IMG/VR virus record: IMGVR_UViG_3300008267_000189
Span: 581-64,580 of that record
DNA length: 64,000 bases
Source: a virus
Taxonomy: Duplodnaviria > Caudoviricetes
Reading direction: 5' to 3' (one strand)
Under the pieces are notes generated by a model, which was not told the DNA's origin, ran no database searches, and saw only the letters and a list, made by a program, of their open reading frames with translations. The translations under genes were made by a program, and so were the position numbers. Shown in pieces: positions 1 through 64,000 of the stretch (positions within the stretch are counted from its first letter, which is position 1; the number at the start of each line of letters is the position of its first letter).

Positions 1-1341
1 ACCAGCAAGACATAGGAAACGGAAGTGAGCTTCAGGCAAACTAAGATCATTGATTGCCATTTTCAAACGAGAATACGGAGACAATTGATGAATTCCCCAA
101 GTATTTGCTTGAATCAAGAAACCAGTCACTGACCCTGGACTGCGGAAGCCAAGATCCGTAAATACCGTAGATGCTCCACCAGCAGCTTTTACACGACCAA
201 CAAATTTGGCAGAAGCAGCAGATCCACCAGCTTCAGAACGATAAACGTTAAAATATTTAGCACCATTATTAGTAATGGTTACAGTAATTTTATCGCCAGC
301 AGCAGAAGTATGTGAAGCAGCAGGAGAAGCAAGAGATTCTCCTCTTTCATTTACAGCTGTTACATAATAAGTATAAGCTCCGGCAGGAAGAACTGAATTA
401 GCATCAGCAGGAGAAGCAAGAACTGGCGCAGCAGGAGCTGCAAGAGAACCAGAACGTGCACGAGCCGGTCTAGTTTTACCAGAAACAAATCTTGAAGCTT
501 CTAAAGAAACTAAAGCAGAAGAAGTCCATTGTTGTCTTAGTTCAGCACCTGTTTTAGACTGAGCACTTCCGCTAAGAACAATTCTTTCTTTTGCATGAGC
601 AATTTTGTTATATTGAGCAAGAGAAATAGGATCTAACACAAGCTTATCAGCAGAACCGTGATTCATAGCAGAACGAACTGCGGCATCTTCTATAGTAGAC
701 TGTGTAAGTGTACCATCAGCAGAAAGAACCACTGTTTGATCAGAGCCGTATTCGGCAAACATAAGATCTTGGGTATTAGCCATTGCGTCACTCATACGAA
801 TTTGAGCATCAACACCAACCATATTTGGAACATCAGCAATAGAGCTAGGATCTCCAGTGAAAAAACCATCAGAAGAGAATGAAGCCTGACCTTGGAAAAG
901 ATCAATTTCAATATCACCAGAAAGTTTCGCAGCAGCATCAGAGGCAGCACGATCTTCAGCTTTTACACCGTCAAAAGCACCAATCATATTAGCAGCAATA
1001 GAAACACGACGCATTGTAGAATAATAAGCCATTGGAACTACAGCACGTACATAGTTTGAAGTATCTTCTTCTCCAATACCACCTTCATACTGAGCAGATC
1101 CACCAAAAATACCGTAATCAAGTTGACGGTTAAATTGGATTAATTGAGATTTAGAATCTTTACTATCAAGCATTTTTTGAAGCTTAATATGAGAATCATC
1201 CCAAGTAACATTTTGCATAACAGGAGAAAGATCTTCTACCTGTAATGCTGCACCTTGAGTAAGACTATCTGGAGTGGCATTGTAGCTGCCAACTTCTAGT
1301 GCCTTAACTAGTTGTTGTAATTGTTCGACAGTGTTCGACAT
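1..1341 (-). CDS. Major capsid protein, SPO1/Twort-like (runs off window edge; missing from ORF track)
   Basis: Own translation MSNTVEQLQQLVKALEVGSYNATPDSLTQGAALQVEDLSPVMQNVTW... resembles the Herelleviridae MCP N-terminus (K/S-FTTGYGITP..AALRRE.L); C-terminal Ig-like insertion YTYYVTAVNERGES..YFNVYRS; GGAGG RBS upstream. Confidence 0.88.
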   Translation of the reverse strand, partial: MSNTVEQLQQLVKALEVGSYNATPDSLTQGAALQVEDLSPVMQNVTWDDSHIKLQKMLDSKDSKSQLIQFNRQLDYGIFGGSAQYEGGIGEEDTSNYVRAVVPMAYYSTMRRVSIAANMIGAFDGVKAEDRAASDAAAKLSGDIEIDLFQGQASFSSDGFFTGDPSSIADVPNMVGVDAQIRMSDAMANTQDLMFAEYGSDQTVVLSADGTLTQSTIEDAAVRSAMNHGSADKLVLDPISLAQYNKIAHAKERIVLSGSAQSKTGAELRQQWTSSALVSLEASRFVSGKTRPARARSGSLAAPAAPVLASPADANSVLPAGAYTYYVTAVNERGESLASPAASHTSAAGDKITVTITNNGAKYFNVYRSEAGGSAASAKFVGRVKAAGGASTVFTDLGFRSPGSVTGFLIQANTWGIHQLSPYSRLKMAINDLSLPEAHFRFLCLAG

Positions 1342-1350
1342 GGATTCCTC

Positions 1351-2025
1351 CTATTTTGAAATTAAGTGTTTAATTTTTTCTACACTTCCGTTTTGTAAGT
1401 AAAAATTGTTTATAGCATCTCTATCAGACTTGGACAATGATTGAAAATCAAGAGCTTTTAATTTAGCAGTTACTTCGCCTTTTGACATTTCAGAAATATC
1501 AAAAACCTCTACTTCATTTTCTTCCGATTTAGCAATAAAACTAGTAGCTGTAATTGCTTTTTGAGTCGGAGCTTTTTTTGAAGAGAAAAGTTTGCTTACA
1601 AGATCATTTAAAGTTTCAAGATTTTTTTTCAACTCTTTATTTTCTTGAGCCAGGGATTGTTCAGATTTTTTTACTGACATATCTCCACATTTCTCTATTT
1701 CTATTTCTACTTCTTGATCTTCTTTTTTATCGTCTTTTTTGTCTTCTTTTTTAGAATCTTTTTTTTCTTTTTCTTCCTTTTCTTCTTCTTTTTCTTCCTC
1801 AGATTTAGTCATCATGACTTTTTTAAGAGAAGAATAATGAGCTTCAATTTCATTTTTACTCATAGAAGCATAAAGATCGTCAATTGTTTCAAATTCTTCA
1901 GAACCAACCTCTGCCGGTTCTTCAACTATTTGATTTTTTTCGTTTTTTGTAATGCTTTCCAAGGTTCTTTCAAATTCCTGTTCTACTTGGAGGAGCATTT
2001 CATCAACTTGTGCTTTTGTATACAT
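1351..2025 (-). CDS. Putative capsid scaffolding protein
   Basis: Directly upstream of MCP; E/K-rich coiled coil; repeated xxKS/KN/KG motifs. Confidence 0.6.
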   Translation of the reverse strand: MYTKAQVDEMLLQVEQEFERTLESITKNEKNQIVEEPAEVGSEEFETIDDLYASMSKNEIEAHYSSLKKVMMTKSEEEKEEEKEEKEKKDSKKEDKKDDKKEDQEVEIEIEKCGDMSVKKSEQSLAQENKELKKNLETLNDLVSKLFSSKKAPTQKAITATSFIAKSEENEVEVFDISEMSKGEVTAKLKALDFQSLSKSDRDAINNFYLQNGSVEKIKHLISK

Positions 2026-2058
2026 GTCGAGTCTCCTTTATATGTTAGTAGAAAAAAA

Positions 2059-2448
2059 TTAAGCACCCTTAGTTGGCCACATGACATTGTGACGTTGCTC
2101 TTCAGCAGAATCAGCAGCTGTTTCAGCATCAGCAAGAGTTGCATCTTCACCAATTTTAAGAGCAACACCTTGTTTTGCAAGCTCCATCATCACCTTGGCA
2201 ACTTCAGTATGAGTAGCTACAGCGTTATCGATTGCAAGTTTAACTTCATGAGGTGCGAAAGAATCTAGAGGATTTCCAAAAACATCTTTAGAAACCGCAT
2301 CTTTTGCTTCAATTTTAATTGATATGCTAGAATCAATAGCTAATTTTGTTCCTTTAGCTAAATCAGATTGAACAACAGAAAAACCTCTTTTTTCAAGAGA
2401 TGATTTAAGTTCACGGGCCATTGCTTGTGATTTTGCTTTGCTTAACAT
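2059..2448 (-). CDS. Hypothetical head-associated protein (capsid operon)
   Basis: GGAGG RBS; first gene of the scaffold-MCP operon; Ala-rich. Confidence 0.5.
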   Translation of the reverse strand: MLSKAKSQAMARELKSSLEKRGFSVVQSDLAKGTKLAIDSSISIKIEAKDAVSKDVFGNPLDSFAPHEVKLAIDNAVATHTEVAKVMMELAKQGVALKIGEDATLADAETAADSAEEQRHNVMWPTKGA

Positions 2449-2588
2449 AAAAAAATCCTCCTATAATATAGAAATTGTGTATCAACGAACTTTCAACAGT
2501 TTAGTATAAATTATTAATTCTCATATATAAGAATCTAATGATATTATGTAGTTACAATTAAATATTTTTACCAAATTTAATGAAAATA

Positions 2589-2596
2589 AATCTTTA
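2589..2596 (+). promoter_or_regulatory. Putative late promoter motif AATCTTTA
   Basis: Same 8-mer recurs in short gaps upstream of structural and lysis genes. Confidence 0.55.
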
Positions 2597-2617
2597 TATA
2601 CAAGCACAGGACATAAA

Positions 2618-4351
2618 ATGAGCAAAAATACTATAATCGATGGAATTGCGGCTTCCGAGCATATTGATTCTTCAGGAGAGTCTTTAAGTATCGAGGGAAT
2701 GGACACTTCTAGTTTAGGAGGTCCGGACTCTATACTAAACTGGGAGCATGGATCAAAGGATCGCCCTGGTCAAGTTGTTGGCAAGGTAACTTTTGCCAGA
2801 AAAATCATGAAAAAGGAAGACGCTAAATCAGAAAGAGAGCTTTATTTTTGGAATAAAGCAAAAAAACCTTTTGTTTACATTAAAGCCGAATTATTTGATG
2901 GACTAGGCCATTCTGGCGCAGAGGATGTGGCCGCCATGTTAAAATATAAGAATAAAGACAAGGGCGAAGATAGCAGGCTTGTTGTAGGGTTTTCGATAGA
3001 AGGTGGTAAAATTGAAAAAAAAGGCATGCTTGTAACAAAATCCATTGCAAGAGATGTTGCCATTACCGTCAAGCCTTGTAATAAGATATGTGATGCAGAG
3101 GTTATTGAAAAAGACGTTTCTGATGATTTTCTTTACAAAAATCAAAATTTCGATTGTGAAATTATAAACAATGAATTATCAATAAATTCAACAGCTTTTA
3201 GATCAATGCTACTAGATAGTATTAAAAAAAGCGAATGGAAACCTTCTAAAGAAGATAAAGAACAAATTAAAGAATTAAAAATAAATTCTAAAGCAAAACA
3301 ATTAATTGAAAAATATAATACAGATAACAACATGAGAAAAGCTCTTATTGCTGGCATGATATCGGGATCTCCTGATTCAAGAACAGGAACAGCAGCCTTG
3401 ACTTCTGAACATTTAGAAGGTAAACTAGAAAAACCTTTCAGATCAAAATCTCAACGTAAATTTGCCTATGCCAACCCTGAAAAATTTGGCGGCAAAGAAG
3501 GTATAAAAGAATGGGAGAGTAAAACTTCTAAAAAATTGCCTGAAAAAGTTAAAAAATCTAAAAAGCTAGAAAAAAATGTTCCTTCTTTAGAATATACAAA
3601 AATAGCCGGCGAAAATATTCCTCGACAAGATGTTAAAAAAGTAACCATGGAAAACCCTTATGGATCTGGTCAAATGTATCAGGAAGATAAAAAATACCCA
3701 AGGGGTCTAAGAGGTCTGGTTAGATTTAACAAAGATAAACAAAAAAGTTCTGCTTATGATATAAGTTCAAGCTCTAGTAGGCCTGATCAAACACAGAACC
3801 AGATGGTTCGAGCAAGAAAAAAACAGATGCAAATGGAAGAACAAGGGAAAGAAGCCCCAAAACCAGGCAAAGGAAACTATCCTACAACCGAACAGCACGA
3901 GTCGTTGCATCATCACCTAAATAGGTTTGAAATTAAAAATCCTCAAAATGATAATTCTCAAGATTTAAGAAATTCATTAATAAGACACTCACTGGGATAT
4001 TTTCATCCCGAAGCAGTAAAAGCCGTTCAGAGATACTTAATGGATAATCCAGCATATAAGAAAAAAACTCCAGAAAAAATAAACGAAGAAACACTCACTC
4101 ATTTATCAGACTATAGAACCGACCCTGTAAAAAGGGAGGCTATTAAAAAATATAGCAGAATAACACACCCTGAAGAATTAAACAGATTTGATACTAGCAT
4201 TAAGTCGTCGTGGAAAAATCTAATACCTGATGCAAAAGATATCTCGTCCGAACATTTGCAGCATATACATAACAGATTTTCAAGTGATAAGCCTGAGAAT
4301 GTAGATAAATTTTATAAACAATTAAGACAAAGCTTTAAAGATGAAAAGTAA
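2618..4351 (+). CDS. Prohead maturation protease with long C-terminal extension (HExxH module)
   Basis: IDGIAASEHIDSSGE, LNWEHG (His) and GFSIEGG (Ser) motifs of the HK97/SPO1-type prohead protease; later HESLH...EE. Confidence 0.82.
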   Translation: MSKNTIIDGIAASEHIDSSGESLSIEGMDTSSLGGPDSILNWEHGSKDRPGQVVGKVTFARKIMKKEDAKSERELYFWNKAKKPFVYIKAELFDGLGHSGAEDVAAMLKYKNKDKGEDSRLVVGFSIEGGKIEKKGMLVTKSIARDVAITVKPCNKICDAEVIEKDVSDDFLYKNQNFDCEIINNELSINSTAFRSMLLDSIKKSEWKPSKEDKEQIKELKINSKAKQLIEKYNTDNNMRKALIAGMISGSPDSRTGTAALTSEHLEGKLEKPFRSKSQRKFAYANPEKFGGKEGIKEWESKTSKKLPEKVKKSKKLEKNVPSLEYTKIAGENIPRQDVKKVTMENPYGSGQMYQEDKKYPRGLRGLVRFNKDKQKSSAYDISSSSSRPDQTQNQMVRARKKQMQMEEQGKEAPKPGKGNYPTTEQHESLHHHLNRFEIKNPQNDNSQDLRNSLIRHSLGYFHPEAVKAVQRYLMDNPAYKKKTPEKINEETLTHLSDYRTDPVKREAIKKYSRITHPEELNRFDTSIKSSWKNLIPDAKDISSEHLQHIHNRFSSDKPENVDKFYKQLRQSFKDEK

Positions 4352-4727
4352 CAGAATCGCAATTGGATTAATTGTAAATCAAGAAAATAAAATGTTGATG
4401 GGAAAAAGAAACGACACAGATAAATGGACAATCCCAGCCGGACATATAGAAGAAAATGAGTGTCCTTTTGCTGGAATGGGAAGAGAGCTTAAAGAAGAGA
4501 CAGGGCTAGATGCTAAAGAAATAAAAATGATCAGAGCAGGTTTTGAGGATGGATTACTGCTTTATTTATTTGAAATAAAAACAGACTCTGAACAAAAAAT
4601 TGATACTTCCGGTGATCCGGATAAAGAATGCAATGATTGGACGTATGAAGATCCGTTTGATCATATTTATGAATTACATGTACCAGCTCATAAGAACTGG
4701 GCATTAAAACACTGGGCAAATAGGTAA
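4341..4727 (+). CDS. NUDIX hydrolase
   Basis: Nudix box GHIEENECPFAGMGRELKEETGL. Confidence 0.9.
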   Translation: MKSNRIAIGLIVNQENKMLMGKRNDTDKWTIPAGHIEENECPFAGMGRELKEETGLDAKEIKMIRAGFEDGLLLYLFEIKTDSEQKIDTSGDPDKECNDWTYEDPFDHIYELHVPAHKNWALKHWANR

Positions 4728-4732
4728 AATTT

Positions 4733-5056
4733 ATGAATTACGAAATTGTAGGACTGGTTCTTGCTGCTTTATTTATGATAAGTGGAGGAGTAGCTACTCT
4801 TTATAAAATGATCAATTCTTTAAGAGAAGAAAGAGATCGTGAAAATGAAAAATTATTAAAAGAAGCAAAAGAATATACCGATGTAAAATGTCAATCTTTA
4901 GAACAAGAGCTTGTTCATCAAAAAGATAAACATGAAGGTAAGATAGCAGAACTTTCTGATAAAATAGAACAATTAAGAGAAGAAATGAGAAGACATCATA
5001 GCCAGCTAGTAGAGCTTCTCACTAAAATGATAGATAAAACGCATTTTAAGGATTAA
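4733..5056 (+). CDS. Single-TM coiled-coil protein (holin-like candidate)
   Basis: N-terminal hydrophobic helix followed by heptad coiled coil. Confidence 0.4.
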   Translation: MNYEIVGLVLAALFMISGGVATLYKMINSLREERDRENEKLLKEAKEYTDVKCQSLEQELVHQKDKHEGKIAELSDKIEQLREEMRRHHSQLVELLTKMIDKTHFKD

Positions 5057-5330
5057 AACCTAGTTCTTTTGCTCTGGTCACACTAAGAGTTCCTCGGGCC
5101 TCGCCAGCTCTTTTGGTTCTCTCGTAGTCTATGGTTTTAAAATTAACAAAAGTACCTTTGGGAATTACTATTTCAAAAACAGTACCATCCTCAGGATCTT
5201 GAAAAGCTTTTCCAACACCGATCATTTCTAAACAATCTTCCATAACATTGTTTAATTCTTTTAGTTCATTTTTTAAACTTTCAACTTTTTTTGATACTTC
5301 AATAAAATTTTTTTGTTCATTTGTAAGCAT
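5046..5330 (-). CDS. Hypothetical early protein
   Basis: AGGAG RBS and its own sigma70-like promoter. Confidence 0.65.
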   Translation of the reverse strand: MLTNEQKNFIEVSKKVESLKNELKELNNVMEDCLEMIGVGKAFQDPEDGTVFEIVIPKGTFVNFKTIDYERTKRAGEARGTLSVTRAKELGFNP

Positions 5331-5352
5331 GTATTCTCCTTGATTTTTTTAT

Positions 5353-5381
5353 ATACTAAACTAATTCTATGTTTGTGTCAA
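5353..5381 (-). promoter_or_regulatory. Sigma70-type promoter TTGACA-N17-TAGTAT
   Basis: Reverse-complement consensus with 17-nt spacer upstream of 5330. Confidence 0.7.
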
Positions 5382-5493
5382 ATAAAAAATATATGCAATA
5401 TTTTCAATTACTTATCATATAATTTATCAATAATAATCTTTAAATCATAGTACGTTACAACGTTACGGTTAACCCCGTTCTATAGGAGAAAAA

Positions 5494-5934
5494 ATGATTA
5501 GCCAAAGTGAAGAACGTGTATTAGCTATTGCTATTACAAACGCAAAACTTGCCAGTGAAATTGTTGTAAGAGTTATTGACAGTACTCCGGCAGATGCTGC
5601 AGCTGCTCAGGAAATTCTTGATATAATTTCAAGTTCTGAAAAAGAAGAAAAACAAATTGAAGAATATCTTATAGTTGCGCTTACTAGTCGTCGTCATGGA
5701 AAGGAGATTTCTGATAAATTAAAATTGATAGTCCAATGCCTAGAGCTTCAAGCGGCAGACTTAATAGCAAATAATATTGAATTAAATGAAAAACAAGAGT
5801 TACTTACTCCTCTTAGTGAAGAAACAAAAGAAAGACTAGTAATTGCAATGGCAAATAGATCTATAGCAAAATCTGTTGCTGATAAAATCGACAATGCTAT
5901 AGCTGCTGCTGCTGCAATTCCCGACGCTGTATAA
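5494..5934 (+). CDS. Putative structural protein with three helical repeats
   Basis: LAIAITN/LIVALTS/LVIAMAN repeats; AGGAG RBS; AATCTTTA at 5435. Confidence 0.55.
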   Translation: MISQSEERVLAIAITNAKLASEIVVRVIDSTPADAAAAQEILDIISSSEKEEKQIEEYLIVALTSRRHGKEISDKLKLIVQCLELQAADLIANNIELNEKQELLTPLSEETKERLVIAMANRSIAKSVADKIDNAIAAAAAIPDAV

Positions 5935-6107
5935 TGGAAAAATCTGATTTAATGAGGGCTTTAATCAAAGGAATGTTTAAAAAGACAGATCCTGAGAAGC
6001 CCTTGTTGAACGAAAAACAGCAAAAATCCGAGTCGGAGGATCATATTTTTAAGTCAAATCAATCATTCCAAGTAGTTAGAAAGAAAATAGTAAGAAAAAA
6101 GGATTAA
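5934..6107 (+). CDS. Small protein, 57 aa (MEKSDLMRAL...)
   Basis: TAATG coupling to upstream stop; below ORF-track cutoff. Confidence 0.5.
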   Translation: MEKSDLMRALIKGMFKKTDPEKPLLNEKQQKSESEDHIFKSNQSFQVVRKKIVRKKD

Positions 6108-6646
6108 ATTTTATAATTTTTTTCTAGAATATCTAATATTTGATCTTTAATATCAAAAATTTTATCATCTTCATCAAATTTTATTAATTTAATATCAATG
6201 CCTTGAGATATTGAATAATTATTTATGTTTTTAAAAAAATTATAAGAATCTAAAACACTAGAAGATTCAGGTATCTCTTTGAATCTGCCTGCAGAAAAAA
6301 CCAAAGTTTCAGGCAATAAAAAAAAATGAACAGAACCATACTTATGGTTTATATCTTGCTCTTTTCTTAATAATTCTCTACAGTTATCATCTAAGGATAG
6401 TATACTTAATCCTTTTTTTATATTGTCTTGAAACAAAGAAAGGATAGAGTTTTCTTTTAAAATAACGCAATTACTATTTTCTTCTAATAAAATATCCTGT
6501 AATTTCAATTTGTTGTCATCTATACCATTCATTTCTTTTAAATCAAATTTTTTATCTTTTAAATACTTACGGATTTCTCTGGCCACTGAGGTTTTGCCTG
6601 ATTTGTCTATACCATCTATGTAAATACATCTTATTTTTCTTGACAT
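6104..6646 (-). CDS. Thymidylate-kinase-like P-loop protein
   Basis: IYIDGIDKSGKTS P-loop; canonical DR motif not evident. Confidence 0.55.
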   Translation of the reverse strand: MSRKIRCIYIDGIDKSGKTSVAREIRKYLKDKKFDLKEMNGIDDNKLKLQDILLEENSNCVILKENSILSLFQDNIKKGLSILSLDDNCRELLRKEQDINHKYGSVHFFLLPETLVFSAGRFKEIPESSSVLDSYNFFKNINNYSISQGIDIKLIKFDEDDKIFDIKDQILDILEKNYKI

Positions 6647-6687
6647 GTAATATATAATATCATAATCTTTAAGACATAGGAGCGCCC

Positions 6688-7077
6688 ATGAAATTATCAG
6701 TTAAGTTCTTGAAAAATGTAGCAAATGTAAATACTTTTCAATATACATCTCAGTGGAATATCTCTGAAGGATCTTCTCAAATTTTATATTTTCAATTTGT
6801 TGATAAACTTAAAGATGATTTAAGATATATGAGTCAAGCAATTGTTATTGACGAAGTAGCGGTAACATTTTTAAATATAGATGAAGCTTCGGAAATTATA
6901 AAAATAGCGACACAAGTTTTCCCTGACGACAAATCAATCTGGTGTATTACATTAGCAAATGATGAAGTTCCAAATTCTGGAGCTGCAAAATTTTCTATAA
7001 CAGAGGATGGACAAGAGCGCAGGTTCAGAGTAGAACAAGCTATTTCTGTTGATCTTCTTGATGCAGGGAGTTGTTAA
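6688..7077 (+). CDS. Putative virion protein (beta-rich)
   Basis: Late motif at 6664, AGGAG RBS, adjacent to neck gene. Confidence 0.5.
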   Translation: MKLSVKFLKNVANVNTFQYTSQWNISEGSSQILYFQFVDKLKDDLRYMSQAIVIDEVAVTFLNIDEASEIIKIATQVFPDDKSIWCITLANDEVPNSGAAKFSITEDGQERRFRVEQAISVDLLDAGSC

Positions 7078-7907
7078 TGCCTTTTTTATCTGATCAAAAC
7101 TACCCAAAAGATTATGGAACAAAAGCCTATCCGGTCGGGGCTGAAGATAGTAGTGAAGTCTTAAAAAGAATAGAACCTATCCTAACGCCTGAAAAATTAG
7201 TCAATAGATATTTAAAAGGTATAAATCTTTCTCAATATTCTAATGATGATTTAAAAGATATAATTGGAATTGCTGCTGATAAAACAGAGCTTTTAATAGG
7301 AACCACAGTCACTCCTGTAAAAAGAAAAGAAAAACATCCTTTTGATAGAAACCTATACCGAAGCTTCATCCACATAATGGCAAACTTTGGCCCGATTCTT
7401 CAAATTAATAAATTTTGTATCAGAAGCTCGAACGATAAGAACATATTTGAAATACCTGCTGACTGGATTGATGCAGCTAGGTTTTATCAAAAACAAATAA
7501 ATGTTATTCCTTTAACAGTTGTAGGAGCTACAGGCATCAGTCAAGGTCAGCCCACGGGCGCAGCCGGGCTAGCTTTTATTGCAGCAATGAACGGAGGGAT
7601 TGACTGGGTTCCTTCTTACTGGGAAATCGAATATACAACAGGTGTGTGTACTAAAGAAGGACAGGTCCCATCTATCGTGAATGAATTGATTGGATGTCTT
7701 GCGGCCATTAATATTTTGGGTAATTTAGGAGCGCAAAATAAAAACACTTCTGTAAGCATAAGCCATGATGGTATTTCTCAGTCCAGCTCTAATCCAGGTC
7801 CAAACCTCTATCAGACAAGAATTGCAGAATTAATGGCAGAAAGAGATCAAATGGTAAAGAAAATTAAAGGTGTATTTTATAATAAAAGATTTGTAACAAA
7901 TATTTAA
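7077..7907 (+). CDS. Putative head-tail adaptor/neck protein
   Basis: EIEYTTG...VP and SVSISHDGISQS motifs typical of adaptor proteins; ATG overlaps upstream TAA. Confidence 0.6.
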   Translation: MPFLSDQNYPKDYGTKAYPVGAEDSSEVLKRIEPILTPEKLVNRYLKGINLSQYSNDDLKDIIGIAADKTELLIGTTVTPVKRKEKHPFDRNLYRSFIHIMANFGPILQINKFCIRSSNDKNIFEIPADWIDAARFYQKQINVIPLTVVGATGISQGQPTGAAGLAFIAAMNGGIDWVPSYWEIEYTTGVCTKEGQVPSIVNELIGCLAAINILGNLGAQNKNTSVSISHDGISQSSSNPGPNLYQTRIAELMAERDQMVKKIKGVFYNKRFVTNI

Positions 7908-7922
7908 TGATATTATATTTTT

Positions 7923-9404
7923 ATGTATAAAAAAATTATACAAGAGATTAAAAAGAATGAAAACAATAATGATTTAAGTTATTTAAATAATGTAAAACTT
8001 AACCCAGAACATGGCAAAAAGATAGCCCAAGCCTATCAGGACATGAAGCACGATCCTGACCATCCCGAAGTTCAAAAAGCATACTCAGCACTCATTGACG
8101 AGACAAAACAACAATTTAATGATATGATGAATAAAGGATTGAAAATATCCCGCATTGAACCAGGAATGGAAAATCCTTATAAAAGTTCTAAAGAGTTACA
8201 CAATGATGTTAAAAATAATAACCACTTATGGTATTTTCCTACAGAATCGGGCTTTGGAGATAATGAACAATTAACAAAACACCCAATGTTACAGTCCACA
8301 GGTGTTAAACATGGCGATAAAGAATTATTAGCAAATGATATGTTTAGAATAGTTCACGATATAAACGGGCATCATTTAGGAGGAGAGTCAGGGTTTGGAC
8401 CTACAGGCGAGCATAAAGCTTACCTCACACATAAAAAAATGTATTCGCCATTAGCGAGTAAGGCTCTTGCTTCAGAAACTTTAGGACAAAATTCTTGGGT
8501 TAATTTTGGGCCTCATGCAGAGCATAATCAAAAAAATCCAAACCAAACCGTTTATGCCGAACAAAAGGCAGGGCTATTACCGGAAGAAATAGTAAACGGA
8601 GATTGGCATAAAAACGAAATCCAGAAAGGAGAATTAATGGAAATTTTAAAAAATTTTGCATTAACAAAATCTTATGAGTATTCGCAAAAATATCCAAAAA
8701 TTTCTCAAAAAGATTTAAAGAAAAATTTTAACAAACTTCTCAGAAATGGAGTCGCATTACTAGGGCTGGTTCATGCTCATAAATACATGGATATGCCAAA
8801 CCAATCCAATAATTCCAATAAATTAATCCCGGAAAGCAATATTTCTCAAGAATTTGAAAGAGATAGAAAATCATACTCTGATAAATATAATACCAATCAA
8901 GGTACAAATTTTTCAGATAAACAAAAAAAAATAGATAATTTTTTAAAAACAACATCAATGATTGAGAGTTCTGGAGGCAAAAATTTAAAACATCCCAGAA
9001 TTAAATACGGAATGCATGCCGGAGACAAAGCAGTGGGGCAATGGGCTTTGATGCCAAAAACTATTAAGGAATTAGCAGGAAGAATGGGTGATAATTCTGA
9101 AATAGCTCCTTATGCTAAAATGGATAGTAAAAAAATATCACAGAATTTATCGCAGAATCCTGGTCACGAAAAACAGATAGCATCCTTTTTAGCAAATAAA
9201 CTATATGACAAATTCAGTGGCGATGAAAACAAAATGGCATACGCTTGGAATCAGGGGCACAATATAAATCCTGATTCATTTAAAACAGACAGAAAAGATT
9301 ATCTAAATCATGATTATGTAAAAAAATATAATGAATATAAAACTAACAACACCCCCAAACAGGAGATTTCTAGATCTATTGCAAATTTTGACAAAAATAA
9401 ATAA
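7923..9404 (+). CDS. Two-domain putative virion protein: HDxxGH zincin-like domain plus lytic transglycosylase-like domain
   Basis: NDMFRIVHDINGHH..GFGPTGE..SETLGQNSWVNFG; IESSGG..GQWALMPKT..AYAWNQG (lysozyme-like SLT motifs). Confidence 0.65.
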   Translation: MYKKIIQEIKKNENNNDLSYLNNVKLNPEHGKKIAQAYQDMKHDPDHPEVQKAYSALIDETKQQFNDMMNKGLKISRIEPGMENPYKSSKELHNDVKNNNHLWYFPTESGFGDNEQLTKHPMLQSTGVKHGDKELLANDMFRIVHDINGHHLGGESGFGPTGEHKAYLTHKKMYSPLASKALASETLGQNSWVNFGPHAEHNQKNPNQTVYAEQKAGLLPEEIVNGDWHKNEIQKGELMEILKNFALTKSYEYSQKYPKISQKDLKKNFNKLLRNGVALLGLVHAHKYMDMPNQSNNSNKLIPESNISQEFERDRKSYSDKYNTNQGTNFSDKQKKIDNFLKTTSMIESSGGKNLKHPRIKYGMHAGDKAVGQWALMPKTIKELAGRMGDNSEIAPYAKMDSKKISQNLSQNPGHEKQIASFLANKLYDKFSGDENKMAYAWNQGHNINPDSFKTDRKDYLNHDYVKKYNEYKTNNTPKQEISRSIANFDKNK

Positions 9405-9415
9405 TTATAAAAAAT

Positions 9416-9649
9416 ATGAAAAAAAATACAAATCAGTCTCTTATTAATAAAGCAAAAAAAAGAAATTGGGACGATTTGGCGCATGATATAATTCAACTAG
9501 AAAAATCTATTGAAAAAGAAAAAAATTCTAAATCATTGATTTTATTAAAAAATAAGCTAAAAATATTAGAAGAAGAAAAAAGTAGCCGTCTTTTCGATTG
9601 TTTTGATATGAAAAATTTTTTAAACAAAAATAATGAAGATTTTGAATAA
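9416..9649 (+). CDS. Hypothetical protein
   Basis: ORF fills gap in same-strand operon. Confidence 0.5.
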   Translation: MKKNTNQSLINKAKKRNWDDLAHDIIQLEKSIEKEKNSKSLILLKNKLKILEEEKSSRLFDCFDMKNFLNKNNEDFE

Positions 9650-9728
9650 AATATTCTAAAAAAACAAATACTTAACTGTCTGAAATATCTGAAATAATCT
9701 TTATATTATATTGTTTTTAAGAGGACAT

Positions 9729-10265
9729 ATGGATATTAAAGAAGATGAAATCAAAGAAATAAATAAGTTAGGCAATCTTAATGGAGATGAGGTAAAATTG
9801 GTCACCCTAAAAGGCGGCCTCCATATTGGAATTGGCAAAAAATCTGAAGACAGTAAAAAAAGTGCAATTTTAGCAGTCGGTTCACATCCTGCCTTAGTTT
9901 CTTATCAAATTTCTAAACAATTTAATCAAAAATTTGAACAAAATCTAACCAAAGCCGAGGGAGAAATAACACCCGAAGTGATTGATTATTCAAAAAATTT
10001 GTCTCCTTTAAACAAAAATATACTCGGTTTAGATATATATGCTATCAAAACAGGTAATGATATAGATTTTAAAATTACCAAACATAACTTTGAGATCTTT
10101 TCTATCCAGGCAACAAATGACATGGGTATTCTTTCTTTGAACAAAACAATCAAAAATGATGAAAGATTGTCAAACCTTAACAAAAATGAATTAAGCAAAA
10201 ACTTAGAAAAAACTATAAAACAATTTGCTAAAAATAATGAATTAAAAATTAAGAAAAAATTCTAA
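9729..10265 (+). CDS. Hypothetical late protein
   Basis: GAGGA RBS before ATG 9729; late motif at 9696. Confidence 0.6.
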   Translation: MDIKEDEIKEINKLGNLNGDEVKLVTLKGGLHIGIGKKSEDSKKSAILAVGSHPALVSYQISKQFNQKFEQNLTKAEGEITPEVIDYSKNLSPLNKNILGLDIYAIKTGNDIDFKITKHNFEIFSIQATNDMGILSLNKTIKNDERLSNLNKNELSKNLEKTIKQFAKNNELKIKKKF

Positions 10266-10267
10266 AT

Positions 10268-11140
10268 ATGGATAAATTAAAAATACCCTTTCCTCCCAAC
10301 CCTGATATTGGAATCAATCTGGATTCTCAGGATGAGTTTATTAAAAATAGAGGGGTAAATCTTGAACATTATGTAGCAATACCATCTCCAATAGGATTAA
10401 AAGATAGAGGAGATTACAGAAGAACAGACCAATACGATTCTATTTCTTCAAATGGAATGATTTACAAAAAAGCCGGATGTTTTACTGGTGTTATTGTTTC
10501 TAACTCAAAAAGAAAAACAACAGGAGAAGGTGGTATAATTGACCATTCTACTGCAAGACTTCTGTTGCCTAGATTTTATAACGATCAAAAAGAAATACAT
10601 CTTGCCCCTGGAGATAGGATTTTTATAAAAGACATAGATGTACTTGTGTCAAACTATCAAAGAATGCAATATGACCCGGGAAATTTTGATAGAGCGCAAT
10701 TTCCTATAAAATGTGTTGAACATTTAATAGACAGTCGAGGGTTAGAATACAAAGAAGGAGTACATTTTAAAATTCAGGATGGATATGTTGAATGGATTGA
10801 CGGGAAAGACAATCCGGGAATAGACCCCGATACCGGCAAGGGAAGAGTTTATTCAATAAGATATAAATACAATGCTCATTGGTATATAACCGAAATACCG
10901 AACGAAGTCCGAGTAGCGCAAACATTTGGATCTAATGGAGAAAAAACTGCAGAAAGAATGCAGTATTCTGCCATCATTCAAAGAGAATATGTTTATTATA
11001 ATCAAAATAATGATATTAATAAGGATTATGGAAAGGAAAAACTAATTAGAAATATAGAAGAACCAAAAGATCCTATCGATACCATTTATGAATACGAAGT
11101 AAAAGTCGATATGAACGATATAGGAGAACAAGATGAATAA
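10268..11140 (+). CDS. Putative neck/head-closure virion protein
   Basis: LAPGDRI and YKEGVHF..YSIRY motifs as in SPO1-like neck genes; gene context. Confidence 0.5.
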   Translation: MDKLKIPFPPNPDIGINLDSQDEFIKNRGVNLEHYVAIPSPIGLKDRGDYRRTDQYDSISSNGMIYKKAGCFTGVIVSNSKRKTTGEGGIIDHSTARLLLPRFYNDQKEIHLAPGDRIFIKDIDVLVSNYQRMQYDPGNFDRAQFPIKCVEHLIDSRGLEYKEGVHFKIQDGYVEWIDGKDNPGIDPDTGKGRVYSIRYKYNAHWYITEIPNEVRVAQTFGSNGEKTAERMQYSAIIQREYVYYNQNNDINKDYGKEKLIRNIEEPKDPIDTIYEYEVKVDMNDIGEQDE

Positions 11141-11525
11141 ATTTTTTAGAAGAAAAATCGATGGGAGATGTGTAGAAGATTCTCAAACGATTGATAATAT
11201 TGAACATAATTCGGAAGCAGGTGGTCAAAAAAATATGGAAGTAGGACCAGGACTGGTCTTTATAGGCGATGCTAGTTCTGAATTAATTGTGAATCCAGGA
11301 GATCAATTATTCTTTTTTAAATCCACCACAGGATTTGGTTGGGTTAAAATGTCAAAAACATCGGGAATAGGCGCTGTAGGATCGGTTCCTGCTGATGATA
11401 CTTTCCCAATTGAAGGAGAAGGATTTACCAGATATTCTGCGGTAGATTATAAGTATATAAAGGCAAGTTCTGGGGTTTACCTTTATGTTTTAAGGGATGA
11501 TAATCAGTTAAGGATTAATCCTTAA
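11133..11525 (+). CDS. Hypothetical structural protein
   Basis: Overlapping start, AGGAG RBS, beta-rich. Confidence 0.5.
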   Translation: MNKFFRRKIDGRCVEDSQTIDNIEHNSEAGGQKNMEVGPGLVFIGDASSELIVNPGDQLFFFKSTTGFGWVKMSKTSGIGAVGSVPADDTFPIEGEGFTRYSAVDYKYIKASSGVYLYVLRDDNQLRINP

Positions 11526-11539
11526 TAGGCGGCAATGAA

Positions 11540-11827
11540 ATGAGTTCTTCTAAAAAATTAGAGAATTTTCTAAAAAAATCAAAGAATGAGCAAAAAAAAG
11601 AGGCTCAAATAAAAAAGACAGAATGTATAAGCTGCGCAGATTGCGGTTTTAATTTATATGAAGGCGGAAAAAATTTAACATTATGCATTTGCTACGGCGA
11701 GGATTGGAATAAAAATATTAAAATTCAAAAGTCTGAAAACGCTATAAAAATGCAATTTCCTAAGACTATAGATCCAGAAAATATTGAGATGTTATTAAAT
11801 ACTTTAAAAAATATGAACAAGGAATAG
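11540..11827 (+). CDS. Zinc-ribbon protein (CADC...CIC)
   Basis: CxxC and CxC motifs. Confidence 0.5.
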   Translation: MSSSKKLENFLKKSKNEQKKEAQIKKTECISCADCGFNLYEGGKNLTLCICYGEDWNKNIKIQKSENAIKMQFPKTIDPENIEMLLNTLKNMNKE

Positions 11828-11829
11828 GT

Positions 11830-13623
11830 ATGAAAGAACAAATGACCTATGTAGCAATTGACGCTGACGATGTAGGAGAAAGTATCGGAGGAGCTGTGCT
11901 TTCTGATGATGCGAACAAACTCTCAACAATATCGGGGAAAATAAATACTGGCGTACAGATCTTTGCCAAGTGGGCGGAATATAATGGCGGATCTATAATA
12001 AGCAGTGGTAGCGATGAAGCTATTTTTCAAGTACCTTTAACTAGTATTGAAGAGTTAGAAGATTTGAAAAATAAATACCAAAACCATACCGGCTTTTCAG
12101 TTTCAATTGGTATTGGAGAAAAAATTTCTGATGCTGCAAAAGCTTTAATTTATGCTAAAGTAAATGGCAAAAATCAGATAGTTGATTATTCTCCTGAGAT
12201 AGAAGAAGTAATGAAACAATCTATTACAGGTAATTTAGATAAAATAAAACCAGAACAAAAATTAGAAGGTGGAATAGGGGACGAAACAGAAGAATCAGAC
12301 GTAGATGAAAATGAGTTCAAAACAGGTATTACAACTGAAAGAGAACATACTGAAGACGAGGATACAGCTGAAGAAATTGCTTTAGATCATCTTACAGAAG
12401 ATCCTGAGTATTATTCTAAACTTAAAGAAATGGAATCTAAAGACGAGCCAGATGAAGAATCAGATGAAGAATCAGATGAAGAATCAGATGAAGAATCAGA
12501 TGAAGAATCAGATGAAGAATCAGATGAAGAATCAGATGAAGAATCAGATGACTTGTCAAACTCAATAGCCATGGAAATGGAGCCTGATGAAGAATCAGAC
12601 GAAATGGGTCAGCAAGACTTGGATATCGATGGTCGTCCAGATATCCAGGAGGAACATGGAAAAATAAATCCCGAGCAGGATGACATAGACAAAGATGGGG
12701 ATGTTGAACATGAAGAAGCTATGGCTGTAGATGCTAACGAAGAAGATAGCTATAACGATGAAAATGATTTTGAAGATGAATATTTAGAATCAGATGAAGA
12801 ATCAGATGAAGAATCAGATGAAGAATCAGATGAAGAATCAGATGAAGAATCAGATGAAGAATCAGATGAAGAATCAGATGAAGAATCAGATGAAGAATCA
12901 GATGAAATGGATCAAGAAGATCTTACTGATGAATCTTTAAAACAAGCTATATTTGATAGTTTACAAATTTTTAAACAAAACAAAGATATTTTAACAGCTC
13001 TTGCCACAGAAAATCCAGATTTATATAATGCTCTTGTTGTTTCTTTACAATCAATGATAGAAATGGCAAAAGAACTTGGATATGGTGGGTATGAAGATGA
13101 TTCAAACCAAGGGATGGATGAAGATTTAAATCCGAACGATTTTGAAGTATTTGATGAGGAGTCTTCGCCAGATAATGCTGAAATGTCACAAGAAGAACTT
13201 TCTCCAGAAGATTTTGAAAAAAATGAAACCTTTTATAAATTAATAAATAAAATTAATACTGCAAAAAAAACTCTTGAGTTAAAAAAGAAAGAAGATAAGA
13301 AAAAAATGCTTTTAAAATTAAAACAAAAATTGAATAAGTTTAAAAGCAAAAATTTTCAACCCGGAAAAGATAAATCTAAATTTAAAGACAAAAAAAAGAA
13401 GGTTCCAAAACCTAAAAAAGTAGAAGCAGCGTCATTTTGTTCTTCCTCTAATCAAAAAATGAAAACATCTGGAAAAGATTGTAGAGCAAATGAGGATAAA
13501 GATTCTCCTGTATGTGCTGCAAGGAAAAAAATGAATTGCCGTGGCAAGAATGCCGAAAAAGGTTCTGCTATTCAAAAATCTGAAAAATTAAAGAAATTTT
13601 TGGAGAAAAAAAGAAAAAAGTAA
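11830..13623 (+). CDS. mCpol-like nucleotidyltransferase domain + DUF5661-like module + acidic repeats (putative internal head polyprotein)
   Basis: aa 1-120 YVAIDADDVG..LSDD..GGSIISSGSDE..SVSIGIG..ALIYAKVNGKNQI; then GITTEREHT..IALDHLTEDPEYYSKL. Confidence 0.75.
   Translation: MKEQMTYVAIDADDVGESIGGAVLSDDANKLSTISGKINTGVQIFAKWAEYNGGSIISSGSDEAIFQVPLTSIEELEDLKNKYQNHTGFSVSIGIGEKISDAAKALIYAKVNGKNQIVDYSPEIEEVMKQSITGNLDKIKPEQKLEGGIGDETEESDVDENEFKTGITTEREHTEDEDTAEEIALDHLTEDPEYYSKLKEMESKDEPDEESDEESDEESDEESDEESDEESDEESDEESDDLSNSIAMEMEPDEESDEMGQQDLDIDGRPDIQEEHGKINPEQDDIDKDGDVEHEEAMAVDANEEDSYNDENDFEDEYLESDEESDEESDEESDEESDEESDEESDEESDEESDEESDEMDQEDLTDESLKQAIFDSLQIFKQNKDILTALATENPDLYNALVVSLQSMIEMAKELGYGGYEDDSNQGMDEDLNPNDFEVFDEESSPDNAEMSQEELSPEDFEKNETFYKLINKINTAKKTLELKKKEDKKKMLLKLKQKLNKFKSKNFQPGKDKSKFKDKKKKVPKPKKVEAASFCSSSNQKMKTSGKDCRANEDKDSPVCAARKKMNCRGKNAEKGSAIQKSEKLKKFLEKKRKK
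12449..12551 (+). repeat. 12-nt tandem repeat CAGATGAAGAAT, about 8 copies (DEES)n
   Basis: Perfect in-frame repeat. Confidence 0.95.
12787..12906 (+). repeat. 12-nt tandem repeat GAATCAGATGAA, 10 copies
   Basis: Perfect in-frame repeat, same unit as at 12449. Confidence 0.95.
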
Positions 13624-13672
13624 CAGGGTCGCTAGATAAGACAAGTGGTGGACTACCGACCAAACAGACCAC
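13602..13672 (+). other. Candidate programmed -1 ribosomal frameshift signal
   Basis: GGAG 13602-05; A_AAA_AAG 13614-20 then TAA; stem GGTCG-C-TAG/CTA-C-CGACC 13627-13661. Confidence 0.55.
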
Positions 13673-13877
13673 AAAACATATCTCTAAACCCCATCATCAA
13701 GATGGGACTGTTAAAGGATATAAGATAAAAGATACAGATCCTTCAACAGGAAAGGCAAAATGGATTGACGGATCAAGGGGATTGGCCATGGACAATAGTG
13801 GGAATCCTGTAGCTCCTGAAGGGCAAAGTCCTGTGAAAGGAACTAAAAATAAACTTCCTCTTCCAGGTCTTGTATGA
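13620..13877 (+). CDS. -1 frame extension (85 aa, VTGSLDKTSGG...LPLPGLV) of the 11830 protein
   Basis: Open -1 frame with no start codon in its first 54 codons; fills the gap and ends in ATGA overlap with 13874. Confidence 0.65.
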   Translation, partial: VTGSLDKTSGGLPTKQTTKHISKPHHQDGTVKGYKIKDTDPSTGKAKWIDGSRGLAMDNSGNPVAPEGQSPVKGTKNKLPLPGLV

Positions 13878-14638
13878 TTTTAATTGATATAGAAATAGAA
13901 GGAAATTTAGAACAAGATATTGATAAAATAAAAAATAGCATTAGGGAAGATCTTAGACTTACAGTCAAGGCAATGGGTTCTAGTACATTAAAAAAAGCAG
14001 AAGAACTTGCTCAACAACATCTTTCTCCTAAACTTGCCACTATGTATAAAGCGGCTTTAAAAATAGAACAATTATCAGAAGATACTGTAATTATCGAACT
14101 GGATGAAAAAGCGATCTGGATAGAAAAAGGTCGTAAGGCAGGTTTTATGGAAGACCTTCTTAAATCAGGCACAAAAAAAGCTAAAGACGGTTCTAAATAT
14201 AGAATAATACCTGTGGGAGAATCGAAAAGATCTTCCCAACCAGCTTCAGTAGGAGAGAATCTTGTACCGGAAATAAAAACTTTTTTACAAAAAAAAGGCA
14301 TCAGAACGGGAAAAAATAATCTGGAATTGGATGATAACGGGAGTCCGAGGCTTGGTAAAATAAGTACTTTCAATATAAAAGATTTAAAAGATAAAAAACA
14401 ATTTTCTGATAATATATCTAGAATAAGTGTTTTTCAAAATAAAAACCCTAAAACAGGCGGGGTTGAAAAAAGTATAACGGCTTTTAGAGTTATATCAGAA
14501 AAACATAGAGGAACAGGAAAATGGGTCCATCCCGGAACTCCTCCTGTAAATATATTAGAAAAAGCTTTTAAATGGTCTGAACAATTGTGGGAAACAGAAT
14601 TATTCCCCGCAATGAAGTTAAGATATGAAGGTAAATAA
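13874..14638 (+). CDS. Putative neck/tail-completion protein
   Basis: WIEKG..FRVISE..WVHPG pattern; position before tail genes. Confidence 0.55.
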   Translation: MILIDIEIEGNLEQDIDKIKNSIREDLRLTVKAMGSSTLKKAEELAQQHLSPKLATMYKAALKIEQLSEDTVIIELDEKAIWIEKGRKAGFMEDLLKSGTKKAKDGSKYRIIPVGESKRSSQPASVGENLVPEIKTFLQKKGIRTGKNNLELDDNGSPRLGKISTFNIKDLKDKKQFSDNISRISVFQNKNPKTGGVEKSITAFRVISEKHRGTGKWVHPGTPPVNILEKAFKWSEQLWETELFPAMKLRYEGK

Positions 14639-15621
14639 TGTCAATATGGCAAGGTGATGTCTTTTTTAGACGAATTATAGAATTAATTTTAAGAGATATC
14701 AGACAGAACCCATGGCTGTTGGATGATATTCTTTCAGATTTTATTACAGATCCCATGCTTTCTGGAATATACGGACAAAAAGAAATTGAAAATGCAAAAA
14801 AATGGATTACAGAAAATGAAGTATCCGTTTTTTTACCACATAGAATGGATCTTGAAAAAATGCCCTGTATAACTATTGCTATAGGAAGCAATATGGAAGA
14901 CAGGAGTCTTGCTAGAATGGGAGATATGACCCATCTAGTAGAAACTTTACAACCAACCCAGATAGGCAAGGTTGTTCCTTATATAATACCTCCTTTTTAC
15001 TACACCTCTTACGATCAAGCAACAGGTTTTTTTGAAGTCCCCAGCTCAGTCGACTTGGTAATAATTCAACCTAATATGGCTGTTATAAATCCTCAAACTG
15101 GAGCCGGTTTTATTATTACTTCAAAAACTAATAATGGATTTTTTATTACCCCTGGTACTGCAATAAATTTTGAAGTTATAGCAGTAATTCCTGAATATCG
15201 AATATACAAAGCTAGAAGAGAAATTGCAACTTTTCAAGAAAATATCTCTATTGGATGCCACGTTCATGGTGACCCAAACGCCCTGCTATGGTTATATTCT
15301 GTAATGATGTACGGATTATTAAGATATAGAGAAGGGTTAATAGAAAGCAGAAATTTTCAAATATCAAATCTTACAACTACAGACATGATAAGGAATGATG
15401 CATTCCAGAGCTTTGGAGAAAACGTGTATAGTCGTTTTATAACCTTGACTGGTCAAGTAGAAAATACTTGGATTAAAGCTCCAAAGCGTATAATAGAAAC
15501 AATTAATATTATAAACGGGATAGATGCTGGGTTAATTATGATAAATAAAGATGGTGGGGAAGTTCCTGAAATTATTGATTCAGAAGAAGAGATATGGATA
15601 TCGAAAACTGATCCAGAATAA
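14638..15621 (+). CDS. Putative tail terminator/completion protein
   Basis: MPCITIAI motif; context upstream of sheath. Confidence 0.5.
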   Translation: MSIWQGDVFFRRIIELILRDIRQNPWLLDDILSDFITDPMLSGIYGQKEIENAKKWITENEVSVFLPHRMDLEKMPCITIAIGSNMEDRSLARMGDMTHLVETLQPTQIGKVVPYIIPPFYYTSYDQATGFFEVPSSVDLVIIQPNMAVINPQTGAGFIITSKTNNGFFITPGTAINFEVIAVIPEYRIYKARREIATFQENISIGCHVHGDPNALLWLYSVMMYGLLRYREGLIESRNFQISNLTTTDMIRNDAFQSFGENVYSRFITLTGQVENTWIKAPKRIIETINIINGIDAGLIMINKDGGEVPEIIDSEEEIWISKTDPE

Positions 15622-15641
15622 ATCTTTATATAGGGGTAAGT

Positions 15642-16292
15642 ATGGATAATTATTTAAAAGAAAAAGCTGATTTATTATTAAAATCTCTTTATAAAAATGT
15701 AAATAAATTGGGACACAAAAAAGATGCCATTGAAGACGTATTAGATTCTAATACAACAGCAGAAATGAGTCCGGATGATATTCCTGCAGGAAGCTCTAGT
15801 GCTTTAAATAAATCTAAAATGCAAAAAAAACAAAAAGTTATTGAAAAAACAAAAAATGTTCAAGATGTGAAAAAAAATGAAGAAATAGTTGAAAAACTTT
15901 TGAAAAATTTAGATGTAATTTCAAAAGCTTGTAAATCAAAAATGCAAAAAAGATGCTGGGAAGGTTATGAGTCGACTCCGGGTAAAAAGGCATATTCAGA
16001 AGGCTCTTGTCAACCTATCAAAAAAGAAGAAAAAGAGAAACCTTTTGTAGGATATAATAAAGAAAAGCACTCTAGAGAAGGTGGACTGAGCACAAAAGCC
16101 AGAGAAAAATACAATAAAGAACACGGTTCAAACTTACAAGCGCCTGTATCTTCTAAAGAAGCCAAAAAATCACCTAAAAAAGCAGCCAGAAGAAAATCTT
16201 TTTGTGCGAGGATGTCAGGGACAAAAGGAGCAACAAGCAAAGACGGTAAACTTACCCCAAAGGGTGCGGCGCTTAAAAGATGGGATTGTTAA
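15642..16292 (+). CDS. Modular putative internal head protein (CWxGY module + DUF6321-like module)
   Basis: CWEGYESTPGKKAYSEGSC; RRKSFCARMSG..ALKRWDC; late motif at 15621. Confidence 0.6.
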   Translation: MDNYLKEKADLLLKSLYKNVNKLGHKKDAIEDVLDSNTTAEMSPDDIPAGSSSALNKSKMQKKQKVIEKTKNVQDVKKNEEIVEKLLKNLDVISKACKSKMQKRCWEGYESTPGKKAYSEGSCQPIKKEEKEKPFVGYNKEKHSREGGLSTKAREKYNKEHGSNLQAPVSSKEAKKSPKKAARRKSFCARMSGTKGATSKDGKLTPKGAALKRWDC

Positions 16293-16375
16293 TAAGTATT
16301 TGAATTTATTGAATTAAATTAGATATATAAGTAATGTAGAATTAATCTTTAATATATAAAAATCAGGGGATTGGT

Positions 16376-17071
16376 ATGTCTGACAAAAAAATGTTTACAG
16401 CAGAAGAAGTGGCCAGAATGATTCTGGACAAAGCTCATAATACATTAAAAAAACATGAAGAAACATTAAAAAAATCCAAAAATACTGCTCATGAAATTGA
16501 TGCAGGAGAAGAATTTAATAATGATGAGGCGGAATGTCCAGAGTCTTTAAAAGGCGAAGGAAATTCTGAAACTTCAAAAAATGAACCTAAAAAAGAAAAA
16601 TCTTCTGTTGCAGAAAATGAAGATTCTATGATGGAGGATGAGCCTTTAAGTGACGATGAATCAGAAGAAGATGAATCAGAAGAAGATGAATCAGAAGAAG
16701 ATGAATATGAATTTAAAAAATCTCAGTCTGGAATGCATACTGTAGAATACAAGAAATTAAAAAAATTCGGATCTCAGGGAGCACCTCTTGGATCAAATCT
16801 CGGAGCTTCAATAGCAGCAGGTATTCAGGGAGTTAAAAAAGATGAAAATTCTCCAGAAGCAAAAGAAAATCCTCAATATCATATAAGAGCTACACAAGAA
16901 GGTAAAGCTCCTAAAAAACCATGGACAACCGATACTAGGCGACATATAGATTATAGTAGAAGCGGAATGAAAGGTGCTAAATTATCCAGTCCAGAAGATC
17001 AAAAAAGATTTGAATCTGAAGCTAAAGAAAGATCAAAAAAGTTTAAAGAAGAAAGCAAAAAACAAGACTAG
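16376..17071 (+). CDS. Acidic/basic putative internal head protein
   Basis: Late motif at 16344; (DESEE)3 repeat; KS motifs. Confidence 0.55.
   Translation: MSDKKMFTAEEVARMILDKAHNTLKKHEETLKKSKNTAHEIDAGEEFNNDEAECPESLKGEGNSETSKNEPKKEKSSVAENEDSMMEDEPLSDDESEEDESEEDESEEDEYEFKKSQSGMHTVEYKKLKKFGSQGAPLGSNLGASIAAGIQGVKKDENSPEAKENPQYHIRATQEGKAPKKPWTTDTRRHIDYSRSGMKGAKLSSPEDQKRFESEAKERSKKFKEESKKQD
16655..16706 (+). repeat. 15-nt tandem repeat GATGAATCAGAAGAA x3
   Basis: Direct inspection. Confidence 0.9.
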
Positions 17072-17072
17072 T

Positions 17073-18638
17073 ATGGAAAAAGATAATAAAATTCAATATA
17101 AAATTCTTAAATCTGAGGCTTGCGGCCATACCATCGAGTACAGGATGGTAAAAAAAGAACATCAGCTTGAAAAAGCTCGTATTGACGAAGGATTGTCTCC
17201 TAGAGAAAAAATGAAAGCTCGTGAGGCAAGATCTTCTAAAGAAAAAGAGCCAAGAGAATTAAGTCCTGAGCAGTATGAAACTGGTAAAAAAATAGCCAGA
17301 ACTAAGGCTGTTACTGAAACAGGTGAAAAACAAAGAAAACAAACTCTTAAAGACGTTCTTCATACACACAAACAAAATATACCAAAATCTCCCTCAAAGG
17401 AAGATTTGGAATACCCTATGGCTGCCAGTGAAGAAGAATGTGAATGTGAAGATAAAACAAAAAAATGTGAATGTGAAGATAAAGAAATCAAAAAAAGAGA
17501 AAAGTTTTACATTCAAAAGATTCAAGAATTAAGGAAACAATCACAAATAGATGCTATAAGAGGAGATTTGCCTACTCAATTAACTCCTAGAGGAATGACA
17601 TTAAGAGGAACTCCACAACAAAGACAAGCTGCTGGAATTCCTAATTTTGTTAGCAACCCAGTTACAAATCGCACGGATTTGATAGGACCTAGTGGAAAAG
17701 GGGTATTACCTTCAGGACCCCGTTCTGATCAAGTATCTGCTATAAATAGATTTCAAGAAAATCAAAATGCAGAATATAATAGACCGGCAACTGCGTCGTA
17801 TATTAAAGACGGTGTAAGAAATTTGATTGCACCTGCAACAGCAGCACCTGCAACAGCAGCACCTGCAACAGCAGCACCTGCAACAGCAGCACCTGCAACA
17901 GCAGCACCTGCAACTGGTTCTGTTACAACTGCTCCTACATCACAAAGAATGCAATTTGGGAAAGATAGCGGCGTAAGTTTTAAAGATGCTTTTGCACAAG
18001 CTAGAAAATCAGGTAATCAAGAATTTGACTGGTATAATCCTAAAACAGGTAAAACGCAACCATATCATACCTATTCAAAAGAAGAATTTCAACAAGGGAA
18101 AACTCTTGCTGCTGGAAGAAATCCTGAAGGTTTTCAATCACAAGCTATAGGTACTGACAATAAATATTTCAAAGGTTGGCAAGCTCAACAAAAAGCCTCT
18201 ACTGGACAGCCTATTACCCCTGTTGCTGGACAAGCCCCTGTTGCTGGACAAGCCCCTGTTGCTGGACAAGCTCCTGTTGCTGGACAAGCTCCTGTCCCTA
18301 CTGCTGTGCCAGCTGCAAAAACACCAAATCCAAATGCAAATGTAACAGGAATGAATCCAGATGGATCTATTTCTTCAACAGAATCTGATGGAAGGAAAAC
18401 ATTAACTATGTCTCAGAATCCCGTACCAACGGCTCGTCCTGATCAAATGGGAATGGCACCAGCTCTAAATGAGCCGGGTAAAGTGGGAATGAAAATCCCT
18501 GGTGCCTCTGTTAAATATCCAGAAGCCGAAGGTTTTAAATTTGGAGATACAGCCACAACCCAAGCCCCTACAAGCGAGCAAACTGAGGGGAATCTAAATT
18601 ATAATAAAAATAATAAATTAAACTCTAGTATGGGCTAA
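17073..18638 (+). CDS. Low-complexity modular putative internal/ejection protein
   Basis: ATG at 17073 just after upstream TAG; SFKDAFAQARKSG..FDW..YHT module; Pro/Ala linkers. Confidence 0.6.
   Translation: MEKDNKIQYKILKSEACGHTIEYRMVKKEHQLEKARIDEGLSPREKMKAREARSSKEKEPRELSPEQYETGKKIARTKAVTETGEKQRKQTLKDVLHTHKQNIPKSPSKEDLEYPMAASEEECECEDKTKKCECEDKEIKKREKFYIQKIQELRKQSQIDAIRGDLPTQLTPRGMTLRGTPQQRQAAGIPNFVSNPVTNRTDLIGPSGKGVLPSGPRSDQVSAINRFQENQNAEYNRPATASYIKDGVRNLIAPATAAPATAAPATAAPATAAPATAAPATGSVTTAPTSQRMQFGKDSGVSFKDAFAQARKSGNQEFDWYNPKTGKTQPYHTYSKEEFQQGKTLAAGRNPEGFQSQAIGTDNKYFKGWQAQQKASTGQPITPVAGQAPVAGQAPVAGQAPVAGQAPVPTAVPAAKTPNPNANVTGMNPDGSISSTESDGRKTLTMSQNPVPTARPDQMGMAPALNEPGKVGMKIPGASVKYPEAEGFKFGDTATTQAPTSEQTEGNLNYNKNNKLNSSMG
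17829..17915 (+). repeat. 15-nt tandem repeat GCACCTGCAACAGCA x5 plus partial (APATA)
   Basis: Direct inspection. Confidence 0.95.
18219..18295 (+). repeat. 18-nt tandem repeat CCTGTTGCTGGACAAGCY x4 (PVAGQA)
   Basis: Direct inspection. Confidence 0.95.
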
Positions 18639-18648
18639 TAGGATAAAT

Positions 18649-18837
18649 ATGATAGAGAAAAAGAAAAAGAAAGAAGATAGTAGAGAAGAATTTAGAAAAT
18701 ACTTTTTGAAATTAAACAAAAAACTTAATCTGAATAAATCTTTAGAGGAAGTAATTTGGATACATCTCAAAACAATTGAACATGATAAAAAAGAATTGTT
18801 TGATAGAGGTGTAGAACACTTCGGATATAAATTATAA
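18649..18837 (+). CDS. Small protein preceding tail sheath
   Basis: AGGA RBS; position. Confidence 0.55.
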   Translation: MIEKKKKKEDSREEFRKYFLKLNKKLNLNKSLEEVIWIHLKTIEHDKKELFDRGVEHFGYKL

Positions 18838-18865
18838 TTTATTTTTGATATAAAGGAGAATAACT

Positions 18866-21037
18866 ATGGCACAACGATTAACTACTAGCTTTGTAAATAC
18901 CAACATCCCAGGTGCTTATCCAAGCGTGACGGTAAAATCAACCCCTGTAGGCATTTCAAGTACTGGTGATATTGTTATTATCGGAGAAGCCGAAGGCGGT
19001 GCTGATTTTACACAAGATCCACTTAAAGATAACTTTTTTACTGCTACTCAGTTAACTAGAGTAAGAGCAAAATATTTAAAAGGCCCAATCGTCGATGCTA
19101 TGGCTGCTCTTATTTCTCCAAGCAACGATACTAATATACAAGGATCAATCGGCAAAGTTTATATTGTTAAGACCAACGGTGGATCTAAAGCAAAAGCCAA
19201 TGTTCTTGGCGGATTTGATACGTATGGCATACTTAAAGATAAAAATTTTGGCGTTGATGGTAATAAGTATTTTTTTAAAATAACTCAAGCAGAAACCGAG
19301 GTTGCCCCTTCAATTACAGGTAATAGTTTAGCACCTTTTTCAGCCTCAAATTTTGATGACGTTTCTTTTAGTGTTAGATTAAACGGAGAAGCCATAACGA
19401 CCATTAACTTGGAAGTCGGATCTCATAACACTTTAGAAGATCTTGCAACTGAAATTAATTATAAACTCCCCACAGGATTAAGCTGTTCAGCAAATGTAGC
19501 TACTACATCGCTTGTTATATTTGTACAAGCTGACGCTCAGGCAAATGCGGCGGGATATGGTAAATCTTTTGAATTAGTAGATTCAACTCCAGGTGATTTA
19601 GAGTATATTGGCTTCAGTGAAGAGCTTGTTGTCTCTTCTCAAGAACCAGAAATTCAACTCACTATAAACAGACAAGATACCAATACAAACGAATCGTTTA
19701 TGATGGAAGCTCAGATAGCACTTACTGTTGGATATGATGGAACTAGTGCTGTTCTTTCAATTTCTGATGGAGTTCTTATGACTACAGTAGTCGGAGGGAC
19801 CGGTTCTAATCTTAGTATTACATTAAGTGAATTTACAACCATGTCAGATCTTGCTGCTTTTATAAATTCTCAAGAAGGATACTCAGCATCGTCTGTGGCT
19901 TCTTCAAATAATCTCAGTCCTTTAAAGCTTGATGAAGTTTCGGCTGTTGGAATCGCCACTTCAGGAGGATTTGAAGCCGGGAGAATTAAAAGAGCCGCTC
20001 ATAATTTTAAAACAAAAGTTGCAGAAAGTTCTGTTCTTGATTTTGAATCTCTGGTAGCAGCAGGTCTTCCTAGTGAAACAGTTACCTCTAAATTTCTTGG
20101 ATCTGAAAGTGAAGAATATAAAGGGAAAAAAGGTGCTACTACCGCTGCTGATATTGCAAATGCTATTCCTGCTTTAGAGGGTATTAAAGTTAATTTTGTT
20201 ATTCCTTTATTTTCTAGAGATGCTTCTGAAGATATAGCAGACGGATTAACCGATTCAAGTTCTACTTATACAATCGATGCTATTAATGCTCTTGTGAAAT
20301 CTCATGTTCTTGCCATGTCAACTCCTAAAATGAAAAGGAACAGAATGGCAATGCTTAGTAAACAAGCCAGTTACTCAGCTGTAAAAGCTGCCGCAGCTTC
20401 TTTGTCTAATTTTAGAGCTAGTATGTTTTTTCAAAAAACAAGTCAAGTCAATTCTGTTGGGGATGTTGTAGAATATCAACCATGGCATACCGCTTGTGTT
20501 GCAACAGGTATGCAATCTGCAGGATTTAATAAATCTCTTACTAATAAATTTGCTAATGTTATTAGTTTTAAAGATCCTTCAGGGTTTGATTCTGGCAATC
20601 CAGGTGATGTTGAGGATGCAATTGATGCAGGATTGTTCTTTATGCAACAAGAAACTGCAGGTAATAAATGGGTAGTCGATCAAACGACCTACGGATTTGA
20701 TACAAATTTTGTATACAATTCATTACAAGCCATATATATGGCAGATGTTCTTGCGATTCAGCTTTCTGAATCTCTTGAAAAATTTGCAGTAGGTCAATCG
20801 CTTGCAGATGTTACTTCCGCCGGTATTATTGCTTTTATTTCTAAAAAAATGGAAGAATATAGAAAACTAAAAATAATTGGCGCTTCAGACGATGCTCCTT
20901 TGGGGTATAAAAATGTCAGCGTTGTTATAAACGGTCCTATCGCAGAAGTTAAACTCGAAGCTAAACTTGCTACGGCAATCTTGTTCATACCTATTGAACT
21001 AGAATTGAGCCAGATCCAGTCTAGTGCATCAGCATAA
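18866..21037 (+). CDS. Contractile tail sheath protein
   Basis: IPGAYP..IIGEAEGG N-terminus and C-terminal sheath domain; followed by tube gene. Confidence 0.88.
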   Translation: MAQRLTTSFVNTNIPGAYPSVTVKSTPVGISSTGDIVIIGEAEGGADFTQDPLKDNFFTATQLTRVRAKYLKGPIVDAMAALISPSNDTNIQGSIGKVYIVKTNGGSKAKANVLGGFDTYGILKDKNFGVDGNKYFFKITQAETEVAPSITGNSLAPFSASNFDDVSFSVRLNGEAITTINLEVGSHNTLEDLATEINYKLPTGLSCSANVATTSLVIFVQADAQANAAGYGKSFELVDSTPGDLEYIGFSEELVVSSQEPEIQLTINRQDTNTNESFMMEAQIALTVGYDGTSAVLSISDGVLMTTVVGGTGSNLSITLSEFTTMSDLAAFINSQEGYSASSVASSNNLSPLKLDEVSAVGIATSGGFEAGRIKRAAHNFKTKVAESSVLDFESLVAAGLPSETVTSKFLGSESEEYKGKKGATTAADIANAIPALEGIKVNFVIPLFSRDASEDIADGLTDSSSTYTIDAINALVKSHVLAMSTPKMKRNRMAMLSKQASYSAVKAAAASLSNFRASMFFQKTSQVNSVGDVVEYQPWHTACVATGMQSAGFNKSLTNKFANVISFKDPSGFDSGNPGDVEDAIDAGLFFMQQETAGNKWVVDQTTYGFDTNFVYNSLQAIYMADVLAIQLSESLEKFAVGQSLADVTSAGIIAFISKKMEEYRKLKIIGASDDAPLGYKNVSVVINGPIAEVKLEAKLATAILFIPIELELSQIQSSASA

Positions 21038-21061
21038 TTTTAAGATATAAGGAGAAATAAA

Positions 21062-21511
21062 ATGAGCGTAACAATGACAGGCGCACGAGCCAAGGTAAAG
21101 GTTAACGGACAATATGTAGGAGTTTTTGATTCCTGCTCATATGGAGGCCAGGTAGGTACAGAACCGATTCACACACTAGGTAGATATTCTCCTAATGAAA
21201 TTTCTATCACAAGTTATGAAGCTGTTCAGGTACAATGTGGGGGATTTAGGCTTATTGATCAAGGAGTGCACGTTCTTCCTGCTGCTCCAAAATTGCAGGA
21301 TCTTTTAAATTTTGAATCTATTCAATTAGAAGTTGAAGATAGACAGTCAGGGAAAACTCTTGCTATTGTTAAAAATTGTGTCCCTTCTAATTGGAGTGAA
21401 CAACAACAAGCAAAAGGTACTACAAAATTTAGCATCACCTATATTGGAACTGTTCTCAGTGATGAATCTGGCGATCAAGACGAAAGCTCAGGAGCTTCTA
21501 GTCTTCCTTAA
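21062..21511 (+). CDS. Tail tube protein
   Basis: 149 aa after sheath; TGARAKVKVNG..EPIHTLG. Confidence 0.8.
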   Translation: MSVTMTGARAKVKVNGQYVGVFDSCSYGGQVGTEPIHTLGRYSPNEISITSYEAVQVQCGGFRLIDQGVHVLPAAPKLQDLLNFESIQLEVEDRQSGKTLAIVKNCVPSNWSEQQQAKGTTKFSITYIGTVLSDESGDQDESSGASSLP

Positions 21512-21532
21512 TATTATCAAAAATGAATTTTC

Positions 21533-21561
21533 AAAAAAGCCACTTTTGGGTGGCTTTTTTT
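21533..21561 (+). terminator. Rho-independent terminator
   Basis: AAAAAAGCCAC-TTTTGG-GTGGCTTTTTTT after tube gene. Confidence 0.85.
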
Positions 21562-21567
21562 ATTTTT

Positions 21568-21577
21568 ATGATAATAT
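21568..21577 (+). promoter_or_regulatory. Extended -10 promoter ATGATAATAT
   Basis: Member of recurring ATGATA[GTAC]TAT family. Confidence 0.6.
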
Positions 21578-21583
21578 GAATTC

Positions 21584-21964
21584 ATGAGCGATGATAAAAG
21601 AAATTGTATTTTCACAAACCTTCCCGCAACCGCTAAATTAACTCTTTCCTCATCCAGACACAACTGGACAAAATCTGTCCCTTGCACCAAAGAATTTTTG
21701 GAATCTAAAAAAAATAATAAGCTAAACGACGTAGAATTCAAACTGGTCGAACTTTTTTTCTTAAAAGAAACAGCCCTTTTAAGAGTTGATTATTTAGAAA
21801 ATAAAATGACAGAAATTAGAAAAATGCTTAATTTAAATGATCATATTAAAATATCTCTTCAAGATATTGAAATTATTGAAATTAATTTAGAAAAAGCCGA
21901 AGAATTGACACATGTAGAAGAATCTGCTAAAATAATACTTAATGATAAAAACCTTTGGGAATAA
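21584..21964 (+). CDS. Hypothetical protein
   Basis: ORF directly after promoter motif. Confidence 0.55.
   Translation: MSDDKRNCIFTNLPATAKLTLSSSRHNWTKSVPCTKEFLESKKNNKLNDVEFKLVELFFLKETALLRVDYLENKMTEIRKMLNLNDHIKISLQDIEIIEINLEKAEELTHVEESAKIILNDKNLWE
21905..21933 (+). promoter_or_regulatory. Sigma70-type promoter TTGACA-N17-TAAAAT (with TG extension)
   Basis: Near-consensus, upstream of 21965 and the AAA gene. Confidence 0.6.
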
Positions 21965-22177
21965 ATGAAAAACAAAAAAGAATTGATAATTTATCAATAC
22001 GAAGATGGTGATAAACAACAAAATTTGAAATTTGTAAAAAATTGTTATTTTATTAATAAAAAAAGATATCTTTTCCATTCTGAATTTTATGATATTTTTA
22101 AGGGAATTGATCAAGAAGATGAAGAATTCTCAATAATTAGAGTAGGGAACAATAAAAGAATTAAGAATTTTAAATAA
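21965..22177 (+). CDS. Hypothetical protein
   Basis: Abuts neighbouring genes. Confidence 0.5.
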   Translation: MKNKKELIIYQYEDGDKQQNLKFVKNCYFINKKRYLFHSEFYDIFKGIDQEDEEFSIIRVGNNKRIKNFK

Positions 22178-22186
22178 GGGAATATC

Positions 22187-23182
22187 ATGGAAGAAAATCA
22201 AGGTAAATTTAAAATTATTAAAGCGACAGCTTTAGAAGAAATAAGTGATGGGTCTGTAAAAGAATTACCAGAATCTGATCTTTGTATCCAAACTAGCTCC
22301 CATATTGTTCAATACAAATATATAGATGAAGAAGATGAAAACAAAGGGAAAGTTACGATTAAACCCGGCATTTGGACAATCGTAAATTTAGGCGGATCGC
22401 TTCGTCTTAAAAAATTAGAACTTAAAATTCATAATTTATTAGAAACAGCCACAAATAGTGCTCTAATTCAAAAAGAGGCAAGGCTTTTTTTTAATAAATT
22501 AGATATTTACAAGAAATTCAAAAAAGAACCTAAGAGATCAATTCTTCTATACTCCCAGCCCGGTATGGGTAAAAGTTCAACAATTGCTAAAATTAGTAAT
22601 GATTTTCTAAATGAAGACGAGGGAACTGTAGTAATATTCTGGGACACATCCGATATTGGATCTGGAGCAGTGAGTAAATTTTTATCTACAGGTAGTAAAT
22701 TTTCAAATAAATGCACAAGAATGTTTTTTATTATGGAAGATATTGGAGGTGGAAATGCGGAAGATTACCACGGACCCAGAACAGCTGATTCAAGTCTTCT
22801 TGAACTTTTAGATGGAGCGTCTGTTAATTTTAGACTTCCTACATTTATTATAGCTACAACAAATACTCCTGAAAATTTGCTTAAATCACTAGCAGATAGA
22901 CCTGGAAGATTTGATCAAATGTTTGAGTTAGTAGGACCTGACGCAGAAGAAAGAGTTAAATTGGCAGAACACATGTTTGGAACAAAATTAACAGAAAGCC
23001 AAAAGAAAGCTCTGATGGACAAAGATGCCGACGGTCTTAGTGTTGCTCATATTTCTGAAATAATTATCAGATCAGAACTTCACGATAAAACTTATTCAGA
23101 AGTCATTAGAGAAATGAAAGATCATAAGAAAAAAATAGAAGCAGCTTTTCAAAAAGCGAAGTCCAAGATGGGATTTGCTTAA
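22187..23182 (+). CDS. AAA+ ATPase
   Basis: Walker A SQPGMGKSS, Walker B FIMEDI, SRH ATTN..DRPGRFD. Confidence 0.88.
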   Translation: MEENQGKFKIIKATALEEISDGSVKELPESDLCIQTSSHIVQYKYIDEEDENKGKVTIKPGIWTIVNLGGSLRLKKLELKIHNLLETATNSALIQKEARLFFNKLDIYKKFKKEPKRSILLYSQPGMGKSSTIAKISNDFLNEDEGTVVIFWDTSDIGSGAVSKFLSTGSKFSNKCTRMFFIMEDIGGGNAEDYHGPRTADSSLLELLDGASVNFRLPTFIIATTNTPENLLKSLADRPGRFDQMFELVGPDAEERVKLAEHMFGTKLTESQKKALMDKDADGLSVAHISEIIIRSELHDKTYSEVIREMKDHKKKIEAAFQKAKSKMGFA

Positions 23183-23200
23183 TACAACAAAGGAGTAAAA

Positions 23201-23404
23201 ATGAACAAGGGATCTGGAAGATTATCGACAGTTAATGGGAAGGCCACTCGATTAGGTAAAAAATTAACCCCAGGATCTGTGGATTTTATTGTTAAAAATG
23301 CTGGCAAAATGTCTGGTAGAAGTATCGCAAACGTACTGCATCGTTCTTTAAAAACGATTCAAAGTGTAGCTAGTAGAGCCGGTGTTAGTTTGAAGGTTAA
23401 ATAG
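23201..23404 (+). CDS. Small basic HTH DNA-binding protein
   Basis: MSGRSIANVLHRSLKTIQSVASRAG HTH pattern; AAGGAG RBS. Confidence 0.6.
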   Translation: MNKGSGRLSTVNGKATRLGKKLTPGSVDFIVKNAGKMSGRSIANVLHRSLKTIQSVASRAGVSLKVK

Positions 23405-23461
23405 TAATTTCGGTGTCACATACCATTATGTGCTTATTTCATAAGTACAAGTTGTGAGAGT

Positions 23462-23480
23462 GGCGAGCTATCGCCTATTT
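23462..23480 (+). terminator. Short hairpin terminator GGCGA-GCTA-TCGCC-TATTT
   Basis: 5-bp GC-rich stem with weak U tail. Confidence 0.45.
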
Positions 23481-23627
23481 ATGGAAATAAAAGAAGATTT
23501 TAAAAAAATGACCCCCTATGAAAGATGGAAACTCAAAATAGATTTTTTGAGATTTATAGCTACCTTGGGCGCTCCTTTTATGATAGTAATATTGTCTCAT
23601 TTTACAAAAAAATGGCTGGGATGGTAA
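23481..23627 (+). CDS. Small membrane protein, 48 aa (MEIKEDFKKMTPYERWKLKIDFLRFIATLGAPFMIVILS...)
   Basis: Own translation; TAATG coupling to next gene. Confidence 0.5.
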   Translation: MEIKEDFKKMTPYERWKLKIDFLRFIATLGAPFMIVILSHFTKKWLGW

Positions 23628-23836
23628 TGTATAAATATAAACTAGACGCTGTTATTACAACAATAATACAGACTAGAGAGCAATTAGAAAAATTAAAAGA
23701 AATTTTCCCTACTTTAGTAGAAATATCTGTAGATGTTTCTGATGAAGAAGAAAAATTAATTCTTAAAGAGTTAGAAATGCTAGAAAAAATTGTAAAAAGC
23801 ATATCTTATGGAAATGAAAATGATAAAAATAACTAA
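23627..23836 (+). CDS. Hypothetical protein (start revised to 23627)
   Basis: Coupled start MYKYKLDAV. Confidence 0.5.
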   Translation: MYKYKLDAVITTIIQTREQLEKLKEIFPTLVEISVDVSDEEEKLILKELEMLEKIVKSISYGNENDKNN

Positions 23837-23942
23837 GCATAAAGGATGGAATTTTGGAATAGCCTATATTACTGGACACAAAGGCAAGTATCTATCTATT
23901 ATGTTTTATAAATGGAACTGGTTTTTTTGTATAGGAGAATAA
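23808..23942 (+). CDS. Small hypothetical protein (~44 aa)
   Basis: Own translation; abuts next ORF. Confidence 0.4.
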   Translation: MEMKMIKITKHKGWNFGIAYITGHKGKYLSIMFYKWNWFFCIGE

Positions 23943-24101
23943 ATGTATATTTTATTATTATTGTTAACGCACTTTGGACGACCTAGTTTAGCTAGTTTAA
24001 AATTTGAAAATCAGGCTTCTTGTCTTAAAGCTATAAATACTGTTTTAGAATTTGAAGATAAAAACACTACAATAAAGGCAAGGTGTGTTAAAAATGATTA
24101 G
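23943..24101 (+). CDS. Small secreted/membrane protein with two Cys (52 aa)
   Basis: AGGAG RBS; MYILLLLLTHF..SCLKA..ARCVK. Confidence 0.55.
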   Translation: MYILLLLLTHFGRPSLASLKFENQASCLKAINTVLEFEDKNTTIKARCVKND

Positions 24102-24255
24102 ATTACTTGCAGCGACTGTTGGTCTTGTGTTATGTATTAAAATGATGATAAATCCCACAGACACCCTGACTTTTGGATTGTGTGGACTATTTATGCCCAT
24201 ATTTTTTGTCTATGGCTGGATGTCTATAGAAAAAATGAATCAGGAGGATGAATGA
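24094..24255 (+). CDS. Small two-TM protein (53 aa)
   Basis: Overlapping start; two hydrophobic segments. Confidence 0.5.
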   Translation: MIRLLAATVGLVLCIKMMINPTDTLTFGLCGLFMPIFFVYGWMSIEKMNQEDE

Positions 24256-24323
24256 GTTGCCCTTTTTGTTCGACCCCATGCCAAAATCCTTGGTGTCCTT
24301 ATACAAATCCTGATAAAAAATAA
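24252..24323 (+). CDS. 23-aa Cys4 microprotein MSCPFCSTPCQNPWCPYTNPDKK
   Basis: AGGAGG RBS, ATGA overlap. Confidence 0.5.
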   Translation: MSCPFCSTPCQNPWCPYTNPDKK

Positions 24324-24358
24324 TAAGTTTATGATATTATAGTATAAAGGAGCAAAAA

Positions 24359-26143
24359 ATGACTGTAAAAAAAGTAAAAAGTCCTGCTAAACTTTATTGT
24401 TCAAATTCCTCAATACTAAGAAGAATGACATCTGAGACTATGGACGAGATATCCAATATTGTCGGATCTAGCTATGGTCCAGGAGGAAAAACTACGCTTA
24501 TTGAAAGCGAGTATCCTGGAATTCCTAATAAAAACACAAAAGATGGGGTAACAATTTTTAAATCATTGGGATCTCAAGATCCCTATAAACATTTAATTAT
24601 TGAACAAACAAGAGATGCGGCCCAAAGAACAGCCAGCGAAGCAGGGGACGGAACGACTGCTACTACCATAATTTCTGCTCATCTTGTTAAATCTTTATTT
24701 AAATATTGCGAAGAAAACCCTAAAGAATCCCCTCAAAGAGCTACGAGAATTTTAGATAAAATAGTAAAAAAAGAACTTATTCCAGCCGTTAGAAAAGCTT
24801 CTATTCAAATCAATACAGATAACCAACATCTTCTTGAAAAGGTTGCCAAAGTTTCTGCTAATGGCGATGAAGAAATGGCCGAAGCGGTTATGAAAGCTTT
24901 TGATATTGTAGGATTTGGAGAGTCTTCGCACGTTACAATCCAGGAACTTTCAGGTCCAGGTGGTTACGAGGTAGATCTTATTGAGGGATATCCTATAGCA
25001 ATTGGTTTTGAAGAATCTATCGGTAAATTTCATACTGCTTTTATAAATGATAAAGCTAATCAAAGATGTAAATTAGATAAACCTTTATTTCTTCTTTATG
25101 ATGGAATAGTTAATGATTTAGTAACTTTCCTACCCTTAATAGATTCCTTAGGAAAAAAATATGTTCAAGAAGGGGATTCTGATTACTGCAATCTAGTTCT
25201 CGTAGCTCATGGATTTTCAGAAAATGTATTAACAACTCTTGCTTTTAATTTCTCAAATCCAACAACTTTAAATGTTGTTCCAATGGCAACTCCTATAACT
25301 AATCAAAAAAATTCTAGACTAGAATTTTTATATGATTTATCAGCTTTTGCAGGTGCTAAAATTTTTGATATGACCAACCAAGTATCGAAAGCCAGTCTGG
25401 AAGATTTAGGCGCAGGAATGGAATTGTTTGAATTTTACAGGTTTAGAGGGACGGTAGTAGGCCAACCAGACGAGATGGATATATCTGATCGTGCTGAAGA
25501 ACTAGAGCAGCAACTTAAAAATGCTGCAAGTATTTCTGAAAAACTTGATCTAGAAGAAAGGCTTGGAAAGTTAACAAATGGTATTGCAAAACTTAAAATA
25601 TATGGGGCATCTAATGGTGAACTTAAAGAAAGACATGATAGATGCGAAGATGCTGTTTGTGCCGTAAGAAGTGCTATTAAGCACGGCGCTCTTCCTGGAG
25701 GGTGTAGAGTTCTTGTTAATTTAGCATTAAAATTAAACTCTGAATATGAAGAAAGTCATAGAGATTATAATTTAGTACAAACAGTTTTGATAGAAAGTCT
25801 TATGGAGCCTTTAAGAAAACTTCTAGATAATGCAGGATATAATTCTGAAGAAATTCAAAAAATTATTACAGATTATTTTCTTGATACACAAAAAGTTTAT
25901 GATATAGAAAATATGGAATTTGGAGATCCTGAGGATTTGGGAATTTTTGATGCTTCTCAAGCAGTTATTCAAGCACTAGAAAATAGCGTATCAATCGCCA
26001 GTGTAATGGGTAATTTAGGCGGAATTGTTTGTTCTCCAAGAGATAACCAGCTTGAATTACAGGCATGGAAAGAAGAGCAAGATTTTAGAAGAGCTGTAGA
26101 TCATGCAGAAGAATTTATAAACGAAGCAGATGTAAGACCATAG
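24359..26143 (+). CDS. groEL: Phage chaperonin (GroEL-like)
   Basis: SYGPGG, TKDGVTI, EAGDGTTA, ERLGKL..G.A, LPGG motifs. Confidence 0.92.
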   Translation: MTVKKVKSPAKLYCSNSSILRRMTSETMDEISNIVGSSYGPGGKTTLIESEYPGIPNKNTKDGVTIFKSLGSQDPYKHLIIEQTRDAAQRTASEAGDGTTATTIISAHLVKSLFKYCEENPKESPQRATRILDKIVKKELIPAVRKASIQINTDNQHLLEKVAKVSANGDEEMAEAVMKAFDIVGFGESSHVTIQELSGPGGYEVDLIEGYPIAIGFEESIGKFHTAFINDKANQRCKLDKPLFLLYDGIVNDLVTFLPLIDSLGKKYVQEGDSDYCNLVLVAHGFSENVLTTLAFNFSNPTTLNVVPMATPITNQKNSRLEFLYDLSAFAGAKIFDMTNQVSKASLEDLGAGMELFEFYRFRGTVVGQPDEMDISDRAEELEQQLKNAASISEKLDLEERLGKLTNGIAKLKIYGASNGELKERHDRCEDAVCAVRSAIKHGALPGGCRVLVNLALKLNSEYEESHRDYNLVQTVLIESLMEPLRKLLDNAGYNSEEIQKIITDYFLDTQKVYDIENMEFGDPEDLGIFDASQAVIQALENSVSIASVMGNLGGIVCSPRDNQLELQAWKEEQDFRRAVDHAEEFINEADVRP

Positions 26144-26146
26144 TAA

Positions 26147-27982
26147 ATGTCTGAAGAATTAGAAAAATTAAAAACTGATCTTATTTTAAAACCCCTTAAT
26201 TCCGCTCAAGAATTAAGGGATTGGATGTATACGTATTTTGACATAAGATTCCCTATGGGTGTCGTATATCCAACATCTACCCACGGGCCGACCGAGGCTG
26301 CATGGCGTATATATGAATTGATCAAAACTGGACAGAGTAAAGATGTTCCTGAAATTGTCCTACTCTCTTCAAGAGATTCGTTTAAAACTTTGATTGCTTC
26401 TGCAATTGAAGTGCTGTGCCTAGTACATTTTAGGTTTAGTATCGCACATGCTGCCGCTATCCTTTCTCAATCTGAAAAAGCCGTGCAATATGCCAATTCT
26501 TTTTTTAATAAAATACAACCTTATTTAGAAAAAAATGGCTGGAAAAAAACATCAGATAGCAAAACAAAAATTGAATGGAGAACAGACGAAGGAGATAACA
26601 TATACCTCCGAGTTCTGGTTATGACTCGTCAAGGGATGAATAGTGAGCACTTGCCTATGCTCTTTATGGATGAAATTGATCTAATCCAAGACCCTAGAGC
26701 CTTAGAAGAAGCTAAGATGGTTCCCAGTATTTATAAAAAATATTTTCCTCTAACAATAGCTTTGTCTACACGCAAATATGCCGGTGGATTAATGGAAAAG
26801 AAGGTTCGGGAAGCGGAAAGATCTGGCGGAGAAGTATTAAGATGGAATATTATTGATATTACTGAAAGAATTACAAAAAATGAAGCTCGGGTAAATGAAC
26901 CCAAAATATCTCGGTATATTTCTAGGGAACTTCCTTTAAAAAATATATCTCCAGAAGAATTTGAAACATTGAATGATAAAGAAAAAACTAAATATGAAAA
27001 ATTTGATGCTTATGCAGGTGTAGCTGATCATCCCATGCTTTCTGTTATGAGAAATTATTTAGTGGACAGGCCTCAAACAGATGTGGGCGATTTATACAAA
27101 CCTGTTATTGCAGTAAGAAATAATTTTAAACAAACTTCTCCGGAAATGGGAGAAGCGCAATTATTGTGTAACAAACCCAGTTCTTCAGGACTCGTATATC
27201 CTAGGTTTAGTATTGTCGATAATTCTGTCAGCATTAACGAAGCTTATGGATATCTTTCAGGAGAAAAAGAATCATCCAGAACCTTGACAGAACTTGTAGA
27301 ATACATGCATAATCTAGGTATAGAATTTTACGGAGCAGCTGACTGGGGTAACACAGACGAGACTTCTTTAGGAGTATTTGCAAAATTAGCAGGAGGAATA
27401 ACTTGGTTTATAGATTTGCTTTCTGCTCCAGATATGGAAATACCTGAAATTAAAGAAAAAGTTAAAGATTTTACAGAAATGTATAGAATAAAAAAATGGT
27501 TTTGTGATTCTAACTATCCTGCTTATATAAAAATGTTAAAAAGAACTGATACTATATACGGTAAGATTCCTGCTGTCGGTGTTAAAAAAGGTGTAGAATC
27601 TGTAATAGACGGAATAACCTGCGTACAGTCTAGGATTGTTGACGCTAATAACACCAGGCATTTTAAAGTATTGAAACACCAAAGTACCGAAAGGGTTTTT
27701 GATGCATTTGAAACATATAAATGGAAACTTGACGGAAAGGGAAATCCTATAGACGGTAAACCAGAACACGGCAAAGACGGGGTTGCTGATATTATGGATA
27801 TGATACGATATTATTTCTTTAGTATGTTTGGAAAAGGTAAAAATGTTCTTTTTTCTTATGATTTAGAAAATTCTAACCAACAACCTACTAATTTAAAGAA
27901 TAAAATAACAGAATTAACAGGAAAAACTAATTCTAGTGTAAAAAAGTTAAGCAAAAATAAAGGGCTAGTGTGGGATATTTAA
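26147..27982 (+). CDS. terL: Terminase large subunit
   Basis: SRDSFKT Walker A, LFMDEID Walker B, AADWG nuclease motif, DIMDMIRY. Confidence 0.85.
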   Translation: MSEELEKLKTDLILKPLNSAQELRDWMYTYFDIRFPMGVVYPTSTHGPTEAAWRIYELIKTGQSKDVPEIVLLSSRDSFKTLIASAIEVLCLVHFRFSIAHAAAILSQSEKAVQYANSFFNKIQPYLEKNGWKKTSDSKTKIEWRTDEGDNIYLRVLVMTRQGMNSEHLPMLFMDEIDLIQDPRALEEAKMVPSIYKKYFPLTIALSTRKYAGGLMEKKVREAERSGGEVLRWNIIDITERITKNEARVNEPKISRYISRELPLKNISPEEFETLNDKEKTKYEKFDAYAGVADHPMLSVMRNYLVDRPQTDVGDLYKPVIAVRNNFKQTSPEMGEAQLLCNKPSSSGLVYPRFSIVDNSVSINEAYGYLSGEKESSRTLTELVEYMHNLGIEFYGAADWGNTDETSLGVFAKLAGGITWFIDLLSAPDMEIPEIKEKVKDFTEMYRIKKWFCDSNYPAYIKMLKRTDTIYGKIPAVGVKKGVESVIDGITCVQSRIVDANNTRHFKVLKHQSTERVFDAFETYKWKLDGKGNPIDGKPEHGKDGVADIMDMIRYYFFSMFGKGKNVLFSYDLENSNQQPTNLKNKITELTGKTNSSVKKLSKNKGLVWDI

Positions 27983-28016
27983 TTTTTTTATTAAAAAATT
28001 CTAGTGAGATAATTCT

Positions 28017-28724
28017 ATGTCTAAAATGAACTTACTAGTAGATTTAAAGGGTTATGAAGGTAATAACGCCAATACTTCTAGAACTATTTTTAATAAAAAC
28101 TTGCAGCATGTCGGAATTGTTATTGATAGAGAGATAACGCAGGAGTTAGAAATACCAGCCAATACCGTGAGGCTGCTTTTTTCTGCTTCAAATAATTCAG
28201 GAACAACCCCTGCTTCAGGCCCTACTTTTGAACAAGAGTCAATTCCTTTGACGACAAGCCAAAGTCTCCAATATATTGAAGTAGATAGAAAAATTATAAT
28301 CGATAGTTTAATATTATCTAATGGCAAAGCTCTAGGGTTTCGTAATATAGATTTTCAAATAACTTTTGTAGGAAATAAAACAAGAATAACATGGATAGAT
28401 GAATGGGCTGCAGGCGGTAACCAAGGTTTAGAGTTAGATGAGACTATATTTTTATGGTATGCCTATAATTCTTCAGAACAAGGGTCGTCGTCAACATCTT
28501 CGAACTCATATCCAGGAATTGATTTATTTAAGTTTTTATATGTAGAAGTAGATAAAGAATGTCAAATAATTATAAACGGAACAGTTACAAATACTATTAA
28601 GCCTGTAGTAGTAAACAATGTTGCCAAAAAAGGTGTTTTTTTAATAAGTACGGATATAAATGATGTTTATATTGTAAATAATAATACTACAAGCTTGATT
28701 GTATATTATGTAACAGCGAAATAG
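28017..28724 (+). CDS. Putative virion protein between terminase and portal
   Basis: Beta-rich; gene context. Confidence 0.5.
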   Translation: MSKMNLLVDLKGYEGNNANTSRTIFNKNLQHVGIVIDREITQELEIPANTVRLLFSASNNSGTTPASGPTFEQESIPLTTSQSLQYIEVDRKIIIDSLILSNGKALGFRNIDFQITFVGNKTRITWIDEWAAGGNQGLELDETIFLWYAYNSSEQGSSSTSSNSYPGIDLFKFLYVEVDKECQIIINGTVTNTIKPVVVNNVAKKGVFLISTDINDVYIVNNNTTSLIVYYVTAK

Positions 28725-28731
28725 GTAAATT

Positions 28732-30531
28732 ATGTCTGATGATAATAAAAAAGATACAAAAAAAACTTTATTCACTATTTCAAATGAAATTAATTCTCAA
28801 TTAATGAAATCCTATCTGGACAATCCCGATGAAGACGTAGGTAAAAGTCTAGGAGATCTAATAGGGTCCGGATCAGGTTCTTCAAAAAGCGTCAACAGGA
28901 CAACAAAACCTCGGATGGCTTTTACCGAAGATCCGGTAAGAAAAGATAATTTTTTTGGATTATTTAAAAATAAGAAAAGACTTCTCCCTGACTGGACAAT
29001 CAAAAGAATTAGACAGGAAGATCACCTAGTTGCCTCTATTTTACGTGCTAGAGGGAATACCATGTCAATGTTTGCTCGTCTTAGAAAAGACAGATTTGAT
29101 ATCGGTATTGAAGGTAATATAAAAACTGAATATGAAGAAATAGTATCTCCAGAACAAAGAATAAAGATAGAAGAAAGAATATCAAAAGCTCTTAATATAC
29201 TGATGAATTGTGGTAGCAACGAGGGCGTGGCCAGCGAAGATAGGATGTTATTGTCAGAATATTTTTATACATCAGCAATAAACGGACTATCATTCGGGAG
29301 ATTTACTACTGAGGTTATTTATCAAGAAGATGATCTAGGAAATAAGATTTTTCATAGATTTAGACCTGTCGATGCTGGAACGGTTTATAGAGCTGTTCAA
29401 AAAGGGGAATATGCTGACAGTATAAGACAAGCATCTATTAGAATGTTAGAGGATCTTCAAGGATCAAAAATCGATAAAAGTTCAGTGCTTGCGGGAAGAT
29501 ATGCCTGGATTCAAGTTGTGGATAATATTCCACGACAGGCTTTTACTCAGGAAGAAATGCTTGTTTGTAATCTTTTTCCTTCTACAGATATTGAACATAA
29601 TGGATATCCTGTTACTCCTTTAGACACGATAATGCAGGCGGTTACAACGCATATTTCGATAGAAACTTATAATAGACTTTATTTTGCTAACGGCAGAGCC
29701 ACTAAAGGAATTTTAGTAATTAAATCTGATGAGATAGACCAAGCGACAATAGAGGGTATTAAGCAACAGTTCAATGCTTCAATTAATAGTGTAGGCAATT
29801 CATTTAGAACCCCAATATTTGGAGTAAGCTCAGAAGACGATGTTCAGTGGGTTCCTATGAATATGCAAAAAAAAGATGGAGAATTTCAATTTCTTTATGA
29901 TTCGGTTGCAAGAAATATACTTGCTGCATTTAATATGTCGCCAGATGAATTGCCGGGATATGGCCATTTATCTAAAGGCACAAACCAACAATCTCTATCT
30001 GAAGCTAATAATGAATATAAACTTACAGCTGCTCGAGACACGGGAATCAGACCTCTTATTTTAAAATTTCAAGATTTTATTAATGAAAAACTTTTTCCTT
30101 TAATTGATCCTGAGCTTTCTCAAATATGCATCATAACCCTATCTGGATTAGACGCTGATACTAGACAAAACGAAGCTCTTAGACTTCAACAAGACATGCC
30201 ACTCCATATGAGTATGGACGAAGTAATGAGTTACGTAGACAAAAAGCCCATGGGGGTACATCTTGGTGGAGATGTTAATTTTAATGAAAGATTTCAAGTA
30301 ATTGTTGATAAATATCTAGAAACATCAAATTTTATGGGTCATGTTATTGATCCTGCGTATTTAATCGATCCAATGTTAAAATATCGTCGAGATGCGTTCT
30401 GGTTTCAGCAGTTATCTATATTGATGCAATCAAATCCAACCGCTGTGCAGGCTTATTTTGCTTACAGACCTGATCATGTTGAATTATTAAAAATGTTAGA
30501 ACAAGATATGTTAGATGAAGATGATGAATAG
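28732..30531 (+). CDS. Portal protein
   Basis: RPVDAGT, YFANG..KGIL, FNMSPDEL, GIRPL portal motifs. Confidence 0.88.
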   Translation: MSDDNKKDTKKTLFTISNEINSQLMKSYLDNPDEDVGKSLGDLIGSGSGSSKSVNRTTKPRMAFTEDPVRKDNFFGLFKNKKRLLPDWTIKRIRQEDHLVASILRARGNTMSMFARLRKDRFDIGIEGNIKTEYEEIVSPEQRIKIEERISKALNILMNCGSNEGVASEDRMLLSEYFYTSAINGLSFGRFTTEVIYQEDDLGNKIFHRFRPVDAGTVYRAVQKGEYADSIRQASIRMLEDLQGSKIDKSSVLAGRYAWIQVVDNIPRQAFTQEEMLVCNLFPSTDIEHNGYPVTPLDTIMQAVTTHISIETYNRLYFANGRATKGILVIKSDEIDQATIEGIKQQFNASINSVGNSFRTPIFGVSSEDDVQWVPMNMQKKDGEFQFLYDSVARNILAAFNMSPDELPGYGHLSKGTNQQSLSEANNEYKLTAARDTGIRPLILKFQDFINEKLFPLIDPELSQICIITLSGLDADTRQNEALRLQQDMPLHMSMDEVMSYVDKKPMGVHLGGDVNFNERFQVIVDKYLETSNFMGHVIDPAYLIDPMLKYRRDAFWFQQLSILMQSNPTAVQAYFAYRPDHVELLKMLEQDMLDEDDE

Positions 30532-30539
30532 GAGAAAAT

Positions 30540-31035
30540 ATGAGTGGTAAAAAAACAGACTGGAAATCAAAATATTACGAACTAAGATCCAGACATATTA
30601 ATGCTATGGATATAAGTTTTAGACTAGGGTTTCAAGAAGGTCTTAAAGCAGCCGAAATACAGAGCATGCAAATGCAACTTCAGCAAGCACAACAAGCAGC
30701 CGCAGCTGGAATGTCTGGAGGAGGAGAAATGCCTCCTGAAGCAATGGGAGGAGAAATGCCTCCTGAAGCAATGGGAGGAGAAATGCCTCCTGAAGCAATG
30801 GGAGGAGAAATGCCTCCAAGAAGTCTCGTCAGAAGAGGAGGAGCCGGAGGGTTCGGAGTTAGATTCGAGTATTGCCGAATTAGAAAAGCTTGTTTCTAAA
30901 AATGAAAAAATTGATTTTTCTAAAATGTTAAAATCTTTGCATAAATCAAATAATGTTAAAAAAAATATTTCAGAACTATCTGAAAAACATCAAAAAATTG
31001 ATCAAATAATAAAAAAATGGGACACAAATAAATAA
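30540..31035 (+). CDS. Portal-adjacent protein with apparent +1 frameshift near 30818
   Basis: Zero frame turns atypical after the repeat; +1 frame EVSSEEEEPEGSELDSSIAELEKLVSKNE...WDTNK runs to TAA 31035. Confidence 0.6.
30720..30817 (+). repeat. 27-nt tandem repeat GGAGGAGAAATGCCTCCTGAAGCAATG x3 plus partial (GGEMPPEAM)
   Basis: Direct inspection. Confidence 0.95.
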
Positions 31036-31040
31036 AATAA

Positions 31041-31184
31041 ATGAATAATTTAAAATTAGTTCTATTATCGATTTTGATGGCTATTATTCTATTTGTTTTT
31101 CAAAAACAAAAACAAATAGAATGTAATTCTCCAAATTCTATTGCTGAAAAGACTAATTTTGGGAATAAAAACTGTCTTAAATAA
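31041..31184 (+). CDS. Small single-TM protein (47 aa)
   Basis: MNNLKLVLLSILMAIILFVF..., two Cys; converges on endolysin. Confidence 0.4.
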   Translation: MNNLKLVLLSILMAIILFVFQKQKQIECNSPNSIAEKTNFGNKNCLK

Positions 31185-31188
31185 TAAA

Positions 31189-31590
31189 CTATTCTATTAT
31201 TAGCTCAAAATGAGGTAAATCATGAAATGTTTGATCTTTTGTATCAAAATTTCCATTCCAATCTGCTCCCATTCTAATTTTTATACCCATAGAGCAGGCT
31301 AATCCTTTAATAAAACCGGCAAATAAATAATTTTTTTGCCAATTTTCCCATTCTACAGGACAAGCGACGGCATCTACAGCATAGCTAAAACCATCGACTT
31401 GTTTTAAGTGTTTAGAATTCAATGTTTTCGATTTCCCTGTTCTGACAAGTTCTTCTTGACGTTCTTCGGTTCTAACACCTTCGATAATTGTTATATCTAC
31501 ATATTTAATAGCTTCTTTGAATAATCTTTGCAGATCAGGATGGCAAGTTTCTAGTTTTTCTAAGGATTTATCACTATATTTAAAAGACAT
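31189..31590 (-). CDS. Endolysin, M15 family L-Ala-D-Glu peptidase (T5-like)
   Basis: EGVRT.ERQ, SKHL..AVD, DLPHFEL. Confidence 0.9.
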   Translation of the reverse strand: MSFKYSDKSLEKLETCHPDLQRLFKEAIKYVDITIIEGVRTEERQEELVRTGKSKTLNSKHLKQVDGFSYAVDAVACPVEWENWQKNYLFAGFIKGLACSMGIKIRMGADWNGNFDTKDQTFHDLPHFELIIE

Positions 31591-31620
31591 AAGCTCTCCA
31601 TTATGATATTATATAGCTGT

Positions 31621-33126
31621 ATGATAAAGATTAATATACAAAATCCTACAGTTTGTTTTTTAGAAAACCCGTCATCAGACGAGATCAATAAGCTTGCTAG
31701 TTGTTTAACATACAACGATACATCTGCTGCATTTGCTTTGAAAAATTTAAAACAAAATAAATGGTTACAAGCAAATAAACCAGAAACTTTTAGAATTAGA
31801 AAAGAAGAATTAGAGAAAAAATTAAAAACGTGTATGTTACAATTTTGTTCTAAAGAAGGGAAACACTGGTTTCATCCAGGCTCTATTCCTTATCTTAAAA
31901 ATATATTTAATTTTGATCTTAAAAATAATATTGTTTATCCAGAAGGAAGAAAAATGACATGGAAAAAACCACTGCCATTTGATTTATATCCTTATCAAAA
32001 AGAATCAGTTCAAAGATTATTAGAAATCAAACATGGATGTGTTGAGCTTTGTACGGGAGCAGGGAAAACGGCTATTATTCTAACATTAGCAAGGGAACTA
32101 GGTTTAAAAACTGTCATAGTGACACCTAGTAAATCTATTTTTTTAGAAATTGTAGAAAAATTTGAACACCACCTAGGCAAGAGTAACGTAGGGTCTTACG
32201 GAGATGGTAAGAAAAAACTAGATAAAAATCTTACAGTTTGTGTATCAAAATCATTAACTATGCTAAAACCGGGTACTAAGGAATATGATTTTTTTGCTAC
32301 AGCAGATGTTGTTATAGGTGATGAATCTCATACCCTTGCTGCTGAAACATTAGAAGCAGTTTTTCATGGTGTACTAAAAAACGTACCCTATAGATTTTTT
32401 CTATCAGGAACTCAGGTAAGAGGCGATGGAAAAGACGAATTACTAGAATCAATAATCGGTCAAAAAGTATTTTCTTTAACAACCAAGGAGGCGATTGAGG
32501 GTAAATACATATGTCCTGTAAAATTTTTTATATTTGAAACAACAAGCAAGGATACAAAACAATATAAAGATGCGCTTAAAGCAAAACGTAATCAATTTTT
32601 GTATAATCCTAACGTCGCTGATATTGCTGCAAAAATTGCTAACTCTGCTTGGAACCAGGGGCAAGAGTCTACTCTTATATTAGTAGAGGAGCTTGAGCAA
32701 ATTAAAATGCTTAAAGATAGACTAAAGGTTCCTTTTGATTATGTGCATTCAGCAGCTAAAGCTGACGCAGCGGGTTTTGGGTTAGAAACTAGAAAAGTAG
32801 ATGAAATAGTAGAAGCTTTTAATAAAGGGCATATAAAAGTTTTAATAGGAACCAGCTGTATTGCAACTGGTACTAATATATATCCGACGCATAATACTAT
32901 TAATTGGGTGGGAGGATCTTCGGAAGTTAAAACAAAACAGGGAGCAGTAGGCAGAAGTGTTAGACTTTTAGAAAAAAGTGAATATAAAAATTTTCACAAA
33001 CCCAAATTATATTCTAAAATTTATGACTTTAAAATTATAAACATTCCCTTGATGGAAAACCATTTACAAAAAAGAATTTCTATGTATAGAGAAACTTCTG
33101 ATGATATTAGATATATAAAATTATGA
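31621..33126 (+). CDS. SF2 DNA helicase (UvsW/DEAD-like)
   Basis: YPYQ, TGAGKT, DESH, LSGT, QGAVGRSVR. Confidence 0.9.
   Translation: MIKINIQNPTVCFLENPSSDEINKLASCLTYNDTSAAFALKNLKQNKWLQANKPETFRIRKEELEKKLKTCMLQFCSKEGKHWFHPGSIPYLKNIFNFDLKNNIVYPEGRKMTWKKPLPFDLYPYQKESVQRLLEIKHGCVELCTGAGKTAIILTLARELGLKTVIVTPSKSIFLEIVEKFEHHLGKSNVGSYGDGKKKLDKNLTVCVSKSLTMLKPGTKEYDFFATADVVIGDESHTLAAETLEAVFHGVLKNVPYRFFLSGTQVRGDGKDELLESIIGQKVFSLTTKEAIEGKYICPVKFFIFETTSKDTKQYKDALKAKRNQFLYNPNVADIAAKIANSAWNQGQESTLILVEELEQIKMLKDRLKVPFDYVHSAAKADAAGFGLETRKVDEIVEAFNKGHIKVLIGTSCIATGTNIYPTHNTINWVGGSSEVKTKQGAVGRSVRLLEKSEYKNFHKPKLYSKIYDFKIINIPLMENHLQKRISMYRETSDDIRYIKL
31625..31633 (-). promoter_or_regulatory. Late motif TAATCTTTA upstream of endolysin
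   Basis: Reverse complement of TAAAGATTA, about 35 nt upstream of endolysin ATG. Confidence 0.55.
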
Positions 33127-34160
33127 AAAATAGAAATAAAAAAATTAATGATCCAGTTTTTTATAATCTAGCAAATGATGTTGCTAAAATTTTAAATAAA
33201 AACAATAATGGTAAAAAATTAAATAAAAAAGAATTTACTAAAAAACAAAAATCTCAAGTAGAAAGGATGATGGAACTTGAGGAAATTTTTAGAAAAACTA
33301 TAAACTCTTACAAACAAAGTGATAAAATATATTACAAATTTTTAATATATATAAAAATAGAAAAAGGCAATATCCTAATGGCAAGGCCTTTTTTTAGAGA
33401 AAATTCAAAAACTTTTGGGAAAGATGTGTCGCCTGCATTTAAAGAAGATGATATTCAAAAAATAAAACAATTCCATATAAACTATAAATTTATATTATTT
33501 GTCATTGAAAATTGGAAGGGAAATGTTCCGACTAAGGCGCTCGATGCTTGGGAAGAACATCAAGAAGTACGAAGACAAATTGTAGAAAATAGTATGCCAT
33601 TAGCTATAAATGAAGCAATGAAATTTTATAAAGCTGTCCCAAAAAACCACACCTCCCTAATGGATATTATAAACGCCTCAATAGCAGGGTTATGTATAGG
33701 AGTAGATAAATGGGTAGGTCCGTTTAAAACAGTTTTTAGAAGTGTATGTCTTAGCAGAATGAAGAGTAATATCATGGATGTTTATAATCAAACTTTTTTA
33801 CATTATTATCCTTCTGATAAAAAAATTATATACAAGTCTAATTTATTAAAAAGTCGTGAAAAAATAAAAGATCCTGAAATTCTTTTAGGGGCTATTAATG
33901 ATTATTTAGAAGAAAATAATGATAAAAGAGTATTAAAAAATCATGAATTACAAGATTTGTTAAATGGTTCTGATTTAGAAAGTATAGAAACCAATTCAAC
34001 CGAAGAGGGGTTTACTATATATGATACTTATGTTGATGAGAACAATGATATTGAAAAAAATGCAGAAAAACTTGATTGTTTAAAAAAAGCATTAGTAGAA
34101 TGCCAAAAATTATTAGTGATTGAAAAGAAAATAATCAGACTCAAAGGGGTGGATTTATGA
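33123..34160 (+). CDS. RNA polymerase sigma-70-family factor (region 4 truncated)
   Basis: RRQIVENSMPLAINEAMKF..MDIINASIAGLCIGVDKW = region 2. Confidence 0.75.
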   Translation: MKNRNKKINDPVFYNLANDVAKILNKNNNGKKLNKKEFTKKQKSQVERMMELEEIFRKTINSYKQSDKIYYKFLIYIKIEKGNILMARPFFRENSKTFGKDVSPAFKEDDIQKIKQFHINYKFILFVIENWKGNVPTKALDAWEEHQEVRRQIVENSMPLAINEAMKFYKAVPKNHTSLMDIINASIAGLCIGVDKWVGPFKTVFRSVCLSRMKSNIMDVYNQTFLHYYPSDKKIIYKSNLLKSREKIKDPEILLGAINDYLEENNDKRVLKNHELQDLLNGSDLESIETNSTEEGFTIYDTYVDENNDIEKNAEKLDCLKKALVECQKLLVIEKKIIRLKGVDL

Positions 34161-34471
34161 AAATATCTATAAATGGTAATTTAATTTTAAGACCGTATAA
34201 TAAAACCAAGGAGTTACGAGCTACGGAAGTTGCTTCTGGATTTGTAATGACAGCCAATAAGATAGGGGTAGAGTCTTTAGAACTTTTAGTTGACGCAGCA
34301 TTAAGTATAGGTAATAATAATATAACTCTTCTTAAGGGTGCTAAGATTTATTTTAAGGAAGAAACGCTGCATACGCAAAAATGGCCTAGGCAAATTTTTG
34401 AATCTCAAGAATTCCCTGATGGATTTGTCGTGGGAAATGTTGCTGACGTTCTATTTTTTGGACATGAATAA
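34157..34471 (+). CDS. GroES-like co-chaperonin
   Basis: 104 aa; SINGNLILRP..TEVASGFVM (mobile-loop-like), KGAKIYF, ADVL. Confidence 0.5.
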   Translation: MKISINGNLILRPYNKTKELRATEVASGFVMTANKIGVESLELLVDAALSIGNNNITLLKGAKIYFKEETLHTQKWPRQIFESQEFPDGFVVGNVADVLFFGHE

Positions 34472-35435
34472 AGTTTTAAGAGTTGGCGATCCTCATGTGC
34501 AGATATCAAATCTCAAAGATTCTGAGAAATTAATAGATTTTGTAATCAAAACAGCTCTTGATCGTCAAATAATGAATATTGAATTTTTAGGAGATTTATT
34601 CCATACTCACGCAGTCTTGAGAGTAGAAGTGATCGACTTTTGGCAAAAATCATTCAATAAGATACTTCAAAAAAATTTGAACTGCACGGTTCTCGTGGGC
34701 AATCACGACCAGCCAGGTTCTAGGGAAAAAGAACAGGAAATGAATGCTCTGAATATCTTTAACGTCCACGATAACTTTACGATTATCAACAAGCCTATAG
34801 AAATACTCGGAACTGCCTATATACCATATATGAGCGACGGACAGGCTTTTATAGATGCGGCACAGAAATTATACGATCAAGGTGCTACAGAATTGCTAAT
34901 AGCTCACCAAACCTTTACAGGCGCTCAATATGAAAACGGTTTCTTTAGCGAAGAAGGCATAGATCCGGCTCTAATACCTCAAAAACAAATCGTTAGCGGT
35001 CATATCCATAAAAGTCAGCAGGTAGGGAAATGCTTCTATCCGGGGACTCCTAAATGGGACACTATGGCAGATGCAAATGAGTCTAAAGGAATATGGATAT
35101 TCACTCATAACGATTCGGGTGGGTATATGGACAAAGAATTCGTTTCTACTTCAGAAATAGTGACCCCTATTGTATGTTATGATATTAAAGAAGGTGAAGA
35201 TTTGCCTGAGATTAATCCATTTGCTAGAAATTATGTAACATTAGAAGGCAAAACAGCATGGATTAATAAAATTAAATCAAAGCTAAAAAATTGTAACATT
35301 AAAATAAAGCACACAGATCGGATTTTAAATAAAGTTAATGGCAATTTATCAATAGATAAGTATTTAGAAACAGAATTTCAACCTGTTGCCGGGGTTGAAA
35401 AAGAAGAATTAAAACAATTTATAATAAATTTATGA
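34464..35435 (+). CDS. Mre11/SbcD-like recombination nuclease
   Basis: GDPH, GDLFH, GNHD, AHQ, SGHIH, YPGTP. Confidence 0.88.
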   Translation: MNKVLRVGDPHVQISNLKDSEKLIDFVIKTALDRQIMNIEFLGDLFHTHAVLRVEVIDFWQKSFNKILQKNLNCTVLVGNHDQPGSREKEQEMNALNIFNVHDNFTIINKPIEILGTAYIPYMSDGQAFIDAAQKLYDQGATELLIAHQTFTGAQYENGFFSEEGIDPALIPQKQIVSGHIHKSQQVGKCFYPGTPKWDTMADANESKGIWIFTHNDSGGYMDKEFVSTSEIVTPIVCYDIKEGEDLPEINPFARNYVTLEGKTAWINKIKSKLKNCNIKIKHTDRILNKVNGNLSIDKYLETEFQPVAGVEKEELKQFIINL

Positions 35436-35809
35436 AAAATACACCAAATAATGCTAAAAATATTCTAGAAGATATGAAAAAAATCACCATGCTTACGGGG
35501 GAGATTTCTAATATCCATGAAAAAAGTCTGCTAACATGGCCTTATGTTGTATTTGATAACATTAAAAATGTTGAAATAAAATATGATTTAACTAAATCAG
35601 CTCACCTAGAACTGGGCTATAATTTAGTAGAATTTTTTGTTTTTTCTTCTGATCAAGATAGACAAAATATTGACAATTTTGAAAAAAGATGCGAAACTCT
35701 AAAACAATGGACAGAAGAAATGTTCTGGGCGGGAGTAGAAGTCAGAGTCTATATGGACGGGTTTTTAGAATACCCTGCTACTCTGGAGGTGCAGAATGGA
35801 TTTGAGTAA
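35432..35809 (+). CDS. Hypothetical protein
   Basis: Coupled ORF. Confidence 0.55.
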   Translation: MKNTPNNAKNILEDMKKITMLTGEISNIHEKSLLTWPYVVFDNIKNVEIKYDLTKSAHLELGYNLVEFFVFSSDQDRQNIDNFEKRCETLKQWTEEMFWAGVEVRVYMDGFLEYPATLEVQNGFE

Positions 35810-36437
35810 AATTGACAATGATTTTACCGATGAAGAAGTAGAAAAAATTAATAATTATGTATCAAATGGATCTGCCGGACTAGAATCTGTCATAAAAGAT
35901 GAACATAAAATGAATTCTCTTTTCGGGCTTTATATGGCCGGAAAAACTTATGAAGAGATCAGTAAAATATCTAGAGTTAAAAAAGATATCATTCTTTATT
36001 TGTCTGCCAAAATGAGGTGGTATGAGAAAAGAATGGAATATTTAGAAGATATTCAACGTCAAATAACCAAAAAACTTTCTCATACAAGAGTAGAAAGTCT
36101 TAATTTTATTAGTGATTTAATTAATTGTCATCATAAATATTATGGAGATGAAATTAATAAATATTTACAAACTAATGACAGAAGTATTATTGATAATCTA
36201 GATTTAAAATCATTAACACAATACTTTAAAAGTATTGAAATATTAGAAAAAATGCTAAATCCTACAAATGTGACCAGAGGATCTGGAAGTGGGACTACTA
36301 TTAACATAAATGCGGCTGGTTCTAAAGTAGATGCGATTGACAATGCTATTGAAATCACACCCTCTAATACGGGAGATATTTTAAAGGCATTGGCAAATCT
36401 AAAAGATAAAAAGAAAAATGAAACAAATGAAAAATAG
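35796..36437 (+). CDS. HTH protein, terminase-small-subunit-like
   Basis: LYMAGKTYEEISKISRV..RWYEKR HTH, helical middle, TTININ tail. Confidence 0.4.
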   Translation: MDLSKIDNDFTDEEVEKINNYVSNGSAGLESVIKDEHKMNSLFGLYMAGKTYEEISKISRVKKDIILYLSAKMRWYEKRMEYLEDIQRQITKKLSHTRVESLNFISDLINCHHKYYGDEINKYLQTNDRSIIDNLDLKSLTQYFKSIEILEKMLNPTNVTRGSGSGTTININAAGSKVDAIDNAIEITPSNTGDILKALANLKDKKKNETNEK

Positions 36438-36479
36438 ATATGATAGTATAATCATACAGCTATTTTTAAAGGAGAAAAA

Positions 36480-37457
36480 ATGAGAATGGTTTTAGTTACA
36501 TTGTTATTCATGCTTTTATTGCCAATGGCACATGCTAAAGAAATTGTTTTGACTCAAGATAATTCTGTAGTATTAAATGGTGCTTTTACTTCACAATCTG
36601 TCTCAAAATTGATTGGAGAAGTAAAAAAACTAGATGCAGAATTAAAGAGTGGATATCCAATTTATTTATTTTTAAACACGCCAGGGGGAAGTATTCAAGC
36701 GGGTTTAGAATTTTTTGAATTTATAAAAGGAGTAAACAGACCTGTTCATACTATTACTCTTTTTGCGGCCTCTATGGGATTTCAAACAGTCCAACACTTA
36801 AGAACTAGATACATACTGGAATATGGGGTTTTAATGAGCCATAAGGCCTCTGGTGGTTTTGAAGGAGAGTTTGGAGGGGAGTCAAGTCAATTAGATTCTC
36901 AATACGGCCTATGGCTGAGAAGACTTAAAATGATGGATGCAAAAACTGTTGAGCGTACAAAAGGTAAAAAAACTCTTAAACAATATCAAGCAGAGTATGA
37001 CAACGAACTATGGCTCAATGGTGCGGAAGCTGTTAAAAACGGATATGCTGACGAGGTAGTTGCGGTTAAATGCTCAGGTGCTCTTCAAGGAGAAAGAGAA
37101 GAAATAGTCGGGTTTATGGGAATGAGAGTAAGGGTGGTTTTTGATAAATGTCCAATTAGAACAGGTCCCATCTCTGTTTCTGTAATGGTTAGAACAAACA
37201 AAGGACTTGTAACTCTTGATCAATTTGTTGATAAAGGTGGAAATTTTGATACTGAAAATTGTCAAAAAACATCAACCCCTCAGTATGATTGGTCAGGCCG
37301 CATGGTCACCTCTGGTCAAGAATCTGAATTATGCGCCCTTGATAAGGGGATGAGTCTTGAAAAGGCTGAACAAATTGTAGAAGAATATAAAAATAAAAAC
37401 TTGATTAAAAACAAAAAAGTTATTAAAATGAGTTTTGGAAGCTTTGTTTCGGAATAA
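36480..37457 (+). CDS. ClpP-like serine protease with N-terminal signal peptide
   Basis: MRMVLVTLLFMLLLPMAHA/K; LNTPGGS, AASMG, MSH, EAVKNGYAD. Confidence 0.8.
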   Translation: MRMVLVTLLFMLLLPMAHAKEIVLTQDNSVVLNGAFTSQSVSKLIGEVKKLDAELKSGYPIYLFLNTPGGSIQAGLEFFEFIKGVNRPVHTITLFAASMGFQTVQHLRTRYILEYGVLMSHKASGGFEGEFGGESSQLDSQYGLWLRRLKMMDAKTVERTKGKKTLKQYQAEYDNELWLNGAEAVKNGYADEVVAVKCSGALQGEREEIVGFMGMRVRVVFDKCPIRTGPISVSVMVRTNKGLVTLDQFVDKGGNFDTENCQKTSTPQYDWSGRMVTSGQESELCALDKGMSLEKAEQIVEEYKNKNLIKNKKVIKMSFGSFVSE

Positions 37458-37461
37458 AAAA

Positions 37462-37737
37462 ATGCCTAGAATATTGTATTTATGTTCAAAATGTAGCAGT
37501 GAATCTAAAAAATTTTATAGATCTTCTATAGATATTTTGAATAAAATTGATTGTAAATGTGGAGGAGAGTTATTAAGACAGCTCTCCTCTCCTAATCAAC
37601 GTAGTAAGATTGTTATTGATAATGGCGTACAAGCTAAAGCAACCGAAATTGATAGAGAAATAGTTGAAATTATAGAAGATAGAGAAAAAGCAGATCTCAA
37701 AAAACGAGGAGATTCTGTAATAGAGGAATTAAAATAG
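37462..37737 (+). CDS. FmdB-like zinc ribbon protein
   Basis: MPRILYLCSKC..CKCGGELLRQLSSP. Confidence 0.65.
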   Translation: MPRILYLCSKCSSESKKFYRSSIDILNKIDCKCGGELLRQLSSPNQRSKIVIDNGVQAKATEIDREIVEIIEDREKADLKKRGDSVIEELK

Positions 37738-39779
37738 TGCTTAAATTAAGAAGGTATTCTTTTTCAGGCATCGGAAGATTCGTCGAAAAGCAAACAATAG
37801 ATCTAGAATCTAGAAGCCATCTGATACAAATCGATGGTCATAACACAAACACTGGAGGATCTTCTGGTGCAGGTAAATCAACAACAGTAGAAGCAATAGC
37901 CTTCCTTCTTGGTATTAGCGAAATACCGGCCACTCAACTTCAATCCAGGATCACCGATGAGCCTGCCTGGGTAGAAGGAGAATTTGAGGGCGGTATTACG
38001 ATCACAAGATCTAAAAAGGATGGATTAACCATTCAGACATCAGAAGGCTCGGTATCCGGTAACAGTAAATTAGCTGAAGAAAAATTAGATGAAATCATTG
38101 GAGTAAATAGAGAACTATTAAAAACAATGTGTTATAAAAGACAGAAACAGGGAGGTTTTTTTTTAAATCTTACCCCTAAACAATCTTATGATTTTTTGAT
38201 GCAATGTCTTGATCTCAAAGATTTTCAAAATAAAATAATTAAACTAGATGATATAGTAAAAAATAAATACAAACCCAAAAAGATAGAACTAGAAAGCAGT
38301 ATCAAAACCTTAAACGAGACTGTTGATCAGTTACGAGGATTGTTGTCTCAAAAAACTTCTCCCCAAAAAGAAGAGCAGGATGATTCATCTTTAAAAACAA
38401 ATATAGAAGATCTCAAATTAAAAATAGATAGTTTAAAACATGAGAAAGACCAATCACTGAACAAAATTGGCTCCAAGCCTGAATTTATTCCTATGTCTTT
38501 TGAAAAAGATCAAGAATTAAACAACATAAATAATCAAATTTCTGAACTAAGAACTATCATAAACAATAATATTAATAATAAAAACATAGAAATACAGCAG
38601 GCATCTTCTGCCATTTTTAAGATCAGAGAGCATGCAAAAGAGTTGAATCAACTTAAAAATAAAGCCGTGGAATTAGATTCCTTCATACAAAAACTTTATG
38701 GTGAATTTCAACATCTGGAAGCGGGTAATTGTCCCACCTGTCTTCGTCTTTGGGAAACAAAAGAAAACACACAAAGAATGCAGCAAGTTAGCAATCAGAT
38801 AGAATCTAATAAAAAGATTATTGAAGAATACTTAAAAGAAATTCAAAAAATACCTCATTACAAAATGATGGAAAAAAAAGCAGAGGAATTATTACAAAAT
38901 AGAACAGATCGGATCGTCAATGGTCTAGAAGAAAAAGACCTTGCCGAGCTTCAAGAGAAGCAAAGAGTTTTGATGAACGAAAAAGAAAATATTAAAAGCA
39001 CAGCTAATCAGAACCATTTAAATCGTGTAAATGAATGGAATTACAAAGTTTTCAACATAAATCAAAAATATTATGATGAATCGTCAGAACTAGAAACCCG
39101 AATCAACCATCTTCGACATGAGGTTGAAAAAATCCAATTAAAAAAGAAGAATTATACTCAAGCTCTTGAAATCTATGAAAAAGATTGTAAAAATATAAAA
39201 GACAAAATTTCTTTAAATTCAGATGAACTACAAAAACAAATAATTGAACTGAGAACGCTTGAAAAAAATATCCTATTATCTGAAGAATCTATTCGTTTAA
39301 TTAAAAATTTTACTTTACAAAAGTTCCAAGATACGCTAAACTATATCGGACATAGGGCGACTGAAATTATTAATCTCATTCCTAACATGGCAAATGCTGT
39401 TATTTTTTTTGAAAACAGTAAAGAAACTAAATCAGGTAATATTAAAAATGAAGTAAATGCTATTATTAATTTAGAAGGAGATAGTTCTGTTCCGATCAAA
39501 ACCCTATCTGGAGGAGAACGGACTTCGGCCGATTTTGCAATTGATTTAGCTGTGGGTGAAATGATAGAAAACATGACTCAAAAAGGTGTGAATTTTTTCA
39601 TTATAGATGAGGGCTTTGACGGATTAGATTCAATATCTAAAATTCAATGTTTAGAAATATTAAAAGGCTTAAATACTGATAAAAAAATATTAATGGTAGA
39701 TCATTCTTCAGAAGTTAAAGAAATGGTTTATGATACTATAATCGTAAAACGCATAGGCGAAAAGAGTTTTGTACAATGA
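37737..39779 (+). CDS. Rad50/SbcC-like ABC ATPase
   Basis: GAGKST, CPTC zinc hook, LSGGE, IIDEGF, VDH. Confidence 0.9.
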   Translation: MLKLRRYSFSGIGRFVEKQTIDLESRSHLIQIDGHNTNTGGSSGAGKSTTVEAIAFLLGISEIPATQLQSRITDEPAWVEGEFEGGITITRSKKDGLTIQTSEGSVSGNSKLAEEKLDEIIGVNRELLKTMCYKRQKQGGFFLNLTPKQSYDFLMQCLDLKDFQNKIIKLDDIVKNKYKPKKIELESSIKTLNETVDQLRGLLSQKTSPQKEEQDDSSLKTNIEDLKLKIDSLKHEKDQSLNKIGSKPEFIPMSFEKDQELNNINNQISELRTIINNNINNKNIEIQQASSAIFKIREHAKELNQLKNKAVELDSFIQKLYGEFQHLEAGNCPTCLRLWETKENTQRMQQVSNQIESNKKIIEEYLKEIQKIPHYKMMEKKAEELLQNRTDRIVNGLEEKDLAELQEKQRVLMNEKENIKSTANQNHLNRVNEWNYKVFNINQKYYDESSELETRINHLRHEVEKIQLKKKNYTQALEIYEKDCKNIKDKISLNSDELQKQIIELRTLEKNILLSEESIRLIKNFTLQKFQDTLNYIGHRATEIINLIPNMANAVIFFENSKETKSGNIKNEVNAIINLEGDSSVPIKTLSGGERTSADFAIDLAVGEMIENMTQKGVNFFIIDEGFDGLDSISKIQCLEILKGLNTDKKILMVDHSSEVKEMVYDTIIVKRIGEKSFVQ

Positions 39780-40129
39780 GTAAATTAAAAGAACAACTAG
39801 ATGTGGACATTCTTAGATTTTTAGAAAATATAGAAAATCAGAATTTTTCTGACAAAATTCAAACACTTAGACATCTTTTTGATAAATATATACATTTAAG
39901 TAAAAGCGAATTATTATTAGATGCTCATGATTTATCTGTTATTGTAAACGATGCTAAAACTATTTTTGCTTCCCAGTCCATGCCAATTCATTTGGGAGCT
40001 ACTAAAAGAATAGTAAGTCCTGGTGATTTGCCTAATTTATGTGTGATAGAAGCTACTGTGTCTCTTTTAAATAAAAAAGATTGCCTTAAAAAAATACCTC
40101 GATTTGATAAACGAGAAGATAAACTATAG
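39776..40129 (+). CDS. Hypothetical protein
   Basis: Coupled ORF. Confidence 0.55.
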   Translation: MSKLKEQLDVDILRFLENIENQNFSDKIQTLRHLFDKYIHLSKSELLLDAHDLSVIVNDAKTIFASQSMPIHLGATKRIVSPGDLPNLCVIEATVSLLNKKDCLKKIPRFDKREDKL

Positions 40130-40136
40130 GAGATTT

Positions 40137-40637
40137 ATGTCTAAAAAAACTATTGATGAGATTGTTGAAGAAAAATTACCAACATTCGCAAATATGATCA
40201 AGGATATGAGGAATAAAGAAGAGCTTGAAGGAAGTCTTATAATCTATCTCAGAGAAAAAGAAGGGTTAATAATTCAAAAAACCCGAGATGAGGAGCTTGT
40301 TCAATTAAAAGAAAGAAAAGCAAAAATTGCTAAACCTTACAACCAAACAATTAGTGCTTTAAAAAACATGATGGAGTGCATCTATAAATTCGGACATAAA
40401 TTTGAAGCAGATCTTAAACAAGAATTTGAAAGAAATTTAGTAGCTTATGCTAGACAACTTTCTGACATTAAAAGACAGAAAGACGAAGATAAAGAACTTA
40501 CCGCTATAAACGAAATGATTAAAGAGATTAATGAGGATTACGATCCTACGATAAAGGCTTTAGAAATGAAATGCGAATATGTTTCATTTGTTTTAAAAGA
40601 AAGGTTTAATATAGATGCCCCGAAAGTCGAAATCTGA
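40137..40637 (+). CDS. Coiled-coil protein with internal duplication
   Basis: AGGAG RBS; two ~55-aa repeats (K.RDEEL..Y..TISAL / K.EDKEL..Y..TIKAL). Confidence 0.6.
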   Translation: MSKKTIDEIVEEKLPTFANMIKDMRNKEELEGSLIIYLREKEGLIIQKTRDEELVQLKERKAKIAKPYNQTISALKNMMECIYKFGHKFEADLKQEFERNLVAYARQLSDIKRQKDEDKELTAINEMIKEINEDYDPTIKALEMKCEYVSFVLKERFNIDAPKVEI

Positions 40638-41238
40638 AAATAAGGAATCATTAAAACCGCCTACTCCTGATATAGTTAAAAAGAGGCTAATCAAGGGAGG
40701 AGTTCGCAGAGTATTCAGGCAATCAATTGAAATGAGATTTATATTGCAGAGTGCTAGGGTTGAGCTTCCTCCCAAAACTCTTAAGGATGGGTCGGCTGGT
40801 AAAAAGAATCAAGTAAGATACAGATGTGCTGTATGTGGAGGTCTTTTTTCTCAAAAAGATGTTGCGGTAGATCATATTGATCCTGTTATTCCTCTTCATA
40901 GATCGGAAGAGGAAATGACGATTGATGAAATGGCATATAGAATATGGTGTGATATCAATAATTTACAAGTTATTTGTAATACCCCATTAAAGAAAAATAA
41001 TGGAGTTTCCAGTTGCCATAAGATAAAGACGGATGAGGAGAATTTTGTTAGAAAAACATTAAAAGAAAAATACCCTGCAATGGCTGAAGACCCTTCGGTA
41101 TGGCCGTTTGAAGCTTTAATAAAAGAACAAAAAGAAGAATACAAATTATATTTCAAACAGAAAGAACAAGAAAGAATAGAAAAGATAAAAAGAAAAGAAG
41201 AACGAGAAGCTAAAAGAAAAAACAAGGCAAAAAAATGA
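40615..41238 (+). CDS. HNH endonuclease-like protein
   Basis: CAVC, VDHIDPV, NLQVIC, CHKIKT. Confidence 0.8.
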   Translation: MPRKSKSENKESLKPPTPDIVKKRLIKGGVRRVFRQSIEMRFILQSARVELPPKTLKDGSAGKKNQVRYRCAVCGGLFSQKDVAVDHIDPVIPLHRSEEEMTIDEMAYRIWCDINNLQVICNTPLKKNNGVSSCHKIKTDEENFVRKTLKEKYPAMAEDPSVWPFEALIKEQKEEYKLYFKQKEQERIEKIKRKEEREAKRKNKAKK

Positions 41239-41480
41239 ATAAAAAAATTATTTCCCAAGAACAGGCTTCTGTAAGATTGAAAGAATTAGAAGTAAGACAA
41301 AGAGTTTTGAAGGCGTTTAGAAACCACCATTTTAAATTCGGCAGTCATCAAAATGCTGCACAAAATCAGTATGAGATTAATAGAAATAAACATGAAATAA
41401 ATCTTCTTCAAAGTATCGTATTCTGGCATAAAAAATCTAAAAAATTATTTGCAAAAATCAAAAAGATCAGTCATGAGTAA
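41235..41480 (+). CDS. Hypothetical protein
   Basis: Coupled ORF. Confidence 0.5.
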   Translation: MNKKIISQEQASVRLKELEVRQRVLKAFRNHHFKFGSHQNAAQNQYEINRNKHEINLLQSIVFWHKKSKKLFAKIKKISHE

Positions 41481-42279
41481 AGATGAAGATATTTTAAAAA
41501 TCATAAAAGATATTCAAAAAAATTATAAAGCAGAGCTGGAAGATAGTCCCGAGGAGGATCGTCTATCTTTTCTTGATCAAATTAATAATTTAATTAGATC
41601 AATTTTTAATGATTCTTCTATGACTGTTTATGATGTTTTTAGCAAAGATGAGCTGAAAAAATGGAAAAATAAAAGATTTTTTAGAATTATTAAACATTTT
41701 ATACTTAATAATTACAAAAATACTTTTTATTTTGTTCTTCTTATAACTATTACAGGTTTTTTAGTTAGCGAGACGCTGGATTTTTATGCAACAACAGGTG
41801 TTGTTGATTTTAAAACTTATGTAAAGGCTATTTTGACCGAAGTCTGCTTTATATTTCTATCAGGATATAGATCTGATAACAGAACGCAAATGATCGGTGC
41901 AGGTATTTTGCGGGTGAGTATTTTTTGTTTAATGATATTTGTAATCACTTCTAAAACATTCATGGATAGCACTAAAAATTACAGTAATACAAATGCTATT
42001 CAAGAACAAGTTTTAATAATACAAAAACAAATAACACAAAAAGAAAAAGATATTCGATATTACCGAGATGTAAAGCAATGGCCCAATACCGTTAGGCAAC
42101 TTACAAGAGAAATGGATGATCTTGTAAAAAAGCTTATACAATTAAAAGAAAAACAAGCAGACGGTGCTACTGTAGAAGTTTCAGAACTTATTAGATATAA
42201 AGCCTATGGTAATGCTTTTTTCCGTGTTGTTTTATTATTCATATCTATTTTGATTACAAGACGAATTTTTTCTTTCTAA
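41473..42279 (+). CDS. Multi-pass membrane protein with coiled coil
   Basis: 3 TM + coiled coil + 1 TM. Confidence 0.6.
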   Translation: MSKDEDILKIIKDIQKNYKAELEDSPEEDRLSFLDQINNLIRSIFNDSSMTVYDVFSKDELKKWKNKRFFRIIKHFILNNYKNTFYFVLLITITGFLVSETLDFYATTGVVDFKTYVKAILTEVCFIFLSGYRSDNRTQMIGAGILRVSIFCLMIFVITSKTFMDSTKNYSNTNAIQEQVLIIQKQITQKEKDIRYYRDVKQWPNTVRQLTREMDDLVKKLIQLKEKQADGATVEVSELIRYKAYGNAFFRVVLLFISILITRRIFSF

Positions 42280-42319
42280 ACGCCTTAAAAAATGATAGTA
42301 TATTTATGGAAGGAGAAAT

Positions 42320-43291
42320 ATGTCATTATTAAATCCAAGAGATTTTTATAAGCCTTTTGAATACCCTCGTGCTTATGAGTATTTTGAAAAACAACAAAAT
42401 GCCCACTGGCTACCTAGCGAAGTAGCCATGTCAAAAGATATCAATGACTGGACTCATAAATTAACAGAATCGGAAAGATCGGTCATTGGTCAGATTTTAA
42501 AATCATTTACTCAAACTGAAATTAGCGTAAATGAATATTGGGGAAGAAAAATAAGTAAATGGTTTCAAAAACCAGAGATCTGCATGATGGCTTCGGCATT
42601 TAGTTCAATGGAGAGCATTCACACAGTAGGCTATTCTTATTTAAATGACAGTCTCGGGCTGGATGATTATTCTGCATTTTTGCAAGACCCTACAGCAGTG
42701 GCTAAATTAGATGCATTAAAAAATGTAAAAGGAAAAAGCAAACAAGATATTGCCAGATCTCTTGCAGTATTTAGCGGATTTACCGAAGGAGTAAATCTAT
42801 TCAGTTCTTTTGCAATTTTAATGAGTTTTTCTAGATTTAATTTACTAGAAGGAGTCGAAACAATCGTAAGCTGGTCTGTTCGAGATGAGTCGCTACATTC
42901 TGAAGCAGGGTGCTGGCTTTTTAGAACTTTTATTGAAGAAAACCCTGAGATATGGACTGATGAGCTTAAAAAAGATATTTACGATGCGGCTAGGCTTTCG
43001 GTAAAATTAGAGGATGATTTTATTGATAACGCATTTAGTCTTGGGAAAGTAAGAGGATTAGATCCAGTTGATCTTAAAAATTTCATTAGAATGAGAGCTA
43101 ATGCAAAGTTACAAGATCTGGGTCTTAAAACTAATTGGAAAAATATTGATCAAGACTCTCTTAAAAGGATGGCATGGTTTGACGAACTAAGTGGCGGTAC
43201 AAAATTTGCTGATTTTTTCGCAGGAAGAATTACAGATTATAGTCGTTCTAATTTTACAGTTGATAATTTGTTTGAAAAAGAGGATAAATAG
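42320..43291 (+). CDS. nrdB: Ribonucleotide reductase class I beta subunit
   Basis: KPFEYP, ESIHTVGY, EGVNLFSSF, RDESLH, DFFAGR..DY. Confidence 0.95.
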   Translation: MSLLNPRDFYKPFEYPRAYEYFEKQQNAHWLPSEVAMSKDINDWTHKLTESERSVIGQILKSFTQTEISVNEYWGRKISKWFQKPEICMMASAFSSMESIHTVGYSYLNDSLGLDDYSAFLQDPTAVAKLDALKNVKGKSKQDIARSLAVFSGFTEGVNLFSSFAILMSFSRFNLLEGVETIVSWSVRDESLHSEAGCWLFRTFIEENPEIWTDELKKDIYDAARLSVKLEDDFIDNAFSLGKVRGLDPVDLKNFIRMRANAKLQDLGLKTNWKNIDQDSLKRMAWFDELSGGTKFADFFAGRITDYSRSNFTVDNLFEKEDK

Positions 43292-45042
43292 TGGAACTGG
43301 ATAAAGAATTAGAAAAATTAAAACAAACAGGAGGCGCTCCAGAGTGGATGACTTCTGCAGGATATATTACAATTTCAAAAGGATACAGACTTAAAGGCGA
43401 AACTCCTAAAGAAATGTATTTAAGAGTTGCTACTAGTGCGGCTAATTTTTTATACCAAAACTCCGAAAAGGTACTGGGATTAAAAAAGAAAGAAATGACG
43501 GACGTATTTTTTCAGGCAATGTGGAAAAATTGGCTATGCCCTGCTAGTCCTGTTCTATCAAATTTAGGCACTGATAGAGGATTGCCCATTTCTTGCTATG
43601 GTAATGATGCAGGTGATTCTGTACAAAGAATCATGGAATGTGCCACAGAGCTTGCTATGTTATCAAAAAATTCTGGTGGCGTAGGGATAAATTGGAGCAG
43701 AATCAGACCTAGAGGGTCTTTAATTAAAAACGGAGCAAACGGTGCTTCAGAAGGAATTATACCTTTTGCTAAAATCTATGATTCTGTGATAATAGGCATA
43801 TCTCAAGGCTCCACTCGTCGAGGAGCTGCTTCTGGTAATTTAAATATTGAGCACGGAGATTGGCATGAATTTGTTCGTATGCGCAGGCCGGAAGGGGATG
43901 TGAATCGTCAGTGCGGTAATTTGCATCATTGTACAGTAATTGAAGATGAATTTATGCAAAAAGTAATAGACGGAGATCAGGTTTCTAGAGCTAAGTGGGC
44001 AGAACTTATGAAAGCTCGAATGGAAACGGGTGAGCCATATATAATGTTTAAAGATAATGTTAACAAAGCCAACCCAGTAGGGTATAAAAAACTGGGATTA
44101 GAAGTTGACATGACAAATATTTGTAGTGAAATTACTTTGTTTACAGATGATGATCATAGTTTTATTTGTTGTTTAGCTTCGCTTAATCTGGCAAATTATG
44201 ATGAATGGAAAACACAAAAAATCCAAAATTTGTCTTTGCCTGAAATTACTACTGCTTTTTTAAATGGAGTATTGAATGAGTTTATCAACAAAGCTCAAAC
44301 AATGTTCGGGCTAGATAAAGTAGTTCGTCATGCTCTTAAGGGGCGAGCAATTGGCATTGGAGTCCTAGGATGGCACACTCTTTTGCAAGCTAAAAATATG
44401 TCTTTTGAATCGTTTCCAACCATGATGCTGAATGGTGAGATTTTTAATTTTATTCATAAAGAAGCCATCCAAGCATCTAAGGACCTGGCAAAAACTTTTG
44501 GAGAGCCTGAATGGTGCAAAGGGAGCGGTATGTATAATTCGCATTTAATTGCAATTGCACCTACTAGGTCTAATTCGATTATATCTGGAGATGTGTCACC
44601 AGGTATCGAGCCAATAATTGCGAATGCTTATGTCGACAAAACAGCTAAAGGAACTTTTATTAGGAAAAATCCTTTTCTTATGCTATTATTAGAAAAATAT
44701 GAAAAAAATAACGACAAAATATGGAAAGATATTGCTAGAAAAAACGGATCGGTTCAACATCTTGAGTTTTTGTCTGAAAACGAAAAAAATGTATTCAAAA
44801 CAGCATATGAGATTAATCAAATGGCAATAATTACACAAGCAGCACAGAGACAGCAATTTGTATGCCAATCGCAGAGTTTAAATTTATTTTTTCCTACAGA
44901 AGTAAAGCCTAGTTATTTTAATAAAGTACATATTGAAGCTTGGAAAATGGGAATTAAGACATTGTATTATTGCAGATCTAAATCCGGCATTCAGGCGGAT
45001 ATAGCAAATAGAAATGAAGAATGTGCTTCTTGTGAATCTTAA
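43291..45042 (+). CDS. nrdA: Ribonucleotide reductase class I alpha subunit (no ATP cone)
   Basis: ASPVLSN, PISC, TNICSEI, APT, KTLYY, CASCES. Confidence 0.95.
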   Translation: MELDKELEKLKQTGGAPEWMTSAGYITISKGYRLKGETPKEMYLRVATSAANFLYQNSEKVLGLKKKEMTDVFFQAMWKNWLCPASPVLSNLGTDRGLPISCYGNDAGDSVQRIMECATELAMLSKNSGGVGINWSRIRPRGSLIKNGANGASEGIIPFAKIYDSVIIGISQGSTRRGAASGNLNIEHGDWHEFVRMRRPEGDVNRQCGNLHHCTVIEDEFMQKVIDGDQVSRAKWAELMKARMETGEPYIMFKDNVNKANPVGYKKLGLEVDMTNICSEITLFTDDDHSFICCLASLNLANYDEWKTQKIQNLSLPEITTAFLNGVLNEFINKAQTMFGLDKVVRHALKGRAIGIGVLGWHTLLQAKNMSFESFPTMMLNGEIFNFIHKEAIQASKDLAKTFGEPEWCKGSGMYNSHLIAIAPTRSNSIISGDVSPGIEPIIANAYVDKTAKGTFIRKNPFLMLLLEKYEKNNDKIWKDIARKNGSVQHLEFLSENEKNVFKTAYEINQMAIITQAAQRQQFVCQSQSLNLFFPTEVKPSYFNKVHIEAWKMGIKTLYYCRSKSGIQADIANRNEECASCES

Positions 45043-45071
45043 TTATGATACTATGTGTTTAAGAGGTGTAT

Positions 45072-45935
45072 ATGAGTCAATTTGATAGAAATTTTTGGGA
45101 TAGAGTAGATGATGAAGATTTAACAACAACAGAAGAAGACTATGAATACTTTTCGGAAGAAGAATCTGATTCCTATGATTTAGATGAATCTGAAGAAATG
45201 CAAGATTTATTAGATATACAGGAAGTTTCAGTAGTAGATAATGCCAGAATCCGACTTGAGCAAGGTCGTTTATATGAAATGCTAATAAAACACAATCTAT
45301 TTGATGGGGTAGATGCGATGCCTCAGGCAGTAGCTAAGGTTCAATCTGAAATAAAAGAATTTATTATTGAAAGATTGGAGATTCTTTTAGGAATGAGATC
45401 AGAAAAACAAAAAGAAGTTCATCAGATAATTAAAGAATCTCAATTTAATGAGTTGGAAGTTCAAGCATTAAAAATGATTGCCAGCAAAGTAACTAAAGGC
45501 GCTTCTGAAACAGCTCCGATTACTTCTGAAAAACCTAAAAACGAGCTTAATGCTATAAAAAGTTCAGCCACAGGTAGGTCAGAATTAAATATTGTTAAAA
45601 AAACACCTCCCCCTGTAGCTGTTCAAAAAAAAACTCATAAACAGATTCCCGTAAAAAAATCTATTAATAAGGAACTAGTTAAAAAAACAAAAGAAGAGGA
45701 TCTTCGAAATATGTCGCCTGATGCAATTGCTAAAAAAGATATGAAATATATTAATTCATTAAAAGAAATGTCCCTATCAGAAGCTAATAAAATTGTATCA
45801 GAAAGACACTCTAGACCTCGACCAACTATCAAAATGGATCAAGAATCAATCAATAGACACTACACCGCTAAGATGGCAGTTAATGAAGAAGCACAATCAT
45901 TTATGACCCTGTTAGCAATGGCAAAAAGAAAATAA
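45072..45935 (+). CDS. Hypothetical protein, acidic N-terminus
   Basis: GAGGTG RBS; promoter motif at 45045. Confidence 0.6.
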   Translation: MSQFDRNFWDRVDDEDLTTTEEDYEYFSEEESDSYDLDESEEMQDLLDIQEVSVVDNARIRLEQGRLYEMLIKHNLFDGVDAMPQAVAKVQSEIKEFIIERLEILLGMRSEKQKEVHQIIKESQFNELEVQALKMIASKVTKGASETAPITSEKPKNELNAIKSSATGRSELNIVKKTPPPVAVQKKTHKQIPVKKSINKELVKKTKEEDLRNMSPDAIAKKDMKYINSLKEMSLSEANKIVSERHSRPRPTIKMDQESINRHYTAKMAVNEEAQSFMTLLAMAKRK

Positions 45936-45946
45936 AGGAGAACACA

Positions 45947-46522
45947 ATGCGACCAGAAGAAAAACTACAGAAATCAAAAGAGAAACTTGAGAATTTGACA
46001 GAACAATCATTAATAACAGCCCGAAGAGTGGGTGAGATGGAATTAATTCTCTATAATATTGCTAGAGAAAATGAAATCTTAAAAGATGCTTTGCAATTAT
46101 TACATGAAAAACTAGATGCTGTAATTATTCTGCAAAACAGAAATTTGCCATTAAATGATGATAATATAAATGAAGCTGTTGTTGAAATGAAAGAAAATTC
46201 TTTAAAAGAAAGAGTAACAGAAATGCTACAACAAGGATCTATTACGCCAGTCGACACTGTGGGCGAAGATTCTTTGATTGTTAGTCGTGAACTAAACAAA
46301 GAAGGCAAAGTAGAAAACCCTAGACTCCAGTTTCTTGTGGGTCGTCTTATTGATGAACTTAAATCAAAATTTGTAGGGAAAAAAGTAGGAGATTTAATTC
46401 AAGGCGAAGAAAGTAAGTTAGATATTGAAATTATGGAAGTCTATGACTTAGTGCCTAAAAGCCTAGGTAAAATCGATGCTAACAATGATTTACCATTAGA
46501 ACAGACTAACCAGGACTCCTAA
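45947..46522 (+). CDS. Coiled coil + GreA/Rnk-like C-terminal domain
   Basis: TVGEDSLIV..FVGKKVGDLI..IEIMEVY. Confidence 0.35.
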   Translation: MRPEEKLQKSKEKLENLTEQSLITARRVGEMELILYNIARENEILKDALQLLHEKLDAVIILQNRNLPLNDDNINEAVVEMKENSLKERVTEMLQQGSITPVDTVGEDSLIVSRELNKEGKVENPRLQFLVGRLIDELKSKFVGKKVGDLIQGEESKLDIEIMEVYDLVPKSLGKIDANNDLPLEQTNQDS

Positions 46523-47698
46523 ATGAAGTTTACAGAAGATGAAATTGCTTTTATTCTAAATCAAAAAAGCATTGGTCGCAGAGGTTTTGACGAAATTGCA
46601 ATGCTTTTAAATGAAAATTTTGATTTACAGAAAAAAGTAACCGGGATTGATGTCAAACAATGTTGGGAAAAATATAAAAACAATCCTGACCAGTTGACCC
46701 ATGGGATAAAAACCTTAAAAGATATTGCCAGAATCAAGAAAAGCAATTCTTTTACTTCTAAAGAAAATCGTACAATCCTTCAATTATGGAATGATCGAGA
46801 TGATATTTTAGATGCAATAAAAAATGCCGCTAAAGATATCAATAAAATTAAAATTAAACCTATTAAAAATGTTAAAAAAACCACCAAGCTGGGTATTACG
46901 AAAGAGCTTCTTTTGTCAGACATTCACTTTGGTAAAAAAACAGATAAGTTTAATTTAGATATTTGTAAGCAAAGACTGGAAGAGGTAGTACACGCCACCA
47001 TTGGAGAAATTGAACGAGATAGTAAAGAATATAACATTGATGAAATAGTTATAGCTTTATTGGGAGATATAATTGAAAACTATTCAATGCATGTTTTAGA
47101 ATCAGCCAAAGGGTGTGAGTTTGGAAATGCTAGACAAATTTATGAAGCAACTATAAATTTATTTAAAATAGTAATTCTCCCGCTCAGTCAGCTCGGAATC
47201 AAAATAAGAGTCGTATGTGTCACGGGCAATCATGACAGAGATGGGTCTGATAGAACTTATCACAATCCAGGGGAAGAAAATTTTACCCATATTATCTATC
47301 ATACTCTTAAAAATTTTTCAGAGTTCTCTGGCCTAAAAAATATTAAATTTATAATTCCCAAAGAACCCTGGGCAATAATTGAAATCTATGGTAATATTGT
47401 TTTATATGAACATTATGACAATTGTAAGAATGCAGACAGAAAAGGGTTAGAAGCTCTTATGACAAAAAGGGCTAATCAATTATCTATAAGCATTGATTAT
47501 ATGAGAGGAGGTCACTATCACGAACCTACTAGCTTTAGAAACGGTCGTATGCAAATTAACGGATGTTTAACCGGAAATGATAGTTTTGCTTCGGTACTAG
47601 GGTTTAATGCCGAAGCCTCTCAGACGTTGAATACTTTTGCTAATTCTAAAAATAGAAGATATAAAATGTATAGAAGTTTTAATATTTTACTTGAATAA
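46523..47698 (+). CDS. Calcineurin-like metallophosphoesterase with N-terminal HTH-like region
   Basis: SDIHFG, LGDII, GNHD, GHYH. Confidence 0.82.
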   Translation: MKFTEDEIAFILNQKSIGRRGFDEIAMLLNENFDLQKKVTGIDVKQCWEKYKNNPDQLTHGIKTLKDIARIKKSNSFTSKENRTILQLWNDRDDILDAIKNAAKDINKIKIKPIKNVKKTTKLGITKELLLSDIHFGKKTDKFNLDICKQRLEEVVHATIGEIERDSKEYNIDEIVIALLGDIIENYSMHVLESAKGCEFGNARQIYEATINLFKIVILPLSQLGIKIRVVCVTGNHDRDGSDRTYHNPGEENFTHIIYHTLKNFSEFSGLKNIKFIIPKEPWAIIEIYGNIVLYEHYDNCKNADRKGLEALMTKRANQLSISIDYMRGGHYHEPTSFRNGRMQINGCLTGNDSFASVLGFNAEASQTLNTFANSKNRRYKMYRSFNILLE

Positions 47699-47776
47699 TA
47701 CAATAAAATCAATGACTTATAGGTTTATTGATGGAATTAATCTTTATAATAAGAGATATTTTTTTAAGGAGAATTA

Positions 47777-48223
47777 GTGGGAAGAAGTCATAAAAGATAT
47801 AAAAATACATCTTACCCTGAGGAAAAAGAAGGAAATATTAGAGATACTAATAAAAAATTAAAAGCGGAAATAAAAAATTTAAAGAAAATTATTAAAAATT
47901 TAGAATCACAAAATAAAACTTTAAATAGATCTTTTAATAAAAGTTGTGATTTTATAAATGATACGCTTTATGACAAAAATGTTGAAGATATAATAGAAAT
48001 GGTTAATGAATCAGATCAAAAAAAATCTGAGGAAAATAAAAGAAAAGAAGAAGCTATAAAAAAAGAAAAAAAGCTTACAATAGAAAAGGAGTGTCCTAAA
48101 TGTTTTACAACGGAAGGGAAGGGGTTTAAAATTATAAATTTTAATACCTTCAAAGTACAAACCTGCGTTTGCGGGTATAGAGCTAGGATAAATGAGGAAA
48201 ATGAAGGAATCGAAAGAAGTTAA
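47777..48223 (+). CDS. Coiled coil + zinc ribbon protein
   Basis: CPKC..CVCGY; AAGGAG RBS, GTG start. Confidence 0.6.
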   Translation: MGRSHKRYKNTSYPEEKEGNIRDTNKKLKAEIKNLKKIIKNLESQNKTLNRSFNKSCDFINDTLYDKNVEDIIEMVNESDQKKSEENKRKEEAIKKEKKLTIEKECPKCFTTEGKGFKIINFNTFKVQTCVCGYRARINEENEGIERS

Positions 48224-48590
48224 AACACTAAGAAGTAAACTGCTGGGAATGGAGCTAGAATTGAATCTACTTTCTAAGGATCTTGAACGTTTTAATTTTG
48301 AATTAATTTACAATGAAAAGATGCTCAAAATAACTTTAGAAAATTTGGATTTTTTAAAAACATCAAATGCTACGATATCTTTAACAGAATATAAAAAAAT
48401 AAAACAACAGAAAAAATTAGTAGAAATGAGAATTAAGTATTATAAACAAAAAATACAACCATTGGAGCAAATGCTTAATAGAAAGGAAGATACTCACAAA
48501 AAAGAAATGGAAAGATTTGAATATTTGTACAGAATGCAATTTAAAAATAATATATTGGAGTTCCCTTGTGATAGACGAAAAAAAGCATAA
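48192..48590 (+). CDS. Coiled-coil hypothetical protein
   Basis: Overlapping ORF in operon. Confidence 0.55.
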   Translation: MRKMKESKEVKTLRSKLLGMELELNLLSKDLERFNFELIYNEKMLKITLENLDFLKTSNATISLTEYKKIKQQKKLVEMRIKYYKQKIQPLEQMLNRKEDTHKKEMERFEYLYRMQFKNNILEFPCDRRKKA

Positions 48591-48777
48591 ATTAACGCAA
48601 GAAGAAGATTATATAGATTGTCCTAAATTTAATAATAGCATTAGGCAATTAATTGAAAAAAATCCAGAAGGGGTTGACGATGAAACAATCGCTAAAGTTC
48701 TGAATATGTCCTCTGAGGAAGTTGAAAAAATATATCAAAACGCAATAAAAAAACTTCAAAAATCTTTAGAAAGTTAA
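48568..48777 (+). CDS. Stand-alone sigma region-4-like HTH protein
   Basis: GGAG RBS + GTG; GVDDETIAKVLNMSSEEVEKIYQNAIKKLQ. Confidence 0.6.
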   Translation: MIDEKKHKLTQEEDYIDCPKFNNSIRQLIEKNPEGVDDETIAKVLNMSSEEVEKIYQNAIKKLQKSLES

Positions 48778-48799
48778 TAAAAATCATTAATTTATAAAC

Positions 48800-48829
48800 A
48801 AAAACCCTGTTCTTGACAGGGTTTTTTTT
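48800..48829 (+). terminator. Rho-independent terminator overlapping a -35 box
   Basis: AAAAACCCTGT-TCTTG-ACAGGGTTTTTTTT. Confidence 0.85.
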
Positions 48830-48841
48830 ATATGATAGTAT
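48813..48841 (+). promoter_or_regulatory. Sigma70 promoter TTGACA-N17-TAGTAT (TG extended)
   Basis: Consensus spacing upstream of dnaQ-dnaE. Confidence 0.75.
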
Positions 48842-48856
48842 AAGCCAAAGGCGGTC

Positions 48857-49498
48857 ATGATGATGTACCTTGGATTTGATTTAGAGACAGGCGGATTTGA
48901 TAAAAAACGCCACACTATTACAGAGGCTTATTTTGCAGTTTGGGACGAAAACTGGACATTACTCAATGATCTTCATCTTTATTTAAAGAATGATAAAGGA
49001 GAAGTGATTGGGGAGGAAGAGGCTTTCAGGATATCCGGTATTAATCGGGAAGAATTGCTTGCAAACCCTAATACTCTGACTTATTCTGAAGGAAGAATAA
49101 AATTATTAAACATGCTAGAACAGCATAAAATACCCGGCAAGAGGGTTCATTACAAATTACTCGGACAAAATATTGCAGGATTTGATATTCCATTCATGGA
49201 AGAGCAAGGATTTTTCACAAATGTTCATTTAAAAAAGGCTGGAATTACACATAATCCTATTGATACGACCTTAATAGTCACATGGCTAAAAGATATGGAA
49301 ATACTACCATCAAATATTGGAAGTCTAGGAACCTTAGTTGAATATTTCGGTCTTCCTAAGGGAACTGCCCATCGTGCCAAAGATGACGTTCATATGCAAA
49401 AAGATGTGTATGTTAAGTTATGTGAATTATTTAAAAATAATTCTATTAATAATCTAAAACAAAATAGTGATGATTTATTAAAAATAGTCGAATTATAG
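48857..49498 (+). CDS. DnaQ-like 3'-5' exonuclease
   Basis: DLETGG, QNIAGFD, AHRAKDD (DEDDh). Confidence 0.9.
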   Translation: MMMYLGFDLETGGFDKKRHTITEAYFAVWDENWTLLNDLHLYLKNDKGEVIGEEEAFRISGINREELLANPNTLTYSEGRIKLLNMLEQHKIPGKRVHYKLLGQNIAGFDIPFMEEQGFFTNVHLKKAGITHNPIDTTLIVTWLKDMEILPSNIGSLGTLVEYFGLPKGTAHRAKDDVHMQKDVYVKLCELFKNNSINNLKQNSDDLLKIVEL

Positions 49499-49516
49499 TA
49501 TTTAAAAAAGATTTTA

Positions 49517-52500
49517 ATGAAAAATTTCATAACACCAAATTCCCATCCATCTAGTTTTCTTACCGGCTCTACATTAGAATCAATGATAGATAAAGCAAAA
49601 GAGCTTAACACTGGGTACTATGTTTGTACAGACAATGGATATTTGACAGATACATTAAAAGCATATAATTATGCAAATAAAAAAGGACTAAAGCCGATCC
49701 TGGGATGCGAGCTTTATGTGATATTGGGCAGTCTTAGATTAGGACAAAAGAAAGCTTCTGAAAAAATTAAATACTTTACTATTACTATTCATGCAAAAAA
49801 TCAGGAAGCTTATCAATTTTTGATTAAAAAAATATCAGATAAAAAAAGAAAAACAATTAAAATTTTAGATCACGATTACCCAGTTTTTGATTGGAATGAT
49901 ATTTCTGATTTTGCCGAAGAAGATTTTACAGCAGTAATCGGCGGTCCTCAGTGTATTGTTTGTAAAAATCTTTTAACAGGGGATAAAGATTTTGCTGAAG
50001 CAATTTTTTTAGAATTAAAAAATAAATTTAAAAATAATTTTTATTCCTCGATTATACCTATGGAGTTCAATAAAAAATGGGTAACATCAAGCGCATTTAC
50101 GTTTAATAACGGGCAATCTGTAATACTAAACTCATCAATATTAGCAGAAACAGATCGAGCTATTAATTTTCGTGTTTCGCTAGAGGATGTGGCAAATAAA
50201 CCAGAACTCCACGGGACTATCCGCAAGATTTATGTAGATGGAATTGGGTACAATGTAAATAAAAAAATTTTATCTGCTCAAAATTATAAAGAATTTAAAA
50301 CAATTAATGAAGATATTTTTGAAAAATATAATTCATTTATTACAAAAATTTCTAAAAAATATGATGTTAAAATTTTAATTAATGATTATTCCTATTTTGC
50401 ACATAAAGATGATCAATTAGTTCAAAACTTAAAATTGGGAGAAGAAATAAGACTTTCTACTCAAAATTTTATGAAAAATTCTCATGAAGCATGCTCATAT
50501 TTACTTAAATATTATTCTTCTCAAGAAATAGAAAAATTTATTCAAAATAGTTACGAGTGGGCCGGTAATTTTGATAATTTTAAATTAAAATATGAATATA
50601 GACTTGTAAAAGAGTCAAATAATTCCTTACAAAGTACAATGGATCTCATCAAGAAGATTGGTAGATTTGATATTAATAATATTGAGCATAGAAAACGTTT
50701 AAAATATGAGATTGATGTTATTCATGGAAATGGAGTTGTAGATCTATTGCCTTACTTTTTTCCAATAAGCAAAGCTTTAAACTACTACACTGATAACGGG
50801 AGAGTTGTTGGACCTGCCCGAGGATCTGGGGGAGGTAGTTTTCTTATGTATTGCATGGGAATTACTCAAATTAATCCGCTAAAATACGGCCTATATTTTT
50901 CTCGATTTCTTACCTTGGGACGTATTCAAAAAGGTACTCTTCCAGATGTTGATGTTGATTTGCCTGATAGAGAACTTCTAGTTAAAGAAGGCGGTTTTTT
51001 AGATTTAAATTATAGAGATCGATGGGCGCAGATATCTATTAGAACTTTGATGAAATTAAAATCTGCCATCAGAGATGTTAATAGATTTAAAAAAGGTAAA
51101 GTAGAAGATGAGATAGAGACATTTGCCAAAAATTTGGAGGCAACACCTCAAGGTATTTCAGACAAAGACTTTGTATTTGGATATGAGGATACTCCAGGAT
51201 TAATTGATCGAGATCCTAAATTGCGTGATTATATAAACAAAAGACCTGAAGAATGGGAAATAGTTAAAAAAACTCTAGGAGTTCCTCGTCAACATGGTAG
51301 ACATGCTTCTGCGTTTGTGATTTCTGATATATTAATTAATGACGTTATTCCTACAATGAAAGTATCTGATTCGGAAAACATAACACAATATGAAGCAAAA
51401 GAGGTAGAAGCTGCCGGTCTTATTAAATATGATTTTCTTGTAGTAAAATGTTTAAATGATATTGAACTTGCAATTAAATATATTAATCAAAAAAATGGCG
51501 GAATTGATTTAAAAGCAGGGTATTTTATACATAATAACAAAAATACCTATATATGGGATTTGGATGAAGAATCTGATGTTTTTGATATGCTTGCAGAAGG
51601 TAAAACTGAAACCGTATTTCAATTAAATACAAGTTCCGTTACACCTTTTGTTCAAAGTATGATGCCTAAATCTGTTGAAGATTGTGCTGTTGTAACTTCT
51701 CTTGTCCGTCCAGGTCCTCTTGAATTTATTGACGAAAGAACAGGTCGCAATATGGCGGAGGAATATGTAGAAAGAAGACAAGGAAGAAGTAAAGGAGAAA
51801 TGCCTATTCTAGACGATCTTTTACCGGAAACTTACGGGATTATGGTATATCAAGAACAAATTACCAAAGTTACTAAAGAACTGACAGGCTGGGATGATGA
51901 AAAGGCCGAAGACGTTCGTATTGCAGTGGGTAAAAAACAAGCCAAGATGATCGATGAACTTCGGCCTCAATTCATCGAAGCAGCAGCCAGACAGGGGCGG
52001 GTTAATGCAGATACTGCAGAAATCGTATGGTCAATGATCGAAAAGTTTGGTAGGTACGGATTCAATAAATCGCATGCGGTGGCTTATTCATTGATTGCAT
52101 ATGCTTGCGCTTATCTAAAACATCATTATCCTCTAGAATGGTGGGCGGCAGTATTGTCAAATGCTGAAGAAAAAGAAATCACGGAGATTCTTTGGCCGCA
52201 TGTTAAAGATATATTATCTCCTCCTGATATTAATTTATCCAGAGAAGAAATCGTGATTGATTATGAAACAGGCACTCTTAGAAATAAACTATCTGTTCTT
52301 AGAGGCCTAGGTGTAAAAGTTGCTCAAAATATTATTGATAACAGACCATACTTGACGATTGACGACCTGGTTACTAAAGAAGTAGTCGGCCCATCTCTTG
52401 TAAGGAGTTTAATCCATGTGGGCGTTATGGATAGTCTTTTTTCAAAAAATACTAATTTAATGGAAAAAATGCAACAATTTGAAAATGCCTTAAGTGCTTG

Positions 52501-53140
52501 GGAATACAAGAAAAAAATGCATGAAAAATCTTTAAAAGAGCTTGATCTAAATTTAGATTTATTAAGCTTTATCGAAGCTGCTAAAGCACATTCTTTGACT
52601 AAGAGGTGTCGTCATAAAATACCAGAAGGCAAAATTGATTTAAAATATGCTTTTATGAATCCTATTAAGGATTATATTCTTAAAAAATCTATTTTCCCTA
52701 CCATGCCAGTAAAGTTGTATGATGTTATTAAAAATAATACTAAAAATGTACGCATGATCTCTTCAAATGAAAATAGCTATATAATTAGCAAAAAACACGG
52801 AGAAGTCAGGCTAATCAATGGTAAAACATTTCAAAATATAAAAGATATACCATGTCAACCTAATAATAAAAAAATTATAAACTTCTGTATAGCGGGATAT
52901 GTTGTTGAATCTAAAGAATTTTCTTATAAAGCAGGCCAAAAAAAGGCTCTAAAAATGATCGTAGATATAGATGGACATATAGAAGAATTTGTACAGTGGC
53001 CAGATTACGAGACTGGTATTTTAAAATATCCAGAAAATTTAAAGAAAAATTCTGTTATATTCTTGTTTTTACATAGAAAAATGGATAAAGAAAAATATCA
53101 TACAAATATTGATGAAATTATTGTAGAAGATATTTTTTAA
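49517..53140 (+). CDS. dnaE: DNA polymerase III alpha subunit
   Basis: RGSGGGS, PDVDVD, GRHASA, KYDFL, RPGP, YQEQ, YGFNKSHA. Confidence 0.95.
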   Translation: MKNFITPNSHPSSFLTGSTLESMIDKAKELNTGYYVCTDNGYLTDTLKAYNYANKKGLKPILGCELYVILGSLRLGQKKASEKIKYFTITIHAKNQEAYQFLIKKISDKKRKTIKILDHDYPVFDWNDISDFAEEDFTAVIGGPQCIVCKNLLTGDKDFAEAIFLELKNKFKNNFYSSIIPMEFNKKWVTSSAFTFNNGQSVILNSSILAETDRAINFRVSLEDVANKPELHGTIRKIYVDGIGYNVNKKILSAQNYKEFKTINEDIFEKYNSFITKISKKYDVKILINDYSYFAHKDDQLVQNLKLGEEIRLSTQNFMKNSHEACSYLLKYYSSQEIEKFIQNSYEWAGNFDNFKLKYEYRLVKESNNSLQSTMDLIKKIGRFDINNIEHRKRLKYEIDVIHGNGVVDLLPYFFPISKALNYYTDNGRVVGPARGSGGGSFLMYCMGITQINPLKYGLYFSRFLTLGRIQKGTLPDVDVDLPDRELLVKEGGFLDLNYRDRWAQISIRTLMKLKSAIRDVNRFKKGKVEDEIETFAKNLEATPQGISDKDFVFGYEDTPGLIDRDPKLRDYINKRPEEWEIVKKTLGVPRQHGRHASAFVISDILINDVIPTMKVSDSENITQYEAKEVEAAGLIKYDFLVVKCLNDIELAIKYINQKNGGIDLKAGYFIHNNKNTYIWDLDEESDVFDMLAEGKTETVFQLNTSSVTPFVQSMMPKSVEDCAVVTSLVRPGPLEFIDERTGRNMAEEYVERRQGRSKGEMPILDDLLPETYGIMVYQEQITKVTKELTGWDDEKAEDVRIAVGKKQAKMIDELRPQFIEAAARQGRVNADTAEIVWSMIEKFGRYGFNKSHAVAYSLIAYACAYLKHHYPLEWWAAVLSNAEEKEITEILWPHVKDILSPPDINLSREEIVIDYETGTLRNKLSVLRGLGVKVAQNIIDNRPYLTIDDLVTKEVVGPSLVRSLIHVGVMDSLFSKNTNLMEKMQQFENALSAWEYKKKMHEKSLKELDLNLDLLSFIEAAKAHSLTKRCRHKIPEGKIDLKYAFMNPIKDYILKKSIFPTMPVKLYDVIKNNTKNVRMISSNENSYIISKKHGEVRLINGKTFQNIKDIPCQPNNKKIINFCIAGYVVESKEFSYKAGQKKALKMIVDIDGHIEEFVQWPDYETGILKYPENLKKNSVIFLFLHRKMDKEKYHTNIDEIIVEDIF

Positions 53141-53147
53141 TTTTATG

Positions 53148-53176
53148 TTGACTAACTTTTTTCTTTATGATAGTAT
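53148..53176 (+). promoter_or_regulatory. Sigma70 promoter TTGACT-N17-TAGTAT (TG extended)
   Basis: Consensus spacing. Confidence 0.7.
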
Positions 53177-53193
53177 AGGATGGGGTTCTTTAA

Positions 53194-53424
53194 ATGGATG
53201 ATAAATTTAAATTAGAAGAAAAAATTGTTTGTAAAAATTGTGTAATAAATACTTACATTGCTAAAGATGAAAAAAATTACATATTAGAAATAAATTATTT
53301 GCAAGGAAAATTTGTTTCTGAAAAAATCTTTACGAACGATCTGACCGGTGTAGAGCTTATGGAAGAAGCCAAGGATCTTTTTAAAACAGAATATGATATT
53401 AAAGGATATTTCGGGATTATTTAA
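53194..53424 (+). CDS. Hypothetical protein
   Basis: ORF after promoter. Confidence 0.55.
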   Translation: MDDKFKLEEKIVCKNCVINTYIAKDEKNYILEINYLQGKFVSEKIFTNDLTGVELMEEAKDLFKTEYDIKGYFGII

Positions 53425-53436
53425 AGGAGAAAAATA

Positions 53437-54210
53437 ATGAGCTTATCTACAATTTTAGATGAAATTAATCAACAAAAACAAATTGCACAACAAGATTTGG
53501 ATGTCGTAAATCCACGGGCTTTGACTTACAAGAAAGGCCAGGTCAATAGTGCTAAACAAAAATTAGAAAATCTTTATGTTGATTATAAAAATGAATTATT
53601 AAAGAATGCAGTATTCATTCTGGTAACAGGAGATCAATCTGAGAGTTTTGCTTCGATTGCAGAAGAAAAATTTAAATGTTTTTCAGCAGATGGCAAAGCT
53701 ATGTTTAAAGAAATAGTAGATAAAATAAGTCCTGAATTATACAAAAATAAAAAGATCAATTCATTTACGTTTGAAGTGATTGGCAATATTTTAGAAGATA
53801 AAATGAAAACACTTGATATAAATGCTTATAATCAGCTTATATTTGATACAAAGTATTCTCGTATAATAAAAGATAAAAGCGAAATGCTAGATACAGTAAC
53901 TTCAGCAGTGGTCGATATTGTAGGAAGTGAAGTAGTAGGGTTGGACGCTTTGGAAAGAATTACGGAAAAAGCTGTTAACAAAAATTATAAGTCAAAAATT
54001 GTACCAATCCTCATTCAAAGTCAAGATGAAAGTTTTATTGTAAGTATTACAGAAGGATTAAAACGCCTAAACCCAAGGGTAATCAAAGTTCTTGCGGGTA
54101 AAACTGAAACTGATTTAAAAACAAAAATTTCACTTGAAGAAGTGGATGAAAAAAATGTAGAAGAAACCCTAAAAACAATTGCATTAAATGCACAAGGAGA
54201 AAAGGCATGA
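53437..54210 (+). CDS. Hypothetical protein (possible degenerate NMP-kinase fold)
   Basis: AAGGAG RBS; FILVTG..FA..SAD pattern without GKS/T. Confidence 0.5.
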   Translation: MSLSTILDEINQQKQIAQQDLDVVNPRALTYKKGQVNSAKQKLENLYVDYKNELLKNAVFILVTGDQSESFASIAEEKFKCFSADGKAMFKEIVDKISPELYKNKKINSFTFEVIGNILEDKMKTLDINAYNQLIFDTKYSRIIKDKSEMLDTVTSAVVDIVGSEVVGLDALERITEKAVNKNYKSKIVPILIQSQDESFIVSITEGLKRLNPRVIKVLAGKTETDLKTKISLEEVDEKNVEETLKTIALNAQGEKA

Positions 54211-55193
54211 AATTAGGAACCCCAAAATACGAACAGAGTAAGAAAAATTATTTTTCTTTCAAAAAGAATCAAAACACATTTATTTTACGAGTTCTTCCCC
54301 CTATGGGAAATCTTGCAGACTCAGGTAAGTGGTCAATTTACCACAGAGTAGAGTTTGGCTACACAGGAACGGATGGCAGATTACGACCATTTTTATCGCC
54401 TCGAGTTGTTAATTATAACGGCATGGTTGAGGTTGAATCTGAGACATACAAAAGAAGAGAATCTATAAAAACCCAACAGGCTCAGGCTAAAAAAAATGGG
54501 AATTCTGTTTTAGTAGAAACATGTACTAAGATGCTTCAAAAATACAACCAAGATGCCAAGCATCATATGAATGTTATTGATTTACAAGGCAATGTAGGGT
54601 TATTTAAAATAGGACATAAAGGATTTCAAGCGCTCAAGGCAGAGGTTGATCGCCTCCGTTCCGAAGGGATTGACCCTATCGGGGTAGAAAATGGACGTTT
54701 TTTTGTATTTAGCCGGTCGGGGTCGGGTCGAGATACTCTTTATACTGTTAATGAATATAAACAAAAACAAGAGATTTCTACACCCACGGGCAAAGTGGTA
54801 GCTATGCTAGATTTCCCTCACTCTATCAATGAATCGGTTATGGCCAAGCTTTCAACTGACGCATTTGAATTAGATAAAATCTATCCGACTGTGACTCCTG
54901 ACGAAGAGTACAGAATTGTACACGAAGGAGCCGCAGCGGTAGACGAAATTCTGGGATCTAAAAAAACTAAACCAGAGGGTGATTCTAAAGCGACAGGAAC
55001 TACTGCAACTGCTGTAGCATCTTCCGAAACAGTTCCTACAGTAGATCTTGTTAAAAAATCTTCTCCTCCAGTTAGCGAGGACTCTTTTTACGAGGACGAA
55101 GAAGAAACCGCAGTAAATTTTAGTGGTTTTTCAGATGTTACAGACATGAGTGAAGAAGATTTTTTTAAAAAAGTTGAAAGTGGTAATTTTTAA
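54207..55193 (+). CDS. Single-stranded DNA-binding protein (gp32-like)
   Basis: ILRVLPP, R.GSGRDT.Y, acidic C-terminus ending DFFKKV; upstream of recA. Confidence 0.7.
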   Translation: MKLGTPKYEQSKKNYFSFKKNQNTFILRVLPPMGNLADSGKWSIYHRVEFGYTGTDGRLRPFLSPRVVNYNGMVEVESETYKRRESIKTQQAQAKKNGNSVLVETCTKMLQKYNQDAKHHMNVIDLQGNVGLFKIGHKGFQALKAEVDRLRSEGIDPIGVENGRFFVFSRSGSGRDTLYTVNEYKQKQEISTPTGKVVAMLDFPHSINESVMAKLSTDAFELDKIYPTVTPDEEYRIVHEGAAAVDEILGSKKTKPEGDSKATGTTATAVASSETVPTVDLVKKSSPPVSEDSFYEDEEETAVNFSGFSDVTDMSEEDFFKKVESGNF

Positions 55194-55687
55194 TGTCAGA
55201 CACAAAAAAAGGGACGATGCTTGTCGTCCCTGCTTTTAAACATTGCAAAGAACTCAGGATAGATACGACTAGCTGGGAAATAGCTAAGACTCGTATGAGC
55301 GAAGTTCAGCATTTAGTTCCTTCAAATTATTCTAGTCTTGAATTTACCTTTCAAGAAGCTTGGAGAGAAACTAGACGGAACGCTATTATGACAGAAGATG
55401 CAATAAAAAAAGCTTTGCAAAATATAGAAGAAATTAAAGCTGATATAATTTTAACAGAAATACCACGGCTTTTAGACGAGATGCCTAAGAATGCAAATAA
55501 TACTGATTTTAGAAAAGCAGTAATTACTAAAAATGAAGACCATAAGCAGGCTAATGAGCATTTAGAAAAGCTGCAATCAATTTTAGCACATTTAGAATCA
55601 AATATGAAGGTTATGGAAAATACTTCAAGATTTTTAAAAAAACAAATGGATTACATTATCCGCAGCGGTAGTGTAGGTCCTAGATAA
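55193..55687 (+). CDS. Putative recombination mediator (UvsY-like)
   Basis: Helical coiled coil between SSB and RecA. Confidence 0.4.
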   Translation: MSDTKKGTMLVVPAFKHCKELRIDTTSWEIAKTRMSEVQHLVPSNYSSLEFTFQEAWRETRRNAIMTEDAIKKALQNIEEIKADIILTEIPRLLDEMPKNANNTDFRKAVITKNEDHKQANEHLEKLQSILAHLESNMKVMENTSRFLKKQMDYIIRSGSVGPR

Positions 55688-55696
55688 GGGGAAAAT

Positions 55697-56737
55697 ATGG
55701 CTGAAAATAAATGGTTAAAACAATTAAGAAAACACGATGCTTATGTAGAACATAATTATGATGCTTTTGCGTCTAAAAATTGTATTTATACACCTAGTCC
55801 GTACATGAATTGGATTTTTGCAAATAAATCACATGGCATACCCAAGGGATCGGGTGTTTTGCTTTATTCCGAGCCTAAAGCGGGTAAATCTTTGCTTTCT
55901 CAGGCAATTGCTGCACAGCTTCATCAAGATGATCCTGAAGGAATTGTTATGTATTTTTCTACAGAATATAAAGGTAAATTTCAAAAAGGTTTTTTTGCAG
56001 GAATCGATCCTGATCGTCTATTAATCTATGATACATCAGATCCGAAGGATATTTTTGATTATTTAGCATATGAAGTACAACCTCTCGTTCAAGATGGGAT
56101 GCCACTAAGAATGGTTATAATTGATTCTATTACAGGAATAGGAGGAGTTAAAGCTCAGGGAAGATCTGTAGAAGATCATTTGATTGGAGACAAAGCTCTA
56201 ACCATTACTCGAGGTCTGGATCAGATTATACCTTTTTTTAAAAAAAATAGCATTACATACATAACCGTGGCTCAGGTTAGAATGAATATTGGGGCGCATT
56301 ATGGTCCAGATGTAAAGGCTGCTGTTCCTAAAGCCTGTGAGCATAATCATGAATATTTTATTTCTGTAAAAAGAGCGGGATCTGCAGATGACAAGAAGGA
56401 TCTGGCAGGAAATGCTTTTGAAGGAGAAACAAAAGATGCTAGAGGAAACAAAGATTTGACCGGACATAAGATATATGTTAAAATGGAACTCAGCTCTCTT
56501 GGAAGCGGAGGAAGATCTGCTAAAATTACTGTAGATTACAAAAAAGGATTCATTAATCAACATGAAGAAATTTTTGAACTAGGAGTAAACACAGGGGTAC
56601 TAACTAGGCCTAATAATCGTGTTTATGAATTCCAAGGAATTTCATATGATGGTAAAAACGCCATGGCTGATGCTATTAAAAACAACCCCGGCCTGGGAGA
56701 AGCAATACTAGATGAAGTAAAATTATTAGATTCATAA
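55697..56737 (+). CDS. recA: RecA/UvsX-like recombinase
   Basis: GIPKG, SEPKAGKS, STE, IIDSI, AQVR. Confidence 0.88.
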   Translation: MAENKWLKQLRKHDAYVEHNYDAFASKNCIYTPSPYMNWIFANKSHGIPKGSGVLLYSEPKAGKSLLSQAIAAQLHQDDPEGIVMYFSTEYKGKFQKGFFAGIDPDRLLIYDTSDPKDIFDYLAYEVQPLVQDGMPLRMVIIDSITGIGGVKAQGRSVEDHLIGDKALTITRGLDQIIPFFKKNSITYITVAQVRMNIGAHYGPDVKAAVPKACEHNHEYFISVKRAGSADDKKDLAGNAFEGETKDARGNKDLTGHKIYVKMELSSLGSGGRSAKITVDYKKGFINQHEEIFELGVNTGVLTRPNNRVYEFQGISYDGKNAMADAIKNNPGLGEAILDEVKLLDS

Positions 56738-56747
56738 AGGAAAGAAT

Positions 56748-57551
56748 ATGGTTGATTTTTTAAGAAAATTAGAAGACATGGAAGTAGAGCAAAAGAAAAA
56801 AATTAATTCTAATGATTATTTTGAATTAGTTTACCTAAGGCATAGATATTTTAGAAAATCTACAAACCCTACTCCTGAAAGATTAAAGCAATTTGAAGAA
56901 ATGATCTGCAATATTTCTCATAAAATTTATTATAGAAATATTGCTATATTTAAAACCATAGGATTTGAAAATGAGGATTTAAAGAATATTGGTAGAGTTA
57001 ATACAGTATCTTTCATATCTATGGGTGGGTTAAAAGAAAACCCTCATTTAATGGAAAGATTTATTCATGATCATAAAGAGAAATACGGACAAGAAAGCGA
57101 GCCTACTGACCGTGATATATTTTTAAGAGAATGTTATAATCTTTCTAAATATCTAAATCAACGTCTTCAAGAAGTTGCAAAATTTTGTCAAATTAAAAGC
57201 GCAAATATTATAGGAGATAAGGCTAAAAAGATCTATTTCATAGGATCTCCAGAAAAAAATCCTAGCGACGATGATTTAATCATGTCGCCAGAAGCTTTCG
57301 GATTTAAAAAAATTAGAGAAGCGCAATTTAAAAAAATGTTTAAAGATCTAAAAATACTAGACAAAACGCACTTCCTAACCTCTGAGGGGTCGGTAATTAG
57401 GGTTATTCATAAGGCTCCAAACCATCTCGCCATTGAAGATTTTTATAAAGAGACTAGTGATAATGAGTCAAATTTAAATCCTGAAGAGCTAATGATACGT
57501 AGAGAAAGTTTAATAACAAACAAAAAAATTTCCTCAAGAAAAAAAACATGA
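56748..57551 (+). CDS. Second sigma-factor-like protein (region 2-like)
   Basis: FEEMICNISHKIY..GFENEDLKNIG; NPEELMIRRE. Confidence 0.45.
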   Translation: MVDFLRKLEDMEVEQKKKINSNDYFELVYLRHRYFRKSTNPTPERLKQFEEMICNISHKIYYRNIAIFKTIGFENEDLKNIGRVNTVSFISMGGLKENPHLMERFIHDHKEKYGQESEPTDRDIFLRECYNLSKYLNQRLQEVAKFCQIKSANIIGDKAKKIYFIGSPEKNPSDDDLIMSPEAFGFKKIREAQFKKMFKDLKILDKTHFLTSEGSVIRVIHKAPNHLAIEDFYKETSDNESNLNPEELMIRRESLITNKKISSRKKT

Positions 57552-57565
57552 TATTATAGGTAACT

Positions 57566-58729
57566 ATGGCTGATAATGTTGAAAAAGAAAGTCCTGAAGA
57601 ATTTTTTAATAAAGTTAATGATGCTTATGAAAAAAGCACCAAAACTCAGCTTTTGATCGATGAGAACAAAGAACTTCAAGCTCATATCTATAATGCTAAA
57701 TTAAAAATTCAAAAAAATGAAATTGATAAAATTTCTAAAATCCACAGTAATCTAGAAAAAGAAGATCTAACAGCGAGGGGTTTTGATAAACAAAAAATGT
57801 TGAGAGACATTGAGGATAGAAAAAATGCTGTTATTTTTTTAAATGAAAAAATATCAAAACATTTTATTGCCGCTCCAGGAAGTTTGATTGTTATTCCTTC
57901 AATGACAAACAATGGTAAATCTACTCTTACGGCACATATAGCCGAGGCAATAGTCAATCAAAATAAAAAAGTGTTAATTCTTTCTAATGAAGAAAAAGAA
58001 GAGGATGTCAGAGCTAGGATTAGCTGTCTTAGAACAAAAGTCTCATTTGGCGATTATAAAACAAATAAATGCACAATGGAAGAGATTGAAAAAGTACTAG
58101 ATGATGCGGAATTTTTATCAAAAGACGCTAAACTTGTTGTAATTTCTCCTAAAAACGAGGCTGATGCATATAAAGTTACCACCGTAAAAGGCGTTATGGC
58201 TACTTTAGAAAAAGCTAAAGGTAAATTTGACACAGTTATTATCGATTACTATACCAACGTAAATATTAGTGAAGTCGGCACTCAGGACCCCTGGACCGTA
58301 AACAATGCTCTTGCCAGTGAGCTTAACGTTTTTAAAGACTCCTCACCTTTTCCAATTATAGCGATGGCTCAGTGTGAAAGTTTAAGAAATGAAAAAAATA
58401 AACAAGAGCTGGATGATGCTGATTTTGAGTCCCAACACCCGATGTATAGATGGAAGGGCGGTAAATCAATTATTATTTATGCTACTGATATTATTGAGCT
58501 TAAAAAAGATTTTGAAAATAGTAGATCCTATCTCTACGCTCACAAGGTCAGATTTGGTCATGGAGATCTGTTAAGAGGGCATGTTCTTTACTTTGATAAA
58601 AAAATGCAAAGATTTTCAGAATGGACCCCTCAAATTGATGCTCAAATTACTGCTTCAAAAGCAATAAGACAAACAAAAGAACAAAGTATGCAAATAGGAT
58701 TGGCCGAAGTATTTAATAATAAAAAATGA
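57566..58729 (+). CDS. DnaB-like replicative helicase
   Basis: PGSLIVI.SMTNNGKST, SNE, IIDY, MAQ, KVRFG. Confidence 0.82.
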   Translation: MADNVEKESPEEFFNKVNDAYEKSTKTQLLIDENKELQAHIYNAKLKIQKNEIDKISKIHSNLEKEDLTARGFDKQKMLRDIEDRKNAVIFLNEKISKHFIAAPGSLIVIPSMTNNGKSTLTAHIAEAIVNQNKKVLILSNEEKEEDVRARISCLRTKVSFGDYKTNKCTMEEIEKVLDDAEFLSKDAKLVVISPKNEADAYKVTTVKGVMATLEKAKGKFDTVIIDYYTNVNISEVGTQDPWTVNNALASELNVFKDSSPFPIIAMAQCESLRNEKNKQELDDADFESQHPMYRWKGGKSIIIYATDIIELKKDFENSRSYLYAHKVRFGHGDLLRGHVLYFDKKMQRFSEWTPQIDAQITASKAIRQTKEQSMQIGLAEVFNNKK

Positions 58730-59544
58730 AAGAAATAACTAAAAAATTTTTAAATCTTTTTTTTAATCCCGGAGAAGAAATTTGTTTTTCTTCAAATAAA
58801 TATGCCCGTCCTAGCGAAATACAAGAAAATTTAAATGAGGAACAAACTGTCTTGGTAGCAATCAATCCTATTAAAGGGCAGAGAAATGACGAAAATGTTA
58901 CAGCATACAGAACATTTATGATAGAATGCGATGATGAATCTCTTGAAGATCAATGGAAATATATTAAAAATATCGGATTTCCTTATTCTTATTGTTGTTT
59001 CTCGGGCAATAAATCTTTACATTTTGCTCTCGTTCTTGATCACGATATTCCTAGTTCCCATATCTATAGACACACGTACCAGTGGATTTTAAATATTCTT
59101 GCCAAGGCTGACCAGAAGACCAAAAACCCGAGTCGGAGTATTCGTTTTCCAGGAACAAGAAGATCTGATACAGGCAAAGAACAAAGGCTTCTTTATATGG
59201 GAGAAAGAATAAAACTCGAAAAATTGAGCGAGTGGCTAAATAAACATATTGATAAGCAACCTAAATCTTTGTTTAGAAATGTAGAAAAAAGTTCTGTTCC
59301 TAATTTTAAAGGAATTAAACCCTGGGTTATACAGGCTCTTAAAAAAGGTATTCATAATATGGAAGGATCTAGAAATCAGAGGTGGATGTCTATAGGGTGT
59401 GAGCTTGCCTTAAATGGGTATGATTTGGATTCTACAATACTTTATTTAGAAAAATTTTTTGAAGAGCAGTCTGATTTCAAAGAAAGAGAATGGCTAACAG
59501 CCGTTAAATCCGGATGGAATTATGCCGATAAAGTAACGAGATAA
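58726..59544 (+). CDS. AEP/RepB-type primase with PriCT-like C-terminal domain
   Basis: IECDD, FSGNKSLH, KNPSR.IRFPG, GSRNQ. Confidence 0.75.
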   Translation: MKEITKKFLNLFFNPGEEICFSSNKYARPSEIQENLNEEQTVLVAINPIKGQRNDENVTAYRTFMIECDDESLEDQWKYIKNIGFPYSYCCFSGNKSLHFALVLDHDIPSSHIYRHTYQWILNILAKADQKTKNPSRSIRFPGTRRSDTGKEQRLLYMGERIKLEKLSEWLNKHIDKQPKSLFRNVEKSSVPNFKGIKPWVIQALKKGIHNMEGSRNQRWMSIGCELALNGYDLDSTILYLEKFFEEQSDFKEREWLTAVKSGWNYADKVTR

Positions 59545-59546
59545 AT

Positions 59547-60263
59547 ATGAGTGATGATTTAGATGTTTATCATAAATTTAAAAAAGATGACGTTGACCAG
59601 TTTATGGACAATCACATCTACCTCCCTACTAGAACCATTTATATGGGCAGTATGAGCAGTTCTGACGATGAAGGAGAAAGCGGCACAGATTACTACATGG
59701 CTGAAACTGTTGTCAAAGCCCTGCACATTCTGGATAATCAAGATGCTGTTTCTATGAAAGGTGAAAAGCCTATCAATATTATAATGAATAATGTAGGGGG
59801 AGAGATCTATCACGGAATGGCTATTTATGATGCTGTTGCAAATTGTAAAAATCATGTTACAATAAGAGTATACGGACATGCAATGTCGATGGGGTCTGTG
59901 ATTTTGCAATCGGCTGATCATAGAGTTATGACAAGACATTCAAGAATAATGATACATTACGGAACCTTTGGTATGCATCAACATACTAAAATTGTTTATA
60001 AATGGGCAAATGAAACAAAAAAATTTGATCAATTAATGGAAGATATATATCTCGATAAAATTAATAATAGAAAAATAACTTTAGAGAAATATCTTACACT
60101 GATTGGCAAGGAATCAGAAATCCCTCAAGGTAATGCAAAAAATAAAAAAATAGCAATTGGAAGAAAAGAACTTCAAGAAATGCTTAATTTTGATACTATA
60201 ATAGATGCGGATACTGCCTTGGAACTTAATTTGATCGATAAAATAGAGGATAAAAATGTCTGA
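59547..60263 (+). CDS. clpP: ClpP-like protease (cytoplasmic)
   Basis: MNNVGGE, AMSMG, IMIH, ALELNLIDKI. Confidence 0.85.
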   Translation: MSDDLDVYHKFKKDDVDQFMDNHIYLPTRTIYMGSMSSSDDEGESGTDYYMAETVVKALHILDNQDAVSMKGEKPINIIMNNVGGEIYHGMAIYDAVANCKNHVTIRVYGHAMSMGSVILQSADHRVMTRHSRIMIHYGTFGMHQHTKIVYKWANETKKFDQLMEDIYLDKINNRKITLEKYLTLIGKESEIPQGNAKNKKIAIGRKELQEMLNFDTIIDADTALELNLIDKIEDKNV

Positions 60264-60726
60264 AAAAAATCTAGGGATTCTTATTTTCACATTCCTCATA
60301 ATAATCAATCTGGCTGGCTTTATATATTTTAGTATAATTATTTATAAAAATATAAAACTAAGAAGGCAACAAGCTAAGAAAATCAATGAATTAGAATCTA
60401 AAAAATGCAAAGGACCACACTCCTGGATCAATATGAGTGTAGACGGTTCTAGAACACATGTTTGTAAAAAATGCTATTTTAGCCCTAGTCATGATGGTTT
60501 TGTTAAACAAAGCTTTGTTCAAGAAGCAATTTATACAGAACAATTTGATATTCAATATAAGGAATATTTTGATAAAAAAATTCAAGAACTAGCATTTTTT
60601 TATGAAATGCCGATTGACAAGCTTGCGGAAATAGGAGAAAAAATTATACAAATAAAAAAAGATTTTGCGTTTGAATATATTAAAAAAATGATGGAAGAAG
60701 TAAGTCAGGGCGTGGAGAAAGAATAG
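60256..60726 (+). CDS. Membrane-anchored protein with Cys/His cluster
   Basis: N-terminal TM; CKGPH..CKKC. Confidence 0.55.
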   Translation: MSEKNLGILIFTFLIIINLAGFIYFSIIIYKNIKLRRQQAKKINELESKKCKGPHSWINMSVDGSRTHVCKKCYFSPSHDGFVKQSFVQEAIYTEQFDIQYKEYFDKKIQELAFFYEMPIDKLAEIGEKIIQIKKDFAFEYIKKMMEEVSQGVEKE

Positions 60727-61709
60727 TGACAGAGGAATTTAAATTTTGTTGGGGAGAGCCTTATTGTGTTAAGGAAGCTTTAAAACATTATTATAAAAAG
60801 AAATATCACGCATACGTGGATATAGAGTCAATAAAATACCAGCCTTACGATGGTGATCCTGAATTAATTAGATTAACCAAGCAATTTGTCAAAGAAACAA
60901 CGGGCATAGATTACAAACACTTAATAATAACAAACGGAACGACCAGCGCTTTAAACATAGTATTAAGATCCTTACAGCGCAAACATGGTTATAAAATTTG
61001 TTATATACACAAATATCATTTTTCTTTTTATCCAACTATAATTAGTAAAAATAATTATCAGCAAAAAATAGGGTTATATCAAAATCATGAATCCGAACTA
61101 AGCGAAAAAAATGTACTAGGCATGGTAGACAGTCCTTCGAACCCTATGGGAGATTTTCTTTTATATACGGATAATTACAATAACATTATATGGGATAGTG
61201 TTTATCATAATCCTGTTTTCATTAATACCATTCCGGTAAAACCTGATCATAGAGCAAATTGCGGTTCATACAGCAAGTGCTTCGGTATTACAGGAGCCAG
61301 GGTGGGTTGGATTGCTACGAATAGTGATGAGGATTATTTATTATTTAAAGAAGAGAATATGTACGAAACTTGTTCTGTTTCATATCTTTCTCAAAACTTT
61401 GTTTTAGATCTAATGCAAAATACTGATATTGATGCTTTTATGAAATCTTCTCGTTATAGGGTAAATAATAATAGAGAAATGTTTGATAGAATATGCTATC
61501 TATTCGACGGTCAAGCTGTTCCTGAGAATGGTATGTTTTATGCAGTATGGGCATCTCCGTATACGATAAAATTACTAGACAAATTAAATGTTAAAACTAT
61601 ACAAATGGATGCGTTGGGAAATGATAAATTTTTAAGATTCAACCTAGCTCAGACAAATGATTTAACAAAAAGAGCAATTCGGTATATTATAAAAGAAGAT
61701 GGAAAATAA
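60726..61709 (+). CDS. PLP-dependent fold-type I aminotransferase-like enzyme
   Basis: ITNG, SPSNPMG, DSVY, SYSK(PLP Lys)CFGITGARVGW, LRFN. Confidence 0.85.
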   Translation: MTEEFKFCWGEPYCVKEALKHYYKKKYHAYVDIESIKYQPYDGDPELIRLTKQFVKETTGIDYKHLIITNGTTSALNIVLRSLQRKHGYKICYIHKYHFSFYPTIISKNNYQQKIGLYQNHESELSEKNVLGMVDSPSNPMGDFLLYTDNYNNIIWDSVYHNPVFINTIPVKPDHRANCGSYSKCFGITGARVGWIATNSDEDYLLFKEENMYETCSVSYLSQNFVLDLMQNTDIDAFMKSSRYRVNNNREMFDRICYLFDGQAVPENGMFYAVWASPYTIKLLDKLNVKTIQMDALGNDKFLRFNLAQTNDLTKRAIRYIIKEDGK

Positions 61710-61759
61710 ACAAAAATGACCCGATTGAAAGATTTAATCAGGTCATTATCAGGAAAGAT

Positions 61760-61972
61760 ATGGATGAATTAAAAATTTTATTAGAACAGAATCCTAAGCT
61801 TAGAGTCTATCAAAATATGCTAGAGAAAGAAATGAATTCAGTGCCTGAAGAATATAGACTGGTCATATTGGCAAAACATATAGCTTGGAATCTTGAGGAA
61901 CTAGAAACTGAATTAAAAATGTTACAATTAAAATTAATAAAATTAGGGAATATTCATGAAAGCAATAATTGA
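61760..61972 (+). CDS. Hypothetical protein
   Basis: AGGA RBS. Confidence 0.5.
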   Translation: MDELKILLEQNPKLRVYQNMLEKEMNSVPEEYRLVILAKHIAWNLEELETELKMLQLKLIKLGNIHESNN

Positions 61973-62249
61973 GTTTGATTTAGAAGATCCTTCTGATAAG
62001 CTTTCGCACAGAAGATGCACAAATGCCACCAATGCTTACATTGCGATACATGAATTTGATAACTTACTTAGAAAATATATAAAATACAATCACAGTATAG
62101 AAGAAGGAGCGGAGTGGGCGCTGCCTCTTGGATATCATGTTTTAACAAAAATAGAATCAGAATTAATATGGCATGTTATAAAACATATATCAATAGAATA
62201 TCAAGATATTCTAGAAAATTTAAAAATTGATCTTAGGGATTTGGAATGA
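61956..62249 (+). CDS. Conserved-type phage hypothetical protein (MKAIIEFDL...)
   Basis: MKA.LEF.L..D pattern common in phages. Confidence 0.6.
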   Translation: MKAIIEFDLEDPSDKLSHRRCTNATNAYIAIHEFDNLLRKYIKYNHSIEEGAEWALPLGYHVLTKIESELIWHVIKHISIEYQDILENLKIDLRDLE

Positions 62250-62905
62250 GAGTAAAACTTATATCTGTAACAAAACCTGTAGCAGAAGAAATCAAAAATA
62301 TGTCGGCTGAAGAACTTACAGCATATGTAGCTCGTGTATCCAATCCATCGAACCAGTTCAATACTGAAACAGCACCAAAATTGCTCAAATACTGCATCAA
62401 CCATAAACATTGGTCCATTTTTGAACATATTAGCCTAACAGTTGAAATTACTACAAGCAGGGCAATTGCGGCACAAATATTAAGACATAGAAGTTTTGTT
62501 TTTCAAGAATTTAGTCAACGATATGCTGAAGTTATAACGAATGAGTTGGTAGAAGCTAGAAGACAAGATATCAAAAATAGACAAAATTCTATTAATGATA
62601 TGAGTGAAGAAGATAAAAAATGGTTTGAAAGACAACAAAAAAGATTATGGACAGAAGCTAAGGCAGAATATGATGAGGCAATAAGAAGAGGCATCGCCAA
62701 AGAGCAGGCAAGATTTCTACTTCCTCTCTCAACCCAAACCACACTATACATGACAGGAAATATAAGAAACTGGATTCATTATATCGAACTCAGGACAGAA
62801 AATGGCACTCAATTAGAACATGCAGACATAGCTAAGGAAATTAAAAATATTTTTATACAAGAATTTCCGGCAATTTCTGAAGCAAAGGAATGGAAACAAT
62901 GTTAA
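62246..62905 (+). CDS. thyX: Flavin-dependent thymidylate synthase
   Basis: HWSIFEH, QILRHRSFVFQEFSQRY, EQARFLLP, TQLEH. Confidence 0.95.
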   Translation: MRVKLISVTKPVAEEIKNMSAEELTAYVARVSNPSNQFNTETAPKLLKYCINHKHWSIFEHISLTVEITTSRAIAAQILRHRSFVFQEFSQRYAEVITNELVEARRQDIKNRQNSINDMSEEDKKWFERQQKRLWTEAKAEYDEAIRRGIAKEQARFLLPLSTQTTLYMTGNIRNWIHYIELRTENGTQLEHADIAKEIKNIFIQEFPAISEAKEWKQC

Positions 62906-63126
62906 AAAGAATTAAATTAAAAAATGTTTTATTGATATTGTTAGGAATATCAATGTTTACGATATTCTCTAATATATTATTTTATGTATTTTCAGTAATT
63001 CTTTTTGTACTAAATATGGCATCCAAAGTGGTTGGATCTATATTAATAGGGTGTAATTCTTATTATATATTAAAACAAATAAAAAATGATGAAGAAGATA
63101 ATATGTTGGATGAAGATAAAAAATGA
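62890..63126 (+). CDS. Small membrane protein
   Basis: Hydrophobic ORF. Confidence 0.5.
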   Translation: METMLKRIKLKNVLLILLGISMFTIFSNILFYVFSVILFVLNMASKVVGSILIGCNSYYILKQIKNDEEDNMLDEDKK

Positions 63127-63380
63127 ATATAAGAAAAATTGTATTAAAAGCTCATGATGGCAAAAGTGCAATTGTGTGCCAGGCTAGTGTATTTTTAAAA
63201 GATAAAAATATATTTTTCTATGGGAAAACCGATTCAGAAATCCTATCTATCGACGTTCCCGGATGGTTCAAAGATGCCATAGGCGAACTTAATTGGGAAT
63301 ACATTAAAAAGAAAATCAATGAGAAAGCTTCTGTTATTGATAACGGCGAAAATGGCATGGAACTCATTATAAATTATTAA
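63123..63380 (+). CDS. Hypothetical protein
   Basis: Coupled ORF. Confidence 0.5.
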   Translation: MNIRKIVLKAHDGKSAIVCQASVFLKDKNIFFYGKTDSEILSIDVPGWFKDAIGELNWEYIKKKINEKASVIDNGENGMELIINY

Positions 63381-64000
63381 ATCCTTGACCAATCCGGAAT
63401 TGTGGCATCTACACCTGTTTTTTGACAAAAAATATTAAATCCAGAACTCATATTCAAACCTCCTCCGTCACTTCTTTCAGCAAACCTAATATTTACAGAT
63501 GATAAAGAATTTGAAGCTATACTTACAATAAAGCCATTTGTATATCCGGTGACAGTACAGTTCGGCGTTAAGGTAAAAAGCCCTGCTACAAAAGTGCAAG
63601 TGTAGCCAGTTCCGGGGGCGGTGCATGAAGAAATAAAGCCAAAACTTTCACCGATCACACCTCCAGCGCTTGGTATCCTTGCACTAAATACCGTCATATT
63701 AACTTCGCCATAAAAATAAGCTTTAAAAATATTTGAACTTGTATCTGTATAAAAAGCTCCTACTTTTTTATACTGAGTAAATCCCGTGGGAGATGTTGCC
63801 GAAGTAGACGCTACAAGTTTAATTGCATTACTACTTACTACTGTGTAAACATAGTAAAAAGTTGAAGCAGCAATCGTACCTGTATCAAGCCCGCCCGCTC
63901 CTGATGTAGCTGTATTTAAAGTTAAAGAACCTAGAGTGGCGGTTGTATTGCCAGTTTTTGTAAACTTTGCAATCTTGTCTTGTTCTAATAGATCCGATAA
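63377..64000 (-). CDS. Tail fibre/spike-like protein, 3' part (start outside window)
   Basis: Frame open to window end; GAGGLDTGTIAASTFYYVY..SPTGFTQYKKVG motif of phage tail proteins. Confidence 0.7.
   Translation of the reverse strand, partial: LSDLLEQDKIAKFTKTGNTTATLGSLTLNTATSGAGGLDTGTIAASTFYYVYTVVSSNAIKLVASTSATSPTGFTQYKKVGAFYTDTSSNIFKAYFYGEVNMTVFSARIPSAGGVIGESFGFISSCTAPGTGYTCTFVAGLFTLTPNCTVTGYTNGFIVSIASNSLSSVNIRFAERSDGGGLNMSSGFNIFCQKTGVDATIPDWSRI

What the first reader, a model, noticed from the sequence alone, without database searches (positions are those of the whole stretch)
11830..12189. Phage-encoded mCpol-like cyclic-nucleotide synthase fused to a head protein: candidate virion-delivered counter to nucleotide-signalling immunity
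Seen: the first 120 aa carry YVAIDADDVG, LSDD..L..IS..I, GG.II..GSDE, SVSIGIG and ALIYAK..GKNQI, the full pattern and length of the mCpol (minimal CRISPR polymerase, Cas10/GGDEF-like palm) domain. Catalytic aspartates are kept, but DGD is DAD and GGD is GSD. Known: mCpol normally occurs in bacterial defence operons. In Panoptes, OptS (mCpol) constitutively makes a cyclic dinucleotide that keeps the membrane effector OptE off until phage sponges drain it. Seen: no CARF, SAVED or 2TM-beta effector partner is recognisable nearby; the domain is fused to head-protein modules and lies between neck genes. Inference: the phage may package and inject an mCpol to replenish the repressing signal, make a decoy or antagonist for CBASS/type III CRISPR effectors, or bind nucleotides as an inactive sponge. 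I cannot confirm from here whether such fusions are already described.
Basis: partly seen in the sequence, partly recalled or inferred. Interest (0 to 1): 0.92.

Follow-up and report, generated by a model that had tools for sequence, protein, structure and literature searches.

The report
Phage neck-module protein carrying mCpol cyclase
A large uncultured freshwater phage related to Myxococcus phage Mx1 encodes, among its head-to-tail joining genes, a two-length protein that starts with an apparently working copy of mCpol, a signal-nucleotide synthase so far studied only in bacterial anti-phage defence; whether it is active, packed into the particle or used against host immunity has not been tested.

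Summary
ORF 11830-13623 (597 aa) opens with a full-length mCpol domain: Pfam PF18182 at E 1.4e-18, and a predicted fold matching OptS at rmsd 1.4-1.8 A. The catalytic Asp13 and Asp62 and the ATP-selecting Ser35 and Asn39 are in place, and a symmetric dimer is predicted.

The rest is not a head protein. It is a carrier: DUF5661, acidic (SDEE)n linkers, two EF-hand-like loops, a conserved helical domain and a basic four-cysteine tail. A programmed -1 frameshift (A_AAA_AAG at 13614-13620) adds a conserved 85-aa extension.

The gene sits in a fixed block: virion protein, small Zn-ribbon protein, mCpol carrier, tail completion protein, tail terminator, sheath, tube. It is found in 52 of 55 relatives retrieved through the terminator alone. 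The active site is kept in all of them. Mx1 itself carries a dead copy, and 3 relatives have a cysteine-repeat module in place of mCpol.

No CARF, SAVED or Cap15-type partner was found. Activity, packaging and purpose remain untested. This scan noted the same gene earlier on other DNA (35 notes, at least 28 genomes). My literature searches found no description of a phage-encoded mCpol.

The parts
11830..13623 (+). 0-frame ORF of the mCpol carrier, short isoform, 597 aa
   Evidence: ORF list; ~40 metagenomic homologues with the same architecture
11848..12189 (+). mCpol (minimal CRISPR polymerase) palm domain, aa 7-120
   Evidence: Pfam PF18182 E 1.4e-18; PDB phmmer; AF2 pLDDT >90 over aa 1-135; Foldseek top hits OptS/mCpol; predicted symmetric dimer
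12301..12441 (+). DUF5661, three-helix module, aa 158-204
   Evidence: Pfam PF18905 E 2.5e-13; pLDDT 90-97
12449..12551 (+). perfect 12-nt tandem array, 8.6 copies, encoding the acidic (SDEE)n linker 1
   Evidence: TRF, 100% matches; pLDDT <50
12607..12777 (+). conserved middle domain (aa 260-316) with two DxDxDG EF-hand-like loops (aa 263-274 and 285-296)
   Evidence: pLDDT 76-89; loop residues kept in 41-53 of 57 aligned homologues; the EF-hand consensus is recalled; Pfam did not call an EF-hand
12786..12906 (+). perfect 12-nt tandem array, 10.1 copies, encoding the acidic (SDEE)n linker 2
   Evidence: TRF, 100% matches
12925..13083 (+). conserved helical 'anchor' domain, aa 366-418
   Evidence: shared with most of the mCpol-bearing representatives (155 of 197 stored proteins match the C-terminal query, mostly at this stretch); pLDDT ~91; dN/dS 0.06-0.08 against L003 and L004
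13435..13620 (+). basic C-terminal region with four conserved cysteines, aa 536-597
   Evidence: net charge +13, 4 Cys; consensus SFCA.S..KM...GKDCR.NEDK.SP.C.ARKK.NCRGKN in A2
13614..13620 (+). slippery heptamer A_AAA_AAG in the 0-frame phase, abutting stop TAA at 13621-13623; GGAG at 13602-13605 lies upstream
   Evidence: sequence; 39 of 40 relatives of the -1 class carry an in-phase X_XXY_YYZ within 60 nt of the stop
13620..13877 (+). -1 frame extension of 85 aa plus stop (long isoform 682 aa); its stop overlaps the ATG of the next gene (ATGA)
   Evidence: dN/dS 0.11-0.20 in the -1 frame; no indel in three independent assemblies
13874..14638 (+). tail completion protein-like gene (HK97 gp10 / lambda gpZ / 80alpha gp51 fold)
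   Evidence: AF2 pLDDT 83.4; VIA-align top hit 9mu2_P, Z 11.8, rmsd 2.1 A, 106 aligned, next Z 6.5; identity of that chain from passages of bioRxiv 10.1101/2024.12.10.627806; present in 79 of 80 loci
14638..15621 (+). tail terminator-like gene
   Evidence: PF23932 SP10_terminator in 32 of 37 family members, best E 1.1e-8; the window's own copy reaches only E 0.0016; present in 78 of 80 loci
18866..21037 (+). tail sheath gene
   Evidence: weak Pfam Phage_sheath_1 hit, E 0.0013; syntenic with the annotated Mx1 sheath; present in 77 of 80 loci
10268..11140 (+). conserved upstream virion structural protein gene
   Evidence: phrog_1004 'virion structural protein', E 3.5e-7; present in 63 of 80 loci
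11540..11827 (+). small conserved Cys-rich (Zn-ribbon-like) gene directly upstream
   Evidence: present in 63 of 80 loci; only a weak Zn_ribbon hit, E 0.054

Best explanation
This is a near-universal late, structural-module gene of Mx1-like myophages with genomes of about 160-170 kb. It encodes a carrier protein made in two lengths by a programmed -1 ribosomal frameshift. The carrier's N-terminal 'cargo' position is filled by a catalytically competent, ATP-using mCpol cyclase on a long flexible acidic tether.

Shown by computation: domain membership, active-site retention under strong purifying selection, a predicted symmetric dimer, the recoding signal, and fixed synteny next to the tail completion and terminator genes.

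Inferred: the long isoform docks through its conserved C-terminal extension at or inside the neck. The cyclase therefore travels with the particle, enters the next host with the DNA, and makes cyclic di- or tri-adenylate there before any phage gene is expressed. The most plausible purposes are to keep signal-loss guards of the Panoptes type silent, or to jam or pre-empt CBASS and type III effectors, or otherwise to manipulate host nucleotide signalling.
For: mCpol membership.

Residues: D13, D62, S35 and N39 align with the metal and ATP-selectivity residues of 9NWN (S30 and N34 named in passages of PMC12657230). Across 184 related domains D13 is kept in 184/184, D62 in 183/184 and K110 in 184/184. 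In loci retrieved through the tail terminator alone, D13 is 56/56, D62 58/58 and K110 59/59. dN/dS of the domain is 0.03-0.09.

Dimer: score 0.79 against a best control of 0.42. That mark was reached by 20 of 30 proteins solved as pairs of one chain and by 1 of 23 solved as single chains. The runs agree in at least 92% of contacts and the partner's pLDDT is at least 88. The interface includes S35, N39 and residues 56-62. OptS/mCpol dimers are solved, so the pass may reflect likeness only.

Recoding.

Synteny and core status: in 80 loci the TCP-like gene is present in 79, the terminator in 78 and the sheath in 77. 52 of 55 terminator-retrieved loci carry mCpol.

Cargo logic: in 3 of 55 loci the same carrier, with its extension, bears a Cys-repeat module in place of mCpol.

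Timing argument (inference): a late-operon enzyme can act early in an infection only if it is packaged.

Precedent: GGDEF and RelA/SpoT domains occur in virion-delivered polyvalent proteins (PMC5512222, passages).
Against: There is no evidence of packaging: no virion proteome, no PHROG or structural-family hit for the carrier, and no solved relative of the anchor or the extension. A -1 frameshift is also typical of assembly chaperones that are absent from finished particles (lambda G/GT; recalled). The only cultured relative, Mx1, keeps the carrier but has lost D62, E63, G16, K110 and K114, so catalysis is dispensable for that phage. D11 is Asn in 18 of 77 loci and E63 is Gln in 7 of 79 loci that cover it. 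No product, target or host is known.
Confidence: 0.5

Rival explanations
1. Neck or tail assembly factor. The carrier is a structural or chaperone component of head-tail joining. The palm domain serves as a dimerisation or nucleotide-binding module, and any cyclase activity is secondary to morphogenesis.
For: Fixed position directly before the tail completion and terminator genes. The long isoform's stop overlaps the start of the next gene. The two-length design resembles that of tail assembly chaperones. Mx1 retains the fold, anchor and extension with a dead active site. 3 of 55 loci keep the carrier without mCpol.
Against: D13, D62 and K110 are invariant over roughly 35-45% sequence identity, and the domain has the lowest dN of any part of the protein. 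That is hard to explain without catalysis. The ATP-selectivity residue S35 is kept in 152/184.
Confidence: 0.2
2. A non-packaged late enzyme. The cyclase works in the producing cell late in infection. It might hold a signal-loss guard silent while sponges act, exclude superinfecting phages, or time lysis. It is not injected.
For: Late-operon position. The abundant short isoform lacks the conserved extension. There is no packaging evidence.
Against: It does not explain why the enzyme is tethered to a conserved anchor and extension, why that carrier is syntenic with neck genes in 77-79 of 80 loci, or why other N-terminal modules are swapped onto the same carrier.
Confidence: 0.2
3. A palm-domain nucleotidyltransferase that is not a signalling cyclase. 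It would modify the phage DNA end or a neck protein, helped by the basic cysteine-rich tail, next to the tail completion protein that contacts the DNA end.
For: The basic four-cysteine C-terminus. The neighbouring gene has the fold of 80alpha gp51, which contacts DNA inside the neck (passages). The palm superfamily includes non-cyclase transferases (recalled).
Against: The closest sequence and fold matches are cyclases. The predicted symmetric dimer places S35, N39 and residues 56-62 at the interface, as in the cyclase.
Confidence: 0.05

Closest known systems
Panoptes OptS / mCpol (Pfam PF18182; PDB 9mnr, 9pd0, 9nwn; type I makes 2',3'-c-di-AMP, type II makes cA3; PMC12657218, PMC12657230, PMC13577387, passages read)
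   Same: Same domain family, length, fold (TMt 0.85-0.89, 29-32% identity), catalytic aspartates, ATP-selectivity Ser and Asn, and predicted symmetric homodimer.
   Different: Encoded by a phage rather than a bacterial defence island. It has no 2TM-beta or CARF-TM effector partner. It is fused to a carrier of about 470 aa with a frameshift extension, sits inside the neck/tail operon, and has GSDE (family majority GGDE) where 9NWN has AADG.
Cas10/Csm1 palm domains and GGDEF diguanylate cyclases
   Same: Same palm superfamily. These are the next-best fold hits, E 3.6e-5 and weaker. The family's GGDE motif resembles GGDEF.
   Different: The Cas10-Cmr2_palm2 Pfam hit is below its cut-off (20.7 against 27 bits). 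This is a single minimal palm with no HD, D2 or other Cas10 domains and no CRISPR context.
Polyvalent / virion-delivered multidomain proteins of phages (Iyer et al. 2017, PMC5512222, passages)
   Same: An enzymatic 'conflict' domain joined to unrelated modules in a phage structural region. GGDEF and RelA/SpoT nucleotide-generating domains were reported there, with the idea of interfering with host nucleotide signalling. The N-terminal module is swappable.
   Different: mCpol is not mentioned in that paper (0 occurrences). No MuF, portal or LPD domain was found on this protein. It carries only one recognisable enzyme domain.
Programmed -1 frameshift pairs of phage morphogenesis genes (lambda G/GT, T7 10A/10B, dnaX-type A_AAA_AAG; recalled)
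   Same: An in-phase X_XXY_YYZ heptamer just before the 0-frame stop, and a conserved -1 frame extension that is fused in-frame in some lineages.
   Different: The gene lies upstream of the tail completion gene rather than between tube and tape measure. Its N-terminus is an enzyme. No significant downstream RNA structure was found (z -1.53).

Membership tests
mCpol domain (PF18182) | Scores above Pfam's gathering threshold over the full model | tested here: met
   67.7 bits against 26.4, profile positions 1-114 of 114
mCpol domain (PF18182) | Single minimal palm fold of about 115-125 aa that superposes on solved mCpol/OptS | tested here: met
   AF2 pLDDT >90 for aa 1-135. Foldseek: 9mnr_A TMt 0.89, rmsd 1.4 A over 116 columns; 9pd0_C E 1.1e-7
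mCpol domain (PF18182) | Catalytic acidic residues (N-terminal DxD and the GGDD-like loop) present | tested here: met
   D11, D13 and D62 align with D6, D8 and the Asp of AAD in 9NWN. D13 is kept in 184/184 and D62 in 183/184 relatives
mCpol domain (PF18182) | ATP-selectivity Ser and Asn (S30, N34 of 9NWN; PMC12657230 passage) | tested here: met
   S35 and N39 align with them. In the family S35 is kept in 152/184 and N39 in 82/184
mCpol domain (PF18182) | Symmetric homodimer forming the active pocket | tested here: met
   Prediction only. Score 0.79 against a best control of 0.42; the mark was reached by 20 of 30 solved homo-pairs and by 1 of 23 proteins solved as single chains; at least 92% of contacts shared between runs; pLDDT at least 88. 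The pass may reflect likeness to solved OptS dimers
mCpol domain (PF18182) | Synthesises cyclic di- or tri-adenylate | not testable with these tools
   Needs enzyme assays
Panoptes system (types I and II) | mCpol gene adjacent to a 2TM-beta (OptE/Cap15-like) or CARF-TM effector in a bacterial genome | tested here: not met
   Neighbours are phage neck and tail genes. No CARF, SAVED or Cap15 family on 52 window ORFs scanned with Pfam or on 26 scanned with PADLOC. Cap15_CD_rec and SAVED 0 of 5 in complete relatives, with silent controls
Polyvalent proteins (Iyer 2017) | Several unrelated conflict domains in one phage or plasmid polypeptide, often with MuF, portal or LPD modules | tested here: inconclusive
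   One enzyme domain plus DUF5661 and family-specific modules, and no LPD, MuF or portal hit on it. Relatives P0144 and P0150 add NUDIX. The N-terminal module is swapped in 3 loci
Programmed -1 ribosomal frameshift gene | In-phase slippery heptamer, an overlapping -1 ORF under purifying selection, conserved across relatives | tested here: met
   A_AAA_AAG at 13614-13620. 39 of 40 loci against 0.125 expected per 20 codons. dN/dS 0.11-0.20. No indel in 3 independent assemblies
Programmed -1 ribosomal frameshift gene | Two protein products observed | not testable with these tools
   Needs western blot or mass spectrometry

The most novel reading that the evidence does not exclude
A globally distributed clade of large myophages packs a working cyclic-oligoadenylate synthase into the virion on a frameshift-dosed neck anchor and injects it with the DNA. 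The phage then writes immune-type second messengers in the host from the first seconds of infection. That would be the 'anti-anti-anti-defence' foreseen for Panoptes, or a general jammer of CBASS and type III signalling. The carrier would be a modular delivery platform whose N-terminal cargo can be exchanged.
Probability: 0.2. Interest if true: 0.9.

Novelty: new variant of a known kind. Interest (0 to 1): 0.72.

Why it matters
mCpol has been studied only as the bacterial half of guard systems that punish phages for removing immune nucleotides. A phage lineage that keeps an active-looking mCpol as a core gene of its particle-building operon would mean that viruses also write such signals. That would open a testable route to the predicted phage counter to Panoptes. 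It would also reveal a modular, frameshift-dosed carrier for delivering enzymes. Even if the enzyme proves not to be packaged, a conserved late phage cyclase with no sensor of its own points to an unknown host target.

Tried and rejected
- PHROGs gave no family for the ORF or for its first 140 aa. PADLOC gave none either.
- Single-sequence and profile searches of PDB sequences for the neighbours 10268, 13874 and 14638 gave nothing meaningful. Foldseek on the 13874 model gave nothing at E <= 0.001; only VIA-align found the tail-completion fold.
- The downstream RNA fold of 13621-13700 is not significant (z -1.53).
- The genome-contig scan failed with alignment A1, which was not conserved enough. 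With the single domain it found 0 relatives. So nothing can be said about prophage or bacterial copies.
- SAVED and Cap15_CD_rec were 0 of 5 in complete relatives, but the control genomes were silent too.
- No RNA holder was listed among the sequencing runs.
Here the N-terminal domain of the SLT protein (7923-9404) is 56-73% identical across 21 loci, yet has no Pfam, PDB-sequence or informative Atlas match, so I could not confirm a 2H fold.
- Paper search was uninformative. One search found nothing.
- One search failed on a wrong frame and was not repeated.
- I considered a scaffold or tail-chaperone identity from gene position alone. I rejected it as the main reading because of the strict conservation of the active site.
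Full report
**The observation.** The window holds an ORF at 11830..13623 (+) of 597 aa. Pfam places aa 7-120 on the whole mCpol model (PF18182, positions 1-114 of 114) with E 1.4e-18 and 67.7 bits against a cut-off of 26.4. The first 140 aa alone give E 4e-20. The Cas10-Cmr2 palm2 model scores below its cut-off, 20.7 against 27 bits.

**Membership in mCpol.**
- By sequence, the domain finds the two solved mCpol proteins: 9nwn_B at E 1.5e-10 and OptS 9mnr_A at E 3.8e-10.
- In that alignment D11, D13 and D14 match the N-terminal DGDD of 9NWN, and D62 matches the Asp of its AADG loop.
- S35 and N39 match S30 and N34, the residues that Doherty et al. say confer ATP selectivity (PMC12657230, passages).
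- An AlphaFold2 model of the whole protein, built with 57 aligned homologues, gives pLDDT above 90 for aa 1-135.
- Foldseek ranks OptS and mCpol first: 9pd0_C at E 1.1e-7, 9mnr_A with TMt 0.89 and rmsd 1.4 A over 116 columns, at 29-32% identity. Cas10/Csm1 and GGDEF domains follow.
- A two-copy prediction with ATP gave a symmetric interface that includes S35, N39 and residues 56-62. The score was 0.79 against a best control of 0.42. That mark was reached by 20 of 30 proteins solved as pairs of one chain and by 1 of 23 solved as single chains. The runs share at least 92% of their contacts and the partner's pLDDT is at least 88.
- OptS and mCpol dimers have been solved, so this pass may only reflect likeness to them.

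**The rest of the protein is a carrier, not a head protein.** Pfam finds only DUF5661 (aa 158-204, E 2.5e-13) and PHROGs finds nothing. The model shows these ordered modules:
- aa 150-205: DUF5661, three helices, pLDDT 90-97.
- aa 260-316: pLDDT 76-89.
- aa 366-418: helical, pLDDT about 91.
- aa 460-505: one long helix.

Disordered stretches at 210-257, 317-365, 421-462 and 507-535 separate them.
- Two of the disordered stretches are encoded by perfect 12-nt tandem arrays, 12449-12551 and 12786-12906, giving (SDEE)n. Each has a net charge of -34.
- The aa 260-316 module holds two loops that fit the EF-hand pattern DxDxDGx(hydrophobic)xxxE. That pattern is recalled, not taken from a call. The loop residues are kept in 41-53 of 57 homologues.
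- The C-terminus is basic (+13) and has four conserved cysteines.

**A programmed -1 frameshift.**
- The 0-frame ends ...AGA AAA AAG TAA. The heptamer A_AAA_AAG (13614-13620) is in the X_XXY_YYZ phase and abuts the stop. A GGAG lies at 13602-13605.
- The -1 frame from 13620 to 13874 encodes 85 aa, homologous to the in-frame C-termini of homologues such as P0020, P0022 and P0026. The long form would be 682 aa.
- Its stop overlaps the ATG of the next gene (ATGA).
- Among 80 related loci the extension lies in the -1 frame just after the stop in 40, is fused in-frame in 13, lies in the +1 frame in 6, and was not found by tblastn in 21.
- A profile of the extension finds it in 71 of the 80 loci, once per locus. 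That includes Mx1, where it is in-frame.
- In the -1 class, 39 of 40 loci have an in-phase X_XXY_YYZ within 60 nt of the stop: A_AAA_AAG 18 times and C_CCA_AAG 16 times. The background is 263 per 42,087 codons elsewhere in these ORFs, or 0.125 per 20 codons.
- The -1 frame is under purifying selection, with dN/dS 0.11-0.20 against L003, L004 and L011.
- Contigs of three other public runs (X3, X4, X5, from three studies) bridge the site with no inserted or deleted letters. The arrangement is therefore not an assembly slip.
- A downstream RNA structure is not supported (z -1.53).

**Genome and neighbourhood.**
- The window is 64,000 of the 64,580 bases of an IMG/VR virus record that CheckV rates 40% complete.
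- It carries a major head protein, terminase, portal, ClpP-like prohead protease, GroEL-like chaperonin, RNR, Pol III alpha, RecA, DnaB-like helicase and ThyX.
- The closest cultured phage is Myxococcus phage Mx1 (169.6 kb), whose portal is 47% identical. All other phages in the collection are at about 25%.
- Public runs that hold this DNA are labelled as freshwater or lake metagenomes.
- The gene after the carrier (13874-14638) folds with pLDDT 83.4. Its one outstanding structural match is 9mu2_P: Z 11.8, rmsd 2.1 A, 106 residues aligned, with the next hit at Z 6.5.
- By its modelled range 7-115, that chain is 80alpha gp51, the tail completion protein equivalent to lambda gpZ, SPP1 gp16.1 and HK97 gp10 (bioRxiv 10.1101/2024.12.10.627806, passages).
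- The following gene (14638-15621) belongs to a family in which 32 of 37 members hit Pfam SP10_terminator, best E 1.1e-8. The window's own copy reaches only E 0.0016.
- In 80 loci (79 IMG/VR plus Mx1) the order virion protein 10268, small Cys protein 11540, mCpol carrier, completion protein, terminator, sheath, tube is conserved. Presence is 63, 63, 80, 79, 78, 77 and 70 loci respectively.

**Distribution and conservation.**
- The word-indexed search gave 51 proteins. Forty of them carry mCpol, 26 of those with DUF5661 as well, on contigs up to 162 kb.
- The exhaustive search gave 900 cluster representatives at E <= 0.001 and 568 at E <= 1e-10.
- All 99 of the best representatives I scanned hit mCpol. 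Five also have DUF5661 and two have NUDIX.
- 155 of the 197 stored proteins match the C-terminal part of the query, mostly at the helical domain aa 365-425.
- Over 184 domains D13 is 184/184, D62 183/184, E63 168/184, K110 184/184 and D11 137 Asp against 47 Asn.
- Those sets were found through mCpol itself, so I also retrieved relatives through the tail terminator alone (104 relatives, the best 80 kept).
- Of the 55 with at least 3.5 kb upstream, 52 carry an mCpol domain and 53 carry the extension.
- In the 59 mCpol hits of that set, D13 is 56/56, D62 58/58 and K110 59/59 where covered. E63 is 55 Glu and 3 Gln.
- Each of five CheckV-complete relatives (169-172 kb) has exactly one mCpol match.
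- dN/dS of the domain is 0.03-0.09 where dS could be estimated.

**Two exceptions matter.**
- Mx1's orthologue (WNM70340.1, 468 aa, Pfam 21 bits, below the cut-off) keeps the fold-length domain, a helical segment and the extension. It has Ser, Glu, Ala, Val, Gln and Gly at positions 11, 16, 62, 63, 110 and 114. It is a dead copy.
- In three loci (L148, L149, L155) the carrier sits at the same place and has the extension (E 1e-22 to 1e-25). It begins instead with a repeated C-x-Y-C cysteine module and has no palm domain.
- Together these show that the carrier is the constant part. Its N-terminal position behaves like an exchangeable cargo slot that mCpol usually fills.

**No cognate sensor.**
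- Pfam scans of 52 window ORFs and PADLOC scans of 26 ORFs between 1351 and 23836 show no CARF, SAVED, Cap15-like or other cyclic-nucleotide receptor.
- SAVED and Cap15_CD_rec were absent from the five complete relatives, but the control genomes did not ring either, so this is weak evidence.
- This is therefore not a Panoptes system. It is an orphan cyclase domain.

**Literature.**
- The full-text search 'mCpol' plus 'phage' found 22 papers.
- In the passages I read from the two Nature papers, the type II paper and a 2026 review, mCpol is bacterial throughout. [quoted passage not shown]
- Doherty et al. collected 295 mCpol loci, far fewer than the 900 clusters found here.
- 'Minimal CRISPR polymerase' plus 'virion' gave 4 papers, 3 of them listed; none of the listed titles concerns a virion enzyme.
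- DUF5661, PF18905, DUF6321 and PF19846 gave 0 papers.
- The polyvalent-protein paper reports GGDEF and RelA/SpoT domains in delivered phage proteins and proposes interference with host nucleotide signals. It never mentions mCpol (PMC5512222).
- Burroughs et al. 2015, which defined mCpol, is not held, so I cannot exclude that viral copies are mentioned there.
- Circumstantially, an induced CBASS plus type III-B island protects M. xanthus from Mx4 but not from Mx1 (PMC11506125, passages). Mx1's copy is dead, so this cannot be credited to mCpol.
- The Mx1 genome note annotates nothing here (PMC10720576, text read).
- This scan has noted the same gene before on other DNA: 35 notes in at least 28 genomes. 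I re-tested the frameshift and the core-gene claims and they hold. I could not confirm the 2H-esterase lead in this window.

**Mechanism.**
- Shown by computation: a competent-looking, ATP-type, dimerising mCpol; a flexible acidic tether; a conserved anchor; a frameshift-dosed C-terminal extension; and fixed linkage to the genes that close the neck.
- Inferred: the long form docks at or in the neck or head through the extension, and the enzyme is carried into the next cell.
- The timing argument favours packaging. A gene of the late operon can influence the early, defence-deciding minutes only if its product travels with the DNA.
- Against this, frameshift pairs also mark chaperones that never enter the particle. 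Mx1 also shows that the carrier works without catalysis.
- I put about 0.7 on an active cyclase, about 0.45 on virion association and about 0.3 on a counter-defence purpose. The combined best explanation stands at 0.5, against an assembly-factor reading (0.2), a non-packaged late enzyme (0.2) and a non-cyclase transferase (0.05).

Noticed in passing
window 7923-9404 (+): A 493-aa protein with a C-terminal SLT lytic transglycosylase (Pfam E 9.5e-5). Its N-terminal domain (aa 24-230) is unusually conserved, 56-73% identical in 21 related loci and rich in invariant His/Asp/Glu, yet has no Pfam, PDB-sequence or informative Atlas match. It is probably an ejected or tail-associated enzyme.
   Followed up: partly
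window 12607-12777 (aa 260-316 of the carrier): Two conserved DxDxDG loops that fit the EF-hand calcium-loop pattern (pattern recalled). Pfam did not call them. They could form a metal-dependent switch on the tether.
   Followed up: partly
L148 4779-6218, L149 4896-6224, L155 4779-6218: In these relatives the carrier keeps its C-terminal extension but starts with four to six C-x-Y-C repeats (a likely metal-binding module) in place of mCpol. This is a natural cargo swap.
   Followed up: partly
L002 8956-10362 (Mx1 WNM70340.1): The only cultured relative has a catalytically dead palm domain (D62A, E63V, K110Q and others) on an otherwise conserved carrier. It is useful for packaging tests and useless for activity tests.
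   Followed up: yes
window 4341-4727 and 2618-4351 (+): A NUDIX gene overlaps the end of a 577-aa ORF by 11 nt. In relatives NUDIX is fused to mCpol and DUF5661 in single proteins (P0144, 987 aa; P0150, 1716 aa), and Mx1 has a giant NUDIX protein upstream. The window's NUDIX also hits PADLOC PDC-S07 (E 1.9e-8). This may be a nucleotide writer/eraser link.
   Followed up: no
window 15642-18638 (+): Three charged, low-complexity ORFs lie between the terminator and the sheath. They are a DUF6321 protein, an acidic (SEED)n protein, and a 554-aa protein with APATA and VAGQAP repeats (Cementoin hit). They are present in only 5-23 of 80 loci, so they are variable cargo-like inserts in the neck-tail operon.
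   Followed up: no
window 22187-23182 (+): An AAA ATPase matches PADLOC IetA models (E 2e-9), a defence-type ATPase inside a phage genome.
   Followed up: no
window 24359-26143, 36480-37457, 59547-60263 (+): A phage-encoded GroEL-like chaperonin and two ClpP-like proteases. One of the proteases is probably the prohead protease.
   Followed up: no

Follow-up and report, generated by a model that had tools for sequence, protein, structure and literature searches.

A probable, conserved programmed -1 ribosomal frameshift before the stop codon of a phage mCpol gene

Introduction

In an uncultured, large freshwater phage, a gene encoding a protein with an N-terminal mCpol domain ends on a series of lysine and arginine codons, and a frame of 85 open codons begins in the -1 register at the last letter before its stop. 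The question raised by this locus is whether the gene yields a single protein of 597 amino acids or whether a fraction of the ribosomes changes frame on the last codons and makes a second, longer form. The DNA analysed, called the window below, is a stretch of 64,000 nucleotides (positions 581 to 64,580 of the IMG/VR record IMGVR_UViG_3300008267_000189), and all coordinates are those of the window. An earlier reading based on the letters alone (the sequence-only reading) had proposed a programmed -1 shift at this site, and its claims are considered here together with the comparison of related loci.

Results

The mCpol gene and its genomic context

The 0-frame ORF (11830..13623, + strand) encodes 597 amino acids. 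The mCpol domain is located at residues 7-120 (Pfam PF18182, E=1.4e-18), with a score of 67.7 bits against a cut-off of 26.4 and with the whole profile (positions 1-114) covered. The N-terminal part of the protein also matches the solved mCpol chains PDB 9nwn (1.5e-10) and 9mnr (3.8e-10), and the predicted domain displays the motifs AIDADDVG and GSDEA, which we take to be the catalytic motifs. DUF5661 is found at residues 158-204 (PF18905, E=2.5e-13). The protein further contains two long acidic tracts of ESDE repeats and a conserved helical segment followed by a basic tract with a 4-Cys motif; the C-terminus in the 0 frame reads KFLEKKRKK. These two domains are the only ones recovered from Pfam, and PHROGs gave no match. 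The product had been called a head protein and a polyprotein in the sequence-only reading. This designation was not retained: no capsid, scaffold, decoration or protease family was matched, and portal, TerL and protease-like genes are found elsewhere in the window. No tail assembly chaperone family was matched either (Pfam, PHROGs). The gene family carries the annotation "hypothetical" everywhere.

The gene sits in the virion gene cluster, 5' of a terminator-like gene (14638-15621) and of the tail sheath gene (18866-21037), with a tube-like gene (21062-21511) also downstream; the gene order of this cluster matches that of the cultured Myxococcus phage Mx1. The next gene (13874..14638, + strand) encodes a protein of 254 amino acids of unknown function, belonging to phrog_16819. 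The 250 nt between 13623 and 13874 form the sole long gap in the operon, all other junctions being overlaps or at most 20 nt long. At this place gene callers cut the mCpol gene short, and the annotation then shows either an empty 250-nt "gap" or a spurious small ORF. When viral contigs were scanned with the 254-aa product of the next gene, only the contig of one of the related loci (L002) came up again. No effector gene was seen beside the mCpol gene.

The slippery heptamer and the stop codon

The 3' end of the ORF reads TTG GAG AAA AAA AGA AAA AAG TAA. The heptamer A_AAA_AAG (13614-13620, + strand) is placed in the X_XXY_YYZ phase of the 0 frame and directly abuts the stop TAA (13621-13623), exactly as had been claimed. 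According to the efficiency measurements presented in PMC4066793, this heptamer ranks among the three most efficient -1 motifs in E. coli. With a GC content of 33%, the window contains AAAAAAG 83 times on the + strand, and 12 copies lie in phase inside + strand ORFs. Among these 12 copies, only the one at 13614 directly abuts a 0-frame stop, and it is followed by 85 open codons in the -1 frame versus 1-43 at the other 11. The heptamer alone is no more than expected by chance, and its significance rests on its conservation.

Related loci carrying the 85-aa peptide were collected in two scans (3 + 6 loci); the nine loci correspond to six distinct sequences plus the window, referred to below as the seven close loci. 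Repeating the first scan with alignment A2 gave its three contigs again. More distant loci were detected by a profile scan with a nine-row alignment. The heptamer occurs in the same 0-frame phase in 7/7 close loci, and in all seven the 0-frame stop lies 0-1 codon past it. In two of them (L002 and L010) both frames are open together over only about 10-13 nt, essentially the heptamer itself. Three distant loci, with 39-46% identity in the peptide, retain the arrangement with the heptamers C_CCA_AAA (L028), C_CCA_AAC (L032) and A_AAA_AAG (L030), at a distance to the stop of one, zero and four codons, respectively. In total, ten distinct loci display an in-phase slippery heptamer with a stop 0-4 codons on. 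At the level of contigs, those from three runs belonging to three studies bridge the A runs without any indel. X5 has no cover over 13624-13812, and no RNA run was listed as containing the stretch.

An element resembling a Shine-Dalgarno sequence, GGAG (13602-13605, + strand), lies 8 nt 5' of the heptamer and 9 nt 5' of the P-site codon. Its presence and position agree with the earlier description; it is found in only two of the seven close loci (the window and L003), the other five having GGAA, GGAA, AGAG, GAGC or none at this position. The signal thus does not include it as a conserved element, and the three-part architecture of the dnaX type is incomplete here.

The extension in the -1 frame

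The -1 extension (13620..13877, + strand) consists of 85 codons (13620-13874; VTGSLDK...LPLPGLV) and the stop TGA (13875-13877). In agreement with the sequence-only reading, the -1 frame is shut just upstream by a TGA (13581-13583), and the first ATG, GTG or TTG is a TTG at 13782, codon 55 of the extension. Both features hold beyond the window: a stop shuts the -1 frame 3-45 nt upstream in all close loci, and none of the seven has an ATG, GTG or TTG before extension codon 54-84. The first two extension codons vary (GTA/GAA, then ACA/TTA/CTA/AAA/GAA/GAT) and none is a start codon. At its other end, the extension of the window overlaps the next gene, the ATG at 13874 sharing the sequence ATGA with the TGA. 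This ATGA is found in 5/7 close loci (the window, L002, L003, L009 and L010), L004 has GTGA, and in L014 the extension stops on a TAA and this overlap is missing.

The protein-like appearance attributed to the 85-aa stretch is corroborated by its evolution. The conserved core reads ...LPTKQTTKH..PHH.EGTVKGYKIKD.D..TGKAKWID.SRGLA.D. and a dS could be computed for 13 of 21 pairs, the other eight being saturated; the -1 peptide has a dN/dS ratio of 0.024-0.191 in these 13, values which indicate strong purifying selection. Pfam contains no family matching the extension of the window, with one match at chance level among 20 members; PHROGs gave nothing for it, and in the ESM Atlas the best value was 0.85 to unnamed clusters, below the meaningful level. 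The AlphaFold2 model built from a 20-row alignment (pLDDT 67, pTM 0.36) displays as sole element a beta-hairpin formed by residues 35-39 and 46-50, and its scores are too low to support a fold search. The tail of the long form is predicted to be basic and largely unstructured, with a conserved beta-hairpin motif.

The downstream RNA structure

The stem claimed 6 nt 3' of the heptamer, named S1, was found at 13627-13661 (+ strand), where GGUCG-C-UAG (13627-13635) faces CUA-C-CGACC (13653-13661). It contains eight standard pairs around a C.C mismatch and a loop of 17 nt, its spacing falls within the 5-9 nt typical of a stimulatory structure, and the comparison of loci supports it. In the alignment of the seven close loci, 90.5% of the S1 cells are paired; in a control with the partners slid by 1-3 columns, the paired fraction over the whole structure is 15-53%. 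In L014 one pair of S1 is changed on both sides, from G-C to A-U, and the C.C mismatch is replaced by U-G in L004 and by G-C in L028, which has a perfect 9-bp stem. The energy of S1 is -6.1 to -12.5 kcal/mol, and the stem belongs to the minimum-free-energy fold in 5/7 close sequences. For L032 and L030, where MAFFT misaligned the 5' arm, anchored duplex folding was used and no pairs were counted; two pairing registers are possible in L032, and L030 has a different local hairpin in place of S1. The S1 duplex energy is -8.2 to -16.2 kcal/mol in 9/10 frameshift loci. A slippery heptamer, a nearby stop and the stem, which were to be sought in related genomes, occur together in nine loci, and the first two in ten.

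Nested folding energies do not distinguish the region from shuffled sequences: the 60-nt segment from the window gives z = -0.79, and 6/7 sequences do not differ from their shuffles (z from +0.17 to -0.89), only L004 standing out (-3.89). Among the seven closest sequences, covariation is not significant alone, 62 of 500 shuffles reaching the measures. The added support comes only from two or three more distant loci. The constraint is visible in synonymous sites. Where an invariant residue is encoded by a four-fold-degenerate codon, the third base is also unchanged in 5/7 cases within extension codons 3-18, the stem region, versus 0/14 within codons 19-85 (Fisher p=0.001). The RNA-level constraint is thus confined to the hairpin/pseudoknot region. 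No Rfam family was detected at E<=1 over 13500-13800.

A second pairing, S2, had been proposed to close the hairpin into an H-type pseudoknot, GUGGU of the loop (13645-13649) pairing with ACCAC further downstream (13668-13672, + strand). Both elements are present and the five pairs are invariant in 7/7 close loci, xGT GGT and ACC being kept although the encoded amino acid varies (S/R/G); the energy of S2 is -4.6 to -5.7 kcal/mol. The pairs show zero covariation, the GTGGT/ACCAC combination is absent from both L028 and L032, and L030 has ACCAC and lacks GTGGT. We regard the pseudoknot as only plausible.

Homologues with a continuous reading frame

The C-termini of 28 homologous proteins fall into two types. 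In 18/28 the protein ends on [RG]KK plus 0-1 residue, and in 10/28 it continues in frame into the extension domain, with fused junctions such as FLKKKD..LEKS.L.TKQTT. Fused DNA loci are L017-L022, L029 and the phage Mx1, whose continuous protein is WNM70340.1. By homology, the -1 tail thus corresponds to what other phage lineages encode in frame as the normal C-terminus of this protein. At the homologous junction the continuous lineages (L017, L021, L022) carry a T5A10 run, and a stop is reached in either alternative frame within 1-10 codons. The fused loci have no S1 (duplex energy -3.4 to -6.5 kcal/mol in L017-L022, L029 and Mx1), and anchored duplex folding found no comparable stem in four continuous-ORF loci. 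Continuous homologues without the slippery site had been named as evidence against a frameshift. They were found in part (10/28 fused), and they favour the frameshift, since with them the -1 peptide is proven to belong to the same protein, as its C-terminal part.

Cultured relatives are few. A DNA search of cultured phages with positions 11000-15700 returned only a low-complexity match of 69 nt in two records of one Vibrio phage. With TBLASTN, the 597-aa protein recovered among cultured phages only Mx1 (22% identity, mCpol domain), plus one uncultured phage.

Discussion

The locus is best explained by programmed -1 ribosomal frameshifting just before the stop codon of the mCpol gene, with isoforms of 597 and 682 amino acids as products, and we assign this explanation a probability of about 0.88. 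A shift at A_AAA_AAG with a downstream stem, as first proposed, is strongly supported by the comparative evidence: the signal and its phase are conserved, the -1 peptide evolves under purifying selection, the RNA is constrained in the stem region, and the extension is homologous to the C-termini of continuous proteins. A ribosome reaching AGA AAA AAG would hold Lys-tRNAs on AAA in the P site and on AAG in the A site, while the hairpin 6 nt downstream, possibly closed into the pseudoknot, would resist unwinding. In some ribosomes both tRNAs would re-pair one base back, on A AAA AA, and translation would proceed from GTA (13620) over 85 codons to the TGA at 13875-13877. Unslipped ribosomes would terminate at once on the TAA at 13621.

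We infer that ribosomes slip here, and not the RNA polymerase. Transcriptional slippage, in which the polymerase adds one A in the A6 run (or, in the window, in the A7 run) so that the +A mRNAs encode 682 amino acids, would give an identical product, and the shift site is indeed a homopolymer run. Runs of nine As or Ts are named in PMC5009743 as sites of slippage, and the T5A10 of the continuous homologues has the length at which bacterial polymerases slip. However, A6 is the only run kept throughout the frameshift class. Of the six other close loci, five have an interruption in the A7 that the window carries upstream (L009 has A9), and the distant heptamers C_CCA_AAA and C_CCA_AAC hold just 3-4 A. 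A conserved hairpin at a 6-nt spacing, with frozen synonymous sites, also has the look of a ribosomal stimulator, and we regard polymerase slippage as very unlikely in this class.

The 85-codon frame could also be a separate small gene, with a non-canonical start codon or with reinitiation by ribosomes that have terminated on the TAA at 13621. Metagenome gene callers do list stand-alone "proteins" of 31-91 amino acids for the extension domain, and the ATGA at the end of the frame is typical of coupled genes. This would leave the conserved phase of the heptamer unexplained, and it is opposed by the absence of ATG, GTG or TTG ahead of the conserved core in 7/7 close loci, by the variable first two codons and by the covalent position of the domain at the C-terminus of the same protein in 10/28 homologues and in Mx1, which together make a separate gene highly improbable. 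Even less credit can be given to an assembly indel in the A runs or to a real frameshift mutation leaving a dying remnant. Homopolymer runs are error-prone and continuous homologues exist, but the same split recurs in ten distinct loci, which come from different samples and have diverged to saturation at synonymous sites, the contigs of the three studies agree without indel, and a dN/dS of 0.02-0.19 excludes a decaying remnant. The probability of an artefact or of decay is therefore negligible.

As for the role of the tail in the frameshifted proteins, our guess is that it works as a docking peptide, by which part of the protein population would be held on a partner in the particle or in its assembly. 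On a wider reading, which we consider unlikely, the frameshift would be a dosing device for an enzyme travelling with the particle. Through the 85-aa tail, a set minority of the mCpol carriers may be anchored in the virion or on an assembly partner, with the majority remaining free in the infected cell, where an active mCpol domain may make signal nucleotides of the Panoptes type and so keep the guard system of the host quiet. The continuous lineages may reach the same two forms inversely, by polymerase slippage on T5A10; if this were true, two different recoding mechanisms would serve one conserved pair of isoforms.

Frameshifting in the -1 direction is a textbook mechanism, and this gene family does not seem to have been described as using it: our literature search recovered no published report of frameshifting in mCpol genes and none on DUF5661, and the text of the Mx1 genome announcement (PMC10720576) contains neither "frameshift" nor "mCpol". 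With this locus, a recoding site that is conserved and well supported would be added to those usual in phages, the tail chaperone and the T7-type capsid gene. The family also provides a natural experiment: one protein exists side by side in a frameshifted and a fused version, and the RNA stimulator accompanies only the former.

Comparison with known systems

In the E. coli dnaX gene (tau/gamma), a stable stem-loop follows A_AAA_AAG at a distance of a few nucleotides, and a single message gives two proteins. The mCpol gene shares the identical heptamer and the close downstream stem-loop, and would likewise give two products. In dnaX, however, the shifted ribosome stops almost at once and the shift gives the shorter product, whereas here it is the unshifted ribosome that stops and the shift would give the longer one. 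An upstream Shine-Dalgarno-like element belongs to the dnaX signal, unlike the GGAG of the present locus with its two occurrences among seven. In gene 10A/10B of the phages T7 and T3, a minority of the molecules of a late protein acquire a short C-terminal extension by a -1 shift near the 3' end of the gene, as is proposed here; gene 10 of T7 encodes the major capsid protein and uses another heptamer, whereas the present gene encodes an acidic mCpol protein without capsid match. The lambda-type G/GT genes use a conserved -1 shift in a morphogenesis operon, by which the long form gains a C-terminal module. The mCpol gene differs in its place, since the terminator-like and sheath genes follow it and it is not found between the tube and tape-measure genes.

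The orfA-orfAB arrangement of IS3/IS911 resembles the mCpol locus in its heptamer (A_AAA_AAG or of the C_CCA_AAG type), in its downstream pseudoknot or structured stimulator and in the long fusion made by the shift. It differs in that no transposase is involved here, that the overlap window is minimal with the stop directly after the heptamer, and that the pseudoknot is only predicted. With IS911/IS3 stimulators, the most efficient motifs are C_CC.A_AA.G, G_GG.A_AA.G and A_AA.A_AA.G, as stated in PMC4066793; dnaX and the T7 gene 10 shift site G_GU... are both mentioned in PMC5009743.

The N-terminal 120 amino acids resemble the Panoptes protein OptS/mCpol (PF18182; PDB 9mnr, 9nwn). As described in passages of the Panoptes papers (PMC12657218, PMC12657230), the bacterial mCpol enzymes are stand-alone proteins of about 125-131 amino acids encoded beside a membrane effector, and phage-encoded mCpol is not mentioned in these passages. 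Here, in contrast, mCpol heads a phage protein of 597/682 amino acids encoded in a virion gene cluster. Since mCpol is the synthase of the bacterial Panoptes guard, the way in which the two isoforms would be made and placed bears on tests of how phages use this domain.

The mCpol gene and its phage

The source record is a 64,580-bp sequence of an uncultured virus (estimated completeness 40%), of which the window covers bases 581-64580 with a GC content of 33%. The presence of tail sheath-like, GroEL-like, large terminase, portal and protease-like genes, together with many replication genes, points to a large, contractile-tailed phage. The GroEL-like chaperonin gene (24359-26143; phrog_5725, E=1e-87) lies immediately 5' of the large terminase gene (26147-27982), and two head-maturation-protease-like genes (phrog_94; 36480-37457, E=2e-14 and 59547-60263, E=1.5e-29) are widely separated, with replication genes in between. 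The 554-aa ORF 16974-18638 shows a Pfam Cementoin repeat match (aa 416-441, E=7.5e-9), probably a low-complexity repeat of a virion protein encoded upstream of the sheath gene; this ORF shares about 100 nt with the preceding one, so that its GTG start is doubtful.

The plus-strand ORF 11830-13623, placed in the virion gene cluster, encodes a protein of 597 aa (P0001, C-terminus ...KFLEKKRKK*). Pfam detects an mCpol domain (PF18182, aa 7-120, E=1.4e-18) and DUF5661 (aa 158-204, E=2.5e-13), and the label of "head protein" or "polyprotein" given by the sequence-only reading is not supported. The mCpol domain (window 11830-12249) matches PF18182 over its full length as well as the structures 9nwn and 9mnr of OptS, the mCpol synthase of the bacterial guard system Panoptes, and carries the motifs AIDADDVG and GSDEA. 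No effector gene is recognisable beside the mCpol gene of the window. The protein continues with two long acidic tracts made of tandem ESDE(E) repeats (window ~12440-12920), a conserved helical segment and a basic C-terminal tract (13432-13551) with the four-cysteine motif SFC...GKDCR...SP.C.AR.K.NCRGKN. The residues C537, C551, C562 and C570 are invariant across 23 aligned homologues and possibly form a metal-binding knuckle. The close homologues are 571-624 aa long, and these differences apparently stem from the ESDE repeats. The sole DNA match in cultured phages, a 69-nt acidic-repeat piece in a DUF2213 gene of a Vibrio phage, was rejected as low-complexity.

The proposed shift site in the window

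The ORF ends TTG GAG AAA AAA AGA AAA AAG TAA on the plus strand, where the slippery heptamer A_AAA_AAG (13614-13620) directly precedes the 0-frame stop TAA (13621). A GGAG resembling a Shine-Dalgarno sequence is found at 13602-13605, the arms of the stem S1 at 13627-13635 and 13653-13661, and the elements of the candidate pseudoknot helix S2 at 13645-13649 (GTGGT) and 13668-13672 (ACCAC). The -1 frame is closed upstream by TGA (13581), has its earliest start codon at 13782 and stays open for 85 codons, closing in an ATGA overlap (13874-13877); all these elements had been described from the sequence, and each was recovered in place. The 250 nt between the mCpol ORF and the next gene are the sole long gap in the operon, the remaining junctions being overlaps or at most 20 nt. 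Rfam has no match to 13500-13800 at E<=1.

The heptamer by itself means little in this window, because AAAAAAG occurs 83 times on the plus strand, 12 times in phase within plus-strand ORFs. Among these 12 copies, only that at 13614 lies at the 0-frame stop, and the -1 frame stays open for 85 codons after it (1-43 after the other 11). Contigs from three studies (sequencing runs X2, possibly the source sample, X4 and X6) span 13566-13837 without any indel, at contig level, where rare variants are invisible. The X4 contigs differ from the window by six substitutions across the 801 nt compared, four of them on the site-bridging contig.

Conservation in close and distant relatives

Using the 85-aa peptide as query against viral and metagenome contigs, 3 + 6 loci were detected, representing six distinct sequences (L002, L003, L004=L013, L009, L010=L011=L012 and L014) with 58-84% peptide identity to the window. 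All six share A_AAA_AAG with the window, in the same phase. In 7/7 close loci the 0-frame stop follows 0-1 codon past the heptamer (TAA, TAG, AAT TAG, AAC TAG), a -1 stop lies 3-45 nt 5' of it, and no ATG, GTG or TTG occurs in the extension before codon 54-84. The two open frames of L002 and L010 overlap by only ~10-13 nt, essentially the heptamer, which pins the shift site to it. Over codons 19-80 of the extension, dS was computable for 13 of 21 pairs and saturated in the other 8; the resulting dN/dS values of 0.024-0.191 exclude a decaying remnant.

A 9-row profile search added five loci: one continuous (L029) and four frameshifted, corresponding to three distinct sequences. L028 has C_CCA_AAA (1492-1498) with the stop one codon on, and a perfect 9-bp S1 (-16.2 kcal/mol) where the mismatch becomes G-C and one U-A becomes U-G. 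L032 has C_CCA_AAC (1471-1477) followed at once by TAA, and either the outer S1 helix GGUGG/CCACC or a 6-bp pairing in another register. L030 (=L031) keeps A_AAA_AAG (1492-1498) with the stop four codons on, and has its own GGGGC-8nt-GCCCC hairpin 5 nt 3' of the heptamer. These sequences show that the shift signal has turned over around a fixed junction. Anchored duplex folding finds the S1-type stem sought in related phages in 9/10 frameshift loci (-8.2 to -16.2 kcal/mol); the L030 duplex (-6.6 kcal/mol) is in a different register.

RNA structure

Constraint was examined where an invariant residue has a four-fold-degenerate codon. Such codons keep their third base in 5/7 cases among codons 3-18 and in 0/14 among codons 19-85 (Fisher p=0.001); counting every degenerate residue gives 5/10 and 2/27 (p=0.009). 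On the seven-sequence alignment A4, 93.9% of cells are paired in the proposed structure, and shifting the partners by 1-3 columns lowers this to 15-53%. L014 has one G-C to A-U double change in S1, and in L004 a U-G replaces the C.C mismatch at the centre of the stem; the shuffle control was matched by 62/500 shuffles, and covariation in the close set is not significant by itself. S1 alone has an energy of -6.1 to -12.5 kcal/mol and S2 of -4.6 to -5.7 kcal/mol. S1 is included in the minimum-free-energy fold of 5/7 sequences. The z-scores, weak at +0.17 to -0.89, stand out only in L004 (-3.89), the window's own 60-nt fold being ordinary (-0.79). The GTGGT/ACCAC pseudoknot is plausible, with roughly even odds. 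GUGGU/ACCAC never varies on A4; the codons xGT GGT and ACC are retained though the residue switches among S, R and G, which counts in favour of S2. The GGAG occurs in only 2/7 loci and lies outside the conserved signal.

Continuous homologues

The extension profile A3 was searched against 1.84 billion representatives (E<=0.001) and recovered 23 proteins. Five long ones carry the domain at the extreme C-terminus (P0011, 720 aa; P0014, 606; P0019, 385; P0021, 561; P0023, 724), and P0011, P0014 and P0023 begin with the mCpol domain, as P0001 does. P0005 is a continuous 137-aa fragment, two giant proteins match a short part of the profile only, and the remaining matches are of 31-91 aa. With P0001 aa 375-597 as query, 28 homologues were obtained: 18 end at [RG]KK plus 0-1 residue, whereas 10 read in frame through ...FLKKKD..LEKS.L.TKQTT... 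into the extension domain. In the cultured Myxococcus phage Mx1 the homologue is likewise continuous; it measures 468 aa, bears the annotation hypothetical and ends ...HHVYPVGTAKDGKVKVSHVDPATG..., and the genes up to the sheath follow the order of the window.

The continuous DNA forms (L017-L020, one lineage; L021; L022; L029) are a natural control. S1 and ACCAC are absent from all of them; Thr-Thr is encoded by ACA ACA and not ACC ACA, Leu by TTG and not CTA, and duplex energies are -3.4 to -6.5 kcal/mol. Three AT-rich continuous lineages have a T5A10 run at the homologous FLKKK junction (L017:4394-4408, L021:4808-4822, L022:4457-4471), where both alternative frames close within 1-10 codons. 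Runs of at least 10 A are rare, numbering 1, 1 and 2 in these ~6-kb loci and 0 in the 64-kb window. Polymerase slippage on the run may yield a truncated isoform in these lineages; alternatively, the frameshift class may have originated from an indel there. In a 30-row tree, leaving out the fragments P0035, P0041 and P0021, the frameshift state needs four changes, of which the starred branches force only one. The window belongs to a starred clade of 13 rows, 13/13 frameshifted; distant outgroups are continuous, the root being weak.

Interpretation

The best explanation, with a probability of about 0.88, is a programmed -1 ribosomal frameshift as first suggested from the sequence: ribosomes slipping at A_AAA_AAG would produce a 682-aa form and the others the 597-aa form. 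The phase kept in relatives, the dN/dS values and the fused homologues uphold this proposal. Slippage of RNA polymerase instead of the ribosome is unlikely: conservation of the A run extends to A6 only, C_CCA_AAA and C_CCA_AAC take its place in distant loci, and the conserved hairpin stands at ribosomal spacing. According to a review (PMC5009743), transcriptional slippage in bacteria takes place on runs of 9 A or T. Separate initiation of the extension is more improbable again, given the lack of early start codons in the seven close loci and the in-frame fusion in 10/28 homologues. An assembly artefact or the decay of a split gene has hardly any probability left, since the layout is common to relatives, dN/dS is as low as reported and the contigs of three studies lack indels. 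The extension is basic and is modelled as a beta-hairpin in an otherwise extended chain (pLDDT 67); such a tail might act as a docking peptide.

We found no published description of recoding in this mCpol/DUF5661 phage protein family, and no literature under the name DUF5661. The Mx1 genome announcement (PMC10720576) mentions neither frameshift nor mCpol, and the consulted passages of the Panoptes papers do not mention phage mCpol. A_AAA_AAG ranks among the most efficient -1 motifs in E. coli, according to the consulted part of PMC4066793.

The mechanism itself is known, and its proposed use in a gene family of mCpol-carrying phages is apparently undescribed in the literature. Textbook cases of -1 frameshifting are dnaX, IS3/IS911, T7 10A/10B and lambda G/GT.
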